64,000 bases of DNA, taken from the NCBI GenBank assembly GCA_910588435.1, contig CAJUPL010000001.1, forward strand, positions 45,309 through 109,308. Reading direction: 5' to 3'. Each line of letters starts with the position of its first letter. Within the stretch, counting starts at the first letter, position 1. This stretch comes from an uncultured Eggerthellaceae bacterium (GTDB lineage: Bacteria; Actinomycetota; Coriobacteriia; Coriobacteriales; Eggerthellaceae). Shown here piece after piece: positions 1 through 64,000 of the stretch. The translations under genes were made by a program, and so were the position numbers. A model generated the notes under the pieces. It was not told the DNA's origin, did not search any database, and saw only the letters and a list, made by a program, of their open reading frames with translations.

Positions 1-1123
1 TGAGGAGGTGATGGCCACAGAGGGCTCCATGACAGCTGACTATCTGAATGGGAAACGCGTCATCGCTTTGCCTGAGAAGAGGAGAAAGCCCAAACGTGGC
101 AAGCTGAAGCTGACAGGCGCAAAGGAGAACAACCTGAAGAACGTGACCCTTGAGGTGCCCATTGGCACTCTGACGGTGGTGACGGGCGTGTCTGGTTCTG
201 GCAAGAGCTCCCTTGTGACGGATACTCTGGCTCCCGCGCTTGCCAACAGGTTGAATCATGCGCACAAGCGCACTGGCGTGTACAGGAAGATAACCGGCTT
301 AGATGAGCTGGATAAGGTCATCAACATCGATCAGAGCCCCATCGGGCGCACGCCAAGGTCCAATCCTGCCACCTACATCGGGCTTTGGGATGACATCAGG
401 AACCTCTTCGCATCAACTGCGGAGTCCAAGGCTCGTGGCTACTCTCCTGGGCGCTTTTCCTTCAATGTGAAGGGTGGCAGGTGCGAAGCTTGCAAGGGTG
501 ACGGTCAGATAAAGATAGAGATGCACTTCCTGCCGGACATCTACGTTCCGTGCGAGGTCTGCCAAGGAAAGAGGTACAACAGGGAGACATTGCAGGTCAC
601 GTACAGGGGGAAGAGCATCGCTGAGGTCTTGGACATGACCGTAGAGGATGCGCTCCAGTTCTTCGCGAACATCCCCTCCATCAAGAGGAAGCTGCAAACG
701 CTGTTCGATGTGGGCCTTGGATACATCCGTCTAGGTCAGCCTGCTACAACCCTGTCTGGCGGTGAGGCTCAAAGGGTGAAGCTCTCTTCTGAGCTGCAGA
801 AGAGGAGCACAGGGAAGACCTTCTACATCCTGGATGAGCCTACCACTGGGCTTCACTTCGAAGACGTTCGCCAGCTTTTGGAAGTGCTGCAACGCCTAGT
901 GGATTCAGGAAACACCGTCTTGATCATCGAGCATAACCTTGATGTCATAAAGAGTGCAGACCACATAATAGACCTCGGGCCGGAAGGCGGCACCAATGGT
1001 GGCACCATCGTGGCTCAAGGAACGCCTGAGGAGGTTGCTGAGGTGGAAGGCAGCTTCACTGGCGTGTTCGTCAAGCGCGTGCTGGAAGATGCTCGTGCAC
1101 TCGTGGAGGCAGTGGAGTCCTGA
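1..1123 (+). CDS. uvrA: Excinuclease ABC subunit A, C-terminal part (5' end lies outside the window)
   Basis: Open frame runs in from the left edge. It has the second ABC domain Walker [10 protein letters not shown], Cys4 zinc module [17 protein letters not shown], signature LSGGEAQR and Walker [13 protein letters not shown]. Confidence 0.9.
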
Positions 1124-1150
1124 CCATCGTGAAGGGGTATAATCCCCTTC

Positions 1151-1888
1151 ATGCACAAAGTGATGCGGGAAAGAATCGCCCTCGTCGTATTCCTCGTTCT
1201 AGTGCTTGCAGGAGGCATAGTCCTCACAAGCTACTTCTCTACTGGACGAGGCTGGTCTGTTGCGGCAACTGCTGTGGATGATAGCGTTGGCCAGCTTGAT
1301 GATTACGTAGCCGTGGTCTATAGCGGCGTTGCTGAAGAAGCGCCGATAGAGCCTGCTGACATCCCCGATGAAGAAGCGGATGAGGATATAGCTGCGGATC
1401 GGGAGATGGGATTGGGCCTCAAGCTATTGACGCTTGCCACAGAGGTTGGCAGTGCGGATGAGGGGCGCGTCTTCGTCTCTGACGTGAGAGAGCTGTATGA
1501 GACCAGAGGTGCCAGCGTCCTCAGCTTGGATCTCTCAGGGAATGGGTCAAGGTATGCCGCACCGCAGGTATTCCATGTTGGCAACAAGGCCATAGGCGTG
1601 TTCTCAGTGAGCGAGCGTCTTCCAAGGAAGCAGGTAGATGAGATAGTTAGCATGCTCAAGGAGGACGGAGCCACTTGCATCATCTGCATTGCTCCGCGTC
1701 CATCTCTCATCTCCACGTATGAGGGCATAGATGTTGCTCTGATAATGCAGGCAGATCATGAATACTCAGTAGAGAACTCCCCTGAGGACCTCACTGTGAT
1801 AGCGAAGTCGCCCAATGTCGGCAATGTCGGCGTGATACTGCTCACATCGAACAACATCCCCTCTACGAAATCCGTGCAATCGCTCTGA
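1151..1888 (+). CDS. Hypothetical membrane-anchored protein (one N-terminal TM helix, acidic linker)
   Basis: 245-aa ORF 28 nt after uvrA. It has an N-terminal hydrophobic helix IALVVFLVLVLAGGIVLTSYF. I recognise no family motif. Confidence 0.45.
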   Translation: MHKVMRERIALVVFLVLVLAGGIVLTSYFSTGRGWSVAATAVDDSVGQLDDYVAVVYSGVAEEAPIEPADIPDEEADEDIAADREMGLGLKLLTLATEVGSADEGRVFVSDVRELYETRGASVLSLDLSGNGSRYAAPQVFHVGNKAIGVFSVSERLPRKQVDEIVSMLKEDGATCIICIAPRPSLISTYEGIDVALIMQADHEYSVENSPEDLTVIAKSPNVGNVGVILLTSNNIPSTKSVQSL

Positions 1889-1969
1889 TGAGCGCATTGT
1901 TTCGGTGCAGTTAAATCATCGTCGCACTGAAGCTCTAGTATCTATAATCTCCTGGACGCTATCAGATGA

Positions 1970-3331
<1,362 letters not shown>

Positions 3332-3342
3332 GAGGAGAAAGA

Positions 3343-3380
3343 CGATGTTGTCCTAGGATAGATATCCTAGGACAACATCG
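3343..3380. terminator. Bidirectional terminator hairpin between convergent gdhA and the hydrolase gene
   Basis: Arms cgatgttgtcctaggata / tatcctaggacaacatcg form about 18 bp. The hairpin starts 12 nt after the gdhA stop and overlaps the last codons of the minus-strand gene. Confidence 0.55.
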
Positions 3381-3970
3381 GTATCTACAACGCGGCTGTC
3401 ATAGCAGCGCGTGAAGTAATCAAGGCCATCTTCTTGCGTGCCGATCAGGAAGGTGGCGCATGCATCTGCGGCAACCACTGTCTTATAAGTGCGGAAATAT
3501 GCACCAGCAAGCGTCTGAAGGACGCAGATGTTCGTATCGCATCCGCAGACTAGAAGCGTATCCACGCCTAGCTCTCTCAGCGTCAGATCAAGGTCTGTTT
3601 GGAAGAAGCCGTCATACCTGCGCTTGGGGATGATGAGGTCATCTTCTTGAGGCTCAAGCAGGCTCAACGGCTTAGCAGCTTCAGTGCCCCTGATCCCATG
3701 CTCTCCCCATAGCTCCAGCTCCCTGTCCAATCCGGGGATGTGAGCATCGCAGCTGAATATCACAGGGACGTTCGCATCATGTGCGGCTGAGACGATTCGC
3801 CTGCAATTCTCAGCCATATCTTCAAGGCCGGGAGTGGCTCCTTCGCTGCCTCCAAGGACATCCACCACCAATACAGCAGTCTTCGTCAGATCCACCTCGT
3901 TGGATCTCTGCCATTCGGTATCTTGTGCAACTGGTAGGTACGCCATATCCATTCCCTTCATCATCAGCAT
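3353..3970 (-). CDS. Isochorismatase-family cysteine hydrolase (nicotinamidase-like)
   Basis: Family-typical blocks are TAVLVVDV (Asp), IIPKRRYDGF (Lys) and LLVCGCDTNICV (nucleophile Cys). Several ATGs occur at the 5' end, so the start is uncertain. Confidence 0.8.
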   Translation of the reverse strand: MLMMKGMDMAYLPVAQDTEWQRSNEVDLTKTAVLVVDVLGGSEGATPGLEDMAENCRRIVSAAHDANVPVIFSCDAHIPGLDRELELWGEHGIRGTEAAKPLSLLEPQEDDLIIPKRRYDGFFQTDLDLTLRELGVDTLLVCGCDTNICVLQTLAGAYFRTYKTVVAADACATFLIGTQEDGLDYFTRCYDSRVVDTDVVLGYLS

Positions 3971-4071
3971 CGAAGCAACCCATTCTAAGGCAAGCGTACC
4001 CGGATGCCAGAAAATGGTCAGATTAGCTAGCCAGGAGCAGATCGTCTATCCAGGAATGACAGGCTGCCCTT

Positions 4072-4479
4072 TCAAAAAGAAGCGAGAAGATCTTGATCGT
4101 AGCTTGCCTCTAGGTCAGATATGAGCTTCTTGAAAGCTGGGATATATGCCCCCAGTATGCTGTTGACGATGCGAGTGGCTGCCTCTTCATCATAGACATG
4201 CTGGGCGGTATTCCTGTCATCTAGCATGGCAAGCCATGTGGCCTCGTCAATGAAGTCATAAGCAGCATATGCTGACTTGATGATGCCGCGAGGCGATCCA
4301 GTTGCAGCATCCATGCGGCCTTCATATCGAAGGGCTTTCTGAAGCAGCTTCCAAGCCAGCTCGAATTGCAGGGTGAATTTGTCGATGATGCCGCTCTTGA
4401 TGAATTCGTTCTCAAGGTCTTGCTGGGGCGCTTGTTGCAGGATCTGAAGGTTCGCCTTGTAGTTCTCGTACTTAGCCAT
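4072..4479 (-). CDS. hepT: HEPN-domain toxin, nucleotidyltransferase substrate-binding (HI0074) family
   Basis: 135 aa with the Rx4H HEPN motif in DDRNTAQHVYDE. It overlaps the upstream MNT gene by 8 nt. Confidence 0.8.
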   Translation of the reverse strand: MAKYENYKANLQILQQAPQQDLENEFIKSGIIDKFTLQFELAWKLLQKALRYEGRMDAATGSPRGIIKSAYAAYDFIDEATWLAMLDDRNTAQHVYDEEAATRIVNSILGAYIPAFKKLISDLEASYDQDLLASF

Positions 4480-4771
4480 AGATCGCAGTCCCTTCTGAAG
4501 CGATGCGGTCTCTCAATTCTGTGCTGATATCTTCTTCAAGGTTGATGAAATCGAACTGGAGCAGGGTAGGGCAATGCTCTTCCATCTGGAATTCGAACTC
4601 ATGCATATCGCCCCCCTGGATGGCAAGGTCTATATCGCTCTTCTCAGAGAAGGTTCCCGTTGCGCGTGAGCCGAACAGGATGACCCTCTCTAGCTCATTC
4701 GAGCGGGCGGTTTCTGCTATGAAGTCAAGCACTTCTCGTTTAAGGCCGAATTGCTCCATAGAGGGCTCCAA
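4472..4771 (-). CDS. mntA: Minimal nucleotidyltransferase (MNT) antitoxin
   Basis: 99 aa with the pol-beta NTase motif FGSRATGTFSEKSDIDLAI (GSx..DxD). It is translationally coupled to the HEPN gene. Confidence 0.8.
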   Translation of the reverse strand: MEPSMEQFGLKREVLDFIAETARSNELERVILFGSRATGTFSEKSDIDLAIQGGDMHEFEFQMEEHCPTLLQFDFINLEEDISTELRDRIASEGTAIYG

Positions 4772-4816
4772 TATGAAAAGAACCTGGATATGCTATCCAG
4801 GTTCGTACCATTCAAA

Positions 4817-4893
<77 letters not shown>

Positions 4894-4962
4894 GCAAATC
4901 AGCTGCTGCGAAAAGCAGCCTGAACATTATAAGCACAACATATCTCTAATACAAGCGAGAAT

Positions 4963-5985
4963 TCAGATAATCTTTGCTCCACCTAGAACGAGGTCGTCAA
5001 GATAGAGCGCGGCTGTCTGACCTGGGGCTGGTCTCACGCAGGGATCATCAAGCGCTAGCTCAGCAGAATCCCCTCCAACGGATATGGTGCAAGCAACAGG
5101 CTCCATCCTGTACCTGAGCTTTGCTTGGCAGCGCGTGCCACTGACCAGATCAGGGGAGAGCACGTTCAGCTCTGTGAGCTTGACCGAATCGTTCATGGCA
5201 TCATCCATCTTGCCCAAGATCACTTGGTTGCGTTCGATATCCTTGCCTATCACGTATGCCGGGTAACCCAAAGCCACTCCCAAGCCCTTGCGCTGGCCCT
5301 CGGTGAATAGATACGCGCCATCGTGCCCACCTAGATCGTTGCCGTCCGCATCAAGGATGCGCCCAGGTCTCATGCCTAATTCATCTTTCAAGAAATCGTT
5401 GGAAGAGCCGTTGATGAAGCAGATGTCTTGAGACTCAGTCCTTGATGCGCAAGGCAGGCCACTGTCCTCTGCGATCCTCTTGACCTCTCGTTTGGTCATG
5501 CCGCCTAAAGGAAAGCGCGCATCGGTGAGGCGTGAGAGCGGGACCCTGCTCAAGAAGTAGGTCTGGTCCTTTCGCGGGTCCCTCGCCTTGAGCAGGCGTG
5601 TGCCACTGCTGCCATGCTCCAAGCAACAGTAATGCCCTGTAGCCACCATATCACAGCCAAGGGCGTGAGCCATCTCAGCAAAGGCGTCGAACTTGATCCG
5701 CATGTTGCACTCAACGCATGGATTGGGCGTGAGTCCTGCAGCATAAGAAGCCTTGAATGGCTCGATGACCTGACTCTCGAATGCATCCTCCATCAGGAAG
5801 ACCTCATGGGGGATGCCGATCGCAGAGCATGCCTGCCTTGCATAGGCTACGTTCTCCTCGTCTGCATCAACACCAAGCGTCATCGTGGCCCCAATGCAGT
5901 CCACGCCCTCTCCCGCAAGGAGCATGGCGGCAACGCTGGAGTCAACGCCCCCGCTCATGGCTATGCAGATGCGGCCATCTGACAT
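4963..5985 (-). CDS. mnmA: tRNA 2-thiouridine(34) synthase
   Basis: PP-loop IAMSGGVDSSVAA and a conserved Cys pair are present. The ORF track extends to 6093, but the ATG at 5985 is preceded by AAGGAGAA. Confidence 0.9.
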   Translation of the reverse strand: MSDGRICIAMSGGVDSSVAAMLLAGEGVDCIGATMTLGVDADEENVAYARQACSAIGIPHEVFLMEDAFESQVIEPFKASYAAGLTPNPCVECNMRIKFDAFAEMAHALGCDMVATGHYCCLEHGSSGTRLLKARDPRKDQTYFLSRVPLSRLTDARFPLGGMTKREVKRIAEDSGLPCASRTESQDICFINGSSNDFLKDELGMRPGRILDADGNDLGGHDGAYLFTEGQRKGLGVALGYPAYVIGKDIERNQVILGKMDDAMNDSVKLTELNVLSPDLVSGTRCQAKLRYRMEPVACTISVGGDSAELALDDPCVRPAPGQTAALYLDDLVLGGAKII

Positions 5986-6098
5986 GCAGTTCTCCTTTGG
6001 CAAAATGAAGCGCGGCTCACGCTCTTTTTGTGCAATGCTATACGAAAACGAGGCTCTAAAGGCGCTGGCGTTGAGCGACTTGGGGCAGATCATGGGAC

Positions 6099-8183
6099 TT
6101 GAGAGCGGAGGTGGCTTCTCCTTTGCGGGTATTTCGCTTTCTGCGAGGGCATGTGCGTGCGGTGCTCCTTTGCGTGCTCTTGCTCATCGGTTGCGTTGCA
6201 TGCGATCTTGCCATACCAACCCTCACATCTGACATCGTGGACGTTGGCATCCAACAATCTGGCGTGGATCATGTATCCGTGGAGGAGATGTCCGCATCAA
6301 CGCATGAGGCCATAGCGAAGAGCCTTCCAGCTGACGATGACCGCCTCTTCGAAGGTGCGTACGAACAAGCTGATGATGGCATCTGGCATATGACCGAAGA
6401 GGGCTATGCGCACAGGTCAGAGCTTGACCAGCTGATAGCCGGTCCCCTCGTGAGCATCCATTTCCCAGACAAGGCGGGTGCTTTCGAGAAGGGCCCATCA
6501 GAGCTCATAGGCCAACAGGCCGTGGCAGCCGCGCTCAAAGAGTACTCGGGGCTTGGCGTGGACTTGCAGGGAAAGCAGATGAGCTATCTTGTGGGCACTG
6601 GCGCGCTGATGGTCGGGATAGCGGCGCTCAGCATGGTGCTGAACATCCTCGTAGGGTTGATAGCTGCGCGCACCGGTTCCACCATAGGAAGGGATCTGAG
6701 GAGAGGGCTATTCAGCAAGGTGGTCTCCTTTTCGGATGCAGAGATATCAGAGTTCTCGGCAGCGTCCCTGATCACAAGAGGCACGAACGACATCCAGCTC
6801 ATACAGAACGTGACCATCATGATCTTGCGCATGGTGCTATATGCGCCAATCGTAGCCATAGGCGGCATCGTCATGGTCCTCTACACGGATGCATCGCTTG
6901 GTTGGATCATCGTGGTGGCTGTTGCAGTGGTGGCGCTCGTCATCGGCGTGCTGTTCAAGGTGACAGGCCCCAAGTTCAAGATCATGCAGCCTTTGATAGA
7001 CAAGGTTAATCTCATCGCGCGTGAGATGCTCACAGGCCTTCCGGTCATCCGTGCATTCGGAAGGCAAGCCTATGAGCAGGAGCGCTTCGATGAGGCCTCT
7101 GTGCGCCTCATGAAGACGCAGCTGTTCACCAACAGGGCGATGAGCTTCATGATGCCGACGATGATGCTGGTCATGAATCTCACCAGCGTGGCAATAGTCT
7201 GGTTCGGTGGACATTACATACAAGAAGGCCTCATCCAGACGGGCGACATGATCGCGTTCATCACATATTCCATGGTCATCATCATGGGATTCCTCATGAT
7301 AGGGATGATCTCCATCATGCTCCCCAGGGCAGATGTTGCAGCTGAGCGCGTGCAGGAGGTGCTCTCATGCGAATGCGTGGTGCAAGATCCCGATGAGCCC
7401 CAATGCATGGAAGCTGAGGAGCGCGGCGCATCCATCGAATTCAAGAACGTGTCATTCCGATATCCAGGAAGCGAAGGCTGCGCGCTGGAGGATGTCAGCT
7501 TCAAGGTGGAGCCTGGTCAGACGGTGGGCATCATCGGCGGCACAGGTTCTGGCAAGTCCACCATATTGAAGCTGATGGAGCGCTTCTACGACACATGCTC
7601 TGGAAGCGTCATTGTCAACGGGGCTGATGTCAAGGACGTGAGGCAGTCGGAGCTCAGGCAGACCTTCGGATACGTTCCTCAAAGGTCATTCCTCTTCTCA
7701 GGAACGGTGGACACGAACGTTGCCTACTCTGACGAATCCATGACCGAGGCGAACGTGGAGAGAGCTGTGCGGATAGCCCAGGCTCAGGGCTTTGTGAGCG
7801 ACCGTCCAGAAGGCATGGATTCTTCCATCGCGCAAGGCGGGCAGAACATCTCTGGAGGGCAGAGGCAGCGGTTGTGCATCGCTCGCGCCATTGCATCAGA
7901 TGCGAAGGCCTATCTGTTCGATGACTCATTCAGCGCGCTTGATTACAAGACGGATTCAAGGTTGTGTCACGCCCTTGACGAGGAGCTTGCTGGTGCCACT
8001 AAGGTGATAGTGGCTCAGCGGATCTCATCCATCAGGAACGCTGACAAGATAGTGGTCATGAAAGATGGGCGAGTAGCTGGCTTCGGCACGCATGATGAGC
8101 TGATGGATGACTGCGAAACGTACAGTCATATCGCGCTCTCGCAGCTCACTGAAGCGGAGCTTGCGATGGGAGGTGATGCATGA
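6099..8183 (+). CDS. ABC exporter half-transporter (TMD-NBD) carrying the degenerate ATP site
   Basis: Six-TM exporter domain plus an NBD with Walker A GGTGSGKST and signature ISGGQRQR. Walker B is LFDDSF (Asp replaces the catalytic Glu) and the switch is AQR instead of AHR. An insert of about 120 aa sits between TM1 and TM2. Confidence 0.9.
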   Translation: MRAEVASPLRVFRFLRGHVRAVLLCVLLLIGCVACDLAIPTLTSDIVDVGIQQSGVDHVSVEEMSASTHEAIAKSLPADDDRLFEGAYEQADDGIWHMTEEGYAHRSELDQLIAGPLVSIHFPDKAGAFEKGPSELIGQQAVAAALKEYSGLGVDLQGKQMSYLVGTGALMVGIAALSMVLNILVGLIAARTGSTIGRDLRRGLFSKVVSFSDAEISEFSAASLITRGTNDIQLIQNVTIMILRMVLYAPIVAIGGIVMVLYTDASLGWIIVVAVAVVALVIGVLFKVTGPKFKIMQPLIDKVNLIAREMLTGLPVIRAFGRQAYEQERFDEASVRLMKTQLFTNRAMSFMMPTMMLVMNLTSVAIVWFGGHYIQEGLIQTGDMIAFITYSMVIIMGFLMIGMISIMLPRADVAAERVQEVLSCECVVQDPDEPQCMEAEERGASIEFKNVSFRYPGSEGCALEDVSFKVEPGQTVGIIGGTGSGKSTILKLMERFYDTCSGSVIVNGADVKDVRQSELRQTFGYVPQRSFLFSGTVDTNVAYSDESMTEANVERAVRIAQAQGFVSDRPEGMDSSIAQGGQNISGGQRQRLCIARAIASDAKAYLFDDSFSALDYKTDSRLCHALDEELAGATKVIVAQRISSIRNADKIVVMKDGRVAGFGTHDELMDDCETYSHIALSQLTEAELAMGGDA

Positions 8184-10204
8184 TGGCCAAAAGGACAGGA
8201 GAGGGCATCGTCGCATCTGAACTCCAAGAGATCAAGGCAGCTGAGCTGGATAGGCTCACAGCAGAAGAGCGAAAGAGCGTCAGGACAAAGGTTCGCATAG
8301 CCTCCTTGACTGGCTCCGGGATGAGCTCTGAGGGAGCGAAGCGGCCGCATAGGGGAGCGGGTCAGGGACCTCACGGGCCCGGGATGCATGGAGGAGAGCG
8401 TGCGAGGGATTTCTCTGGCACCATGCGCAAGATGCTCTCATTCATGGGGCAGTTCAAGCTGCATATCATCTTAGTGCTCATATTCGCCATTGGCTCCACC
8501 GTCTTCAACATCGTAGGCCCTAAGGTGCTCTCGGAAGCAACAACGGCGCTATTCGAAGGCGTCATCGCCCAGATAGGTGGCACTGGCGGAATCGATTTCG
8601 ATCTGGTTGCCAGGATCCTCATCACCACGCTCATCCTGTATCTGGTATCAGCGGCTTGCTCGTGGATCCAGAGCTGGACGATGTCATATGTGTCGCAGGA
8701 GACGTGCTATAGGCTGCGTGACGCCATAGCGAAGAAGATAGACAGGATGCCCTTCGGATACTTCGAGAAGAGCTCAACGGGAGATACTCTATCGCGCATA
8801 ACGAATGACGTTGACACGCTTGGGCAGAGCTTGAACCAAGGCGTGACGCAGCTGATCACCTCCACAGTCACCGTCATCGGCGTGATCGTGATGATGCTCT
8901 CCATCAATTGGCTCCTCACGTTGATCACCCTTGTGATGGTGCCCTTGTCCCTCATCTTGGTGAGCGTTGTTGTCAAGGCATCCCAGAAGCACTTCTACGC
9001 GCAGCAAGCGCTCTTAGGGCAAGTGAATGCGCAGACCGAGGAGACGTTCTCTGGGCATCAGATAGTCAAGGCGTTCGGGCGCGAAGATGAGACGGTCCGC
9101 ATGTTCAATGAGGCGAATGACGCCCTGTATGAGGCAGGCTGGAAGTCTCAGTTCCTCTCGGGGCTGATGAAGCCTGTCATGGACCTCATCGGGAACCTGG
9201 GGTATGTGGCTGTGGCCATAACAGGTGCCTTCTTGGCTGTTCAAGGCACGATCACAGTTGGGGATATCCAGGCATTCATCCAGTACGTGAAGAACTTCAC
9301 GCAGCCGATCACGCAGCTTGCACAAGTGAGCAACGTGCTCCAGCAGCTGGCTGCAGCGGCTGAGAGGATATTCGACTTCTTGGATCAACCAGAGATGGAG
9401 CCTGAAGCCAAGACGCATGAGGCGAATGGCCTTGAGTGCGATGTGGTCTTCGATGATGTTGAGTTCGGATATGACCCAGACAAGCCCGTCCTCAAGGACC
9501 TTGATGAGCGGGTGTCAGAAGGGCAGACCGTGGCCATCGTGGGTCCCACAGGCGCTGGGAAGACGACGATAGTCAAGCTGCTCATGCGCTTCTATGAGCC
9601 TACTAGCGGACACATCTCCATCGGCGGTGTGGACATATCAACGCTATCCAAAGACGATGAGCGCAGTCTCTTCGCGATGGTGCTCCAAGATGCATGGCTC
9701 TTCAGCGGGACCATTCGGGAGAACATCCGCTATGGAAGGCTTGATGCAACCGATGAGGAAGTGGAGGCTGCGGCGAAGCGGGCATATGCAGACCACTTCA
9801 TCACCACGCTGCCGTCCGGGTACGAATTCAGGCTGAACGAGGACGCATCGAACATAAGCGCAGGGCAGAAGCAGCTGCTAACGATAGCGCGCGCCATCTT
9901 GGCTGATAGGCGCATGCTCATCTTGGATGAGGCCACCAGCTCTGTTGACACGCGGACGGAAGCGAAGATCCAAGAGGCGATGGATAACCTGATGGAGGGA
10001 CGCACGTCATTCGTGATAGCGCATAGGCTCTCCACCATCCGCAACGCTGACGTGATACTGGTCATGGATGCGGGTCGTGTGATAGAGAGCGGAACGCATG
10101 AGCAGCTCCTTGCAAGAGGCGGACGATACGCCGAACTGTATAATTCACAATTCGATGCTGAGCCTGAAGATGACAGGCAAGGCGATGATGTGCATATGAC
10201 ATGA
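8180..10204 (+). CDS. ABC exporter half-transporter (TMD-NBD) carrying the consensus ATP site
   Basis: ATGA overlap with the upstream gene. It has Walker A GPTGAGKTT, Walker B LILDEATS, switch AHRLST and a non-canonical signature ISAGQKQ. The N-terminal extension of about 80 aa is basic. Confidence 0.9.
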   Translation: MMAKRTGEGIVASELQEIKAAELDRLTAEERKSVRTKVRIASLTGSGMSSEGAKRPHRGAGQGPHGPGMHGGERARDFSGTMRKMLSFMGQFKLHIILVLIFAIGSTVFNIVGPKVLSEATTALFEGVIAQIGGTGGIDFDLVARILITTLILYLVSAACSWIQSWTMSYVSQETCYRLRDAIAKKIDRMPFGYFEKSSTGDTLSRITNDVDTLGQSLNQGVTQLITSTVTVIGVIVMMLSINWLLTLITLVMVPLSLILVSVVVKASQKHFYAQQALLGQVNAQTEETFSGHQIVKAFGREDETVRMFNEANDALYEAGWKSQFLSGLMKPVMDLIGNLGYVAVAITGAFLAVQGTITVGDIQAFIQYVKNFTQPITQLAQVSNVLQQLAAAAERIFDFLDQPEMEPEAKTHEANGLECDVVFDDVEFGYDPDKPVLKDLDERVSEGQTVAIVGPTGAGKTTIVKLLMRFYEPTSGHISIGGVDISTLSKDDERSLFAMVLQDAWLFSGTIRENIRYGRLDATDEEVEAAAKRAYADHFITTLPSGYEFRLNEDASNISAGQKQLLTIARAILADRRMLILDEATSSVDTRTEAKIQEAMDNLMEGRTSFVIAHRLSTIRNADVILVMDAGRVIESGTHEQLLARGGRYAELYNSQFDAEPEDDRQGDDVHMT

Positions 10205-10216
10205 AAGCGAAGGCTG

Positions 10217-11059
10217 ATGATAGGTTCTGCTGACAAGGGATCCAAAAAGGCGCTTGACCACGGCCTTTGCGACGGCGTGATGGATACCTGCTCTGGTGAA
10301 AGCCTGCTGCCAAAGGGCGTGATCCGCGTCACCCCGGAAGCCCTAGCCTCTGAGAGGCTCCTTGCGAAGGGCTTCCATCCAACTCAGGATGCTCCTGTGA
10401 AGATCGCGGCCTTTGATTTCGACGGCACATGCATCTCAGGGTCATCTCCGAAGAAGCTGGTCAAGCGTCTGACCCGCCTTCGCAGGCTGTCTCTCTACAA
10501 GCTCATCCGCATCGGCGTTTGGGGCTTGGCCTACAAGATGAACAAGCCACGTGACGATGAGGGTGTTAGAGGACGCGTCTTCTCGGCGTTCGCAGGGCTC
10601 CCCGCGCTCAAGGTGAACGAGCAGCTCTGTGAATTCTATGCGAATGCGATAGACCCTCTCTTCCGAATGGAAGCGGATGCCTGCATGTTCGCGCATCTTG
10701 AGCAAGGACACGCAGTGGTGGTGATCTCAGCCAGCTTCGAGCCGATGATAGCCTCTGCCATGACATTCCATCCCATCCAGTTCGCCATGGCATCCAGGAT
10801 GCACATAGACGAGAATGGGTGCTACACGGATCAGGTAGAGGGGTTGCCTACAGAAGGCCCGGCGAAGGTGGAGGTCCTTCGCACCTTCGCGGACGCTTAC
10901 TTCGGTGAGGGCATGTGGGAGCTCGGTTGGGCATACGGGGATCATTATTCTGACTTGGAGCTCTTGCAAGAGGCAGAGCATCCATGTGCGGTGACGCCAG
11001 ACAAGAAGCTAGAGGATCATGCCCGGAGCGCCGGTTGGGAGATAGCTGACTGGGTCTGA
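10217..11059 (+). CDS. HAD-IB family hydrolase (phosphoserine-phosphatase-like)
   Basis: HAD motif I AAFDFDGTCISG, a cap-domain helix bundle and the C-terminal motif AYGDHYSDLELL. The start is uncertain. Confidence 0.75.
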   Translation: MIGSADKGSKKALDHGLCDGVMDTCSGESLLPKGVIRVTPEALASERLLAKGFHPTQDAPVKIAAFDFDGTCISGSSPKKLVKRLTRLRRLSLYKLIRIGVWGLAYKMNKPRDDEGVRGRVFSAFAGLPALKVNEQLCEFYANAIDPLFRMEADACMFAHLEQGHAVVVISASFEPMIASAMTFHPIQFAMASRMHIDENGCYTDQVEGLPTEGPAKVEVLRTFADAYFGEGMWELGWAYGDHYSDLELLQEAEHPCAVTPDKKLEDHARSAGWEIADWV

Positions 11060-11186
11060 TGGTGCGTTTGCGGTTTTAGCATGTGCATTGGGATGTCAAA
11101 CGTATGTTCCCATCATCTGCTGTCTGCCTAATATAGAATAGGCGCAAAAGAGAAGACGCGCATCTGATTGCATGAGAGGTTCGGAT

Positions 11187-12734
11187 ATGACAGATCAGAA
11201 TGGAAAGATAGACGCGCGCAACGGTTCAGGGCAGATGGGCAATGGCTCTGAGAGCACATCGGATTTCCTGAGCAAAGCGCATGACGCTGGTGAGGCTGGT
11301 GACAGCCTTCTCAGCATGTACCTATACCTGGCCGCTTTCGAACGCTCCTTGAAGGACGGTGAGGTTCCCTCCGAAGACGCCCTTCTGGGCATAAAGGAGG
11401 CGTGGGCGCAGGCCTGCACTTCCAAGGAGAGGTCCTTGGCGGAGTACATCTTCGAGAAGATGGAGCCATATCTCACCCATGATGAGCTGCAGATATGCTC
11501 TGACACCTTGCAAGAGCTGGCCCTGGACAAGCTGCAAGAATGCGGGCTCTCTCGTGATGAGCTGGAAGAGATGGCTCAGATGATCACAGAGGACATCCTT
11601 GGGGATGAAGATGCCTCCTTCAAGATAGAGAAGGTCTCAACGTCGAAGATCCCGGGCGGGTCTCTTAGCGTGGCGCAGATCAAGGGGACCGCATCTGCTC
11701 CCTCTTTGCCTGAGGTCTTGGGATCGCTCGCATCCCAAGCGAAGGCGGAAGACGCCAAGGGCTCTGATGAGCCTGCTGAGCCTGATGACATCAAGCTGGA
11801 GCTCCCTGAGGAGACGCTGGATCTTTCGAACGTTGCTGGATACGGCAAGGTCATCCGCATGATGCGCGATATGGGCATCGGCATGTCTGAGGATGAGGAC
11901 TTCAAGGAACTCGTCAGCATGCTGAATGCACGCCATGGCCTGCCCAAGATGCCAGCTCTGGATTCCATCATGTTCCGCTCTCCGGTCAGGGAGGACGCGA
12001 ACAGGTTCGTCATGGCCGTAGTGGGTGAGCTTGGCCTTCCTGCCGTCCATATGCGGATGGAGGAGAGCCTGCAAGGGCTTCCTGTGCTCTGCATCAGCGC
12101 TAGGGCAGATGCCCTGCCCAAGCAAAGCGCCATGCAGGACATCTTCAAGAATGGCGGAGTGCTCATCTTGGAGGACCTGGATATGTGGTCTTCTCCCATG
12201 CTGGATCTTGCAGATGAGGGCCCGGCTCTGCTGATGATGCAGCTCACGCGAGGTGCTAGGGAAGCTGTTGAGCTTATCCGCACCTCAGCTGAGAACCCTG
12301 ATGTATACGTGTTCGCCACAACCTCTACCGAGGGGATCGTGGATCCGTTCTATCTGGACGCGCTGGATCCCATCACGCTCATAGACATAGACTACCCAAC
12401 GCCAGAAGAGCGCGTGGAGATATGGATGGACATCTCTCATAGGCATCCATCCCTTCGCGGTCTGAACAAGGCAGAGCTCGTCAGGCTCTCTGCGAACATG
12501 CCCAGGTTCGACATCTACATGGCTGCAAGGGATGCAGTGGAGGATGCCTACAAGGCGGGGCTTTCGCAGAAGCGCTACGTGCCCGTCACTCGTGACAACC
12601 TCTTTGACAAGCTGGCGGCATACCAGCCTCTTGAGTCTGAGGAATACTCAGAGCTTGAAGCCGAGGTGCTAAAGGACTTCAGCCGTGAGCTGGATGACAT
12701 CGAAGGGCTCCTAGGAGGGGAGGGCCTCGCTTGA
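11187..12734 (+). CDS. AAA+ fold protein with degenerate catalytic motifs and a MIT-like N-terminal helix pair
   Basis: Classic-clade AAA spacing is kept but the motifs are lost. The Walker A position reads FRSPVREDANRFVMAVVGELGLP, Walker B reads VLILEDLD, sensor-1 reads FATTS, and there is no Arg finger (LDALDP). The lid IDIDYPTPEERVEIW is retained. The ATG at 11187 follows GAGAGG. Confidence 0.6.
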   Translation: MTDQNGKIDARNGSGQMGNGSESTSDFLSKAHDAGEAGDSLLSMYLYLAAFERSLKDGEVPSEDALLGIKEAWAQACTSKERSLAEYIFEKMEPYLTHDELQICSDTLQELALDKLQECGLSRDELEEMAQMITEDILGDEDASFKIEKVSTSKIPGGSLSVAQIKGTASAPSLPEVLGSLASQAKAEDAKGSDEPAEPDDIKLELPEETLDLSNVAGYGKVIRMMRDMGIGMSEDEDFKELVSMLNARHGLPKMPALDSIMFRSPVREDANRFVMAVVGELGLPAVHMRMEESLQGLPVLCISARADALPKQSAMQDIFKNGGVLILEDLDMWSSPMLDLADEGPALLMMQLTRGAREAVELIRTSAENPDVYVFATTSTEGIVDPFYLDALDPITLIDIDYPTPEERVEIWMDISHRHPSLRGLNKAELVRLSANMPRFDIYMAARDAVEDAYKAGLSQKRYVPVTRDNLFDKLAAYQPLESEEYSELEAEVLKDFSRELDDIEGLLGGEGLA

Positions 12735-12770
12735 GCCAATAGCGGCTTCGGCTCCAAGGCGCGCTCTCAG

Positions 12771-13328
12771 ATGATAGACCTTCTGCTCATAGGGATAGGC
12801 CTTTCCATGGATGCGTTCGCCGCATCCGTCTGCAAGGGCCTGAAGCAGAAGAAGGTGGATTGGCTGCATGCCTTCATCACGGCTCTGTCCTTCGGGGCGT
12901 TCCAGGCAATCATGCCCATCATCGGATGGTTGGCAGGATCTGCATTCATGCATCTCATAGAACCGGTGGATCACTGGATCGCATTCGTGCTGCTGGCAGG
13001 TGTTGGCGGGAAGATGATCTGGGATGCATTCCATGGCGCGTCTTGTGACGCAACCCCAGAGAGCGCATTCAGCATACGGGAGCTTCTGGTGCTATCCGTT
13101 GCCACAAGCTTGGATGCGCTTGCCGTAGGGGTGTCGTTCGCGGCCTCTGACATCAACGTCTGGCTTGCGGTGAGCGTGATATTCGCAACCACCTTCACGC
13201 TGTCCCTCTTGGGATTCCTCATAGGCAACAAGCTTGGCGCCAAGTTCGAGCGCGGCGCCACCATCACAGGCGGCGTCTGCTTGATCATCCTTGGCGCGAA
13301 GATCTTGCTAGAGCATCTGAGCGCTTAG
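12771..13328 (+). CDS. mntP: Manganese efflux pump MntP
   Basis: 185 aa with six TM helices in two internal repeats. Each repeat carries a DAFA/DALAVG motif (SMDAFAASV and SLDALAVGV). Confidence 0.85.
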   Translation: MIDLLLIGIGLSMDAFAASVCKGLKQKKVDWLHAFITALSFGAFQAIMPIIGWLAGSAFMHLIEPVDHWIAFVLLAGVGGKMIWDAFHGASCDATPESAFSIRELLVLSVATSLDALAVGVSFAASDINVWLAVSVIFATTFTLSLLGFLIGNKLGAKFERGATITGGVCLIILGAKILLEHLSA

Positions 13329-13342
13329 CGCGAAGGGCTTGC

Positions 13343-14191
13343 TCAAAGGATAGGGTAGGAGCCTAGCACCTTCACTTCGCGCAGCTTCAGCCTCAGGCAT
13401 GACAGGGCAGTCTGGGCAGCAGGGTCAGTGTCCTTCTTCTCGAACTCGATGAAGAACATATAGTCACCTAGCTGCTGCTTCAGAGGCCTTGACTGGATCA
13501 TGGACAGATTGATGTTCGCATAGGCGAACTCTGACAGGATCATGTTCAGGGTGCCTGCCCTGTCCGTCCTCATGAAGAGCGCAACCGTGGTCTTGTATGT
13601 CTCAGAGGAGAGGCTTGGAGCTGACCCTAGCCGTCCTATGAGCGCGAATGCCGTTTGGTTGCCCAGATTGTCTTCGATGGATGAATCTATGATCTTGCAT
13701 CCGTAGAGCTCAGCGGCAAGCGGGTTGGCGATAGCCGCTATGCTCGCATCTTGCGAAGCTAAGCGTGCACTCTCCGCGGTGGATGCCGTCATCTGCGTTG
13801 AGCGCCCAGGGAAGCGCTCTGTGAGATACCTCCTGCATTGGGCGATTCCCTGCGGATGCGAAGCTATGAGCTTGATACCAGCGATGTCAGCATCAGGGGA
13901 GACCATGAAGCTGTGATGGATGTCGAACACCTTCTCAGCCAAGATCACAGATGAGGATCTGAAGGCGAAGTTGTCAAGCGTGGAGGTGACAGGTCCTTCT
14001 AGCGAGTTCTCCTTCGCCACCACTCCATATGTGGACCTTCCTCTGTCCACAGCGCCGAAGACCTCATCGAAGGAGGCGCATTCCAAAAGCTCAGCATCTG
14101 GTGCGCCAAGCTGGTCTGCGAAGTAGAGCGCTGCCTCGTGCGAATAGGTCCCCAAAGGGCCAAGGAATGCTATGGATATGGAATCTGACAT
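13343..14191 (-). CDS. pheA: Prephenate dehydratase with C-terminal ACT domain
   Basis: Motifs IAFLGPLGTYSHEAA, the ACT region GTLNMILSEFA and SMIQSRP. The ORF track runs to 14557, but the ATG at 14191 is preceded by GGAGG and matches the usual N-terminus. Confidence 0.85.
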   Translation of the reverse strand: MSDSISIAFLGPLGTYSHEAALYFADQLGAPDAELLECASFDEVFGAVDRGRSTYGVVAKENSLEGPVTSTLDNFAFRSSSVILAEKVFDIHHSFMVSPDADIAGIKLIASHPQGIAQCRRYLTERFPGRSTQMTASTAESARLASQDASIAAIANPLAAELYGCKIIDSSIEDNLGNQTAFALIGRLGSAPSLSSETYKTTVALFMRTDRAGTLNMILSEFAYANINLSMIQSRPLKQQLGDYMFFIEFEKKDTDPAAQTALSCLRLKLREVKVLGSYPIL

Positions 14192-14243
14192 CTTCAACCT
14201 CCAAGTGCGGATACGTGGTGATGATAAACCATGCGCTTGAGTT

Positions 14244-14267
14244 GTTACGTGGATTTGCCCACGTAAC
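14244..14267. promoter_or_regulatory. Perfect 9-bp inverted repeat GTTACGTGG-N6-CCACGTAAC, a candidate operator in the pheA/hydrogenase divergent region
   Basis: The exact palindrome was read from the sequence. It lies 53 nt from the pheA start and 121 nt from the hydrogenase small-subunit start. Confidence 0.3.
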
Positions 14268-14387
14268 ATTTTGCAGCCGCTTGCCATCAAGGGAGGGCGG
14301 TTTCCAAGTTCAGGCTCCCCATTTGCCAGCGATGATTGCAAAATGTCATCTGTCTGTAAAGTTGGAGCACCTGGAGGGGGTGTGCAC

Positions 14388-15692
14388 ATGGAAGATCTGG
14401 CCAAGACGACAGATGCGTTCTCTGTCCTTGAGTCACGTGGCGTTACCCGCCGTAGCTTCATGAAGCTATGCGCAGGCGTCGCCGCAGCAGCGGGCTTGTC
14501 TAACATGGCGATACCGCGAGTGGCCGAGGCCATCGAGAAGTCTGTCATCGGAGCCACGTCCGGAGACCTTTATCCCGTCATCTGGATGGAGGGCGCGTCG
14601 TGCACGGGTTGCACGGAGTCCTTCGCTCAGATCGAGACTCCGGATGTAGCAACAGTGGTGCTGGACGTGATCTCTCTGAACTACTCAGAGACGCTGTCTG
14701 CTGCTGCTGGTTGGTCCGTGGAGGAGGCAAAGGCTCAAACCATCGAAGCTGGCAACTATATCCTCATCTATGAGGGTGCAGTGCTGAAGGCTTGGGGCGG
14801 CAATGCTCTTCGCGTTGCTGGTGAGGTTGGAACCGAGGCCCTGGTTGAGGCTGCAGAGAACGCCAATGCTGTTGTGGCTGTTGGCTCTTGCGCCGTCAAT
14901 GGTGGCTGGTGCGCCGCTTCTCCGAACCCGTCGAACGCCATGGGCGTTCAGCAGTTCCTGGCAGAGGAGGGCGTTGAGACGCCCGTCGTCAACATCCCAG
15001 GCTGCCCTGTGAATCCTGAGTGGGTCATGTCTGTCTTGGTGGATGTCGTCATCCTGCAAGACCCGTCGCTGCTGAAGCTCAATGACTTCTCTGAGCCAGC
15101 AGGGCTCTTCAATCAGACCATCCATGACAACTGCGAGCGTCGTGGACATTTTGAGAACGGTGAGTTCGTCTACGAGTTCGGCTCTGAAGAGGAAGCCAAG
15201 GGCTACTGCCTCTATCCTCTTGGATGCCGTGGTCCTCAGACGCACGCCATCTGCGGTGTCACGCTTTGGAACAACCGCCGTTCTTGGTGTGTCCAGGCTG
15301 GCAGCCCTTGCCTTGGCTGCTGCGAGGCCAACCCCAACAACCCGGGTGACAACTGGGTAGAGGTGAACACGCCGTTCTACAAGCGCTTCCGTGACCTGAA
15401 CATCGGTGACTGGAAGTTCCAGCCAGAGCCTGTTGCTTGGGTGCTGACCGGCATAGTGGCTGCAGCGCTCGTCGTTCACGGCTTCGGCATGAAGAAGACC
15501 GGTCGCATGGATGGCGGTGCTGACTTCGAGCCCATCCGCAAGTGGGACAAGGCGCATCCGGAGCAGTCCATCGGCGTGTACGCTGACCCTGAGACCGGCG
15601 GCCCTATCCTGGACCCAGCGGTCTGCGAAGAGAACACACAGCATCCGCAAGCAGCGGCTGATGAAGTCGTTGAAGACTACGAGAAAGAATAG
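14388..15692 (+). CDS. [NiFe] hydrogenase small subunit (Tat-exported, C-terminal membrane anchor)
   Basis: Twin-arginine signal TRRSFMKLCAGVAAAAGL, proximal-cluster motif EGASCTGCTESF, further Cys clusters, and TM helix VAWVLTGIVAAALVVHGFG followed by an acidic tail of about 65 aa. The ATG at 14388 follows GGAGGGGG. Confidence 0.9.
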   Translation: MEDLAKTTDAFSVLESRGVTRRSFMKLCAGVAAAAGLSNMAIPRVAEAIEKSVIGATSGDLYPVIWMEGASCTGCTESFAQIETPDVATVVLDVISLNYSETLSAAAGWSVEEAKAQTIEAGNYILIYEGAVLKAWGGNALRVAGEVGTEALVEAAENANAVVAVGSCAVNGGWCAASPNPSNAMGVQQFLAEEGVETPVVNIPGCPVNPEWVMSVLVDVVILQDPSLLKLNDFSEPAGLFNQTIHDNCERRGHFENGEFVYEFGSEEEAKGYCLYPLGCRGPQTHAICGVTLWNNRRSWCVQAGSPCLGCCEANPNNPGDNWVEVNTPFYKRFRDLNIGDWKFQPEPVAWVLTGIVAAALVVHGFGMKKTGRMDGGADFEPIRKWDKAHPEQSIGVYADPETGGPILDPAVCEENTQHPQAAADEVVEDYEKE

Positions 15693-15706
15693 GAGGTGAG
15701 GCTCAG

Positions 15707-17380
15707 ATGACACGTTCCATAATCGATCCCATCACACGCATCGAGGGTCATCTCCGTGTTGAGATGGAAGTGGAGCAGGGCAAGGTGACCGACGCATGGG
15801 TCTCCGGCGGCTGCTTCCGTGGCATGGAGCTGGTCGTGCAGAACCGCACGCCGCAAGACGCTGCTCAGATCGTGCAGCGCATCTGCGGAGTCTGCCCAGT
15901 CAGCCACAGCCACGCATCATCCATCGCAGCTGAGAAGGCATACGGCATCACCATCTCCAACAATGCCCGCCTCGTGAGGAACCTGATCGAGGGTGCGCAG
16001 TTCCTGCACTCCAACATCCTTTGGTTCTACAACCTCTGCGCCCTTGACTACGTGAACCCGCTTGACGCGCTGAACGCGAACGTTCCGGACACGTATGACC
16101 TAGCGCAAGCTGCTGGCACGTCCATGGACACTGATTTCTATGGGCTGAAGGAGAAGCTTGAGGCATTCGCTGCTAACGGGCAGCTCTCCATCTTCTCTGG
16201 CAACTGGTTCGACTGCGATAACGGCGAGGGCTACAAGCTCTCTCCTGAGCTGAACCTCATCTGCACGGCTCACTACCTTGAGGCGTTGAAGATGCAGGCG
16301 AAGGCATCTGAGGTCGCAGCGCTGATCGGTGGTAAGATGCCGCACGTCATGACCATCGTTCCTGGCGGCACCGCATTCGTTCCAACCGAGAGCAAGCTGG
16401 ATGACCTCTGGGCCATGGTCAATGAGATCTATGACTGGGTCTCCACCACCATGATCCCTGACACGCTTGCTCTGGCTCCTGCATACCAGGATGTCCTCAA
16501 GTTCGGCAAGGGCTGCGGGCGCTACATCGCTTGGGGTGTCTTCGAGGGTCCGGGCTGGCCTTATGGCGGCAACTACGAAGAGCAGATGATCAACCGCTAT
16601 CTGCCGATGGCTGTGCTGGATGAGGACCTGAACGTCAGCAACGTCGACGAGTCTCTCATCACTGAGTACATGGGCCACTCTTGGTACAAGGGCGACGGCA
16701 CGTATGAGTCTCCGTACTTCGTGACCGAGCCTGACTACACTGAATATGACGTTGAGGACCGCTACACCTGGGTCAAGTGCCCAGCCTACGCTGGAAAGCC
16801 AATGGAGGCTGGCGGATTCTCCCGTATCCTGGCTGCTTATCAGCGCAACGTTCCATTCATCGTGGAGAACGTGGATGCCATGCTGGTGGCTCTTGGCGCG
16901 AAGCCGGGTGACCTGTCAGTGCTGCAGAACACGCTCGGCCGCACGGCTGCTCGCCAGATCGAGACGCTCTACATCGCAGGCCTCATGAAGGAGTGGACGC
17001 TTGAGCTCATGGAGGCCATCGCTGGCGGTGACTCTGACTACTTCAAGGAGCCGCTGACCACCACTGGTGAGGGCACTGGCTTCTGGGAGGCCCCGCGTGG
17101 CGCTCTGTATCACTCTGAGAAGGTGACCAACAACAACATCGATGGTTACCAGATCATCATCCCGTCCACGTGGAACCTGGCGCCGATGAACGCTGACGGC
17201 GTGCATGGCCCGATGGAGCAGGCGCTCATCGGATGCCCTGTGGAGGATGTGGAGATGCCGATCAACGCGCTTCGCACCGTTCACTCATTCGACCCGTGCA
17301 CCGCTTGCGCTGTGCATATAACTGAGCCCGCCACTGGCAAGACTTTCAAGACGGTCACAAGCCCTTGGGGGGTGAAGTAG
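15707..17380 (+). CDS. [NiFe] hydrogenase large subunit
   Basis: N-terminal RIEGHLRVE and RICGVCPVSH, and C-terminal DPCTACAVH followed by a 20-aa cleavable extension. There is no in-frame TGA. Confidence 0.95.
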   Translation: MTRSIIDPITRIEGHLRVEMEVEQGKVTDAWVSGGCFRGMELVVQNRTPQDAAQIVQRICGVCPVSHSHASSIAAEKAYGITISNNARLVRNLIEGAQFLHSNILWFYNLCALDYVNPLDALNANVPDTYDLAQAAGTSMDTDFYGLKEKLEAFAANGQLSIFSGNWFDCDNGEGYKLSPELNLICTAHYLEALKMQAKASEVAALIGGKMPHVMTIVPGGTAFVPTESKLDDLWAMVNEIYDWVSTTMIPDTLALAPAYQDVLKFGKGCGRYIAWGVFEGPGWPYGGNYEEQMINRYLPMAVLDEDLNVSNVDESLITEYMGHSWYKGDGTYESPYFVTEPDYTEYDVEDRYTWVKCPAYAGKPMEAGGFSRILAAYQRNVPFIVENVDAMLVALGAKPGDLSVLQNTLGRTAARQIETLYIAGLMKEWTLELMEAIAGGDSDYFKEPLTTTGEGTGFWEAPRGALYHSEKVTNNNIDGYQIIIPSTWNLAPMNADGVHGPMEQALIGCPVEDVEMPINALRTVHSFDPCTACAVHITEPATGKTFKTVTSPWGVK

Positions 17381-18076
17381 ATGGCGCATCTCGCACATTA
17401 TCGCGAAGCTCATCCAACGATCTTCGTCGTCACGCACTGGATCAACCTCATCTGCATGATCTGGCTGATCTTCTCCGGATTCATCATCCATTATCCGTTC
17501 ATCGCGGGGCTGACCGGGATCTGCCGTGGCTCTCACGTGCTGTTCGGCTTCATCCTGTTCCTGAACATGATCTTCCGCGTGATCGCGTCCTTCTTCGTGA
17601 AGACGTCTCCAACCGGAGGCACGCGCAAGCAGGAAGCTGACTACAAGTCATGGCTGCCTCAGAAGGACAACCGCCATCAGGCTCTGGAATGGATCAAGTA
17701 CTACCTGTTCCTGAAGAAGGATCATCCGCTTGGAGCAAAGCTTGGCGTTCCGCAGAAGCTGTCTTACCTGCTGATCCCCATCCTGATCCTCGTCATGTGG
17801 TGGACTGGCATGTGCATCTGGGCTCCTGTCATGGACATGGGTCCGTTCCAGTGGACCGTGAACCTGGTCGGTGGCGCAATGAGCATGAGGATCATCCATT
17901 ACTACCTCATGTTCGTGTTCATCATCTTCATGTTCATCCACATCTACCTTGCGAACGTGGAGAGCCTGGCACCTACCAAGCTCATGTTCTTCCACAAGGA
18001 GCATGGTGGACTGGTCTACGATCCTGAGCTCCACAACATCGTGGGCGAGGACATGGATCCGCATAAGGACAAGTAG
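17381..18076 (+). CDS. Ni/Fe-hydrogenase b-type cytochrome subunit
   Basis: The ATG directly follows the large-subunit stop. It has four TM helices with conserved His residues (VVTHWINLI, IIHYYLMFVFIIFMFIHIY). Confidence 0.85.
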   Translation: MAHLAHYREAHPTIFVVTHWINLICMIWLIFSGFIIHYPFIAGLTGICRGSHVLFGFILFLNMIFRVIASFFVKTSPTGGTRKQEADYKSWLPQKDNRHQALEWIKYYLFLKKDHPLGAKLGVPQKLSYLLIPILILVMWWTGMCIWAPVMDMGPFQWTVNLVGGAMSMRIIHYYLMFVFIIFMFIHIYLANVESLAPTKLMFFHKEHGGLVYDPELHNIVGEDMDPHKDK

Positions 18077-18102
18077 TCCTAACGCAGACATCGTCTGACC
18101 TC

Positions 18103-18131
18103 GAAGCGGCGGCCATCTCGGCTGCCGCTTC
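18103..18131 (+). terminator. Stem-loop after the hydrogenase structural genes (terminator or processing site)
   Basis: gaagcggcggcc / ggctgccgcttc gives a 12-bp stem with one G-U, 27 nt after the stop. No U tract follows, so its function is uncertain. Confidence 0.4.
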
Positions 18132-18132
18132 T

Positions 18133-18201
18133 CATATATGACCCCCAAGGTCAATGACAGTTCCCCGTGCTTAATGTCATTGACCTTTCAGGTCATATAT
18201 G
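18133..18201. repeat. Nested palindrome element, copy 1
   Basis: The outer arms are catatatgacc / ggtcatatatg and the inner arms are ggtcaatgaca / tgtcattgacc, around the loop gttccccgtgcttaa. A 45-nt core recurs at 52626-52670. Confidence 0.6.
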
Positions 18202-18283
18202 GACTGACCGGGGAGTTCTTGAGGATCTGGGTGATGCGAATCGTTTAAGATTCAAGCAAAGGGACATATGAGAAGGGAAGCGC

Positions 18284-18712
18284 ATGGCGAAGCTCACAGA
18301 TGAGCAGATAAAGGCCGAAGAGGAATTCATGAGAGGCCTTCCGCGAATGAACGCGGGAGCATTCCTTATGCCAGCCATTTGGGGACCGGCGCATGGGTTC
18401 TGGGTGACCATCTTGTACTATCCGGCATGGCTTGTAGCTGACAACATCTTCTACGCATGCTACGAACAGCCAACCGCTCTCTCCATCATATTGGCCATCC
18501 TCACGTTCGCAATATTGTTGGGCATCACCATCGCATTCGCCATAGTGGCTCAACCGATAGCCGCGCATAGGGCTGAAGAAAAAGGACGCACGCGGCAAGA
18601 ATACTTGAGGCAAGAGAAGATATGGGTAGTCGTCAGCGCCATCATCGCTGTGGTCTTCCTAGTGCTGGCAACCTGGTACAACATCGCTTGGAGGCCGTAT
18701 GTTGTCAGCTGA
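18284..18712 (+). CDS. Small membrane protein (three predicted TM helices), function unknown
   Basis: 142-aa ORF between the cytochrome b and protease genes, overlapping the protease gene by 14 nt. It contains the motif NAGAFLMPAIWGPAHGFW followed by hydrophobic helices. Confidence 0.5.
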   Translation: MAKLTDEQIKAEEEFMRGLPRMNAGAFLMPAIWGPAHGFWVTILYYPAWLVADNIFYACYEQPTALSIILAILTFAILLGITIAFAIVAQPIAAHRAEEKGRTRQEYLRQEKIWVVVSAIIAVVFLVLATWYNIAWRPYVVS

Positions 18713-19265
18713 GGGCGCATCTGAGCGCGTCACCGTATTCTGCGTGGGCAACAGGCTCATGATGGACGATGGGCTAGGCCCTGCGGTATTCGATGAGATC
18801 GAGGCTTCATATGAGCTTCCGCCCGAGGTTGAGATCTTGGACGTTGGCTGCATGAGCCTGAACATGGTCCAGACCGTTGATGATTCGGATCTGGTGATCA
18901 CGGTTGATGCGGTTGATGGAACGGAAGAGGCGGCTGGCACCGTCTTCCAGTTCCAGCCCGAGGACATGGCGCGTCACTCTGGCGCCATGGCATCGCTCCA
19001 TGACCTGAAGCTCGTGGACCTCTTCGACGCTGCAACTCTCCTTGGCTATGAGGCAGAAGGCCTATGCTTGGGGATGCAGGTCATGAACAGGTCTCCAGAG
19101 TCAGTGACCATCGGGCTGTCTGAGCCGGTATTCAACGCGCTGCCTGATCTTGTTGATGCGCTCTTGGCCGCGCTTGTCCTCAGGGGCCACGTGGTCAGAT
19201 CCAAGAGAGATGGCGAAGAGGTTGCACCTGGGTGGCATCATGAGATGGCATGCCTTGAGCCTTGA
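18699..19265 (+). CDS. Hydrogenase maturation endopeptidase (HyaD/HybD family)
   Basis: Motif VFCVGNRLMMDDGLGPAV plus conserved Asp/His metal ligands (VITVDAVD, LHDLKL). Confidence 0.85.
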   Translation: MLSAEGASERVTVFCVGNRLMMDDGLGPAVFDEIEASYELPPEVEILDVGCMSLNMVQTVDDSDLVITVDAVDGTEEAAGTVFQFQPEDMARHSGAMASLHDLKLVDLFDAATLLGYEAEGLCLGMQVMNRSPESVTIGLSEPVFNALPDLVDALLAALVLRGHVVRSKRDGEEVAPGWHHEMACLEP

Positions 19266-19324
19266 TGCGCTTGTATTAGAATCATCCAGTTCAGATACGG
19301 TCATGAAGGTGCGTTCGATACAAG

Positions 19325-22300
19325 ATGCTGATAGATTCCATAGCGAAGGCTCTGAAGAGGTCCGGTTGCCTTGATGGCTTCTGGGGCAAGCTGGATGAGC
19401 CGGAAGACGCAACGCTTGGGGTAGCCTCATCTGCGCGTCCCATGCTGGTTGCGGCAAGGTTCGCCATCCATCCACAGACCACGCTCTGCGTCATATCCGG
19501 TGAAGATGCCGCTATCTCGCTTGCAAGGAACCTCAGGGCGTACTTAGGCGATGAGAGCGTGCTCCATTTCCCAGAGCGGGTGGATGTTCCAGGTTCTGGC
19601 AAGCCGGCTGATGCCAAGACGATGGCTCTTCGTGCAGAGGCGGCATGGGCACTGGCTTCTGTGAAAGAAGCTCTAGTGGTAGCAAGCGCGCAGTCGCTCA
19701 TCCGCGCGCTCCCACCCGTGTCAGCCGAGGCATTCAAGCCAGTTCGCTTGAGGATCGGAGATGACCTTGCAGATGGGTCAGTTGACGGCGTGGATGACCT
19801 CTCGGGTTTGGCGAAGCTTCTGCAGTCAATGGGATATGAGAACACGGGTGAGCTTGAGGGAAGAGGAACGTTCGCGCTTCATGGTGGCACCCTTGATGTG
19901 TTCGCGGGCAACATGGCCTATCCGGTCCGCTTGGACTTCTTCGGGGATGAGGTGGAGGAGATCCGGCGGATCATCCCAACAACGGGACAGACCATCTCCT
20001 CGGTGGAGAAGATCAGCATCTATCCCGTGACTGACGTGCCCCTTGATGCCGCTACGGAGACGAAGGCTAGGAAGGCCCTAGAGAAGCCAGCGCTCACTGA
20101 CAAGCGATCGCGTGAGCTTCTGAACCTGCTTGATAGCAGATTGAACAGGGAAGTGGCATCCGCGCTCCTGCCATATGTGCACGGCAAGCTCTCCACGCTT
20201 GGGGATCATCTTGGCAAGCGCGATATGTGCGCCTTGATGGAGCCAAGGTCTTTGATGGACAACATGGCGAATTCGAAGGCTGACGCTGATGAGAAGATGT
20301 CCTCATCTGCTCTGCCACTGGGTGCCCTTCTGATGGAGCCTGCCGCTGTGAGCATGGGGGATTGCACGCGTGCAACGTATGTGTCCATCATGCAGGTTGG
20401 ATCTGCTGCAGATGATGATCTTCCAGTGAAGCGGCCAGACGTCTCAGGCAATGAGGAGAGGCTCTTCGGCAAGATGCGCAACTGGATGGAGGCCAGGTAT
20501 CTCTGCATCTTCAGCGTGCCGGATGCAAGGGCCAGGAAGTCCATGGAGCTTGAGTTCGTCGATAGGTCCCTTCCTATCCACGCGGTCTCAGATGACGAAG
20601 ATGATGAGCCCTTGAAGCGCGGCGTGGTCAACATCACAGAAGCTGACATCCCCTTGGGCCTCATCATCCCGAAGGCGAAGCTGGCTTTGGTGTCAATCGA
20701 TGACATGCGCAGGATGAACTCCGAGGCAAGGCAGCGCAGAGCCGTGGACATAACGGAGATAACGTTCCCGTATGCACCTGGTGACTATGTGGTCCATTCC
20801 ACGTACGGCATCGCCTTGTTCAAGGACATCATCCGGCGCGACATGGATGGCGTGGAGCGTGACTACATAGAGCTTGATTATGCCGAAGGGGACAAGCTCT
20901 TCTTGCCTATAGACCAGTTCGACAAGGTGACCAGATACGTGGGACCGGAGGACGTGAAGCCGAAGATCACCCGCTTGGATAGCTCAGATTGGTCGCGCGC
21001 CATGAAGCGCGCGCGGGCTGCAACGCGCAAGCTGGCATTCGATCTGGTGGATGTGTACGCCAGGCGCGCCCAGGCGAAGGGCCGCTCATTCAATGTTCGA
21101 ACTCCGTGGATGCAGCAGATGGAGGAGAGCTTCCCGTATCAGGAGACGCCCGACCAGCTGACCGCTATACAGGACGTGTTCGCTGATATGGAATCCACGA
21201 AGCCCATGGATAGGCTCATCTGCGGAGACGTGGGTTTCGGGAAGACCGAGGTTGCCATAAGGGCTGCCTTCGCCGCCGCTCAAGACAAGCGGCAGGTGAT
21301 GGTCCTCTGTCCAACCACCATCTTGGCGCAACAGCATTACATGAGCTTCAAGGAACGCATGGAGCCCTTCGGCTTGCGCGTTGATGTGCTGTCGCGCTTT
21401 CGCACGCCCAAGGAGCAAGAAGCAAGCTTGGAGGCGTTCGCAAGGGGAGAGGTGGATGTCTTGGTGGGTACGCATCGCTTGCTCTCAAGGGATGTGAACC
21501 CGAAGGACCTGGGGCTTGTGATCATAGATGAGGAGCAGCGCTTCGGCGTGGGTCACAAGGAGCAGTTCAAGAACCTGCGCGAATCCGTTGACGTGCTCAC
21601 GCTGTCAGCCACCCCCATCCCGCGCACAATGCAGATGGCAACGTCGGGCGTTCGCGACATGAGCCTGATCTTGACTCCTCCAGATGACAGGCTTCCTGTG
21701 AAAGTGCATGTTGGCGAATGGGACCCGGATGTGGTGTCTGCGGCCATCAGGTATGAGCTTGCGCGCAAGGGGCAGGTGTATTACGTGAGCAACCGTGTCC
21801 GCACCATAGACGATGCGCTCGCCCGCGTGGCCTCTGCTGCCCCCGAGGCAAGGGTGGGTGTGGCCCACGGCAAGATGACCAAGGATGAGCTTGAGCGCGT
21901 GATGGAGGATTTCGCCGCTGGCAACATAGACGTCATGGTGGCAACCACCATCATCGAGAGCGGCATTGACAACCCGCATACGAACACGCTGATAATAGAG
22001 GACTCGCAGAGGCTGGGGCTGTCGCAGATGTATCAGCTGAAGGGTCGCGTTGGCAGGTCTAGCACGCAAGCCTACGCGTACTTCATGTTCCCTGAGGACG
22101 CATACCTCACAGAGGACGCGCACGCCAGGTTGGAGGCGCTCGCAGACAATCAGGATCTTGGCAGCGGGATGCGCATCGCGCTGAAGGACTTGGAGATCAG
22201 AGGCGCGGGGGATATACTGGGCGCTGAGCAGTCCGGCAACATGAGCCAGGTGGGCTTCGACCTGTTCTCTCAGATGCTCCAGCGTGCTGTGATGGAGATG

Positions 22301-22801
22301 CGTGAGTCCCCTGATGGCAAGGCGCTCCTTGAGCGGGATATGTCCGATGTCACGGTGAGCATCGAAGGGCGCGCGTATCTGTCAGAGGAGTACGTTCCTG
22401 ACATCTCTGAGCGAGTCATCTGGTACAGGCGCATCGCGTGCGCATATGATGTTGATGAGGTTGACGCGTTGGAGCAGGACCTTGCGCGTGAGCATCCGGG
22501 CATGCCGGAGGAGGCGAAGAACCTGTTCAGCAAGGCGCGCCTCCGCGCGTATGCAGCAAGGAAGGGCGCGTCGAACATCTCTGTGAGCGCAGGCAAGCTG
22601 AACATCGAAGGCATCGCGCTGGATAGGGAACAGAGGATAGCGCTCAAGCGCTCAGGCGGCAGATACTTGCCTGAGAAGCGCAAGACCATCGTGCCGATGA
22701 GTCGTGTTCGCAAAGCTGATGATGAGACCTCAGACCCAGCGTCTGATATCTTTGGATACATGAGAGGATTCTTGGAAGGAGAGGTTCCTGATGGCGAATG
22801 A
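19325..22801 (+). CDS. mfd: Transcription-repair coupling factor
   Basis: 1158 aa. It has a UvrB-homology N-terminus, the RNAP-interacting domain (DYVVHSTYGIALF), superfamily-2 helicase motifs GDVGFGKTEVA, IIDEEQRFG and LSATPIPRT, and a TRG/C-terminal domain. Confidence 0.95.
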   Translation: MLIDSIAKALKRSGCLDGFWGKLDEPEDATLGVASSARPMLVAARFAIHPQTTLCVISGEDAAISLARNLRAYLGDESVLHFPERVDVPGSGKPADAKTMALRAEAAWALASVKEALVVASAQSLIRALPPVSAEAFKPVRLRIGDDLADGSVDGVDDLSGLAKLLQSMGYENTGELEGRGTFALHGGTLDVFAGNMAYPVRLDFFGDEVEEIRRIIPTTGQTISSVEKISIYPVTDVPLDAATETKARKALEKPALTDKRSRELLNLLDSRLNREVASALLPYVHGKLSTLGDHLGKRDMCALMEPRSLMDNMANSKADADEKMSSSALPLGALLMEPAAVSMGDCTRATYVSIMQVGSAADDDLPVKRPDVSGNEERLFGKMRNWMEARYLCIFSVPDARARKSMELEFVDRSLPIHAVSDDEDDEPLKRGVVNITEADIPLGLIIPKAKLALVSIDDMRRMNSEARQRRAVDITEITFPYAPGDYVVHSTYGIALFKDIIRRDMDGVERDYIELDYAEGDKLFLPIDQFDKVTRYVGPEDVKPKITRLDSSDWSRAMKRARAATRKLAFDLVDVYARRAQAKGRSFNVRTPWMQQMEESFPYQETPDQLTAIQDVFADMESTKPMDRLICGDVGFGKTEVAIRAAFAAAQDKRQVMVLCPTTILAQQHYMSFKERMEPFGLRVDVLSRFRTPKEQEASLEAFARGEVDVLVGTHRLLSRDVNPKDLGLVIIDEEQRFGVGHKEQFKNLRESVDVLTLSATPIPRTMQMATSGVRDMSLILTPPDDRLPVKVHVGEWDPDVVSAAIRYELARKGQVYYVSNRVRTIDDALARVASAAPEARVGVAHGKMTKDELERVMEDFAAGNIDVMVATTIIESGIDNPHTNTLIIEDSQRLGLSQMYQLKGRVGRSSTQAYAYFMFPEDAYLTEDAHARLEALADNQDLGSGMRIALKDLEIRGAGDILGAEQSGNMSQVGFDLFSQMLQRAVMEMRESPDGKALLERDMSDVTVSIEGRAYLSEEYVPDISERVIWYRRIACAYDVDEVDALEQDLAREHPGMPEEAKNLFSKARLRAYAARKGASNISVSAGKLNIEGIALDREQRIALKRSGGRYLPEKRKTIVPMSRVRKADDETSDPASDIFGYMRGFLEGEVPDGE

Positions 22802-24401
22802 GGTGAGCAGGGTGAGGGTCAGGTTCGCGCCTTCTCCAACGGGCATGCTGCATCTGGGCGGTGCGCGCACTGCTGTGTATAACTGGGCGTTCGCGCGCTC
22901 TCAAGGCGGTAACTTCATCTTGAGGATCGAAGACACTGATCCTGAGCGCTCTACTGAGGAGAACGTGCAGATCATCCTGCGTGCCATGAGGTGGCTCGGG
23001 CTTGACTGGGATGAGGGTCCTGAGGTTGGCGGAAGCGTTGGCCCATACTTTCAAACGCAGAGGATGGAGACGTATTCTGCGGCCTTGCAGGAGCTGAAAT
23101 CCAAGGGGAATGCATATCCGTGCTTCTGCACGAAGGAGAGGCTTGACGCTTGCAGGAAAGAAGCGGAAGCCAAAGAGGGCGGCTACTCTGGGTATGACGG
23201 GCACTGCAGGGACATCCCCGCGAATGAAGCCCGCGCGCGCATAGATGCTGGTGAGCCTCATGTGTGGCGCCTTCGCGTGCCGGAGGGCCATGGCCCCATC
23301 AAGTTCCAAGATGCCGTCTATGGGGATATGTCATTCCCGGCAGACGTCATGGATGACCTGATCTTGGTCCGCTCTGACGGCTCTCCAACGTACAACTTCG
23401 CCGTTGTGTGCGATGACGCGAACATGGGCATCACGCATGTGATCCGCGGAGATGACCATCTGTCCAACACCCCAAGGCAGATACTCATATACGAGGCTCT
23501 GGGCTTCGATGTGCCTACGTTCGCGCATCTCCCCATGATCTTGGGGCCTGATGGCAAGAAGCTGTCAAAGCGCCATGGGGCAACGAATGTGGAAGACTAC
23601 AGGGACAGGGGATATCTGCCAGATGCCATGGTGAACTATCTGGCACTGCTTGGGTGGTCGCTTGATGGAGAGACCACTGAGATACCACGGGACGTCCTTG
23701 CTAGCAAGTTCAGCTTGGATCGCATCTCCAAGAAGGATGCTGTCTTCGATGAGGACAAGCTCACTTGGCTTGATGGCGTGTACACCAGAGGGCTTGATGA
23801 GCAGAAGTGGTTCGACGTTGCCATTCCGTGGTTGGCGTATGCGAACTGGCTCGGCTCAAGCGCGCCCGTTGGCGTGAACATGGTTAGCAGTCTTGATAAG
23901 AATCAGCAGAAGGAAAGGCTGGCGTCCCTGTTGGCGCCTTGGGATGAGGTGCCAGCGGAGGAGTGGCAGGGCAAGCTGGCTGACGTCTCTGACAGGCGCG
24001 AGTGGTATCTGCAGGCTTACCCGTTGGTGGTGGAGCGACAGAACACCTTCAATGAGATCCCGGATAAGCTGGCATACCTCTTCTGGGGTCCGAACGTGCA
24101 GCTTGATGAGAAGAGCGCGAACAAGGTGCTCCTGAAGGATCCTGAGCGTGCAAAGCAGGCGCTGCAGATCTGCCGCGAGGTTTTGGCATCTGATGGCATT
24201 GCTTGGGAGGCAGAGGCTTTGCAGCAAGAGTGCAGGGATAAGGGAGAGGCAGCTGAGATCAAGCCAAAGGACCTCTTCCAGCCTCTGCGCGTGGCCATAG
24301 CTGGCAACATGGTGTCCCCGCCTCTGTTCGAGTCCATAGTGATGCTTCCACGCGAAGACGTCCTTGCGCGCATAGATGGCGTGATGGCGAAGGTGTTCTG
24401 A
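22791..24401 (+). CDS. gltX: Glutamate--tRNA ligase
   Basis: Class I motifs RFAPSPTGMLHLGGARTA (HIGH) and KLSKRHG (KMSKS). It overlaps the mfd stop by 11 nt. Confidence 0.95.
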   Translation: MANEVSRVRVRFAPSPTGMLHLGGARTAVYNWAFARSQGGNFILRIEDTDPERSTEENVQIILRAMRWLGLDWDEGPEVGGSVGPYFQTQRMETYSAALQELKSKGNAYPCFCTKERLDACRKEAEAKEGGYSGYDGHCRDIPANEARARIDAGEPHVWRLRVPEGHGPIKFQDAVYGDMSFPADVMDDLILVRSDGSPTYNFAVVCDDANMGITHVIRGDDHLSNTPRQILIYEALGFDVPTFAHLPMILGPDGKKLSKRHGATNVEDYRDRGYLPDAMVNYLALLGWSLDGETTEIPRDVLASKFSLDRISKKDAVFDEDKLTWLDGVYTRGLDEQKWFDVAIPWLAYANWLGSSAPVGVNMVSSLDKNQQKERLASLLAPWDEVPAEEWQGKLADVSDRREWYLQAYPLVVERQNTFNEIPDKLAYLFWGPNVQLDEKSANKVLLKDPERAKQALQICREVLASDGIAWEAEALQQECRDKGEAAEIKPKDLFQPLRVAIAGNMVSPPLFESIVMLPREDVLARIDGVMAKVF

Positions 24402-24414
24402 CAGGCAAGGCCCT

Positions 24415-24712
24415 TCCTCCTCAATAGCAGGCTGCTGCACCCCCCCCCTTGCGGGCGTCTCCATTGGAGACGCAGCATTGCCCCCTCCTCAATAGTGGGC
24501 GGCTGCATTGCAGCCGCAGTTGCACGCTAGTGCAACGTAACGCAGGCGATAGCCTGCGAACACCCGGCACCCAGCAACTGGTCAGGCAAGGTGGCCTGGC
24601 GCAGACCAACTATCCGGGTGTTTCGGGCTAACGCCCTCATTTCGCTGTGCTGTCGCACAGCTGCGTCGGCAATGCCGACACCCACTCTTAGGGGGACGCC
24701 CACTCTTAAAAA
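24415..24712 (+). repeat. Structured intergenic repeat, copy A1 (core 24495-24685) with extra end modules on both sides
   Basis: The core GTGGGCG..CACCCAC aligns along its length with copies at 30241, 52291, 55631 and 59152(-). An extra left module lies at 24451-24494 and an extra right remnant at 24697-24707. Confidence 0.8.
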
Positions 24713-24799
24713 AGAGGGAGGCTTATAAGAGAGTACGCGTCTGATCTTGAGGAGGTGTCTACTGGAGGAGGGACGATCGCTCACCTATCTATCCTAGAA

Positions 24800-24955
24800 G
24801 TGGGCGTCTCCATTGGAGACGCAGCATTGCCCCCTCTCCACCTGTGGGCGCTTGCATTGCAAGCGCAGCATTGCGATGAGCAATGCGTAACTTGCCCGAC
24901 AGGGCAAGAGCACCCGGAAGCTAGCAACTGGTCAGGAAAGATGGCCTGACGCAGC
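24800..24955 (+). repeat. Structured intergenic repeat, copy A2: one extra left module plus the 5' half of a core (from 24844)
   Basis: It matches the other copies through AGCAACTGGTCAGG..GCCTG and then diverges at about 24955. Confidence 0.7.
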
Positions 24956-25076
24956 ATCGCGATAGGCTGGATGATGGAGAGAATGTGAATTCGATAGGGG
25001 TGCCTGCCTGTGATCATATCGCTTGCTAGCTGTTACGATATCGTTGACCTTAAGTATGCGATCAAGGAGATGGCTC

Positions 25077-28000
25077 ATGGAATTCGCGTCCAGAAGGGGA
25101 ATCCGTGCATTCTTGGCTGTGCTCCTCGCTGTTTCGCTGCTGGGAACCAACGGCATGCAGATTATCTCACAAGCATTTGCGTCCGAGGATGAAGACAATG
25201 CTACCCAACAGCAGGCAACGAGCAGCTCAGACGAGGCTCAAGAGAATGAAACCGCCAGCATCGATGAGGGCGATGATCTGACAGCTGCTGAAGAAGAGCC
25301 TTCTCCGGCTGAGCTTGCTGACCAATCATCTGCTGCTTATGAAGCAACTGAGCCAGGAGAGGCGCTTGAGGAGGCTTCTGAGAATGAGATAGATGTCCAG
25401 ACGCTGGACACTTCCGGTCCTAGGTATGTGTACGAGTACGTTTATGGCATCTTCGGGACTGAATACACGATCGCTTCTGATGAGAAGTCTTCTTCATACG
25501 GAATCAGCCGTGAAAGCGAAGGCGTTCTGCTCTCTGCTACCAAGGGTCAGATATTCCCAGACGGGATAACCGTGTCTGCAGATGCGGTGAATGCGGTGCT
25601 TGAGGGAAGCCCCTCCATAGTATTCAAGCAGAATGGCAAGTATGGCCTGATGGAGTATTCCACTCAGAAGGTCACGCTTGAGCCAGCTTATGACATAGCT
25701 TGCATATACCCAGGAGGAGACAACAAGGACAGATGGGGCTTCATCCAGCTTGGAAGCCAGGCTCAAGATGGGACTTATCCTTCAGCAACTGCTGTCATAT
25801 GCTCACAGAGCACAGAGCTATTCAAGGTGAATCTGCCTGGTTACCTAGAAAAGGGAAGCATAGGATATGGCATTTCATATCCGGACGGCTCTTCAAGCTG
25901 GTATGTCGGATGGAGTGCTTCGTCAGATTCTTCAAGCTCTTATGGTCATCTTTATATAAATGAGAACGAGAACGGCTTCGAAGTAGATGACCGGATATCT
26001 TCTCAGGGAACGAACAGCAGAACATCTACTACCCCAGATGGACATAAGGTCACCTTCACACAAGCGAACGATGAGCCAGTGATGATCTCAGTCACTGACC
26101 CTGACGGAACCAAGCACGAAGACTTTGCGCTAGAGACTAGCCAGACGAACTGGAATAGCTTCCGTACAGTGAGCAATCTGATAGAAGTGAGCGGCTCGGG
26201 CGGATACAGCTATCAGTACTTCATGTTGGATGGTTCGCTCCTGCAAAATGTGAATGGCAGCAGATATGAGCAGCTTGGCAACTACGTGTCTTTCACGGAG
26301 TCTTCCTTTGAGTCTCTTGAGCGTACACAAGTCTTCTTGGACACGTCTGGAAAGGCAGCAGACCCTGTAGAGATGCCCGCTATAGCTGGATCATTCCCAA
26401 ATGGCTATTCATCCAGCTCTAGTGCTGGTGATATCTTCGAATGCATCTCCCCTGAGAACAAGCTCCAGAGATATGACCGCAACTTGAACAAGCTCCTCGA
26501 GTTCGATACCTCGCTGGATATGAAGGCAAGCTACGACCAGGGTACCTCCAGCAGCGAATTGGGCTGGAGCCTCTCTGAGCCTTTCGAAGGTGCTTGGCTC
26601 ATCGAAGAGTGGATAGGCCGCTCGTACGCCCCTAGTGCCAATGCTCTTCGCATCATCAAGGGCAGTACGATCCTTGATTCGAAGGCTCTAGGCTTGGCAT
26701 CACCCCGCTTGTTCAGCAAGGGCTCCTATGGCGGGTACCTCTATCTGATCAGCTATGCTGACCCTTGCTATATGAGGTTCTATAGAAGCGATCTGTCTCC
26801 GTATAAGGAGCTTGATCTTGCTCCGTACGTCCAAGATGGATACAGCATAAGCTCTGTCAGCTTGAGCGAGTATGGCAGCTCTATGGGCTTGTCATTGCTG
26901 AGCATCGGTTCTCGGAATGATAGCTCACAGTATTCTTACAAGAATGTGATCCTAGATAGCAAGTTGGACTTCACTGAATATGAAAACCTGCATCGCTTGT
27001 CTGACGATGTCTATGCAGCTGAGAAGAATGGCAAGTGGGGATTCGTCAGCTCGGATCTGACACCCAGAGGCGAATTCATCTTCGAACGCATCTACTCGAT
27101 CTGGAATGAAGACGGGATCACGCTATTCGAAGCATTCGCTGACAACAGGTATCGGATATTCGACCAGGATCTGAATGATGTCTTTGGTATAGCTGTTGAT
27201 TCATTCGACAGCATAGGAAATCAGCTCTATCTCGTTGACTATGACGGTAATTCTCATCTTTACAGAGAGGACTTGACGGGTAGATTCACTGAGATGTCTC
27301 TTCGCGGCTACCAGCTTGCAAAAGATGGCTGGGGGTCCTCTAGGGTGCTTCTTGACGGCACTCTCATGCTGTATGTCAAGGACGCGCAGGGCAATATCGG
27401 GGCCATAGATGATGCTGGTAAGGTGATCATTCCTATTGAATATAAGAGCTTCGCTGAAGATATGTGCTATTCGAATGACTCTGACTACATCATGCTGAGA
27501 GATGATGGCGGTTGGTTCTTCGTTCCGGTCTCCAGCTTGCAAGCATCAGCTCCGAATGATGACTGTGAGACGCTTGGTCACGATTGGGAGGAGAGCGTCT
27601 ATCAGCCAACTTGCACAACGGATGGCTATACGCAAAAGGTGTGCAAGAGGTGCGGGTTCGCTTACCGAGTTGAAGGAAGCACGGTGCCAGCGCTCGGCCA
27701 TGATTTCGTCCTCACTTCAGCTGCCGTAGAGCCCACTTGCACGGAAGACGGCCACGAGGATGAATTCACTTGCAACAATTGCGGTGAGACAGAGGGTGGC
27801 GAGGTCAGGAAGAACCTCGGCGGACATGTGCTCCCTGATAGCAACTGGGAGGTCACGGAATATCCTACATGCACCGAACCGGGCACATATCAGAATGCAT
27901 GCACACGCTGCGGGGAGATCGTGCAGGAAGCTATTCCCGCCTATGGTCACAGCTGGAGCAGTCTCTATTGGGACTGGAGCAGTGACTATCAAGCATGCAC

Positions 28001-28760
28001 TGCGCAAAGGTCTTGCAGCAACTGCGGTGATGAGGAGAATTACGCTGCAACCGTCACCCACGAAGAGGTTGCGAACGGCATGAGGCATTCAGCTGTTGCC
28101 AAGATAGACGGCATAAACCAGAAGGACGGTCGCATGACGCTCGGCTGGATAGACGCTAACGGCATAGCGCGCAATCTCCTCGTCAAAGGCGCACCCGTGG
28201 CTGACGGATTCTACGCTTGGCCGCAAGGACTCGAGCTGCCAGCAGATGCCAGCAACATTGAGATCAGCGTGACGCCTGTCACCTACGGCGGAGTTTTCGA
28301 CGCGCTCGTTTCCAAGATCGGGGACGGCTGGCCAGCAGGCACGTTCGATGTCCGCTTGAACGTGGATGGCACTGACCTCCACGAGGACTTCGGCATGCTC
28401 TCTTTCGCGTTCCCAGGCGGTCCTGCCAGCCCAGGCAAGAAGGCCGTTGTGCATCATTGCCACAAGGACGACCGCCACAACATCACTTCGCATGAGTCAT
28501 TCGTTACATCAGATGGCATGATCTTACTCGGCGGCATCATCGACCTCTCTACCTTCGCACTAGAGGTGTTGGAGGAGGACAGCGGCATCCTCTCGGACTT
28601 CGGTGACGGCCCGAGCAGGGGGAACTACCCTGTTGGAGACCTTCCACAAACGGGGGATGAGAAGGCCAGTGCTGTCTTCACGTTGTTCGCCATAGCAGAG
28701 CTTGCCCTCTCATTCGGCATCGCTTCGCTCTTGATCTGGAGAAAGCGCAAGGCTGCGTAG
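25077..28760 (+). CDS. Large LPXTG-anchored surface protein with WG-type repeats and four tandem Cys4 modules
   Basis: Signal peptide MEFASRRGIRAFLAVLLAVSLLGTNG..AFA and an acidic low-complexity linker. WG-containing repeats include NGKYGLMEY, DRWGFIQL and NGKWGFVSS. Four GH-x-W/F..CT..G..C-x-x-CG modules lie at nt 27564-28030. LPQTG is at 28641-28655, followed by a TM helix and RKRKAA. The ATG at 25077 follows AAGGAGA. Confidence 0.85.
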   Translation: MEFASRRGIRAFLAVLLAVSLLGTNGMQIISQAFASEDEDNATQQQATSSSDEAQENETASIDEGDDLTAAEEEPSPAELADQSSAAYEATEPGEALEEASENEIDVQTLDTSGPRYVYEYVYGIFGTEYTIASDEKSSSYGISRESEGVLLSATKGQIFPDGITVSADAVNAVLEGSPSIVFKQNGKYGLMEYSTQKVTLEPAYDIACIYPGGDNKDRWGFIQLGSQAQDGTYPSATAVICSQSTELFKVNLPGYLEKGSIGYGISYPDGSSSWYVGWSASSDSSSSYGHLYINENENGFEVDDRISSQGTNSRTSTTPDGHKVTFTQANDEPVMISVTDPDGTKHEDFALETSQTNWNSFRTVSNLIEVSGSGGYSYQYFMLDGSLLQNVNGSRYEQLGNYVSFTESSFESLERTQVFLDTSGKAADPVEMPAIAGSFPNGYSSSSSAGDIFECISPENKLQRYDRNLNKLLEFDTSLDMKASYDQGTSSSELGWSLSEPFEGAWLIEEWIGRSYAPSANALRIIKGSTILDSKALGLASPRLFSKGSYGGYLYLISYADPCYMRFYRSDLSPYKELDLAPYVQDGYSISSVSLSEYGSSMGLSLLSIGSRNDSSQYSYKNVILDSKLDFTEYENLHRLSDDVYAAEKNGKWGFVSSDLTPRGEFIFERIYSIWNEDGITLFEAFADNRYRIFDQDLNDVFGIAVDSFDSIGNQLYLVDYDGNSHLYREDLTGRFTEMSLRGYQLAKDGWGSSRVLLDGTLMLYVKDAQGNIGAIDDAGKVIIPIEYKSFAEDMCYSNDSDYIMLRDDGGWFFVPVSSLQASAPNDDCETLGHDWEESVYQPTCTTDGYTQKVCKRCGFAYRVEGSTVPALGHDFVLTSAAVEPTCTEDGHEDEFTCNNCGETEGGEVRKNLGGHVLPDSNWEVTEYPTCTEPGTYQNACTRCGEIVQEAIPAYGHSWSSLYWDWSSDYQACTAQRSCSNCGDEENYAATVTHEEVANGMRHSAVAKIDGINQKDGRMTLGWIDANGIARNLLVKGAPVADGFYAWPQGLELPADASNIEISVTPVTYGGVFDALVSKIGDGWPAGTFDVRLNVDGTDLHEDFGMLSFAFPGGPASPGKKAVVHHCHKDDRHNITSHESFVTSDGMILLGGIIDLSTFALEVLEEDSGILSDFGDGPSRGNYPVGDLPQTGDEKASAVFTLFAIAELALSFGIASLLIWRKRKAA

Positions 28761-28787
28761 GGGAGCGGACTAGCGCTAGTTGGTGCC

Positions 28788-30131
28788 GTGGAGCGCGTGT
28801 TATCCATATCCATCATCTGCATCCTGGCAGTCTTGATGGTCTTGCAAGGCGGCTTCTTCTCGGAAGCCGCCTGCGCTGTTCTCATCAGTGCAGCCGTTGT
28901 GGCTGTGGTCATCCTCTGCTGGTGGTGGTTGGCGGGCAGAAGGTCTTCCAGCAAGCCATCAGGGGAACACAGCTCAAGCGACTGGAGCTCCATCTTGCGA
29001 ACGTGGTTCCCGCTCGTGTGCGCTCTGCTTATAGCGGCGCTATTCGCTGTCAGTTCTTTGGCTCACGGGCTTAGCGCTGAAAGCCTTCGGCAGTGCTCAC
29101 CTTGGCTGCTCGCTGCCATAGCGTCAGTTGGAGTGGTCATCTTAGGTTCGTCTGAGCGCATCTGGTTGCTCAAGGGCATCGCGTGGCTTGGCGTTGTGAG
29201 CGCAGTGGTAGGCATAGCCCTCTTCGCTGATATTCCTCATCTTGGAGGAACGGTGAGCGCTGGCAGGCTCAATTTCCTCTTCCAGTACGCGAATGCGGCT
29301 GGAGCGTGGTTCGCATGCGTGGCACTCATATGCATGCGGTTGCATGATGCTCGCCTCAGCAGGTGCTTGGCCCCATCTTTCGTGGCTTTGCTGCTCACAC
29401 AATCGGTGGGAGCCATCTTACTGTTCGGATGCATCATGTGTGTGTGCATCGCAAGGAAGGCTATCAGGGCAAAGGGCCCAGATGCATGGACGGAGCTTTG
29501 TGCCCTGTTGGTGCAGATCTTGATGGCAACTCTCGTATTTGCATGCTTCAGGATGAGCATCAGCATTGGCGTGATCGTATTCTTGGCAGTTTGGGTGTTG
29601 TTCTATGAGCTTTGGCCCAAGGCGTGCAAGCGCTTGATGGGCAAGGATGCGCCTCGTGTGGTCTTTTGGGTAGCCGCATGTATGATCGTGGCTGCCTTGG
29701 TGGCGCTTGCATTCGTGATGGCTCCTAGGCTGATGCAAGCTTCTGGTACGTTCGCTGAGAGGCTTGCTCAGATGAGGGATGCTTTCACATTGTTGGTACA
29801 AAATCCTGTGCTGGGGATAGGCCCTGATCAGTGGCAAGTTGTCTATCCTTCCATGCAGAGCGCAGAGTATCGCTCAGCCGTCGTTCATTCTGGGTACCTT
29901 CAATTGGGGTTGGATGCAGGGGTGCTGGCACCTCTGGCCTTGTTAGGCATGCTCGCGCATGCGTTGGTGCGTGGTGGCAATGTGGTGAAGCCTGCACTCT
30001 GGCTGCTTGCTCTGCATTCGCTCATTGACTTCGATCTTCGCTTTGCGTTCTTCGTCGTATTGATCTTCGTATTTGTCTCTGCTTCTGATCTCAGCGTGGA
30101 GGATGGCAACCAGTCAGGCAAGGTTGCCTGA
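28788..30131 (+). CDS. O-antigen ligase/polymerase-like (Wzy_C family) polytopic membrane protein
   Basis: At least 10 TM helices, with blocks typical of the family (FLFQYANAAGAWFA and VVHSGYLQLGLDAGVL). It has a GTG start 27 nt after the surface-protein stop. Confidence 0.7.
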   Translation: MERVLSISIICILAVLMVLQGGFFSEAACAVLISAAVVAVVILCWWWLAGRRSSSKPSGEHSSSDWSSILRTWFPLVCALLIAALFAVSSLAHGLSAESLRQCSPWLLAAIASVGVVILGSSERIWLLKGIAWLGVVSAVVGIALFADIPHLGGTVSAGRLNFLFQYANAAGAWFACVALICMRLHDARLSRCLAPSFVALLLTQSVGAILLFGCIMCVCIARKAIRAKGPDAWTELCALLVQILMATLVFACFRMSISIGVIVFLAVWVLFYELWPKACKRLMGKDAPRVVFWVAACMIVAALVALAFVMAPRLMQASGTFAERLAQMRDAFTLLVQNPVLGIGPDQWQVVYPSMQSAEYRSAVVHSGYLQLGLDAGVLAPLALLGMLAHALVRGGNVVKPALWLLALHSLIDFDLRFAFFVVLIFVFVSASDLSVEDGNQSGKVA

Positions 30132-30137
30132 CTCTGG

Positions 30138-30176
30138 ATCATCTATCCGGGCATTTCGGCCTACCGCCCACTCTTG
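30138..30176 (+). repeat. Internally deleted remnant of the structured repeat
   Basis: atctatccgggcatttcgg joins directly to ccgcccactctt. These are the 3' blocks of the element without the intervening hairpins. Confidence 0.5.
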
Positions 30177-30201
30177 CGGGGAGGTGGATGCCTCCCTACC
30201 T

Positions 30202-30447
30202 GTGGGCGCTTGCATTGTAAGCGCAGCATTGCGCCCCCTTGTGGGCGTCTCCATTGGAGACGCAGCATTGCGATGAGCAATGCGTAACTTGCCCGGCAGG
30301 GCAAGAACACCCGGAACAGAGCAACTGGTCAGGTAAGCTTGCCTGGCGCAGACCAGCCATCCGGGTGCTTCGGGCTAGCGCCCTCATTACGCTGCGCTAG
30401 CGCACAGCTGCGTTCGCAATGCGAACGCCCACTCTTGAGGGGGTGAC
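30202..30447 (+). repeat. Structured intergenic repeat, copy B (extra left module at 30202-30240, core 30241-30432)
   Basis: Full-length alignment to copies A1, C, D and E. It lies between convergent genes. Confidence 0.8.
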
Positions 30448-30503
30448 CCACGAGATCGGGAAGCACCCACAGATGAAGAGAGCTGGCAAGGTCCTTGCAG
30501 GGT

Positions 30504-31379
30504 CTACGCCTGGTTGGCGTCTTGCAGGATGGCTTCCTTTGCTGCCTTCCTAGCCCGCTCGCGCTTGCAGATGATGGCGCCTATCACGATGCTAGCTGCT
30601 GCCATGACACAGCTGGATGCCAGCCATACGATGCCCATGCCGATCCAGAAGCCTTGCGGATACATCTGTATGAGAAGGCTGTCAGCGGGGAATGTCCAAG
30701 TCCCATTCGCAAAGAAGATGGAGTGCAGGACGGCGAATAGGCTGTCGAATGAGACAGCAGCCCATGCCCCCAAGATGACGAACACGACGATAGTGGCGAT
30801 GCCTCCTGCCAGAAGCGCTCTTCCGCAAGGTGCGGCCCCGAACATCATCACCAAGCACATGAGGCAGAAAGCTGCTATCAGGGTGCAGCCTATCAGCGGC
30901 ATTCGCACGCTTGATATGACGGTGTTGACGTCATTCAAGTGGCTCACAGCTGATGAGTCCAGTGCATATGATGGAGAGAGCTGGTACAGCTCATACATGG
31001 CATCTGTTGAGTTGATGGCGCCGTCAGACCAAGAAGAGGTGATGGAATCAGCATCAGCCCATGCATCTGACCTCTCTTGGCTTTGAGCGGAAGAGCTTGC
31101 CGCTTCCATCACCTTCGTTGCAAGCGCATCTTGCGCCTCAGTCTCCCCGTCATCTGTTCTCAGGTAGTCCTCAACGGTGTAGGCCCTGACCTCAAGGGCC
31201 AATGATGTCAGATCACGTTCGGTGTACGGTGAGCCTTCGAAGTCAGAGTTCGATTTCGATAGGTTCTGCGTTGCCATGGGAAAGCCCGCGCAGATGGCGA
31301 ATCCTATCCCAATGTAAGTGATCGCAAGCGCAATGGTGGCAAGCACCACTAGCACCTTGGCTTGAGCGGATCTTCCCAC
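30504..31379 (-). CDS. Integral membrane protein, DUF1461/TIGR01906-like (Lit-like)
   Basis: One N-terminal TM helix, an extracellular domain and three or four C-terminal TM helices. The block LHSIFFANGTWTFPADSLLIQMYPQGFW resembles that family. The assignment is from memory of the motif. Confidence 0.45.
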   Translation of the reverse strand: MGRSAQAKVLVVLATIALAITYIGIGFAICAGFPMATQNLSKSNSDFEGSPYTERDLTSLALEVRAYTVEDYLRTDDGETEAQDALATKVMEAASSSAQSQERSDAWADADSITSSWSDGAINSTDAMYELYQLSPSYALDSSAVSHLNDVNTVISSVRMPLIGCTLIAAFCLMCLVMMFGAAPCGRALLAGGIATIVVFVILGAWAAVSFDSLFAVLHSIFFANGTWTFPADSLLIQMYPQGFWIGMGIVWLASSCVMAAASIVIGAIICKRERARKAAKEAILQDANQA

Positions 31380-32771
31380 TTAGAGCTCCAAACCCTCTTC
31401 AACATCAGCATCAACCCAGATGGTTGCTGCGGTCATGCCCTCGTTCTGCTTGCTGATGGTGGGATGAGGCCCCAAGCGCGAGAACACGCCCTGGAAGTGC
31501 CCGTCATACAGATAGAGCCCGTTCAGGTTGTTGTACATGACAGGTTCGCTCTTCACGGCACCATCTGGCTCTTCCAAGATCCCAGTATCTGGCGGAAGCG
31601 TCTCTGACTTATAGGGCGTGATGAACCTCTGCACGATGAATTGCGTGCCGGAAGCTGCGTTCGCATGCTTTGAGATGAGCTCTTGCCACTGCTCGTCAGT
31701 GACCTCACGTCCGGCATATACATCGTCTGCCCCGTAGTGATCAGCTGGCTTGATGATCCACTGGTCCTTGTTCTGGATGATCTGCTCCAGATTGACGGAA
31801 CCCTCATCCAGAAAGGCCGTCTGCGGGATGGTCTGCTCCAGGAAGCTGACCTCATCGGCGTCTAGCATGTCAATGGTGGCGGGCTTCATCAGCACTTCGA
31901 ATATCTGCTTGTCATGGATGATGTGTCCCGCGAAGCTGCCGATCAGCGCAACCTTCTCAGCGCGAACCGCATCTATCAGAGCCTGTGACTCTGACCAGTG
32001 ATCGATCACGTCATTCGTCACGCATCTGCGCCAGATGGCGTCTATCTGCAAGCCGTCTGGCCCATTGAGGGTGCTGCCGTTGAAGGTGAGCTCACGCACG
32101 TCGCACACGATGCAGTCTATGCCGCGCTCTTTGAAGAGGCTGGCGAACACGTGGAACTCATCTACCACACCGTTCTCCAAGTAGTCGCAGATGGCGAAGC
32201 GTGGGTTCTGCACTTTGTTCACGTATGTGTCATAGATCTTGCAGAACCTGTCCACCCAAGGCTGGAAGAGCGAGCAGCCAGTGACCTTGTGGCTTTGAGC
32301 GAACGTCTTGAACGTGTCTGAGCCGATGATGGAGTTGGTGATCTCACGGTTCTCATTCATGCCTGCAGAGCCGTCTCCGTTGAATTCGCAGAACGCAAGG
32401 CGCCCCGTGTCTTCATCTATGAACGTATCCACGCGCGCGAATGGGAGCAAGGAGTCATAGCCCCTTGGAAGGAGGATGAGCTCACGAAGCCTATCGTCGA
32501 AATCGAACAACTCACGGTATTCCGGATCATCTAGATAGCGCTGCATCACCTTGCAGAGGATGCGATGCGTCATCTCAGATGACCTCTTCATGAGGTCATA
32601 TATCTCTTGGCTGAACAGCTTCGGGATGAAGCTTGAAGCAACCACTTGATGGTGCACGATGGCGGTGGAATCCATCATGTAGCGGAACGCTTGCCGCCTG
32701 CTCTCTATATCCCCGTCAAGCTCATCCAGGATCTGGAAGTACTCTGATGTGTACTGGCCATCCTTTGCCAT
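31380..32771 (-). CDS. Glutathionylspermidine-synthase-like ATP-grasp family protein
   Basis: 463 aa with RVDTFIDEDTGRLAFCEFNGDGSAGMNE and IIKPADHYGADDVYAG blocks typical of the GSP_synth pre-ATP-grasp/ATP-grasp fold. Its stop abuts the start of the downstream membrane gene. Confidence 0.55.
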   Translation of the reverse strand: MAKDGQYTSEYFQILDELDGDIESRRQAFRYMMDSTAIVHHQVVASSFIPKLFSQEIYDLMKRSSEMTHRILCKVMQRYLDDPEYRELFDFDDRLRELILLPRGYDSLLPFARVDTFIDEDTGRLAFCEFNGDGSAGMNENREITNSIIGSDTFKTFAQSHKVTGCSLFQPWVDRFCKIYDTYVNKVQNPRFAICDYLENGVVDEFHVFASLFKERGIDCIVCDVRELTFNGSTLNGPDGLQIDAIWRRCVTNDVIDHWSESQALIDAVRAEKVALIGSFAGHIIHDKQIFEVLMKPATIDMLDADEVSFLEQTIPQTAFLDEGSVNLEQIIQNKDQWIIKPADHYGADDVYAGREVTDEQWQELISKHANAASGTQFIVQRFITPYKSETLPPDTGILEEPDGAVKSEPVMYNNLNGLYLYDGHFQGVFSRLGPHPTISKQNEGMTAATIWVDADVEEGLEL

Positions 32772-32961
32772 CTGTAGCCTCTTTTCAGTCTATTGAGTCC
32801 GGCTTGCTAGCATCCTCTGATGCTCAGCATCATATATCTTTTCAAAACATCAACGTTCATGGTCGCAGATTATGAAATCATACGTTCATTTTGTAGCATC
32901 CCGAAAAGGATAAGCGGCAAGGTCAGCATTGATGTGAGCTGGCCTGAAGGGGTGCATCGGA

Positions 32962-34494
32962 ATGAGACCAATGGAATTCGCGAAGAGGACCGCGGCGAAC
33001 AAGGCCATCGATTATCTGATAAAGGATCCGCAAGGCCATATGGAGACGATGATGGCAACGATAGACAAGATCGTGCCGGACGCCCTCTTCCCATCTCAGC
33101 GCCGTGCTTTCGCGAACGCCATAGAGGAGAAGAGCAATTGGTATCAGCTCCTCTGCAGGATGGACGACCTTGACAAGGATGTGCTGGGCCCCATGCTGAA
33201 GACCTTCCTCACCGAAGCGAACCTGCTTGCATGGGATCAGCAGGAGAAGTCCCGTGAGCGCTACGAATGCAACATCCCTTGGGCCATCCTGCTGGATCCA
33301 ACCAGTGCATGCAACCTGCATTGCACGGGTTGCTGGGCGGCGGAGTATGGGCACAAGCTCAATCTGACATACGACGAGATAGACAGCATCATCTGCCAAG
33401 GCAAAGAGCTTGGGGTGCATATATACATCTATACAGGGGGAGAGCCGCTGGTCAGGAAGAAGGACCTCATCAGGCTCTGCGAAGCGCATCCTGATTGCGC
33501 GTTCCTCTGCTTCACGAACTCCACGCTCATAGATGAGGACTTCGCCGATCAGATAGCAAGGGTCAAGAACTTCATCCCGGTCATCTCAGCAGAAGGCGAT
33601 GAGTCTGCAACGGATGGGCGCCGTGGGGATGGCGTGTATCAGAAGATAGATGCCGCAATGGGCATCTTGAAGAGCAAGGGCCTTCCGTTCGGTGTCTCCA
33701 TCTGCTTCACAAGCCAGAATTGCGATTCCGTCTGCACAGATGGGTACTTCGATTGGCTGATAGAGAAGGGCGCCTTCTTCGCGTGGATATTCACATATAT
33801 GCCAGTAGGGAAGGACTCTCCCGCTGAGCTCATGCCCGACCCTGAGCAGCGCGAGAAGCTATACAGGTTCAACAAGCATCTTCGTCAGACGAAGCCCATC
33901 CTGACGTTGGATTTCCAGAATGACGGTGAGTACGTTGGCGGATGCATAGCGGGTGGCAGGAGGTATCTGCATATAAATGCAGCGGGGGATGTTGAGCCTT
34001 GCGTCTTCATCCATTATTCGAACGCGAACATCCGGGACATGTCCCTTCTGGACTGCCTGAGGTCCCCAATATTCATGGGCTATTACAACGAGCAGCCCTT
34101 CAACGACAATCACCTGCGCCCATGTCCCATGCTGGAGAATCCTGAGTGCATAGAGCAGCTGGTGGAGGATACGGGAGCGCATTCCACAGAGCTCGTTGAG
34201 AGCGAGAGCGTGTATGAGCTCACTGCGAAGACGCGTCCGATGGCTGAGAGGTGGAAGCCTGTGGCTGAGCGCATATGGACGGATGAGTCTGATGAGCGCG
34301 CAGCAGAGCGTCATCGCACAGACCTTGGGCAGGCTGACTCTGACCTTGCGAAGCTGAAGCGCCAAGGACGCAAGATCCAATCAGCATTCGAAGAGGGCCG
34401 CGATGGCAAGAGCGTGGTTGAGGGGGATCGCTCAGCAGTTCATATGACACATGATGCATATGCCGCAGAAGATGCTCTCAGGCAGAGCGCGTAA
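32962..34494 (+). CDS. Radical SAM protein with C-terminal auxiliary Fe-S (SPASM/twitch-like) region
   Basis: CxxxCxxC in PTSACNLHCTGCWAAEYG, a GGEP motif in YTGGEPLV, and later GGCIAGGRRYLHINAAGDVEPCVF. It has an N-terminal extension of about 100 aa and an acidic C-terminal tail. Confidence 0.8.
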   Translation: MRPMEFAKRTAANKAIDYLIKDPQGHMETMMATIDKIVPDALFPSQRRAFANAIEEKSNWYQLLCRMDDLDKDVLGPMLKTFLTEANLLAWDQQEKSRERYECNIPWAILLDPTSACNLHCTGCWAAEYGHKLNLTYDEIDSIICQGKELGVHIYIYTGGEPLVRKKDLIRLCEAHPDCAFLCFTNSTLIDEDFADQIARVKNFIPVISAEGDESATDGRRGDGVYQKIDAAMGILKSKGLPFGVSICFTSQNCDSVCTDGYFDWLIEKGAFFAWIFTYMPVGKDSPAELMPDPEQREKLYRFNKHLRQTKPILTLDFQNDGEYVGGCIAGGRRYLHINAAGDVEPCVFIHYSNANIRDMSLLDCLRSPIFMGYYNEQPFNDNHLRPCPMLENPECIEQLVEDTGAHSTELVESESVYELTAKTRPMAERWKPVAERIWTDESDERAAERHRTDLGQADSDLAKLKRQGRKIQSAFEEGRDGKSVVEGDRSAVHMTHDAYAAEDALRQSA

Positions 34495-34515
34495 GATCCA
34501 TCGCCTGATTCATCC

Positions 34516-34544
34516 TTGCAAAAGGCACCGTTTGAAAGTATGAT
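34516..34544 (+). promoter_or_regulatory. Sigma-70-type promoter for the rpsP operon
   Basis: TTGCAA, a 17-nt spacer, then TATGAT, about 48 nt upstream of the rpsP ATG. Confidence 0.45.
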
Positions 34545-34591
34545 TGTAAACTGCTGTTTTGCAATAGGCAATATAAGAGGAGCACAGTTAA

Positions 34592-34834
34592 ATGGTAAAG
34601 ATTCGTCTTACAAGGCATGGCGCGAAGAAGCGCCCGTATTACAGGGTGGTAGTTGCGGATTCGCGTTGCCCTCGTGACGGCAAGTTCATCGAGCAGGTTG
34701 GCAAGTACAACCCTTGCTCTACCCCCAAGCTCATCGAGCTTGACACTGAGAAGATCGATGAGTGGGTGGCGAACGGCGCTCAGGTCTCTGATGCTGTGTC
34801 ACGCCTCATGAAGCAGGCCAAGGAAAGCGCATAG
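34592..34834 (+). CDS. rpsP: 30S ribosomal protein S16
   Basis: [25 protein letters not shown] is a canonical S16 N-terminus. SD AGAGGAG is present. Confidence 0.95.
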
Positions 34835-34841
34835 CCAGATC

Positions 34842-35096
34842 ATGGATGATGCATCCAAGGAGCTCGTAGCGCTCGTTGAATACGTCGTCACGCCTTTGGT
34901 TGATGAGCCCGAAGAGGTCTCTGTGACTCATGCTGAAGGCGAAGATGGCAGGATCCTCATAGAGATCCGCGTGAGCGAAGGCGATGTGGGCAAGGTCATA
35001 GGCCGTCAGGGCCGTGTGATCAAGTCCATAAGGACGCTGGCAAGAGCAGCTGCTACCAGGAAGGACGCCCAGGTCGAGGTGGAGCTGGTAGATTAG
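34842..35096 (+). CDS. KH-domain RNA-binding protein (YlqC family)
   Basis: 84 aa with the GxxG KH motif in GKVIGRQGRVIKSIRTLA. It occupies the conserved position between rpsP and rimM. Confidence 0.85.
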   Translation: MDDASKELVALVEYVVTPLVDEPEEVSVTHAEGEDGRILIEIRVSEGDVGKVIGRQGRVIKSIRTLARAAATRKDAQVEVELVD

Positions 35097-35614
35097 TGCG
35101 CGGCTGGCATCTGAGCGCGATCGTTGCTGGTACCAAAGGGTTGAACGGAAGGCTGAGGCTCAAGAGCGCCTCGGCCTTCTTGCGTTTCGCCTCTGTAGGT
35201 GATGAAGTTGCCTTCGTTCCTCCTGTTGAGGACGCTCCGCGCTTTGCTCGCGTCATCGGCGGGGAAGAGGCGGGTGCAGAAGGCGTTCTCACTTCTTTCG
35301 AAGGCATATCTAGCGCGAAGGATGCAGAGGCCCTGATCGGCTGCAGGGTCTTGCTCAGAAGCGAAGAGATGCAAGAGTGGATCGACGCTTCTGATGAGGT
35401 GAGCTTCATCGGCTTTCAGGTGATAGATGAATCGCTTGGCAAGGTGGGAACCGTCCAGTCCGTGGATGATGACCGCCTGCAACCCATCGCCAGCATCATG
35501 AGAGAAGATGGCTCTGTGTTCGCTATGCCCTTCGTTGAGGATATGATCTTGGACGTCAGCATGGACGATGAGGTGCTCCATGTTGACCTCCCCAAAGGCC
35601 TCTTGGAGCTCTGA
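35096..35614 (+). CDS. rimM: Ribosome maturation factor RimM
   Basis: GTG start overlapping the KH-gene stop. RimM/PRC-barrel layout with GTKGLNGRLRL and a C-terminal PRC region, in the conserved gene order. Confidence 0.85.
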   Translation: MRGWHLSAIVAGTKGLNGRLRLKSASAFLRFASVGDEVAFVPPVEDAPRFARVIGGEEAGAEGVLTSFEGISSAKDAEALIGCRVLLRSEEMQEWIDASDEVSFIGFQVIDESLGKVGTVQSVDDDRLQPIASIMREDGSVFAMPFVEDMILDVSMDDEVLHVDLPKGLLEL

Positions 35615-35622
35615 CAGATCCC

Positions 35623-36369
35623 ATGAAGATAGACGCCATCACCACATTCCCGCATATGTATGACTCAGTGATGGGTGAGTCCATGATGCGCTTGGCCCAA
35701 GAGAAGGGTCTTTTGGAGTTCAAGGCGCATGATCTGAGAGACTGGGCGCAAGGCGTTCATAGGAAGACGGATGACTATCCCTATGGTGGCGGATGCGGGC
35801 TGGTCATGATGTGCGATCCCATCTTCAAGGCTGTTGAGGATGTGCTGGGATATGAGGCAGGGTCCCTCCCGGAAGGCAGGCGCGAACGGGGGGATGATGG
35901 CGCTACGGTCATCTTCATGGCGCCCGTTGGGAAGACCTTTGACGATAGCCTGGCTTGCAAGCTTGCCAAGAAGGAGAGGCTCGTCTTCGTGTGCGGTCAC
36001 TATGAGGGCATAGACGAGCGCGCATATTCGCTGGCAGATGAGGTCATCTCCATCGGGGATTACGTCCTCACTGGCGGGGAGCTTGCTTCCATGGTGGTGA
36101 TAGACGCCGTGGTTCGCAAGATAGAGGGCGTGCTTGGCGCTGAGGGTGGCGCTGAGACGGAATCCTTCGCGGATGGGCTCTTGGAGTATCCGCAATACAC
36201 TCGTCCGCGGAGCTTTCGCGGAATGGATGTGCCGGAGATCCTGCTGTCTGGCCATCATGCGAACATCGCAGAGTGGAGGCACGCTCAGTCAGTTGAGAGG
36301 ACGCGTGCGCTGCGCCCCGACCTCCTTGAGCAGGACAACAGGCCTTCAAGTTGTGCTTCTGCGCACTAA
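35623..36369 (+). CDS. trmD: tRNA (guanine37-N1)-methyltransferase
   Basis: Motifs MKIDAITTFPHMY, YPYGGGCGLVM, FVCGHYEGIDER and SIGDYVLTGGE. Confidence 0.95.
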   Translation: MKIDAITTFPHMYDSVMGESMMRLAQEKGLLEFKAHDLRDWAQGVHRKTDDYPYGGGCGLVMMCDPIFKAVEDVLGYEAGSLPEGRRERGDDGATVIFMAPVGKTFDDSLACKLAKKERLVFVCGHYEGIDERAYSLADEVISIGDYVLTGGELASMVVIDAVVRKIEGVLGAEGGAETESFADGLLEYPQYTRPRSFRGMDVPEILLSGHHANIAEWRHAQSVERTRALRPDLLEQDNRPSSCASAH

Positions 36370-36487
36370 GAGCGCTGCGTAGCTGAAGAACTAAGGTATG
36401 ATTGCACGCGGCCATGTTCTGCGGGCTTCATGCGTGAAGAGCAAGGTCACATCCTTAGCAGGTCATGAAAGGTTTTGAGAGCGTCTG

Positions 36488-37057
36488 ATGTATTCGGGTG
36501 ATCACGCAGAGAAGAAGAAGGGGATAGGCAGATCCATCCTATCCTTCGTACTGACCATTGCTGCCATCGTGGCCATAGCTTGGGGGCTTCGAACCTTCGT
36601 GTTCCAAGCATATGAGATCCCGTCTGGCTCAATGGAAGACACCATCATGACCGGAGACATGGTCTTCTCTGAGAAGCTGACGTATTACGGCTCTGATCCA
36701 GAGCGCGGGGACATCGTCACATTCCAAGACCCTGAGATCCCATCGCGCACGCTCATCAAGCGCGTGATCGCAACCGAGGGGCAGACGGTGCAGCTGATAG
36801 ATGGTGATGTGTTCGTAGACGGCCAGAAGCTGGTGGAGCCATACACTGATGGCAAGGAGAGCTGGCCGCTGATATCCTCATACGGATCTCCCATAACCTA
36901 CCCCTACACCGTGCCCAAAGGTGAGCTCTGGGTGATGGGGGACAACAGGACCAACTCCCAAGACTCAAGGTACTTCGGCTCCATCCCTGTCTCATCTGTG
37001 ACAGGGAAGGCCATATTCAAATACTGGCCCCTGGATAGCATCGGGCCTTTGGAATAG
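36488..37057 (+). CDS. lepB: Signal peptidase I
   Basis: N-terminal TM helix, catalytic Ser box IPSGSMEDTI, Lys box IKRVIA and GDNRTNSQDSR. Confidence 0.9.
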   Translation: MYSGDHAEKKKGIGRSILSFVLTIAAIVAIAWGLRTFVFQAYEIPSGSMEDTIMTGDMVFSEKLTYYGSDPERGDIVTFQDPEIPSRTLIKRVIATEGQTVQLIDGDVFVDGQKLVEPYTDGKESWPLISSYGSPITYPYTVPKGELWVMGDNRTNSQDSRYFGSIPVSSVTGKAIFKYWPLDSIGPLE

Positions 37058-37099
37058 CGCACAAGTTGGATCTAGGCGGAAAGGATCAGGTCAAGGCAT

Positions 37100-38008
37100 A
37101 TGTCGATACCGAATGCGCCCACCTTCCAAGAGGTGGTCATGAGGCTCCAGGAGTTCTGGGCATCTCAGGGCTGCGTGATCTTGCAGCCGTATGACAACGA
37201 GGTTGGTGCCGGCACGAACGCACCCGCAACCACGCTGCGCTCATTGGGGCCGGATACATGGCGCACCGCCTACGTGCAGGGCTGCCGCAGGCCAACTGAT
37301 GGGCGCTACGGTGAGAACCCGAACAGGCTCCAGTTCTACTATCAGTTCCAGGTGCTCATCAAGCCATCCCCTGATGACATCCAAGAGGCATATCTGGGAT
37401 CGCTTCGCGCCATAGGGATAGATACCGACGCTCATGACGTGCGCTTCGTTGAGGATGACTGGGAGTCCCCAACGCTTGGCGCATGGGGTCTTGGCTGGGA
37501 GGTCTGGATCGACGGCATGGAGGTGACGCAGTTCACTTACTTCCAGCAGGTGGGTGGCTTCGAATGCTCCCCGGTTCCCGTGGAGATAGCTTACGGCCTT
37601 GAGAGGCTCACCATGTTCGTCCAGGGCGTTGACTCTGTCTATGACATCGTCTGGGCGAAGGGCCCTGATGGGGTTCAGTTCACATACGGTGACGTCTACC
37701 TTGAGAATGAGCGCGAATACTCCAAGTACAACTTCGAGGTTGCAGACACTGAGTTCCTGTTCCAAGAGTTCGCGGACAGGGAGGCGGAGTGCAAGAAGAC
37801 GCTTGAGGCTGGGCTTCCGCTTCCGGCTTATGACTCCGTGCTGAAGTGCTGCCACACGTTCAACCTGCTTGATGCACGCGGTGTCATCTCCGCAACCGAG
37901 AGGATGGCATACATCCTGCGCGTGAGGACGCTTGCGAAGGCGTGCTGTGAGTCATACATGGAGCATGTCGTGGGATTGAAGGTAGCAACCGAAGAGGAAG
38001 GGGAGTGA
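37100..38008 (+). CDS. glyQ: Glycine--tRNA ligase alpha subunit
   Basis: Highly conserved GlyQ sequence ([33 protein letters not shown]). Confidence 0.95.
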
Positions 38009-38009
38009 G

Positions 38010-40097
38010 ATGGCTGCATCAAGGACGCTCGCCTTCGAGATAGGCACCGAGGAGATCCCGGCATTCGATCTGAAGTCAGCAACGGAGAAGATGCCCACCA
38101 TCTTGAGCCAAGCTCTTGAGGATTCGCGCATCAGCCACGGTGACATCCAGGTCTACTCAACGCCAAGGCGCATGGCATGCGTTGTGGCTGATGTTGCAGA
38201 TGCCGCAGAAGAGGTCAATGAGACATTCAAGGGCCCATCTGTGAAGATCGCGTTCGGAGAGGATGGCAACCCCACGAAGGCCGCCATCGGATTCGCGCGC
38301 GGCAAGGGCGTTGACGTGGAGAGCCTTGAGGTCAAGGAAGAGGGAGGCGTGGAGTACGTCTTCGCTTCAAGGAACCTGCCCTCAGAACCTACCATGAACC
38401 TCCTGCCTTCCATATTGCAGGGCGTCATCAAGTCCCTTCCGTGGCCGAAGTCCATGAAGTGGGCTTCATGCGCTGAGCTCTTCTCCAGGCCGGTCAGGTG
38501 GATCGTAGCCCTCTTCGGGGAAGAAGTGGTGCCTCTGAGCTTTGCAGGTGCTGTGTCAGGCAGGCATACAGATGGGCATCGCGTGCTCTCTCCTGCGGGC
38601 GCAGACATCCCGTGTGCAGAGGATTACGAGAAGACCATCCGCTCCCTCAAGATCATCCCAACGCAAGAGGAGCGCAGGCGCGTCATCGTGGATGCCGCGG
38701 AGCGCTTCCAGCAGGAGCTTGGCGCGGGCCATGAGGCAGTGCTCCCGGAGAAGACCCTCACTGAGGTCATCAACCTCTCCGAGGCGCCAACGCCAATGCT
38801 TGCCTCATTCGATGAGGCGTTCTTGGCGGTGCCTGAGGAGATCATCGTTGACGCCATGCTCATGCATCAGCGCTATTTTCCCATCTACAAGGATGGCAAG
38901 CTGACCAATCGCTTCATCATCGTTTCGAACGGGGATCCGGCTCATCAGGAGACCATCGTAGATGGCAACCAGCGCGTGGTGGCTGCAAGGCTCTATGACG
39001 CGAAGTTCTTCTATGAGGAGGACTTGAAGCGTCCGCTGGAGGATTACGTAGCAAGGCTGGATGAGGTGGTCTTCCAGGAGAAGCTGGGCACGATGCGTGA
39101 CAAGACTCAGCGCATAGGCCAGCTTGCAGAGCGCATCTGCCTTGATGCTGAGATCGATGCAGCCATCAAGGGCCAGGTCATGAGAGCAGCATACCTTGCG
39201 AAGGCGGACCTCGTGACGAATGCCGTTGTGGAATTCACCAGCGTGCAGGGCATCATGGGCTCCTACTACGCAGAGGCTTGCGGTGAGGACGCTGAGGTTG
39301 CCAGGGCCATAGCTGACCATTACCGCCCGCGCTTCTCTGGGGATGAGATCCCTGAGGGCCTGGTGGGGAAGATGGTGGCGCTTGCAGACAAGCTCGACAC
39401 TGTGTGCGGCCTGTTCGCCATAGGGCAGCTGCCAACTGGCTCATCTGACCCGTTCGCGCTCAGGCGCGCGGCTCTGGGCATCATCTCCATCCTGGAGAGC
39501 GGGCTTGACGTCAGCCTGGATGCAGCCATAGCCGATTCGCTTCGCATCTATCAGGAGTCAGGGCTTGACATCAATGAAGCTGAGGCAATGAGCGCCATCC
39601 AGGACTTCTTCGTCACAAGGACCAAGGTGCTCTTGAAGGATGGCGGCTCATCAACTGATGCCATCGAGGCTGTGTGTGCCACCAACATCACTGAGCCTGT
39701 TGAGATCATCTTGCGCGTCCGTGCGCTGGACGCTGCCAAGAAGGAGAGCCCTAAGGATATCGAGGACCTGTCAACCGCATACGCGCGCGCCAACAATCTG
39801 CGTGACGCAGATGAGGGCACCCTCTTCGATGAGTCCGTCATGGACGCATCTGAGGCCCAGTTGGCTCATGCAATCAAAGAGGCGAAGAGTGCCGTCAATG
39901 AGGCACTGGATGCCGATGACTATCCAAGCGCATTGGCGCATCTGGCGTCCCTCAGGGCTCCCATAGACTCCTTCTTCGAGTCCACCATGATCATGGACGA
40001 GGACCTTGCGAAGAGAGCCAACAGGATGAAGCTCCTGAATGCGTTCGTGGACGTGTTCGCGAATGTGGCTGACTTCGGGCAGCTGAGCCCTCGCTAG
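38010..40097 (+). CDS. glyS: Glycine--tRNA ligase beta subunit
   Basis: 695 aa. The start lies 1 nt after the glyQ stop. It has the LAFEIGTEEIPA N-terminus and an anticodon-binding C-terminal domain. Confidence 0.95.
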   Translation: MAASRTLAFEIGTEEIPAFDLKSATEKMPTILSQALEDSRISHGDIQVYSTPRRMACVVADVADAAEEVNETFKGPSVKIAFGEDGNPTKAAIGFARGKGVDVESLEVKEEGGVEYVFASRNLPSEPTMNLLPSILQGVIKSLPWPKSMKWASCAELFSRPVRWIVALFGEEVVPLSFAGAVSGRHTDGHRVLSPAGADIPCAEDYEKTIRSLKIIPTQEERRRVIVDAAERFQQELGAGHEAVLPEKTLTEVINLSEAPTPMLASFDEAFLAVPEEIIVDAMLMHQRYFPIYKDGKLTNRFIIVSNGDPAHQETIVDGNQRVVAARLYDAKFFYEEDLKRPLEDYVARLDEVVFQEKLGTMRDKTQRIGQLAERICLDAEIDAAIKGQVMRAAYLAKADLVTNAVVEFTSVQGIMGSYYAEACGEDAEVARAIADHYRPRFSGDEIPEGLVGKMVALADKLDTVCGLFAIGQLPTGSSDPFALRRAALGIISILESGLDVSLDAAIADSLRIYQESGLDINEAEAMSAIQDFFVTRTKVLLKDGGSSTDAIEAVCATNITEPVEIILRVRALDAAKKESPKDIEDLSTAYARANNLRDADEGTLFDESVMDASEAQLAHAIKEAKSAVNEALDADDYPSALAHLASLRAPIDSFFESTMIMDEDLAKRANRMKLLNAFVDVFANVADFGQLSPR

Positions 40098-40108
40098 ATG
40101 AGCGGGCT

Positions 40109-41023
40109 GTGTCTGACAGGTTCGGAATAGACCAGACCATCCCTGTGAGCGATGGGGATGGCTTCATCCATGAGGACATCCAGGGCAGCTCTACGTTCCC
40201 AACGGTGCATGTGGTCTCTGATTCAGTAGGCGAGACCGCACGCACCGTAGCGCAAGCAGCTGCCGCGCAGTTCGGCGTGACCAACCCCAAGATAGAGGTC
40301 TTGGGCAAGGTCAAGACCTTCGAAGAGGTCAGAGACCACCTTCTGGAGCATGCTCGCTATCACGTGGATCAGCTTGGGGATGACAGGCTGCTGATCTTCT
40401 ACACGCTGGTAGACCCAGACCTTCGTGATGCCGTGCATGACCTGATCGAATCTCATGAGAACATGCATGGCGTTGACCTTCTGACCAACGCCATCGAGGC
40501 CATGTCGAAGATCAGCGGCCTTGAGCCGAAGGACACGCCAGGCGCCCTCAGGGTTGCGGACATCAACTACTTCAAGCGCGTGGAGGCGCTGGAGTTCACG
40601 ATAGAGCATGATGATGGGCGCAATCCACAAGACCTCACCAAGGCAGACATCGTCGTCATCGGCGTTTCCAGGACATCGAAGACGCCTGTGAGCATCTATC
40701 TGGCACAGCATGGCTACCACGTTGCGAACGTGCCGCTGGACCTTCAGACAGACCCACCTCAAGAGCTGTTCGACGTGGACCCCTCACGCATCTTCGGCCT
40801 GATCTCCACGCCAGATGCGTTGTCTGGCATCAGGTCAAGGCGCATCGGGCAAGCTGCCTCAGTGGCTGGCTCCTATGCTGACCCTGAATACATCTACGAG
40901 GACCTAGAGCGTGCGCGCAAGCTCATGCGCAAGCTTGGGTGCTACACCATAAGGACGGACGGCAAGGCTCTTGAGGAGACGTGCCAAGAGATCCTCACCT
41001 TGTACATGAGAACGCATGGCTAG
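40109..41023 (+). CDS. Pyruvate, phosphate dikinase regulatory protein (DUF299 kinase/pyrophosphorylase)
   Basis: P-loop VVIGVSRTSKTPVSIYLA and the family-typical N-terminal domain. It lies two genes upstream of ppdK. Confidence 0.85.
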   Translation: MSDRFGIDQTIPVSDGDGFIHEDIQGSSTFPTVHVVSDSVGETARTVAQAAAAQFGVTNPKIEVLGKVKTFEEVRDHLLEHARYHVDQLGDDRLLIFYTLVDPDLRDAVHDLIESHENMHGVDLLTNAIEAMSKISGLEPKDTPGALRVADINYFKRVEALEFTIEHDDGRNPQDLTKADIVVIGVSRTSKTPVSIYLAQHGYHVANVPLDLQTDPPQELFDVDPSRIFGLISTPDALSGIRSRRIGQAASVAGSYADPEYIYEDLERARKLMRKLGCYTIRTDGKALEETCQEILTLYMRTHG

Positions 41024-42725
41024 AGCGGCGGGAGGGCTTCATATGGAAAGGATCGGCATAGAGGAGCTTTCGCTTTCGCCATCTGGGAGCAGGGTAGAGG
41101 AGCTTCCGTGCGAAAGGCTCAAGGAAGCCCCTGCAAGGGAGGGCTTCGGAGCGAAGATGCTCCGTGCAAGCTCCAAGAGCTATGTGCTTGCTGCGGCGGC
41201 AGTATGCGCCCTCCTTGTATATGCAGGCGGTGCCATATTCGCTGATTCCTATGACAATGACGTCTGGTTCTTCTTGTCAACTGGCGAATACATCGCGCAC
41301 AACGGCATCCCATACACCAACCCGTTCTCCATCATCCCTGACATGGGATTCATCGCCCAGCAATGGCTGCACTGCCTGATCAGCTACCTGATCTACAGCT
41401 CGCTGGGGTTCGTTGGGCTTGGGGTGTACTGCACGCTCTTGTTCCTTTTGATGTCCGCATCCTTGGTAGCGCTTGGCGTGAGGCTGCGCGGCGGCACTGC
41501 CGGAATAGAGGTTGCGTGCATCTGCATCCTGATATGCGTCATAGGCGCCGGCTCCATGGCCAGCGTTCGCCCGCATCTCTATTCGATGCTGGCTTTCATC
41601 TGGATCATCTGGTTCCTTGAGGGCTATAAGAGGACAGGGAACCCCAAGTGCCTGATAGCGGTGCCCATCATCTGCGCTCTCCATGTGAACTTGCATGCGG
41701 CCATCGCGCCGTTCGATCTGGTCATCGTGCTCTGCTACGCGCTTCCAGATTGGACACGCGCGCTGCATTCGAAGGGGCGCGCAAGGGCTGTCAAGCTTGT
41801 GGGGCCAAGCTATCCGAAGCTACCGGTCTTGCTCACGCTGGCCATCTGCGCGCTTGCGCTTTTCGCGAACCCATACGGTGTGGGCGGTGCGCTCTACGTG
41901 TTCATATCGCTTGGGTCTGCAAGCTATGGCAACCGGATCAGCGAGATGAACCACTTCATCCCCTTCGGTGACTACGAGAACATCTTCACCACTCTGATCA
42001 TGCTCATCTGCGTGCTGGCTCTGGGGTCATGCGGGCTCAAGCGGCTGAACCAGCCCTTGGCCATCTTGGCCGTGGGGTGCATATTCGCAGGCCTTGCTTA
42101 CGGCAGGAACCAGTGGATGGCATCCATCTTCTGCGGCATCTATCTCCTCTGGGCAACGAAGGGTCACCCCATTCCCTTGCTCTCAGACATGAAGGGGAGC
42201 AAGGCTCTAGCTGCTGTCATAGTGGGGATCGGGGCATGTGGCATGGTTGCACTCATGGTGGCGAACGCGCCCAAGCTGGCATCAGAGCCAGAGGATGGGC
42301 CCATGACGCCGGTGAAGACGATGGACTACCTTGAGTCCATCCAGGCTGATGCTGAAGATACGGACGTGTTCACCTTCTTCAACGCAGGCGGCTACATCGA
42401 ATTCAGGGGCTATAAGGTGAATGTCGATGCCAGGCCTGAGATCTGGGATTCCAACATCAACCGTCTTGGGTATGACTACTACAAGGAATACGTTGAGATG
42501 TCATCAGGCAACATCTACTTCAACACCTATAACGAGAAGTACGATTTCGATGTCTTCGTCATAGACTCAGGCGCTGGCACGGATCCCTACTTCGAGGATG
42601 ACCCCAGATTCCAGGAGATCCAGGGTGGGGATGGCTACAGGGCTTGGGCGAAGGTGTCGTGGCTTGAGAAGCAGCCAGGATATGAGCCTCAGGGCGCAGG
42701 CGCTGCATCGCCGCTCATGAAATAA
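41016..42725 (+). CDS. Polytopic membrane protein with C-terminal soluble domain (possible GT-C-like glycosyltransferase)
   Basis: 569 aa with about 12 predicted TM helices. The first external loop contains DSYDNDVWFF. It overlaps the upstream gene by 8 nt. The family is not recognised with confidence. Confidence 0.4.
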   Translation: MARAAGGLHMERIGIEELSLSPSGSRVEELPCERLKEAPAREGFGAKMLRASSKSYVLAAAAVCALLVYAGGAIFADSYDNDVWFFLSTGEYIAHNGIPYTNPFSIIPDMGFIAQQWLHCLISYLIYSSLGFVGLGVYCTLLFLLMSASLVALGVRLRGGTAGIEVACICILICVIGAGSMASVRPHLYSMLAFIWIIWFLEGYKRTGNPKCLIAVPIICALHVNLHAAIAPFDLVIVLCYALPDWTRALHSKGRARAVKLVGPSYPKLPVLLTLAICALALFANPYGVGGALYVFISLGSASYGNRISEMNHFIPFGDYENIFTTLIMLICVLALGSCGLKRLNQPLAILAVGCIFAGLAYGRNQWMASIFCGIYLLWATKGHPIPLLSDMKGSKALAAVIVGIGACGMVALMVANAPKLASEPEDGPMTPVKTMDYLESIQADAEDTDVFTFFNAGGYIEFRGYKVNVDARPEIWDSNINRLGYDYYKEYVEMSSGNIYFNTYNEKYDFDVFVIDSGAGTDPYFEDDPRFQEIQGGDGYRAWAKVSWLEKQPGYEPQGAGAASPLMK

Positions 42726-42847
42726 AAGCACAAGCATCATAGTTCGCAATATCCATGCTTGTTATCATTGCAGCACCTTGAGATGAGCAAGGTGGTCGGC
42801 CTGATATCAACCGGCACGGCCAAGGTTTGTCGCGTAAGGAGTTCGCA

Positions 42848-45568
42848 GTGGCTGAAGCAGTAAAGCGCGTTTACGCATTCGGTAAGGATGCCGAAGGCAA
42901 CAACGTCACCGAAGGCAACACGGACATGAAAGCGGTGCTTGGCGGTAAGGGCGCCAACTTGGCTGAGATGGCCAACATCGGGCTTCCGGTTCCTCCAGGC
43001 TTCACCATCACCTGTCAGACTTGCATGGAGTACGCCAATGCTGGCAACGTCTGGCCAGAGGGAGCTCTTGACACCATAGAAGAGTATCGTCGTGACCTGG
43101 AAGAGCGCATGGGCAAGCGCATCGGGGATGAATCAGACCCGCTTCTGGTCTCCGTTCGCTCAGGCGCCCCCATGTCGATGCCTGGCATGATGGATACCGT
43201 CTTGAACCTGGGTCTGAACGATCAGTCCATCAAGGGCCTGATCCAGCAGACTGACAATCCCCGCTTCGCATGGGATTCCTACAGGCGCTTCATCCAGATG
43301 TTCTCCAACGTTGTGATGGGACTTGACGGAGACCTGTTCGAGAACGCCATCACAGCGAAGAAGAACGAGCGCGGCGTCAGGTCAGATACAGATCTGAGCG
43401 CTGAGGACCTGAAAGACCTCGTTGATGTGTTCAAGCAGATCTTCTCCGAGAACGTGTCTGCTACTGAATACCCCTCGCTCGTGAAAGACGGCAAGGTGCA
43501 GTTCCCGCAAGACCCTTCAGAGCAGCTGAAGCTGGCCATAGAGGCTGTGTTCGGCAGCTGGAACAACCCGCGTGCCGTCCTCTACAGGAAGAAGAACAAG
43601 ATCGCTGATGACCTGGGCACTGCTGTGAACGTGCAGTCCATGGTGTTCGGCAATAAGGGTGAGACCTCAGCCACAGGCGTTGCCTTCACGCGCAACCCCG
43701 CTAACGGCGAAAAGGAGTTCTACGGAGACTACCTAGTGAACGCTCAGGGCGAAGACGTCGTCGCTGGCATCCGCAACACCAGCCCCATCGCTGAGCTGAA
43801 GAACGTCGCGGGCCTTGAAGAGGCCGGGCAGCAGCTGGAGGAGATCTTCGTCACGCTGGAGAATCACTTCCGCGATATGTGCGACATCGAGTTCACCATC
43901 GAGCAGGGCAAGCTCTGGATGCTTCAGACTCGCGCTGGCAAGCGCACGGCTCAAGCAGCGCTGCACATCGCCATCCAGATGGTGAACGAGGGCCTGATCA
44001 CCAAGAAGGAAGCTGTGATGCGCGTTGAGCCTGAGCAGCTGGATCAGCTCCTGCATCCGCAGTTCGACAAGAACGCCAAGTATGACGTGGTGGCGAAGGG
44101 TTTGAACGCAAGCCCAGGCGCTGCTGTGGGCGAGGCTGTGTTCTCTGCTGTGGACGCAGTGGAGGCTGCTGAGGCAGGGCGCAAGAGCGTGCTCGTTCGC
44201 TGGGAGACCACGCCTGATGACCTTGCTGGCATGATCGCTGCTGAGGGCATCCTCACATCACATGGCGGCAAGACCTCTCATGCTGCGGTCATCGCGCGTG
44301 GCATGGGCGCGCCCTGCGTCTGCGGCGTTGAGGCGCTGCGCATCGATGCAGAGAAGAAGGAAGCTGCCATCTCTGGCACTGACATCGTCATCCATGAGGG
44401 AGACATGATCTCCATCGACGGTACCACGGGCATCGTCGTGCTGGGCGCTGTTGAGCTGGTCATGCCTGAGCTCACGGGTGACCTTGACACCATCCTGGAG
44501 TGGGCAGATGAATTCCGTCGCCTTGGCGTTCGCGCCAATGCTGACAATCCAGAGGACGCGCACCTCTCACGTGAGTTCGGCGCAGCTGGCATAGGGCTTT
44601 GCCGCACCGAGCATATGTTCTTGGGCGATCGCAAGCAGATCATCCAGTCATTCATCCTGAATGATGATGAGCTCAACCGTGAGAAGGCCACATCTGAGCT
44701 CTACGCTGCGCAGTCTGGGGATTTCTACGAGATGTTCAAGGCTATGGATGGCCTGCCGGTCATCGTCCGCCTCTTGGATCCGCCGCTGCATGAGTTCCTT
44801 GATAGCCCGCGTGCCCTTGAGGTTGAGATCGCCCGCATGGAGGAGTCTGGAGCTGCTGCGTCTGACATCGCAGAGAAGCGCGCGCTCCTTGAGAAGATCG
44901 ACGCGTTCGCAGAGCAGAATCCGATGCTCGGCCTTCGTGGCGTCCGCCTGAGCATCGTCTATCCGGCACTTCCTCAGATGCAGATCCGCGCCATAGCCAC
45001 CGCAATGGCGAAGCTCAAGAAGGAGGGCCTGGACCCGCGTCCTGAGATCATGATCCCGCTGGTATCAACCGTGAACGAGCTTGCGAAGCTTCGCGGCGTT
45101 GCTGAAGAGGTCATCGCTGAGGTTGCGAACGCTGAGGGCGTTGAGCTTGAGATCCCCATCGGCACGATGATCGAGCTTCCGCGTGCTGCTCTCACCGCTG
45201 ATGAGATAGCCACCAAGGCAGATTTCTTCTCATTCGGCACCAATGACCTCACGCAGACCACGTTCGGCTTCAGCCGCGATGACGTTGAGGGTGAGTTCGT
45301 GCCGCAGTATCTGCAGGAGAGGCTGCTCACTCACAACCCGTTCGCAACCATAGATGAAGCGGGCGTGGCGAAGCTGGTTGCCATGGGTGTGAAGCTTGGG
45401 CATGAGGGCAACCCGGACATCGTGTGCGGTGTGTGCGGTGAGCACGGCGGAGACCCTGAGTCCATCCACATCTTCAACCGCATCGGGCTTGATTACGTCT
45501 CTTGCTCTCCGTATCGCGTCCCTGTTGCGCGCTTGGCCGCAGCTCAGGCGGAGATAGAGCAGGCATAG
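42848..45568 (+). CDS. ppdK: Pyruvate, phosphate dikinase
   Basis: Motifs VYAFGKD, GGKGANLAEM, phosphohistidine region GGKTSHAAVIARGMG, and PEP-utilising C-terminal TNDLTQ and CGEHGGDP. The GTG at 42848 is 6 nt after AAGGAG; the ORF-track TTG at 42827 is less likely. Confidence 0.95.
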   Translation: MAEAVKRVYAFGKDAEGNNVTEGNTDMKAVLGGKGANLAEMANIGLPVPPGFTITCQTCMEYANAGNVWPEGALDTIEEYRRDLEERMGKRIGDESDPLLVSVRSGAPMSMPGMMDTVLNLGLNDQSIKGLIQQTDNPRFAWDSYRRFIQMFSNVVMGLDGDLFENAITAKKNERGVRSDTDLSAEDLKDLVDVFKQIFSENVSATEYPSLVKDGKVQFPQDPSEQLKLAIEAVFGSWNNPRAVLYRKKNKIADDLGTAVNVQSMVFGNKGETSATGVAFTRNPANGEKEFYGDYLVNAQGEDVVAGIRNTSPIAELKNVAGLEEAGQQLEEIFVTLENHFRDMCDIEFTIEQGKLWMLQTRAGKRTAQAALHIAIQMVNEGLITKKEAVMRVEPEQLDQLLHPQFDKNAKYDVVAKGLNASPGAAVGEAVFSAVDAVEAAEAGRKSVLVRWETTPDDLAGMIAAEGILTSHGGKTSHAAVIARGMGAPCVCGVEALRIDAEKKEAAISGTDIVIHEGDMISIDGTTGIVVLGAVELVMPELTGDLDTILEWADEFRRLGVRANADNPEDAHLSREFGAAGIGLCRTEHMFLGDRKQIIQSFILNDDELNREKATSELYAAQSGDFYEMFKAMDGLPVIVRLLDPPLHEFLDSPRALEVEIARMEESGAAASDIAEKRALLEKIDAFAEQNPMLGLRGVRLSIVYPALPQMQIRAIATAMAKLKKEGLDPRPEIMIPLVSTVNELAKLRGVAEEVIAEVANAEGVELEIPIGTMIELPRAALTADEIATKADFFSFGTNDLTQTTFGFSRDDVEGEFVPQYLQERLLTHNPFATIDEAGVAKLVAMGVKLGHEGNPDIVCGVCGEHGGDPESIHIFNRIGLDYVSCSPYRVPVARLAAAQAEIEQA

Positions 45569-45573
45569 AGGGC

Positions 45574-46707
45574 TTGGAGCTTCATCTGGACAAGCTTCCG
45601 CGCACGGTTGCTCTCTTCCGTGCGAAGGATGCAGAAGATGCACTTGAGATAGCAGCTGCCGCAGATGCGGCAGCTGCTCTTTTGCGCGATGAGGGCACTG
45701 CACCTGATGCGCCTATCCTAATGTGCTTGGATCAAACGGCGCTCCCTCAAGAGATGTCCTTCCTGTTCACAACTGAATGGGAGCAGGCAAGAGAGTGGAT
45801 CTGCCGCTTGGTGGTGAGAGGTGCTCCCGCCATTGGTGCTGCTGGGGCTGCCGCTCTGGCGCTAGCTGCCTGGAGGCTGACCTCAGACGGCGCTCAGGGG
45901 ATGAGCTTCTTCTCTAGCCTTGAGAGGATATCTGAGGAGATATCCTCTGCGCGTCCCACAGCAGTGAACCTTGCCCAGGCTGTGGGCTGCGTGATGGATC
46001 AAGTTCGCAGAATGCGGGATGCTGATGCGTCTCCTCATGATATGGCAAGCGCTGCATTCGATGAAGCGCTCAAGGTGCAGGCAGAGGATGAGGCGGCCAA
46101 CAGGGAGATGGGGCGCATCGGCGCTGGCTTGCTCCCGCACGGCTGCCGAGTGCTCACGCATTGCAACGCCGGTAGCCTTGCAACCTCATTCTATGGAACG
46201 GCGCTGGGAGTCATCTATGCAGCTGCTGAAGAGGGCAAGATAGAGCGCGTGTTCGCCGATGAGACGCGCCCTGTGTGCCAGGGATCCAGATTGACCGTGT
46301 GGGAGCTGGCTCAAGCGGGGGTGCCCGTCACGCTGATTTGCGACGACATGGCTGCATCTGTGATGTCCCAAGGCATGGTGGATGCCGTCATCGTGGGCGC
46401 TGATCGCATCGCTGCGAATGGGGACGCTGCCAACAAGATAGGCACGCTTGGGGTGGCCATCATCGCCAAGAGGTTCAACATCCCCTTCTATGTGGCCGCG
46501 CCTACATCCACGATAGACTTGGGCACAGAGACAGGTGCGGACATCCCTATTGAGATACGCGCAGATGAAGAGGTCCTGCCATGCGGTATAGAGGGCGTGG
46601 ATGTCTACAATCCGGCATTCGACGTGACTCCGGCTGAGCTCATCACCGCCATCATCACTGAGGTTGGCGCATTCGCGCCAGGTGACATGAGGGCGAATCT
46701 CAGCTAA
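45574..46707 (+). CDS. mtnA: S-methyl-5-thioribose-1-phosphate isomerase (eIF-2B alpha/beta/delta family)
   Basis: Motifs LDQTALPQE, VRGAPAIGAAGA and VGADRIAANGDAANKIGT. The start is uncertain: in-frame TTG at 45574 or ATG at 45721. The ORF-track start at 45502 would overlap ppdK. Confidence 0.8.
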   Translation: MELHLDKLPRTVALFRAKDAEDALEIAAAADAAAALLRDEGTAPDAPILMCLDQTALPQEMSFLFTTEWEQAREWICRLVVRGAPAIGAAGAAALALAAWRLTSDGAQGMSFFSSLERISEEISSARPTAVNLAQAVGCVMDQVRRMRDADASPHDMASAAFDEALKVQAEDEAANREMGRIGAGLLPHGCRVLTHCNAGSLATSFYGTALGVIYAAAEEGKIERVFADETRPVCQGSRLTVWELAQAGVPVTLICDDMAASVMSQGMVDAVIVGADRIAANGDAANKIGTLGVAIIAKRFNIPFYVAAPTSTIDLGTETGADIPIEIRADEEVLPCGIEGVDVYNPAFDVTPAELITAIITEVGAFAPGDMRANLS

Positions 46708-46719
46708 TCTTCTCACGCC

Positions 46720-47418
46720 ATGATCACACGTGCTCACCTGAAAGATGCCTTCTTCGCCGCCGTGCCCATAATGCTGGGCTATGTGGCCATCGGGATACCC
46801 TGCGGGATTCTGTGCGATTCTATCGGGCTCAATGCGCTGCAAGTGCTCATATTGTCCGCGCTCTTCTATTCTGGCGCTGGGCAGTTCATGATCCCGAATA
46901 TGTATCTCACAGGAGCTCCGCTGGCTTCCATCATCGCAAGCGTGTCCCTCGTCAATACGCGCCAGATGCTCTATTCGGCCTCTCTGGCCCCTGAGTGCGA
47001 AGGCGCCAGCAAGCGCCTCTCGTTCCTGTTCGCAGCCACTGTGACCGATGAGAGCTACGGCGTATCCATCGAGCGCTTCAAGGCAGGGGATTGGTCGGTT
47101 GACAGAGCGCTGTTCGTGAACCTCTTCTCACAGACCTCATGGGCGCTTTCGAATGTGGCCGGGGTGTTCGTGGGTTCCTTGGTGGATATCCCGCTACCCA
47201 TCGCCTCATTCGCCATGACGTCCATCTTCATATGTCTGCTGTTCATGCAGAAGCTCACTGCGCCGAACATCATCGCGGCTGTGAGCGCCATCATAGGCGT
47301 GTACGTGTGCAAGCTTCTGGGGCTGGCGGGTGCAGCCATAATCATCGGCGCGCTCATTGGAGTTGCCTTCGCGTTCGCATACTGCATGGTGGTGCAGAGG
47401 CGAAAGGGTGCCAGATGA
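46720..47418 (+). CDS. azlC: AzlC-family branched-chain amino acid exporter subunit
   Basis: 232-aa polytopic membrane protein with the AzlC-typical N-terminus (AVPIMLGYVAIGIPCG, YSGAGQF). It is coupled to a small AzlD-like gene. Confidence 0.8.
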   Translation: MITRAHLKDAFFAAVPIMLGYVAIGIPCGILCDSIGLNALQVLILSALFYSGAGQFMIPNMYLTGAPLASIIASVSLVNTRQMLYSASLAPECEGASKRLSFLFAATVTDESYGVSIERFKAGDWSVDRALFVNLFSQTSWALSNVAGVFVGSLVDIPLPIASFAMTSIFICLLFMQKLTAPNIIAAVSAIIGVYVCKLLGLAGAAIIIGALIGVAFAFAYCMVVQRRKGAR

Positions 47419-47738
47419 GCTGGGATGAGTTCTGGATCATACTCGTCTCGTGCGGCGCGACGATGCTCATATGCCGTGTGGCTCCTCTCTTCTTGCTCAA
47501 GGGGCGCCAGTTGCCAGAACGCGTCATCCTAGCCTTGAACCTGATCCCACCGGCAGCTTTCGCGGCGCTGGTGGCGAATGACATCTTGTCTCCAGGGATG
47601 TTCGCTCAAGGGATCTGGCCGGCAGGCGCCATCATAGTGGCATCTCTCATCGTGGTGATCGTAGCCATCAAGTCAAGGTCATTGCTCTGGTGTGCCGTGG
47701 CTGGGGTGGTCTCCTACGCCATCTTGCTGCTATTCTGA
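47415..47738 (+). CDS. azlD: AzlD-family small membrane protein
   Basis: 107 aa with an ATGA overlap with azlC and 3-4 TM helices. The ORF-track frame starts earlier (47139) inside azlC. Confidence 0.7.
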   Translation: MSWDEFWIILVSCGATMLICRVAPLFLLKGRQLPERVILALNLIPPAAFAALVANDILSPGMFAQGIWPAGAIIVASLIVVIVAIKSRSLLWCAVAGVVSYAILLLF

Positions 47739-47767
47739 TCCGCATCAATGCGTTCGCAGATTTCCTC

Positions 47768-47796
47768 TTGCCCATGAGCGTTGGTAGAGATATACT
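47768..47796 (+). promoter_or_regulatory. Sigma-70-type promoter for rplS
   Basis: TTGCCC, a 17-nt spacer, then TATACT, about 70 nt upstream of the rplS ATG. Confidence 0.4.
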
Positions 47797-47866
47797 TGCA
47801 AATCGCGCCTTCGAAGAGAAGGTGCATTTGAATATGCATGAAGATGATTAGAGCGGGGATTTTGAA

Positions 47867-48214
47867 ATGGATATCATACGCGCTATTGAAGCCCAGGATC
47901 TGAAGCAGGATATACCGGATTTCGGCCCTGGTGACAACGTGAAGGTTCACTATCGCATCACTGAGGGCAACCGCGAGAGGATCCAGGTCTTCCAGGGTGA
48001 TGTGATCCGCAGGCATGGTGAGTCTTCTCGTGAGACGTTCACCGTTCGCAAGGTCAGCTTCTCCGTTGGCGTTGAGCGCACCTTCCCTGTGAACTCTCCC
48101 AAGATCGAGAAGATCGAGGTCACCCGCCAAGGCAAGGTCCGTCGTGCGAAGCTCTACTACCTGCGCGACAAGGTGGGCAAGGCTGCCAAGATCAAGGAGA
48201 AGTCCTTCAGATAG
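47867..48214 (+). CDS. rplS: 50S ribosomal protein L19
   Basis: Canonical L19 sequence ([29 protein letters not shown]). Confidence 0.95.
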
Positions 48215-48235
48215 CAGCTTGGCTATTGAGAACAG

Positions 48236-48264
48236 AAAAGGCCCCATATGGGGCCTTTTGTTTT
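48236..48264 (+). terminator. Rho-independent terminator of rplS
   Basis: aaaaggcccc-atat-ggggcctttt followed by gtttt, 22 nt after the stop. Confidence 0.8.
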
Positions 48265-48288
48265 GCACGGTTGGAGGCTGATGGGGAT

Positions 48289-49080
48289 ATGCCACAGAGC
48301 TTGAGCGCCATTCGCGAAACCATCAAGGATGCCAGCATAGAAGAGCTTGAAGAGGCTCTATATCTCCTCAAGGGAGATGAGCGAAAGGGCGCCTTGAGCT
48401 TGGCTCAGACGATCGAGCGCCGCATTCGTGCGGAGAAGGATGAGGCTGACAGGCTTGCGGGGCTCTATTCATTTGAGGAGGGCCTCATAGATGAGCGTGA
48501 TGCGCGCATCGCTGTGGGGCTTGATGAGGTGGGGAGGGGAGCTGTTGCTGGACCTTTAGCCGTTGGGGCCGTTGTGCTTGACAGGGAGATGCCGCCCATC
48601 AAGTGCTTGGATGATTCCAAGAAGCTGAAGTCAGAGGTGAGAGAGCGCGTCTCTCGTGACGTCAAAGCTTCCTGCCTGGCGTCATGCGTCGTCTATGTAG
48701 AGCCTGAAGCGATAGATGAGATGGGCATATCGAATGCGCTCAGACAAGCCTTCAAGGAGGCTGTGTCCAAGATAGAGCAGGCCGGTATCACGCCTGACGT
48801 CATCCTCCTAGATGGGAACCCGATGCATCTGGACAGCAGGGAAGTGAACGTTGTCAAAGGCGATTCACGCTGTGCCTCGATAGCTGCTGCCTCGGTCATA
48901 GCCAAGGTTGAGAGAGATGCTCTCATGACGTCTTTGGATGAGAGCTTTCCTGGATATCAGTTCGCTCAGAACAAGGGATATGGCACGTCTGACCACATGT
49001 GTGCCATAGAGCAAAAAGGTTTATCCACGATCCATAGGAGATCTTTCCTCACAAAGATGGAGCAAGAGACCCTGTTCTGA
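48289..49080 (+). CDS. rnhB: Ribonuclease HII
   Basis: Motifs VGLDEVGRGAVAGPLAV, DDSKKL and KGDSRCASIAAASVIAKV. The ATG at 48289 lies downstream of the rplS terminator, and the ORF-track start at 48226 would include it. Confidence 0.9.
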   Translation: MPQSLSAIRETIKDASIEELEEALYLLKGDERKGALSLAQTIERRIRAEKDEADRLAGLYSFEEGLIDERDARIAVGLDEVGRGAVAGPLAVGAVVLDREMPPIKCLDDSKKLKSEVRERVSRDVKASCLASCVVYVEPEAIDEMGISNALRQAFKEAVSKIEQAGITPDVILLDGNPMHLDSREVNVVKGDSRCASIAAASVIAKVERDALMTSLDESFPGYQFAQNKGYGTSDHMCAIEQKGLSTIHRRSFLTKMEQETLF

Positions 49081-49334
49081 TGTCAGTCCGCTTCGCGATG
49101 CTGATCAAGCTCCTGATGTGCGAGAACTCCTTCTAGTCATGATCTGTGCGTGAAGGCTGGTTCATTCGGTTATGGATGCATGCCATCTTCTTGATCCTTT
49201 ATGGTCTGATAACTGAACGTTCTCTGATGATCTTTCGAAGGTCGCTGATGATCTGATGAAGGGAGTCCGCAGATCCGTGACGCGTTCGCGTCAGACGAAG
49301 CATCTATCTTCTTCTCAACGTCAAAGGAGGATAG

Positions 49335-49802
49335 ATGAGTGCAACGGCAGTGTTGGAGAGGACGGATGCGCGTCAGGCGATAGGGGCTCGTGCTGATACG
49401 TGCATGACGCGTGAAGCTGAGAAGCGCACCCCGCAAGGAAAGAAGAACAAGGCGCTTGGTAAGAAGGGCGAAGACGCGGCGGCAAGCTTCCTCTATAGGA
49501 GAGGCTATGAGATCTTGGAGCGCAACTGGTGCTGCTTCGCAGGCGAAGCTGACATCATCGCCAAGGATGGGAGCACTGTGGTCTTCGTTGAGGTGAAGAC
49601 CAGGAGGAATTGCGATCACGGATTCCCGTCAGAGGCTGTGACTGCTGACAAGCGCGAGAGATACGAGAAGATAGCCCTAGCTTACCTCAAGGATTACGAG
49701 GGCATTGATTTTCCGGTGAGATTCGATGTCGTGTCCATCGTGGTGATAGAGCCAGGCAAGGCCATGGTTCGCCATCAGATCAACGCATTCGCGGCGGCGT
49801 AG
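49335..49802 (+). CDS. yraN: YraN-family (UPF0102) endonuclease-like protein
   Basis: Motifs GKKGEDAAASFLYRRGYEILERNW, GEADIIA and VVFVEVKTR. Strong SD AAGGAGG. The N-terminal extension is about 40 aa. Confidence 0.85.
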   Translation: MSATAVLERTDARQAIGARADTCMTREAEKRTPQGKKNKALGKKGEDAAASFLYRRGYEILERNWCCFAGEADIIAKDGSTVVFVEVKTRRNCDHGFPSEAVTADKRERYEKIALAYLKDYEGIDFPVRFDVVSIVVIEPGKAMVRHQINAFAAA

Positions 49803-49805
49803 GAG

Positions 49806-51308
49806 ATGGGGATATGCGCAGTCCAAAGCGCTGGGCTATACGGAGTAGAGGCTCAGCCAGTCACAGTAGAGGTCTCGCTTGGGAGTGGGCTTCCGGGCAT
49901 TGCCATAGTGGGAATGGCGGATACGGCAGTCCAAGAGGCAAAGGAGCGCGTCCGCTCCGCCATACGAGAAGCCGGATTCGCGATGCCCTCTTACAAGGTT
50001 GTAGTGAATCTGGCCCCAAGCAATGTGAAGAAATCAGGATCTGGCTTCGACCTTCCCATTGCCCTTGGGATCCTCATAGCCTCTGGCCAGCTATCGGCAA
50101 AGGTCATAGAGGGCAAGCTGATAGCGGGAGAGCTGTCGCTGCAAGGGAATGTGCGGCCGGTAAGGGGTTCCCTCGCGTTAGCGATATGCGCGAAGAAGAT
50201 GGGCTTCGATTATCTGACCGCTATGCAGCAACCCGCACCGATAGAGGGTCTTGTGCAATTAGGGCTTCCGGGACTCGGGACGATGCATCTCTCAGATCCA
50301 TTCGAAGAGCTTCGCAGCTTGAGCGTAGAAGGCGAGCCAATAGGAGAAGATGCGCTGGATTACAAGGACATCTATGGGCATGATGTAGCCAAGCGCGCGT
50401 TGCAGGTGGCTGCCGCTGGGAATCACGGCGTGCTGATGATGGGGCCGCCAGGTTCCGGGAAGACGATGCTGGCATCCAGGATGGTGTCCATATTGCCGCC
50501 ACTCACAGAGGATGAGAAGCTTGAGGCGGCTGTTGTCCACTCGGTTGCCGGTGAGGACATATCTCCCATCTTGAGGGGGCTGAGGCCGTTTCGAAGCCCG
50601 CATCATTCGGCAACGTCAGCCGGGCTCCTTGGAGGTGGAACTCCCATAAAGCCCGGAGAGGTCTCCCTTGCGCACTGTGGTGTCCTCTTCCTGGATGAGC
50701 TGAGCGAATTCAACGCATCAACCCTTCAGGGGCTTAGGCAGCCCATGGAGAATGGGAAGGTCTTCTTGACGCGAGCGGAAGCAAGCATATGCCTTCCAGC
50801 TAGGTTCATGCTAGTGGGTGCATCCAATCCATGTCCTTGTGGCTACCTGGGAGATGAGATGCACAAGTGCAATTGCACGGCTGCTCAGGTGCAGAAGTAC
50901 AGCTCACGGATAGGTGGTCCGTTGATGGACAGGATCAGCATCCGATTGGATGTTGAGCGCCTGCCAACCTCAAGCGTGCTCTCTTCTGGTGGCGGGACGG
51001 ATTCAGCAACGCTCAAGGTTGGAGTGTTGAAGGCAAGAGAATACGAAGCGTGGCGCATCAGCAGGTCTGGTGATGCTCCTGCCAATAAGCTCAATGGATC
51101 TCCAAGCGCTGTGATCGCCTCATGCAAGCTGGATGATGGGGCAAATGAGTATGTGTCCCAGATGGCTGAGAGCGGTGCTCTCTCAGGGAGGGGATTGCTG
51201 AATACCTTGAAGGTCTCGCGGACCATCGCTGATATGGAAGAGTCTGCAAGGGTCACAGAGGATCACCTGGCTGAGGCCTTCTCCATGAGGATAGACCTAG
51301 GGAGGTAA
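49806..51308 (+). CDS. comM: YifB/ComM family Mg-chelatase-like AAA+ ATPase
   Basis: Lon-like N-domain plus AAA with GPPGSGKTMLA and VLFLDELSEF. A Cys cluster NPCPCGY..CNC is present. Confidence 0.9.
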   Translation: MGICAVQSAGLYGVEAQPVTVEVSLGSGLPGIAIVGMADTAVQEAKERVRSAIREAGFAMPSYKVVVNLAPSNVKKSGSGFDLPIALGILIASGQLSAKVIEGKLIAGELSLQGNVRPVRGSLALAICAKKMGFDYLTAMQQPAPIEGLVQLGLPGLGTMHLSDPFEELRSLSVEGEPIGEDALDYKDIYGHDVAKRALQVAAAGNHGVLMMGPPGSGKTMLASRMVSILPPLTEDEKLEAAVVHSVAGEDISPILRGLRPFRSPHHSATSAGLLGGGTPIKPGEVSLAHCGVLFLDELSEFNASTLQGLRQPMENGKVFLTRAEASICLPARFMLVGASNPCPCGYLGDEMHKCNCTAAQVQKYSSRIGGPLMDRISIRLDVERLPTSSVLSSGGGTDSATLKVGVLKAREYEAWRISRSGDAPANKLNGSPSAVIASCKLDDGANEYVSQMAESGALSGRGLLNTLKVSRTIADMEESARVTEDHLAEAFSMRIDLGR

Positions 51309-51314
51309 GACGTC

Positions 51315-52229
51315 ATGGGTGAGATCAAAGGCGAGAGGCATGAACTGATGAAAGGCGGAAGGGGCTATCCTGAAGCGTTCATGCACATCCCTGATCCTCC
51401 TTCAAAGCTATACGTGATCGGGAACGTCAAAGCGCTCCGTGAAGGCCTTGCCATAGTCGGTTCCAGGAAGGCCACTCCCTATGGAAGGGGCTGTGCAAGG
51501 AGATTCGCAAGGCGTGCGGCCAAGAGGGGCATCGTCATCGTATCGGGTGGAGCCAGGGGTTGTGATGCTGAGGCGCATAAGGGCGCTCTTGCCGAGGGAG
51601 GGGAGACCGTCGTATTCATGGGCGGCGGCTGTGACAAGGTCTACCCTGCTGAGAATTGGCGGCTCTTCCAGGATGTGGTGGATGCAGGAGGCGCGCTTGC
51701 GTCCGAGCATCCCTGGGATGCAGCCCCTTTGCCATTCATGTTCCGCTTGCGTAACAGGCTGATAGCTGGCCTTGCGAAGGCAACGCTGATAGTGGAGGCT
51801 GGCATGCCTTCTGGTACATTCAGCACGGCTGATGAGGCTCTGTCTGCCAATAAGGAAGTCCTTGCGGTGCCGGGTTCCATCGAATGCTCTCAGTCAAAAG
51901 GCGCGAACAGGCTCATCTATCAAGGAGCTGTTCCTATAGTTGATGATGATACGTTCGATGATCAGCTCTTCTCCATATTCGGGCAACTCAAGCAGGAAGG
52001 GTCTTCTGAGGATTCAGATGCTGGCATCAGCCTGTTCGATAGGCGTCTCCTTGATGCGATAGCTGCACAGACCATGGGGATAGAGGAGATCAACTCCCTT
52101 GCCAAGAGATTCAGGTATGGCAATTGGAGTCCAGCGAAGACAAATCTCTGGATAGCTAGGATGGAATCAGCCGGAAGGATAGCCAAATACCCTGGCGGCC
52201 GCTACGGCGCCAACGTCCGAGATGTGTGA
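51315..52229 (+). CDS. dprA: DNA-processing protein DprA
   Basis: Rossmann-like DprA core with IVGSRKATPYG, VSGGARGCD and LVVEAGMPSGTFSTA. Confidence 0.9.
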   Translation: MGEIKGERHELMKGGRGYPEAFMHIPDPPSKLYVIGNVKALREGLAIVGSRKATPYGRGCARRFARRAAKRGIVIVSGGARGCDAEAHKGALAEGGETVVFMGGGCDKVYPAENWRLFQDVVDAGGALASEHPWDAAPLPFMFRLRNRLIAGLAKATLIVEAGMPSGTFSTADEALSANKEVLAVPGSIECSQSKGANRLIYQGAVPIVDDDTFDDQLFSIFGQLKQEGSSEDSDAGISLFDRRLLDAIAAQTMGIEEINSLAKRFRYGNWSPAKTNLWIARMESAGRIAKYPGGRYGANVRDV

Positions 52230-52261
52230 CCTAGCGCTGGATGTTCGTGGGGGATCGGCAT

Positions 52262-52603
52262 CACAAGCGTAGCATTGCCCCTCCCCAATAGTGGGCGCTT
52301 GCAATGCAAGCGCAGCATTGCGATGAGCAATGCGTAACTTGCCCGACAGGGCAAGAGCACCCGGCACCCAGCAACTGGTCAGGCAACCTAGCCTGGCGCA
52401 GACCATCTATCCGGGCATTTCGGGTTGTCACCCTCATTTCGCTACCTTCCCGCCCTTCGAGCTTGCAGGTAGCTGCGTTCGCAATGCGAACGCCCACACT
52501 TGGGGGGGGCACAGCTGCGGCTGCAATGCAGCCGCCCACTCTTAAAGGGTGAGGACATTTCGGGTTTGCAGGTAGCTGCAGCAAGCAATGCAAGCGCCCA
52601 CAG
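52262..52603 (+). repeat. Structured intergenic repeat, copy C (core 52291-52497) followed by two extra right-end modules (52511-52541 and 52569-52603)
   Basis: This is the best-preserved copy. All hairpins and linker blocks are readable, and the right-end unit AGCTGC..CGCCCAC occurs three times. Confidence 0.8.
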
Positions 52604-52625
52604 GAAAGGGTGTCCGCTCCTAATG

Positions 52626-52670
52626 ATGACCCCTCAGGTAAATGACATTTCCCCATGCTTAATGTCATTG
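52626..52670. repeat. Nested palindrome element, copy 2 (partial)
   Basis: atgacccctcaggtaaatgacatttccccatgcttaatgtcattg matches 18138-18182 at about 40 of 45 positions. The outer right arm is missing. Confidence 0.5.
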
Positions 52671-52703
52671 GACGCCCCCGTGTGGCCGCTGTCCATCCAG
52701 TAG

Positions 52704-52865
52704 TATGATGGCAAGACCTATGCCATCGACGACGTGAGGCGCCGCTACGCATTGGAGCCCTCACGCACGTACCTCCTCACGCTCTGCTTCGCGGAGGGCT
52801 GGGAGCTCAAGGACGGATACAGCTTCGACGTCGAGGCGACAGTCAGCTACCGCTGCGCCGAGTAG
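52704..52865 (+). pseudogene. 3' fragment of an unidentified gene (no start, truncated at the repeat boundary)
   Basis: The open frame YDGKTYAIDDVRRRYALEPSRTYLLTLCFAEGWELKDGYSFDVEATVSYRCAE ends at TAG 52863-52865. A stop lies immediately upstream and there is no start codon or SD. Confidence 0.35.
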
Positions 52866-52897
52866 TTACATTGGCAGGTTCACAATCGAGGTGAGAA

Positions 52898-53193
52898 GTG
52901 GTTGACGAAGATGATGTGGCGAGGTTGTTCGAGCTGCTCTTTGTGAAGGATAACAAGGTCGCATACGGGGCGTCGCAGGATCTTCAGAACTGAAGCAAGT
53001 AGAGGACGAGAAGCCCATTACGGCAAGACAGTGCATAAAGTTGCTTCCTGTTATTGCGGAGGCTAAGCCTGAATTGCGGGAAGACATTACCGGGGCGCTT
53101 TGAAACGCCAATGTCTGCATCTATGGCGAGAGCATGCGCCCGCTGATCTACAAGGACATCAAGGAAGCGCTGATCGAGATAGAGGAGCTTTAG
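52898..53193 (+). pseudogene. Disrupted small ORF (one frameshift and one in-frame TGA)
   Basis: A GTG with an SD gives MVDEDDVARLFELLFVKDNKVAYGASQDLQN then a stop. Coding-like sequence continues in the +1 frame (LKQVEDEKPITARQCIKLLPVIAEAKPELREDITGAL). After a TGA the same frame reads NANVCIYGESMRPLIYKDIKEALIEIEEL. Confidence 0.4.
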
Positions 53194-53286
53194 CAGCCTG
53201 CAGAAGGCAGCGCATCGCCGCAAGTGAGGCTTTCGTCGGCGACTACCTTAGCGCATCGCACATTGGTCATTTAGTCAGGAAAGAAG

Positions 53287-53766
53287 GTGAAGATGCAGTT
53301 CGGTTTCTCGGCAGTCGGATTGGTCATGCTCGCCATGCTGTTCGTGCCTAACATGATCTGGGGGAGAAGGCAGCCCCTCGGGTACAGCGAAATCGCAGAG
53401 CGCGAAAGCCCTGCACTCTGCATTTTCGAGCGTGTCGGCCAGGTCGCCGTCACGGCTTCAGCCCTAGCTTTCGTCTGCCCGGAGGGCTACGCCATGCCTT
53501 GGCTCTTGTGGCTCGCGCTGGCGTTCGTCCTGATGCTGCTCTACGAGGCTGCCTGGGTGCGCTACTTTAGAAGCGATGGGGGAGTACGGGACATGTATCG
53601 GCCTTTGGGCTTCATCCCTGTGCCCTTGGCGATGCTCCCGGTGGCGGCGTTCGTACTTCTGGGCATCTGGCAGCAGTCGCCGTTCACAGTTGCTGCCGCC
53701 ATAGTCCTTGGAGTCGGCCACATCGGCATACATCTCGGCCATCTCAAGGATTGCCGGAAAGCGTGA
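53287..53766 (+). CDS. Hypothetical membrane protein (four or five TM helices)
   Basis: 159-aa hydrophobic ORF with AAGGTGAAG upstream. I recognise no family. Confidence 0.5.
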   Translation: MKMQFGFSAVGLVMLAMLFVPNMIWGRRQPLGYSEIAERESPALCIFERVGQVAVTASALAFVCPEGYAMPWLLWLALAFVLMLLYEAAWVRYFRSDGGVRDMYRPLGFIPVPLAMLPVAAFVLLGIWQQSPFTVAAAIVLGVGHIGIHLGHLKDCRKA

Positions 53767-54271
53767 CGCCTTCGACGACCAGACACGGAATCTGCTCGTT
53801 GACGGGGGAGCCGTACTGCGCTCGGGGGATTTTATTCATCAGATAATTGACAAGGCGCTCCCCATCACGCGCGACGACGTTCTCGCTTGCGACCACATAG
53901 CCCATCGCTTCGAAGAACGGTTTCGCCGTAATCGACGCATGGGTCGAGACGCCGTCGGGCGCAAGCGCTTCAAGGGATCGGCACAGCGCGGTGCCGATAC
54001 CTTCCCCTTGGTGGTCCTTGTGCACGAAGAGCCTGTCGAGGTACCCGGTCGCGTCTATGTCACCGAACCCGATGATCCTGCCATCTTCCTCGGCGACCAG
54101 AGCGCCGTTGGCAAGCAACGAAGCGCTCCAAGCGTCAAGGTCGTCGCAGCCGGACACCCACGCGCACAGCTGGCCGGGCGTGTAGTCGTCCTTGCAAACC
54201 TCGCGGATGGTCTCGCGAAAGAGCTGCGCGGTTGCTTCGGCGTCATCGGGACTGTATGCGCGTATCAGCAT
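53744..54271 (-). CDS. GNAT-family N-acetyltransferase
   Basis: Motif A LDRLFVHKDHQGEGIGTALC. The likely start is MLIRAYSPDD at 54271, which overlaps the upstream gene end by 29 nt. Confidence 0.8.
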   Translation of the reverse strand: MLIRAYSPDDAEATAQLFRETIREVCKDDYTPGQLCAWVSGCDDLDAWSASLLANGALVAEEDGRIIGFGDIDATGYLDRLFVHKDHQGEGIGTALCRSLEALAPDGVSTHASITAKPFFEAMGYVVASENVVARDGERLVNYLMNKIPRAQYGSPVNEQIPCLVVEGVTLSGNP

Positions 54272-55133
54272 CGATGGTTCCCTTTGTCTCAAAGGGCGAT
54301 TGCAAGCTGTGGTCGAGGGTACTGCTGGGAGGAAGAGCAGGGATGAAAGCCTCGATGAGCTCGTTCACGTCATTGGGCTTGTCGGTGTTGGAGCTGTGAC
54401 CGGCTCCCTCGATCCAGTGGACCTTGATTCCCGTGCGCTTCTCCCATTCGCGGTTGTATTGTTTGGCGGTGCCGGCGGCATCATTCGTGCCGCAGATGAG
54501 AAGTGCGGGGCGGTCGATTCTATAAGGCCGGTCTGCCTCGACGGCTTGTGCGAGCGCACGGTATCCGTGGGCAGCAAGCTCGCAGTATTCGCGCTTGTCG
54601 TATCCCGCCATCATCTCACGCATGAGCTGCCGCCCGTACTCGCTGGTAGCGCAGCCTTCGGAACCCATTTTCACAAGAAGGCTCCACGGAATGGAGAGAT
54701 ACATCAGCTTGGTGTGCTTGAGCGCAGCCAGCTCCCATCCTGAGTAGTAGGCGCGCTGAAGGGGGCATGAGTCGATCGAGACGAACCCAGAGACGACGCC
54801 GGGGAAGAGATACATGAACGCCTGGGCGACGTACCCTCCCATCGACTGCCCGATGAGCACGGGCGAGTCTATGCCTTCGGTGTCGAGAATCTCCTTGAGC
54901 CAGCGAGCCTTGTCGTCCAGCTTCCAAGCAAGGGGGAAGGGGCGCGACTCGCCGTGCGAGGGGGCATCCCACGAAAGGATGTTCGCCCTGCCTTCGAAAT
55001 GCTCGACCTGCTTGGCGAAGAGCCGGTGGTCGGCGGTCAGTCCCGGTAGGAAGACGAGCCATGGCGCGCCGTCGCCCGCCTCGCGAGACGTCCAGTAGGC
55101 GATTCCTTTGTAGTTGTTTGGTCGGAGCATCAT
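54243..55133 (-). CDS. Alpha/beta-fold hydrolase
   Basis: HG oxyanion region LVFLPGLTADHRLF, nucleophile elbow LIGQSMGGYVAQ and C-terminal GAGHSSN. Confidence 0.8.
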   Translation of the reverse strand: MMLRPNNYKGIAYWTSREAGDGAPWLVFLPGLTADHRLFAKQVEHFEGRANILSWDAPSHGESRPFPLAWKLDDKARWLKEILDTEGIDSPVLIGQSMGGYVAQAFMYLFPGVVSGFVSIDSCPLQRAYYSGWELAALKHTKLMYLSIPWSLLVKMGSEGCATSEYGRQLMREMMAGYDKREYCELAAHGYRALAQAVEADRPYRIDRPALLICGTNDAAGTAKQYNREWEKRTGIKVHWIEGAGHSSNTDKPNDVNELIEAFIPALPPSSTLDHSLQSPFETKGTIDADTRIQSR

Positions 55134-55298
55134 GTCCTCCCTGCAGCATTACCTTTGAATCCATTATCTCACGCTATGCAAGGCGGCAGTAGTGATGATG
55201 TATTGCATGAACCGACACCCCACCCTCGAAAACGACACCCCAAGCCAAAAAGGGGTGTCGTTTTGTATCGTCAGCGTCGATTGGTGGAGAAAGGCTTA

Positions 55299-55328
55299 CG
55301 GCCCGCAATTCTGCGGGCCGCTTCTTTT
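55299..55328 (+). terminator. Orphan terminator-like hairpin
   Basis: cggcccgca-attc-tgcgggccg followed by cttctttt. No convincing plus-strand gene lies upstream. Confidence 0.35.
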
Positions 55329-55331
55329 ATA

Positions 55332-55379
55332 AAGGCCGCTACTCATGAGCATGCAAGCATGCTCATGAGTAGCGGCCTT
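55332..55379. repeat. Perfect 48-nt palindrome (23-bp arms, 2-nt centre)
   Basis: aaggccgctactcatgagcatgc-aa-gcatgctcatgagtagcggcctt, verified base by base. Confidence 0.75.
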
Positions 55380-55630
55380 GGCGCACTCACGTGCGCCTGA
55401 TCCGGGTGGTCACGCAGGCCTGCTCATGCGCGCTCCCGCTTGCCAATGGGCGGCAAGGCACGAATACGGTGCCTTGCCCTACGTCCACCAGAAACATCCT
55501 CATGTCCAATAACGCCACCAACAAGAGAGGTCTATCAGGTTGACGTAGGGCACGCCACCGATCTTGTGGCGTGCCGCAACGCAGCAACACGGACTGCTGG
55601 CGTGCGCAACTCAGCCCCAATCCCTAACCT

Positions 55631-55838
55631 GTGGGCGGCTGCATTGCAGCCGCAGCATTGCGCCAGCAATGCGTAACGCAGGCGATGAGCCTGCGAACAC
55701 CCGGATGCTAGCAACTGGTCAGGTAACCTAGCCTGGCGCAGACCACCTATCCGGGCATTTCGGATTATCACCCTCATTTCGCTACCTTCTCGCCCTTCGG
55801 GCTTGCAGATAGCTGCCACAAGCAATGCGAACGCCCAC
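55631..55838 (+). repeat. Structured intergenic repeat, copy D
   Basis: Full-length alignment to the other copies. It combines the hairpin-2 variant of B/C with the hairpin-3 variant of A1/E, and its right-end module is degenerate. Confidence 0.8.
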
Positions 55839-55864
55839 AATAAGAGCCGAATCCAAGCAGCTGG

Positions 55865-56083
55865 TCAGTAGGAGATGGTGATCAGCTGGCATTCGCGGCA
55901 GATATCAGCTGCGAATGCCGTGCGGCCACCTATCTTTGGAGAGGTCAGCTCAACGAAGCCTGGAGCGTGTCGGGCATTCTCAAAGGAGCTTGGCACTTCG
56001 TCCGCAAAGCTTAATGCCCCATCTTTCGTGCTGAAGATGTACCCCGGTTCAAGCTCTTGCCCGCATTTGTGGCACTTTGTCAT
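55865..56083 (-). CDS. Small zinc-ribbon protein
   Basis: 72 aa with CxxC at both ends (CHKCG and CRECQ). It is the last gene of a three-gene minus-strand module. Confidence 0.55.
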   Translation of the reverse strand: MTKCHKCGQELEPGYIFSTKDGALSFADEVPSSFENARHAPGFVELTSPKIGGRTAFAADICRECQLITISY

Positions 56084-56092
56084 GATTGGCGC

Positions 56093-56278
56093 CTAGCCTT
56101 TCTGAAACACAAGGGTGATGATGAGGGTCTTGCCTGTGGGCCCGAACTTTGTTGGTACGAAGCCGCTGTAGGTGAAGCCCTTCTCGGCGTACTTGGTTAT
56201 GACCGGCTTGAAACCGTTCAACTCGGCGTTCCAGGCTGGGTTGTTCTCGAGATCCATGGTGACGAACTCGGTTTGCAT
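56093..56278 (-). CDS. Small protein, DUF4177-like
   Basis: The 61-aa protein MQTEFVTMDL..ITKYAEKGFTYSGFVPTKFGPTGKTLIITLVFQK resembles the DUF4177 pattern. Its start lies 1 nt after the upstream stop. The ORF track extends to 56317. Confidence 0.45.
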   Translation of the reverse strand: MQTEFVTMDLENNPAWNAELNGFKPVITKYAEKGFTYSGFVPTKFGPTGKTLIITLVFQKG

Positions 56279-56279
56279 G

Positions 56280-56741
56280 TCAGATCCTTTCGTCGGCAGC
56301 ATTTGCGATGGAAGCATTGACCGCGCGTCCGAACATCTTCAGCATGGCTTCGGCGTCTTCAAGGCGCTGAAGTGCTATGCCCTGGGATTCATCACCCAAG
56401 ATGAGCAGCTCATCCCCGCTTTCCAAGCCGAACACCTCACGAGCCTTCTTCGGGATGACGATCTGCCCGCGCTCTCCTATCTTTGCGATGCCGAAGATAT
56501 GCAACCCGGCTGGCGGGATAGGGTACCCGGCGCGTTCTTCGGAATGGTTCACCAGGTCATCCAGGCGCACTTTGAACAGTCGTGAAAGCGCTTGAGCGTT
56601 CACTAGGTCTGGTACCGCCTCACCGGATTCCCACTTTGCAACTGTCTGACGAGATACGCCCAAGCGCTCAGCTAGCGCTTCTTGGGTGAGCGATCCTTGT
56701 GTACGCAATGTCTGTATGTTTTGAGCGATCATCCTTTTCAT
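56280..56741 (-). CDS. XRE-family HTH regulator fused to a SpoVT/AbrB-like domain
   Basis: HTH LTQEALAERLGVSRQTVAKWESGEAVPD and a C-terminal swapped-hairpin-like IAKIGERGQIVIPKKAREVFGLESGDELLIL. The start is at 56741 or 56732. Confidence 0.8.
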   Translation of the reverse strand: MKRMIAQNIQTLRTQGSLTQEALAERLGVSRQTVAKWESGEAVPDLVNAQALSRLFKVRLDDLVNHSEERAGYPIPPAGLHIFGIAKIGERGQIVIPKKAREVFGLESGDELLILGDESQGIALQRLEDAEAMLKMFGRAVNASIANAADERI

Positions 56742-57047
56742 GCCTCCGATGAGATCATAGAGCGCTATATCGGTGAATGCTATCAACTAGGCGCGTCATC
56801 TTCCGGATGGAAATGTAACCCATAGTTGGCATGGGCGCGACTGAGCAATCCGAGCTACAGATAATCGTTTTGCAGATGATGGCCTCGCTGAGCAATAAGG
56901 GCAGATAAGGCGATCGGAAGGGATTGGCCGGGATCAGATCGTCACTGAGTCAAAAAGGGCTACGATCAAATAATGACCCTTGCGAACGACTCCGGTGTTG
57001 ATATCAGTGTTAGATTTATGGCGAGAACATGATAGTAGCTAGCGGTT

Positions 57048-57791
57048 GTGAAAAAGGGCATGAAGCCGAAAGAGCTATTGGAAGGAAGAAGGGGTGAAGG
57101 AGTGGGGCTAAGAAGACTGACAGATAAGATTTACTATCTTCCCCACGACCCGGAGCTTGACAGACCGATGCTGGCTTATGTGAAAGGTGATAAGTATGCC
57201 TTAGCTATCGATGCGGGGTATTCGGCATCCCATGTGAGAAGCTTTTATGCGGCATTGAGGGCTTGCAATTTCGGAGAACCTGATTTCACGGTGATCACGC
57301 ACTGGCACTATGACCATACCTTTGGATTGTGTGCCGCAGAAGGCGTCAGCATCGCACATCAGAAAACAAACCTCTTCCTAAGGGAGCAGAAGGTTAAGGC
57401 TCAAGGTAGAGGCTATGTTGATGATTTAAAAGAGAGTGATGCTCACTTTGCAAAAGAATATACAGGACGGAACGAAGTGAGTATCGTGTTGGCTGACCTC
57501 GAATTCTCGAATGAGATCATATTGAATTTGGGAAATCTAACGGCTCGAGTTTTCCATACCGATTCGCCCCATTCAGAAGATACAACTTGCGTTCTCATTC
57601 CAGAAGAAGGAGTTCTCTTCTTGGGTGACTCTACAAGCGAGGATTTCTTCAATGGCGGCTATATGGACAAAGCAAAGCTGAATCGTCTGATCCTTACAAT
57701 TCGCTCTATAGATTGCAAGTACTGTGCGCTTAGTCATTGCGAACCTCTGGAAAAGGATGAGCTGCTTGCGTACTTGGATAGCATTGGATGA
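57048..57791 (+). CDS. MBL-fold metallo-hydrolase
   Basis: HxHxDH motif in VITHWHYDHTFG, plus a later His (VFHTDSPHSEDT) and Asp (LFLGDS). Local GC is visibly lower than in the flanks. Confidence 0.8.
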   Translation: MKKGMKPKELLEGRRGEGVGLRRLTDKIYYLPHDPELDRPMLAYVKGDKYALAIDAGYSASHVRSFYAALRACNFGEPDFTVITHWHYDHTFGLCAAEGVSIAHQKTNLFLREQKVKAQGRGYVDDLKESDAHFAKEYTGRNEVSIVLADLEFSNEIILNLGNLTARVFHTDSPHSEDTTCVLIPEEGVLFLGDSTSEDFFNGGYMDKAKLNRLILTIRSIDCKYCALSHCEPLEKDELLAYLDSIG

Positions 57792-57890
57792 TTGCTGAAG
57801 TTGCCTTAGCGGGGTAGAGGAACCGTAGAGGCGTCGGTCGGCTTCCGTTGCATGAAATAGCCTCATCGCTAATTGTCGTTGGAGGAAACT

Positions 57891-58343
57891 ATGGGTGAAT
57901 TGAGGTATATAGATATCAGAGAAGACCCGCAGCTTGCAGAGGATGCGGCTGCTTGGTTCCATTCGAAGTGGGAAGTTCCCGAGGAAGAATACCTTTCTTG
58001 CATCACAGCATACCTCAACCACGAAAACGAGCTCGGATGGTTCCTTTGCTTGGACGACGATGATGTTGTTGGCGGACTTGGGGTGATAGAGAACGATTTC
58101 CACGACAGGAAGGATCTCGCTCCCAATATCTGCGCGGTTTATACCGAAGTGAGCTATCGGGGGGAGGGCATTGCTGGACGTTTGTTGGACGCCGCCGTTG
58201 TTAATTTGAGAGCAGAGGGCATCTCGCCGGTGTATCTGGTCACTGAGCTAACCGGTTTCTATGAGAGATACGGATGGGAATTTCTCTGCATGGTGCAGGA
58301 TGAGAGCGGACTCGGTTTGCTGAGAATGTACGTACATGAATAG
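57891..58343 (+). CDS. GNAT-family N-acetyltransferase
   Basis: Motif A VYTEVSYRGEGIAGRLLDAAV. The ATG is 5 nt after GGAGG. Confidence 0.75.
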   Translation: MGELRYIDIREDPQLAEDAAAWFHSKWEVPEEEYLSCITAYLNHENELGWFLCLDDDDVVGGLGVIENDFHDRKDLAPNICAVYTEVSYRGEGIAGRLLDAAVVNLRAEGISPVYLVTELTGFYERYGWEFLCMVQDESGLGLLRMYVHE

Positions 58344-58450
58344 TCCGTCTCGATCGAATGAGCTGCTCTGGAGTGCGCAATCGGCGTTATTGGGTCTGAA
58401 CTATCTCGATTCGCAAATTGCAGGGCAATCGAAGTCAGGCGTTTCTGCCG

Positions 58451-59086
58451 TCATGCTTTCCTCACTGGATGGCGGATGACAGTCTTCAATTTCTCCGGCT
58501 TGCAGCGGCGAGGGTCGGAGAGGTAGATCTCGTGGTGGAGGCGCTTGCTGCTGAAGTCGGGGACGTATCCCTGACTCTCAGCGAAGTCGTGCATCTTCGC
58601 AACGGTTGAGGGTTCGCTGTCGTATGGGCCGACATGCATGCACTGCACGCAAAGGCCCTCGTTCATGGGCATGAACTCCACCTTCGAGAAATCCTGCTCC
58701 TTCTTCACGGTGGCCTCAGATATGGCCCATTCGAAGTCTTCCCTTGTGACGAAGTCAGGTAGGCGGATGCACGATATGAAGCGCAAGTCTTCCTTGCGCG
58801 AGCAGCCGATCTTGTTCGTTGCGCCTTCTTGCCACCAGAAGCCCTCAAGCGGTGGCACTACGTAATCGAAGTAGCCTTCTATCCGGTGGTCACCCTTCTT
58901 CGACATCTTGATGGTGAAGGCGACGGCGTACAGAAGCCCGATGGACTGCTTATACTCACCGCCTTCGATGGTGGGATCACCCGAGCCAAGGACGACAATG
59001 TAATTCATGGGCGGCACATCAACGATGGTCGGCTTCTTGGGAGGGGAGTAGAATTCCTTGTATTCCCGTTTGTAGTCGAACGCCAT
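58451..59086 (-). CDS. GyrI-like small-molecule-binding domain protein
   Basis: 211 aa. The N-terminus FDYKREYKEFYSPPKKPTIVDVPPMNYIVV and the duplicated beta-alpha-beta-beta layout are typical of GyrI-like/effector-binding proteins. Confidence 0.65.
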   Translation of the reverse strand: MAFDYKREYKEFYSPPKKPTIVDVPPMNYIVVLGSGDPTIEGGEYKQSIGLLYAVAFTIKMSKKGDHRIEGYFDYVVPPLEGFWWQEGATNKIGCSRKEDLRFISCIRLPDFVTREDFEWAISEATVKKEQDFSKVEFMPMNEGLCVQCMHVGPYDSEPSTVAKMHDFAESQGYVPDFSSKRLHHEIYLSDPRRCKPEKLKTVIRHPVRKA

Positions 59087-59151
59087 GAGCAGTCCGCCCT
59101 TCTATTGATATCGCATTAATTATCTCACGCTGCAGACGCATCCCCTTATCT

Positions 59152-59344
59152 GTGGACGTTCGCATTGCTTGCCGCAGCTGTGTGCTATCACAGCGTGATG
59201 AGGGTGATAACTCGAAATACCCGGATACTTGGCCTGCGACAGGTTGGGTTGTCTAACCAGTTGCTTTGTTCCAGGTATTCGCAGGCTCATCGCCTGCGTT
59301 ATGTTGCACTGGCGTGCAACTGCGCTTGCAATGCAAACGCCCAC
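59152..59344 (-). repeat. Structured intergenic repeat, copy E (inverted orientation)
   Basis: The reverse complement aligns along its full length to copies A1-D. It is the most diverged copy and carries compensated changes in the long-range stem. Confidence 0.8.
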
Positions 59345-59410
59345 AAGAAATGAGGAGTAGAACATGGACCGGGGCGCGTCAGTGCCTCAAGGCCGCTACG
59401 GCAGCTGTGC

Positions 59411-59962
59411 TCACAGAGCGTATTCAAGCTGGCAGTCGAGGGGCTGTGACGTCACGTGCTGCTTGTTCGGCTCTGCAGCATCTACGCACCCAAGCGAGCG
59501 GTAGAACCCTTGTGTCTCAACAGCGGAATGCGATGATATGTACAGCTTCTTCGCACCTTGACCCTTCGCCCACTTAGCAGCTTTGCCGAATAGCTTCTTT
59601 CCGATGCCTTTTCCGCGCATGTCCTCTGATACATGTAGGGAAGTCAGATCCAGATAGCGGTTCTCTCCTCCGAAGAAGGCGCTCTCCACTGACGCGAACC
59701 CCTTGAGCTCTCCGTTCGAAAAGGCTCCAAGCACGAATCCGCCAGTGGAGATGGTATTCCGAAGACAATCTACGAGCACATGGAGATCCTCGTCTGACCA
59801 ATCATCAATGAAGGGATCGGGGCGAATGTCCCAGGCATCCCCTTCTCGGCGATAGCAGAGATTCACTTCCTGATGCCGTATGAAGCTACGGAACAGGTCA
59901 CGATCGATCCGGTCATATGAGAGCGTTTGGCATTCGATCACAGGGCCTCCTTCATCTAACAT
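59411..59962 (-). CDS. GNAT-family N-acetyltransferase
   Basis: Motif A LHVSEDMRGKGIGKKLFGKAAKWAK. Confidence 0.8.
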   Translation of the reverse strand: MLDEGGPVIECQTLSYDRIDRDLFRSFIRHQEVNLCYRREGDAWDIRPDPFIDDWSDEDLHVLVDCLRNTISTGGFVLGAFSNGELKGFASVESAFFGGENRYLDLTSLHVSEDMRGKGIGKKLFGKAAKWAKGQGAKKLYISSHSAVETQGFYRSLGCVDAAEPNKQHVTSQPLDCQLEYAL

Positions 59963-60309
59963 GGTGCTTATACTAGAGCAAGACGATATGGATCAGAGAT
60001 ATATCCAAGGGAGCATTGCACGATGGCGGATCTACCCACAAATGATGATAGCGAAGCGCCTGAAGACCTTGCAAGATCGTCTGTGATAGGCAAGTCACGC
60101 ACTATGAGCAATGGAAGTCTGAGAGATAGGTGAATCCGCTTCTTCTTCCACGAATATCGTCACGCTGAGCTGGGGATGCAACCGACGGTTGACAAGGATT
60201 GCAAACCTTAGTTGGTGGTGCGCATGATCAGCGTAGATGATAATCGCCAGCGTTCTGCTCTCCAAATGCTGAGAGCTTCGAATTCGAATGATGAGAGAGG
60301 TTTCGATCG

Positions 60310-60840
60310 ATGAGCGATATCAGCGACCGCCTTGCCAAGCTGAGGCGGGATAACGGATTGAATCAGGAGGAGCTGGCTGAGAAGCTGGGCGTTTCTAGGC
60401 AGGCTATCTCAAAGTGGGAGAGGGGTGAGTCCGCTCCGGATCTGAGCAATCTCATCGCCTTGTCAGATCTCTTCGACGTGAGCATCGACTACCTTGCCAA
60501 GGGGAAGGAAGAGGAGGATGCGGCTCCCAAAGAAGAGGAAGAGCTACGTGCTCCTGATCCTGAGAGCATCGTCTACCCAGATGTTGACGATGTGCAGATG
60601 CCTTCAAGCAGTGTGCATTCGGCAGGGCAAGAGGGACGAAGGCGCAGTCCTTGGGCCACGTTCCCATACCCCATTGCTGTAGTGCTGCTCTACTTGCTGA
60701 TAGGGTTCGCCTTCGGTGGGTGGCATCCTTGGTGGCTGTTGTTCCTCACCATTCCGGTCTACTACTGGATCGTCCAGGTTGTCATCCATGACCCGGAATA
60801 CATCAAGGATCACCCGCAATACAAGAGCAGCCAGAGGTGA
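60310..60840 (+). CDS. XRE-family HTH protein with C-terminal transmembrane segment pair
   Basis: HTH LNQEELAEKLGVSRQAISKWERGESAPD, an acidic linker, then two TM helices (WATFPYPIAVVLLYLLIGFAFGGWHPWWLLFLTIPVYYWIV). Confidence 0.75.
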   Translation: MSDISDRLAKLRRDNGLNQEELAEKLGVSRQAISKWERGESAPDLSNLIALSDLFDVSIDYLAKGKEEEDAAPKEEEELRAPDPESIVYPDVDDVQMPSSSVHSAGQEGRRRSPWATFPYPIAVVLLYLLIGFAFGGWHPWWLLFLTIPVYYWIVQVVIHDPEYIKDHPQYKSSQR

Positions 60841-60846
60841 TAGCGC

Positions 60847-61755
60847 ATGAACCTGACGACAGAGAGCAAGAAGAAGATCTTGGCGATCATCGCGGGAACG
60901 ATCGTCGTTTGCATATTGCTTGCAGCGGTGACGACGCCAGGCTGCATGGGGGAGGCGCAGATGGAAGAGAAGACACAGCGCATAGAAGCTGCAGGAGTGA
61001 AGAGCTTGAGCATAGACTTCCCTGTAGGGAAGATGAAGGTGCATGAAGCCGAGCAAGGTGAGAGGAATGTGGTCATCACTGAGCGTGCATCTGGCAATCT
61101 GACAAGGAAGGCTCAGATGGCATGCGATGTTGAAGATGGGACCTTGCGCGTGAGGTTCAAGATGAATCCGCTTGCATGGCTTCCCTTCAATTGGTTCGGG
61201 TCTGGCAACAGAGAGCTGGATATAGCCGTGCCAGCTGAGATACTGAGCTCACTAGATGGTTTCGAACTCCACTGCTCTGCCGGGAAGTCTGAAGTGGAGA
61301 GCTTGAGATGCAAGGCCGCGAACGTGAGCGTATCAGCCGGAGACGTCGTGCTAAATGGCTTGGATGTTGAGGATCATAGCGAACTCAAGCTATCTGCCGG
61401 AAGCTTGAGGATCACAGATGCTAGATTGGGGACATGCAAGCTTGAAGAATCAGCTGGTAAGGTTGATCTGAGCGGAGATATGAGATCGCTCAGCCTCAAG
61501 ACCTCAGCTGGTCAGGCCGTCGTAGAATGCACGAACTCCGATGTGAGCCAGATCGATGTTGGCCTCTCTGCCGGGGACGTCGAACTCATTCTCCCGAATG
61601 ATGCCGGATTCGATGCGGCGGTTGACAAGACGGCAGGCAGCTTCAACTGCCTGTTCGATGCTGAGATACGAGGTGAGACCTACCGGCATGCTGACGGAGA
61701 TATCCCGATAGACATCCACATCACTGCTGGCAGCGTTACGCTAAGGCCCATATAG
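60847..61755 (+). CDS. DUF4097-like beta-helix protein with N-terminal membrane anchor
   Basis: TM helix ILAIIAGTIVVCILLAAV followed by repeated SAG/SAGD-containing strands (VSAGDVVL, LSAGSLRI, ESAGKVDL, TSAGQAVV, LSAGDVEL, TAGSVTL). Confidence 0.6.
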   Translation: MNLTTESKKKILAIIAGTIVVCILLAAVTTPGCMGEAQMEEKTQRIEAAGVKSLSIDFPVGKMKVHEAEQGERNVVITERASGNLTRKAQMACDVEDGTLRVRFKMNPLAWLPFNWFGSGNRELDIAVPAEILSSLDGFELHCSAGKSEVESLRCKAANVSVSAGDVVLNGLDVEDHSELKLSAGSLRITDARLGTCKLEESAGKVDLSGDMRSLSLKTSAGQAVVECTNSDVSQIDVGLSAGDVELILPNDAGFDAAVDKTAGSFNCLFDAEIRGETYRHADGDIPIDIHITAGSVTLRPI

Positions 61756-61779
61756 CTATAGTTTGGTAAGCTAGGCGGC

Positions 61780-63132
61780 ATGGAAGAGAAGGTAGCAGTC
61801 ATAGGGGCGGGGCTTGCCGGAAGCGAGGCGGCTCTTGCCCTTGCTAGCATGGGCATTCCCGTCAGGCTATATGAGATGCGTCCTGACAAGAGCACGCCTG
61901 TGCACAAGACGGGAGCGTTCGCAGAGCTGGTCTGCTCCAACTCATTGAAGGGCATGCGCGAGGACAGCGCGGCGGGCATGCTGAAAGATGAGCTCTCCGT
62001 CCTTGGCTCTCCTTTGTACAAGATGGCGCTTGACAGCAGGGTGGCTGCAGGTGGCGCGCTTGCGGTGGACCGCATCCAGTTCTCAGATGCCGTCACCTCA
62101 GCCATTGAGCAAGATCCGCTGATAGAGGTGGTGCGCTCTGAGGCCACAACGCTCGAAGAGGCAGCAGATGGTGCAGCAGCTGTCATAGTTGCCACAGGCC
62201 CTCTGACATCAGACGCCCTGAGCGCTGACCTGATAGCAGCCTTTGGGCAGGAGGAGCTTGCCTTCTATGACGCCGCAGCCCCCATCGTCATGGCCGATAG
62301 CCTTGATATGGACATAGTCTTCAGGCAGAGCAGGTACGAAGACGGCGGAGATTACCTGAACGCCCCCATGAGCAAAGAGGAGTACACGGCATTCATAGAG
62401 GCGCTCCTTGCGGCCGACAAGGTCATCGCGAAGGATTTCGAGAGCAAGGACCTGTTCCAGGCGTGCCAACCTATAGAGGAGGTTGCGCGCGCAGGGTTCG
62501 ACGCGCCACGCTTCGGAGCGTTGAAGCCTGTCGGGCTGACTGACCCGAGAACTGGCAAGCGCCCGCATGCTGTGGTACAGCTACGTGCTGAAGACGCATC
62601 GTCTGCAAGCTTCAACCTAGTGGGCTTCCAGACGAACCTCACCTTCCCGGCTCAAAGGGAGGTATTCCGCATGATCCCTGGCCTTGAGCAGGCCGAGTTC
62701 GCAAGATATGGGGTCATGCATAGGAACACGTTCATCAACGCGCCTGCGGTGCTTGACGCATATGGCAAGGTCCGCAAAGACATCCTGGATGTGCCTGTGC
62801 TCGTTGCGGGCCAGCTAGCTGGAACGGAAGGATACTGTGAAGCCATCCGCTCTGGGCTAAATTGCGCCATCAGCGTCCTGGCGATGCTCAAGGGCAAGGA
62901 CATCCCGCCGGTTCCGAAAGAGTGCGCATTTGGCTCCCTCATGGCGTACGCAACGGATGAGAGCACTGCTGACTATCAGCCGATGCATGTGAACTTCGGC
63001 ATCATGGCACCGCTTGAGCAACCCATCCGGAACAAGCGCGATCGCTACATGGCATACGCCAAGCGCGGGGGTGAGGCCATCAGGAGCTACGCAGACCTGC
63101 TCTCATCATCTGGAGTTTGGGAGGCCAGATGA
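61780..63132 (+). CDS. trmFO: Methylenetetrahydrofolate--tRNA-(uracil54-C5)-methyltransferase
   Basis: FAD-binding VIGAGLAGSEAALALA plus ELVCSNSLK, FAGQLAGTEGYCE-like and HVNFG blocks. Confidence 0.95.
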   Translation: MEEKVAVIGAGLAGSEAALALASMGIPVRLYEMRPDKSTPVHKTGAFAELVCSNSLKGMREDSAAGMLKDELSVLGSPLYKMALDSRVAAGGALAVDRIQFSDAVTSAIEQDPLIEVVRSEATTLEEAADGAAAVIVATGPLTSDALSADLIAAFGQEELAFYDAAAPIVMADSLDMDIVFRQSRYEDGGDYLNAPMSKEEYTAFIEALLAADKVIAKDFESKDLFQACQPIEEVARAGFDAPRFGALKPVGLTDPRTGKRPHAVVQLRAEDASSASFNLVGFQTNLTFPAQREVFRMIPGLEQAEFARYGVMHRNTFINAPAVLDAYGKVRKDILDVPVLVAGQLAGTEGYCEAIRSGLNCAISVLAMLKGKDIPPVPKECAFGSLMAYATDESTADYQPMHVNFGIMAPLEQPIRNKRDRYMAYAKRGGEAIRSYADLLSSSGVWEAR

Positions 63133-64000
63133 GCGGTAATGGCACAGATGCCGCACTGGTCATCTCCAGATACTTGGACGCGCTCACATATGAGCGGAAT
63201 CTTTCCCCTAATACGCTCAAAGCCTATTCAGAGGACCTAGGGTCATATGTCAGATGGGCCGAGAGAGAAGGGATAGACCCGCTTCGCCCGGGCAAGCGCG
63301 CTATCAGGGGATATCTTGCCTATCTGGACCAAGCTGGCTATTCGAAGAAGACATCGAACAGGCACCTCTCTGCGCTGAAAGGGTTCTTCGGGTGGGCTAG
63401 CGCCAAGGGGGTCACGGATTCTGACCCAGTGAGCTGCGTGCATGGCTCCAAGGAGGCGAAGCATCTGCCCCAGGTGATACCACCAGGTTCTATGGAGCGC
63501 ATCCTTGACGTTCACGCCAACAGCGAAGACCCATCAGATGTGCGCGATCAGGCAGTTCTGGAGATGATATACGCATGCGGAGCCCGTGTGGCGGAATGCT
63601 CTCATCTGAAGATCAGCTGCACGGACCTTCGCTCATCTCAGCTGAGGCTCTTCGGCAAGGGCTCGAAGGAGCGCATCGTCCCCATCCATGGATTCGCAAG
63701 GGCATCCATCAATAGATACCTTGATGAGGCAAGGTCTCAGCTTGAGTCGGCCTCATCTGGTGAATGGGTGTTCTTGTCCAACAGGGGCAACAGATATTCA
63801 GAGGATTCCATCCGGAAGATGTTCAAGAAGACGCAGCTTGCGGCTGGCTTGGACCCCATCTTCACGCCTCATGACCTGAGGCACACGTTCGCTACGGATG
63901 TGCTGGCGGGGGGTGCAGACTTGAGGAGCGTGCAAGAGATGCTGGGACACTCCAGCCTGTCCACCACCCAGATATACACTCACCTGACTCCTGAGCGATT
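63129..64000 (+). CDS. xerC: Tyrosine recombinase XerC/XerD type, 3' end outside the window
   Basis: This frame is not in the ORF track because it has no stop in the window. My own translation from ATG 63129 (ATGA overlap with trmFO) gives the N-terminal SAM-like domain LSPNTLKAYSEDL and the catalytic region HDLRHTFATDVLAGGADLRSVQEMLGHSSLSTTQIYTH. Confidence 0.9.
   Translation, partial: MSGNGTDAALVISRYLDALTYERNLSPNTLKAYSEDLGSYVRWAEREGIDPLRPGKRAIRGYLAYLDQAGYSKKTSNRHLSALKGFFGWASAKGVTDSDPVSCVHGSKEAKHLPQVIPPGSMERILDVHANSEDPSDVRDQAVLEMIYACGARVAECSHLKISCTDLRSSQLRLFGKGSKERIVPIHGFARASINRYLDEARSQLESASSGEWVFLSNRGNRYSEDSIRKMFKKTQLAAGLDPIFTPHDLRHTFATDVLAGGADLRSVQEMLGHSSLSTTQIYTHLTPER

Follow-up and report, generated by a model that had tools for sequence, protein, structure and literature searches.

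We describe an intergenic repeat from an uncultured Eggerthellaceae bacterium that is most likely a new, lineage-specific relative of REP, BIME, and REPIN sequences, not a catalogued RNA gene. We document its anatomy, copy density, covariation, and module reassortment, show how narrowly it is distributed, and find it missing from the corresponding sites in relatives. The repeat unit is 190-208 nt long and non-coding, with five full and three partial copies in the window (the whole 64-kb stretch of DNA analyzed here). Five more copies were found in ~33 kb of further DNA from the same species, so that ~97 kb of one species is densely populated by eight full or near-full and five partial copies. 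On balance, we favor reading the element as a REP/BIME/REPIN-type mosaic repeat confined to one lineage: a head-to-head dimer of GTAG- or GTGG-tagged REPs with a long structured spacer. This is no new kind of system, as lineage-specific intergenic mosaics are common. It would, however, be an unusually elaborate version, with a long conserved multi-hairpin spacer and freely reassorting hairpin modules.

Copies and distribution of the repeat unit

The copies in the window are as follows.

3970-4077, plus strand: degenerate core fragment (model positions 61-136; nhmmer E 1.6e-7; covariance-model match 3997-4054, E 0.002)
24495-24685, plus strand: full copy A1, 3' of gltX
24844-24966, plus strand: 5' half copy A2, cut off past the central hairpin (nhmmer)
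30090-30191, plus strand: degenerate internal remnant (model positions ~72-144, core 30137-30169), overlapping the 3' end of a Wzy-like ORF (nhmmer)
30241-30432, plus strand: full copy B, between convergent Wzy-like and Lit genes
52291-52497, plus strand: full copy C
55631-55838, plus strand: full copy D, directly after a shared ~270-nt "module X" (55362-55630)
59152-59344, minus strand: full copy E, the most diverged, between GNAT and GyrI-like genes

All five full copies listed in an earlier note on this DNA were recovered in place by nhmmer (E 1e-54 to 1e-58) and by a covariance model (185-221 bits), and nhmmer showed that its 5' half copy and deleted remnant are also real. Its list of seven loci was one short: nhmmer detected an eighth, the degenerate fragment at 3970-4077. 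The note had also called every locus intergenic. This does not strictly hold for the remnant at 30090-30191, because it runs into the last ~40 nt of the Wzy-like ORF.

Pairwise identity among copies is 66-87%. No two are near-identical, and thus there is no sign of a recent burst. At least nine unrelated intergenic regions, whose flanks differ, contain copies. We also found half copies, internal remnants, and points at which the element joins other repeat families, and the same genome harbors a second repeat family with a canonical tag (GTAGCGGCCTT) and a variable hairpin. Short-read contigs break off inside the element, which accounts for the fragmentation of short-read MAGs of this mouse-gut species every ~10 kb.

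A single uncultured Eggerthellaceae species of the mouse gut is the only one in which we see the family. There is no copy in 80 gltX loci from Coriobacteriia, nor in nine dprA loci from the nearest relatives, whose proteins are about 65% identical. Exact-pattern scans of 185,579 GTDB representative genomes, using two interior and two end patterns, found no copy other than at one contig end in MAG MGBC165261; the remaining hits were chance matches (one in a Saccharospirillum gene and 35 others). Exact-pattern scans returned nothing from JGI metagenomes and only chance matches from IMG/VR, while BLAST searches against 72,556 plasmids (an IS-rich set) and against phages detected no similarity. 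A minus-frame ORF of copy C, used as a query, matched its own orthologue and one further locus (L088), and a chimeric six-frame query of 1,634 aa had no matches. We considered whether L088 represents a second species and ruled this out, as another contig of the same assembly has an identical GyrI-like protein in the same gene order.

Orthologous sites in the nearest relatives are compact and lack the element, and copies occupy spots where the species differs from these relatives by insertion or inversion. Since the relatives are only ~65% identical, this comparison is informative for gain, not for empty-site footprints. Conspecific MAGs are 99.9-100% identical at the element loci; with available strains about 100% identical, no presence/absence polymorphism or empty site was found. 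Together, these sequence comparisons point to a recent, lineage-specific gain.

Tagged hairpin modules and the structured core

Both ends of the unit are formed by a 25-nt module, GTGG-GCGnnnnC-ATT-GnnnnCGC-AG. It folds into an 8-bp hairpin with a 3-nt loop, leaving the GTGG tag unpaired; the ATT loop and the 3' AG tail are fixed. The pattern GTGGGCG-N13-CGCAG has 14 matches in the window at no more than one mismatch, where 0.38 are expected, and 13 of them are true modules. The earlier note gave the spacing as N12 or N13. We find that it is always 13 nt and that the N12 pattern yields chance matches only. Six module alleles folded as DNA adopt an identical hairpin of -9 to -10.9 kcal/mol (z -4.2 to -6.4). 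There are at least seven stem alleles, nearly all perfectly complementary, in which the inner 4 bp vary freely while pairing is kept. Across the 21 modules of the window and loci L088 and L121, four to five of the five variable stem pairs are complementary.

Approximately 24 modules were counted in ~97 kb, every one of them extragenic or at the end of an ORF. Most carry the tag GTGG, two carry GTAG (L088 at 935 and L145 at ~2397), and one carries GCGG. In ~16 of 19 modules, the tag is preceded at 2-7 nt by a run of at least three Cs. Modules are found singly, as tandem arrays with a 39-44-nt period, and as inverted pairs, the last comprising eight head-to-head dimers with the tags outside and a spacer of ~140 nt. 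Pattern searches located three stand-alone modules just 5' of copies in the window.

24451-24475, plus strand: stand-alone REP module with tag GCGG and allele TCTCC, 44 nt 5' of copy A1
24800-24824, plus strand: stand-alone REP module with allele TCTCC, 44 nt 5' of copy A2
30202-30226, plus strand: stand-alone REP module CTTGC/GTAAG with one G·T, 39 nt 5' of copy B

GTAG-type REPs are defined as short palindromic stem-loops of 20-40 nt (Di Nocera et al. 2013; Nunvar 2010; Ton-Hoang 2012). Their stems span 5-13 bp and their loops 2-20 nt, and the tag degenerates to GTRG/GTGG in some families (PMC3733652). REPs also form head-to-head dimers with conserved, sometimes hairpin-bearing spacers, as well as clusters and tandem arrays (PMC3733652). 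The module described here shares the stem-loop size (8-bp stem and 3-nt loop in a module of 25 nt), the unpaired GTAG or degenerate tag (GTGG/GTAG), and the arrangement in inverted dimers and clusters, though with a spacer of ~140 nt rather than 20-100 bp. Copies D, E, and G have in common a right-hand REP with a broken stem. Thus, an intact right hairpin is not strictly required for persistence.

The interval 52262-52603, previously delimited as copy C, does contain that copy, together with three further repeat pieces.

52262-52290, plus strand: left-type REP module reduced to a truncated 3' half (AAGCGTAGCATTGC), then a C-rich tract and short spacer (CCCCTCCCCAATA) (read directly)
52291-52315, plus strand: left REP-like module of copy C, with free tag GTGG, 8-bp stem GCGCTTGC/GCAAGCGC, loop AAT, and tail AG (pattern search, DNA folding)
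52316-52472, plus strand: structured core ("spacer") of copy C (RNAalifold, single-sequence folds, covariance model R1, pair counts)
52315-52333: hairpin 2 of copy C
52338-52355: hairpin 3 of copy C
52360-52365 with 52410-52415: long-range helix CCCGG/CCGGG of copy C
52375-52401: central hairpin of copy C
52422-52433: helix GGGT/ACCC of copy C
52441-52473: hairpin 7 of copy C, long form
52473-52497, minus strand: REP-like module at the right end of copy C, GTGGGCG-TTCGC-ATT-GCGAA-CGCAG, in inverted orientation to its left counterpart (pattern search)
52498-52512: G-rich tract (ACTTGGGGGGGG) that mirrors the left C-rich tract (read directly)
52515-52539, minus strand: solo REP module with allele GCTGC, tandem to the right end of copy C (pattern search)
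52553-52603, plus strand: another copy of which a 3' remnant is left, with ATTTCGGGTT adjoining TGCAGGTAGCTGC, plus a degenerate right REP ending in CGCCCAC (nhmmer, model positions 144-191)

The symmetry of C-rich and G-rich flanks is present in all copies, and the arrangement ...CGCAGCATTGC-CCCCTCC-N4-6 recurs 5' of other copies. The truncated REP tail proper covers 52262-52280.

RNAalifold, single-sequence folds, and the covariance model place ~6 further helices in the ~140-nt core. The consensus fold has 59 pairs and a z of about -6. Among eight copies, pairing is kept in 93.5% of pair cells and double changes affect 21 pairs, values matched by none of 500 shuffles; helices 5 and 6 have no double changes in these copies. 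Conserved unpaired blocks separate the variable stems. Two blocks that had been called invariant in copies A1 to D do vary, as AACACCCGG reads AGCACCCGG in copy C and TATCCGGG reads CATCCGGG in copy B, and the block AGCAACTGGTCAGG is replaced in three copies elsewhere in the genome. Core blocks such as CCTGGCGCAGACC are conserved even where their pairing partner has diverged, which hints at a function beyond hairpin formation.

The stem alleles given in the earlier note were read correctly for hairpin 1 (GCTGC, TCTCC, or CTTGC), hairpin 2 (GCATTGC or GTTGCAC), and hairpin 3 (CTTGCCC or CGCAGGC), as was the change from GGGC/GCCC to GGGT/ACCC. The reported compensatory change of CACCCGG/CCGGGTG in copy E contains one true double change (C:G to U:A); the other is a G·U wobble. 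We also confirm that stem variants assort independently: the combinations 2a3a, 2a3b, and 2b3b all occur, alongside seven hairpin-1 alleles and a hairpin 7 in short or long form. This reassortment of hairpin alleles points to DNA-level exchange between copies.

We find no coding potential in the element. Lengths that are not multiples of three, stops in every frame, and the retained pairs and double changes agree with the earlier proposal that constraint acts on a folded nucleic acid and not on a protein. A caveat raised with that proposal, that covariation might reflect clonal subfamilies, applies in part. Hairpins 2, 3, and 7 have two discrete alleles each, which look like whole-hairpin swaps and not like stepwise covariation. 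The caveat does not extend to the REP hairpin, whose alleles, at least seven in number, are linked by single compensated steps; this is genuine covariation.

Possible mobility, possible RNA function, and other explanations

The mechanism that we infer, with its mobility, enzyme, CC cleavage site, and any RNA-level effect, would begin where DNA is single-stranded, for instance on the lagging-strand template, and its hairpins extrude. Their shape and GTGG tag might then be read by a RAYT-type (TnpA-REP) HUH/Y1 enzyme acting in trans. This putative enzyme would cut at a CC inside the adjoining C-run, and cutting could copy or move units. Recombination or gene conversion between copies would reshuffle the hairpin modules. 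Stems may stay complementary through selection for a cleavable hairpin combined with template-switch "repair" of quasi-palindromes. Additional end modules, half copies, and other repeat modules are stacked around the dimer. Units inserted just past stop codons are probably co-transcribed into 3' UTRs, where their stems could secondarily serve as mRNA-end stabilizers or barriers, a role that has been demonstrated for enterobacterial REPs. In vitro, changing GTAG to GTGG shifts cleavage by a group-3 TnpA-REP from CT/CA to CC (PMC8266576). If our reading is right, the GTGG tag and upstream C-run would be a natural counterpart of this rule, in which the tag guides cleavage (GTAG to CT, GTGG to CC). 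Several observations count against a REP-type element. Spacers of REP dimers measure 20-100 bp, and the 140-nt spacer here exceeds them in length and, by far, in structure. Pfam searches and gene tables of the 64-kb window and ~33 kb from further loci revealed no Y1/RAYT or any other transposase gene. The lack of polymorphism among the near-identical strains, the lack of near-identical copies, the blocks conserved beyond pairing, the broken right-hand stems of copies D, E, and G, and the absence of Actinobacteria from a 2013 survey of tagged REPs (PMC3733652) also weigh against it.

We consider it unlikely that the element is instead a multi-copy structured ncRNA or a cis-acting 3'-UTR element. 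The ~200-nt fold would then be the product itself (an mRNA stabilizer, processing site, or protein sponge), and the REP-like ends would merely close the structure or have helped it spread. The strong consensus fold, with its retained pairs and double changes, is what such an RNA would show, as are the conserved unpaired blocks between variable stems and a U·G kept at one central pair in six of eight copies. Location could also fit, because the element lies in sense in seven of the eight intergenic regions with a full or half copy, starting 12-190 nt past the upstream stop codon. However, this 7:1 bias falls short of significance (two-sided binomial p about 0.07), and replication direction confounds it, since GC skew identifies the plus strand as the leading strand. 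The two DNA strands fold about alike, the reverse strand equally well or better in six of seven copies. Mismatch cells comprise 14 of G·U type and 15 of A·C type, with six of the 14 G·U cells coming from one column; with such a balance, no RNA strand is assignable. We found neither promoter-like nor terminator-like sites (0 of each) for the element. Neither the promoter and terminator nor the strand-specific constraint (G·U tolerated, A·C not) expected of an independent RNA gene is seen here. Helices 5 and 6 contribute no double changes to this explanation, and the "covariation" of hairpins 2, 3, and 7 is mostly a swap of two ready-made alleles. Furthermore, an RNA gene would not be expected to leave truncated copies or to have its end modules occur alone or in tandem.

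Rfam offers the element no relative. At gathering thresholds, the only match in the whole window was a tRNA, and at E ≤ 10, four copies with their flanks gave only miRNA-like or whalefall-1 noise far below threshold. The earlier note had left open a match to a catalogued motif such as Collinsella-1; neither this nor any other family, HEARO, IS605-orfB, group II introns, and ribozymes included, rose above noise. A 30-bit Rfam match to Clostridiales-1 vanished once the search boundary no longer cut it. Of the two explanations that the note proposed, the ncRNA is unsupported, and the BIME/REPIN-like mobile module fits much better. It accommodates the GTGG/GTAG-tagged end hairpins, the solo and tandem modules, the reassortment, the truncated and nested copies, and the assembly breaks.

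A combination of both explanations, which we also judge unlikely, would make the 140-nt core a functional structured RNA or ssDNA cargo that a REP-type vehicle spread behind dozens to hundreds of genes of a single gut Actinomycetota species. As a 3'-UTR module, such a core might set mRNA decay or termination genome-wide; it might also be a scaffold or guide for the hairpin-cutting enzyme. If true, the "ncRNA-carrying REPIN" would be a class not known before, and Coriobacteriia would gain their first described REP/RAYT-like system.

It is improbable that the element is an ordinary MITE, that is, an internally deleted derivative of a DDE-transposase IS moved via terminal inverted repeats of 25-45 bp. 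Terminal inverted repeats do reach into the C-rich and G-rich flanks, and a MITE would also fit the ~200-nt length, the many copies in this DNA, their place between genes, their frequent truncation, and the breaks in contigs. However, no direct repeats were found at the approximate boundaries of any of eight copies, whose flanks are inverted instead. By themselves, the termini form perfect hairpins bearing a GTAG-like tag, and the terminal module also occurs alone and head-to-tail, which is not a product of DDE transposition. No parent IS or transposase is present in ~97 kb, nor does anything similar occur in the IS-rich plasmid set.

More improbable still is a host DNA element that does not move. 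It would be a reiterated platform for binding, or a cruciform site, for a nucleoid protein, topoisomerase, or recombinase, spread by segmental duplication only and kept for chromosome organization. Such a role would explain blocks conserved independently of pairing, the strand-symmetric constraint, and the copies at junctions of inserted or inverted segments, and enterobacterial BIMEs do bind IHF, gyrase, and Pol I (PMC6006769). Yet at least nine unrelated intergenic sites are hard to reach without a transposition-like process, and the truncation and nesting of copies look more like decay than like upkeep. We know of no candidate binding protein for the element.

Several other candidates were dropped: an integron attC array (mixed gene orientation, copies among housekeeping genes, no integrase), an IS200/IS605 PATE or omega-RNA (ends are true inverted repeats, no Rfam match), a retron, bridge RNA, or group II intron remnant (no adjoining enzyme gene, no Rfam match), and a Xer/dif-like module (3-nt loop against a 6-8-nt spacer).

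So far, descriptions of REP/BIME-type tagged hairpin repeats come chiefly from Proteobacteria, Cyanobacteria, and a handful of further phyla. If the REP/BIME/REPIN-type reading is true, such repeats extend to a gut Actinomycetota lineage, in which the element marks places of chromosomal segment gain or inversion.

Comparison with known systems

Like the element, Collinsella-1 and other RNA motifs from gut metagenomes are multi-copy structured intergenic sequences of Coriobacteriia hosts; unlike them, it matched no Rfam model (four copies and flanks, E ≤ 10). Correia elements of Neisseria, ERIC, RUP, BOX, and bcr1 are also non-coding, ~100-200 nt long, and intergenic mosaics with inverted ends and long hairpins. 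They occur in hundreds of copies and are co-transcribed with neighboring genes. In contrast to the element, Correia and RUP have target-site duplications and IS-like termini, neither of which was found here, and BOX consists of tandem A-B-C modules without REP-type tags.

The BIMEs of E. coli bind IHF, gyrase, and Pol I and stabilize mRNA. The element resembles them as a mosaic of oriented REP hairpins and conserved non-REP motifs just 3' of genes. It has no sequence relationship with them, and they differ in their bulged REP stem and in extra motifs that are short linkers of 10-30 nt.

GTAG-tagged REPs and REPINs, such as Pseudomonas GTAG-1 and Stenotrophomonas SMAG, have a cognate RAYT/TnpA-REP, in a REP-RAYT system (REPtron) a single-copy Y1/HUH gene with the same REPs on its flanks; none is seen here in ~97 kb. 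The element further departs from them in its ~140-nt spacer with some six helices, in place of 20-100 bp, and in its head-to-tail arrays, which are common here and rare elsewhere. Its host belongs to the Actinomycetota (Coriobacteriia), and a 2013 survey of tagged REPs does not mention Actinobacteria among its phyla (PMC3733652). What the element shares with these REPs and REPINs is their short perfect hairpins with an unpaired 5' GT(A/G)G tag, their occurrence as singletons, tag-out inverted dimers, and clusters, their extragenic position with several stem alleles per genome, and their conserved dimer spacers, which may bear small stem-loops (PMC3733652, PMC3116915).

Copies of the element and their end modules

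The interval 52262-52603 lies shortly 3' of the dprA stop codon and contains one complete unit of the element among fragments. Using nhmmer and a covariance model, we confirm the multi-copy unit at the sites named in the earlier note, which had missed one partial copy. Full copies in the window have a mean column identity of 76-81%, with nhmmer E-values of 1e-54 to 1e-58 and covariance-model scores of 185-221 bits. Only minor corrections apply: among the sequence blocks described earlier as invariant, two show a single substitution, each in one copy.

Features of the element in the window
51315-52229: dprA (Pfam DNA_processg_A)
52262-52290: cut-off module tail and C-rich tract, before copy C
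52291-52497: copy C, complete ~207-nt unit, within the flagged interval
52498-52512: G-rich tract, after copy C
52515-52539, minus: solo end module
52553-52603: 3' remnant of another copy
24495-24685, plus: full copy A1
30241-30432, plus: full copy B
55631-55838, plus: full copy D
59152-59344, minus: full copy E
24844-24966: partial copy A2
30090-30191: partial copy
3970-4077: partial copy, missed earlier

The unit is bounded on both sides by a 25-nt module, GTGGGCG-nnnnC-ATT-Gnnnn-CGCAG, whose internal spacing, previously given as 12 or 13 nt, is always 13 and never 12. The window holds 14 matches to it (≤1 mismatch; 0.38 expected), 13 of them true modules. Modules also occur singly and in head-to-tail arrays spaced at 39-44 nt. 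Across the 21 modules tabulated from all DNA of this species, the stem is 8 bp with four variable inner pairs. The stem alleles are GCTGC, TCTCC, CTTGC, TTTGC, TTCGC and TCGGC, plus CTTCC in a copy outside the window. Every real module retains 4 or 5 of 5 complementary variable pairs, and several alleles lie only 1-2 positions apart, with every change compensated on the opposite arm. When folded as ssDNA, all six alleles tested gave one hairpin, in which GTGG at the 5' end and AG at the 3' end stay unpaired (-9 to -10.9 kcal/mol). Two modules have GTAG instead of the GTGG tag. About 16 of 19 modules have a run of at least three Cs 2-7 nt 5' of their tag.

The structured core and its strand

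The core, ~140 nt flanked by the two inverted modules, has a consensus fold that comprises hairpins 2 and 3, a long-range helix (CCCGG/CCGGG) around a 10-bp central hairpin, a 4-bp hairpin, and hairpin 7 in a short or long form. In a model-guided alignment of eight sense copies (59 pairs, 465 pair cells), standard pairs occupy 93.5% of cells, compared with 83.5% in shuffles and 28-36% with slid partners. Changes on both sides are seen in 21 of the 59 pairs, and 0 of 500 shuffles reached the observed values. With all reading frames broken as well, these figures uphold the earlier proposal that selection acts on a folded nucleic acid and not on a protein. Paired and unpaired columns are about equally variable (62 of 118 and 41 of 73, respectively); thus, stem variation is tolerated only if compensated.

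Hairpins 2, 3 and 7 come in just two discrete forms each, with no inner position shared, which looks like the swapping of ready-made hairpins, not stepwise covariation. Helices 5 and 6 show no double changes. Hairpin alleles combine in nearly every way across copies, indicating segment exchange between them, and, in the central hairpin, the right arm (CCTGGCGCAGACC) is kept even when another sequence has taken the place of a copy's left arm.

The structural constraint is real; no evidence links it to RNA of either particular strand. Selection on one RNA strand should leave more G·U than A·C intermediates. These number 14 and 15, and a single column supplies six of the 14. Six of seven copies fold as well on the reverse strand, or marginally better. 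The element is co-oriented with the upstream gene in seven of the eight intergenic regions having a full or half copy, and the repeat block starts 12-190 nt past the upstream stop codon. This bias is not significant and, as GC skew marks the plus strand as leading, it is inseparable from replication direction. Simple scans found neither a sigma-70-type promoter nor an intrinsic terminator in or around copies, and the Rfam search that the earlier note had proposed returned no family for the element. We consider a genuine structured RNA family unlikely. Above threshold, Rfam matches nothing in the window but a tRNA gene (4820-4893, minus).

Distribution, genomic setting and neighboring repeats

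The source is an uncultured mouse-gut Eggerthellaceae species represented by MAGs only (e.g., GCA_948791395.1 and GCA_022797915.1). Additional DNA of this species holds five further copies, F to J. Locus L088 is assigned to the species because another contig of its assembly matches it in gene order and in one protein, which is identical. Copy J is cut off at CCCTCAT and has a further hairpin-1 allele (CTTCC/GGAAG); a GTAG-tagged module comes before it. Density is about one full copy per 12 kb; at that rate, a genome spanning a few megabases would carry roughly a couple of hundred. The ends of short-read contigs repeatedly fall inside the element.

The element was not found at 80 Coriobacteriia gltX loci, at nine dprA loci from the closest relatives (proteins about 65% identical), or in JGI metagenomes, IMG/VR, PLSDB plasmids and GenBank phages. 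Among 185,579 GTDB representative genomes, it was found nowhere except in the last 46 nt of one MGBC165261 (MAG) contig.

Further copies, island and other repeat families (L088, L121, L145: other loci of the species)
L088: copies G, H, F and I, four in 16 kb
L145 2439-2609: copy J, 8 kb left of the window start, downstream of rnhA
Window 52230-61779: 9.5-kb accessory island between dprA and trmFO; copies C, D and E inside
Window 55369-55397 (plus), 55342-55314 (minus), 59399-59366 (minus): GTAGCGGCCTT tagged-hairpin family
L088 437, 987, 9902, 10527 (all minus): GTAGCGGCCTT tagged-hairpin family
Window 18130-18200, 52626-52670; L088 9811-9890; L121 4582-4637; L145 2588-2632: ATGACC/GGTCAT palindrome family
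Window 55362-55630; L088 272-442, 9583-9779; L145 2640-2860: module X

The dprA-trmFO gap is 8 bp in the nearest relatives versus 9.5 kb here. The island encodes three GNATs (acetyltransferases), an alpha/beta hydrolase, an HTH-MazE protein, metallo-beta-lactamase (MBL)-fold, GyrI-like and HTH proteins, and DUF4097. Relatives have gltX directly after Lit, whereas here (22791-31379) it is inverted relative to Lit, an ATP-grasp gene and Mfd, as judged against nine related genomes. The junction insert consists of two genes, for a 1227-aa WG-repeat protein and a Wzy-like protein, both bracketed by copies A1, A2 and B in direct orientation. No copy falls within the dense housekeeping operons at 30.5-52 kb, and Pfam reveals no transposase of any kind encoded in the 64-kb window.

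Other repeats lie nearby. In a second tagged-hairpin family, a GC-rich hairpin of variable sequence (e.g., GGCGCAC-TCAC-GTGCGCC and GGTGGCC-TTCC-GGCCACC) follows a constant tag, GTAGCGGCCTT. Members usually lie 12-190 nt beyond a stop codon, on the 5' side of the large element; their tag is a canonical GTAG tag within the same genome. Two such tags tail to tail form a 48-nt perfect palindrome at 55331-55380 (AAGGCCGCTACTCATGAGCATGC-TT-GCATGCTCATGAGTAGCGGCCTT), which yields spurious miRNA-precursor matches in Rfam E-value mode. A long palindrome, ATGACC..GGTCAATGACA-(13-15 nt)-TGTCATTGACC..GGTCAT, looks like an operator or another mobile module and, at L145, is joined directly to a cut-off copy of the main element. 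Module X (~270 nt; hairpins GGCAAGGCAC/GTGCCTTGCC, CCTACGTC..GACGTAGG and GGCACGCCAC/GTGGCGTGCC) stands before copies D, F and G; some copies are therefore part of a ~480-nt composite unit. Separately, contig JARCCX010063448.1 (GCA_029782595.1) has many near-perfect 141-311 bp tandem duplications that lengthen genes (DprA, 501 aa; ComM, 652 aa), almost certainly an assembly artefact, not biology.

Relation to known repeat systems

A DDE-type MITE is improbable: target-site duplications were not found at copies, and solo and tandem end modules speak against it. A non-mobile protein-binding platform is likewise improbable.

GTAG-tagged REPs are short stem-loops (stem 5-13 bp, loop 2-20 nt) with an unpaired GTAG, which some families relax to GTRG or GTGG; they are arranged as singletons, inverted dimers or clusters (PMC3733652). 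The end module fits this definition, and we thus interpret the element as a head-to-head REP dimer whose spacer is long, structured and conserved, within a BIME-like mosaic. It is a candidate, not an established, member of the REP-RAYT system. For REP dimers (REPINs, BIMEs), the view in the literature is mobilisation on ssDNA by RAYT/TnpA-REP enzymes, which recognise hairpin and tag (PMC3116915; PMC3333891; PMC6006769). For one TnpA-REP, changing GTAG to GTGG shifts cleavage from CT/CA to CC (PMC8266576). The C-run beside the GTGG tag would fit CC cleavage. If foldable hairpins were the sole substrates, stem complementarity would be retained. Quasi-palindromes tend to be "corrected" via template switching during replication, which probably aids this complementarity. 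If the element acts at the RNA level in 3' UTRs, that role would be a secondary one, on the analogy of REPs in enterobacteria.

The element is real, well structured, uncatalogued and species-restricted, and belongs to a familiar kind, the lineage-specific REP/BIME-like intergenic mosaics. Its new aspects are the host phylum, the size and structure of the spacer, and modular hairpin exchange. Head-to-head REP dimers have conserved spacers, some bearing small stem-loops (PMC3733652); compared with these, the spacer here is unusually long, structured and conserved.
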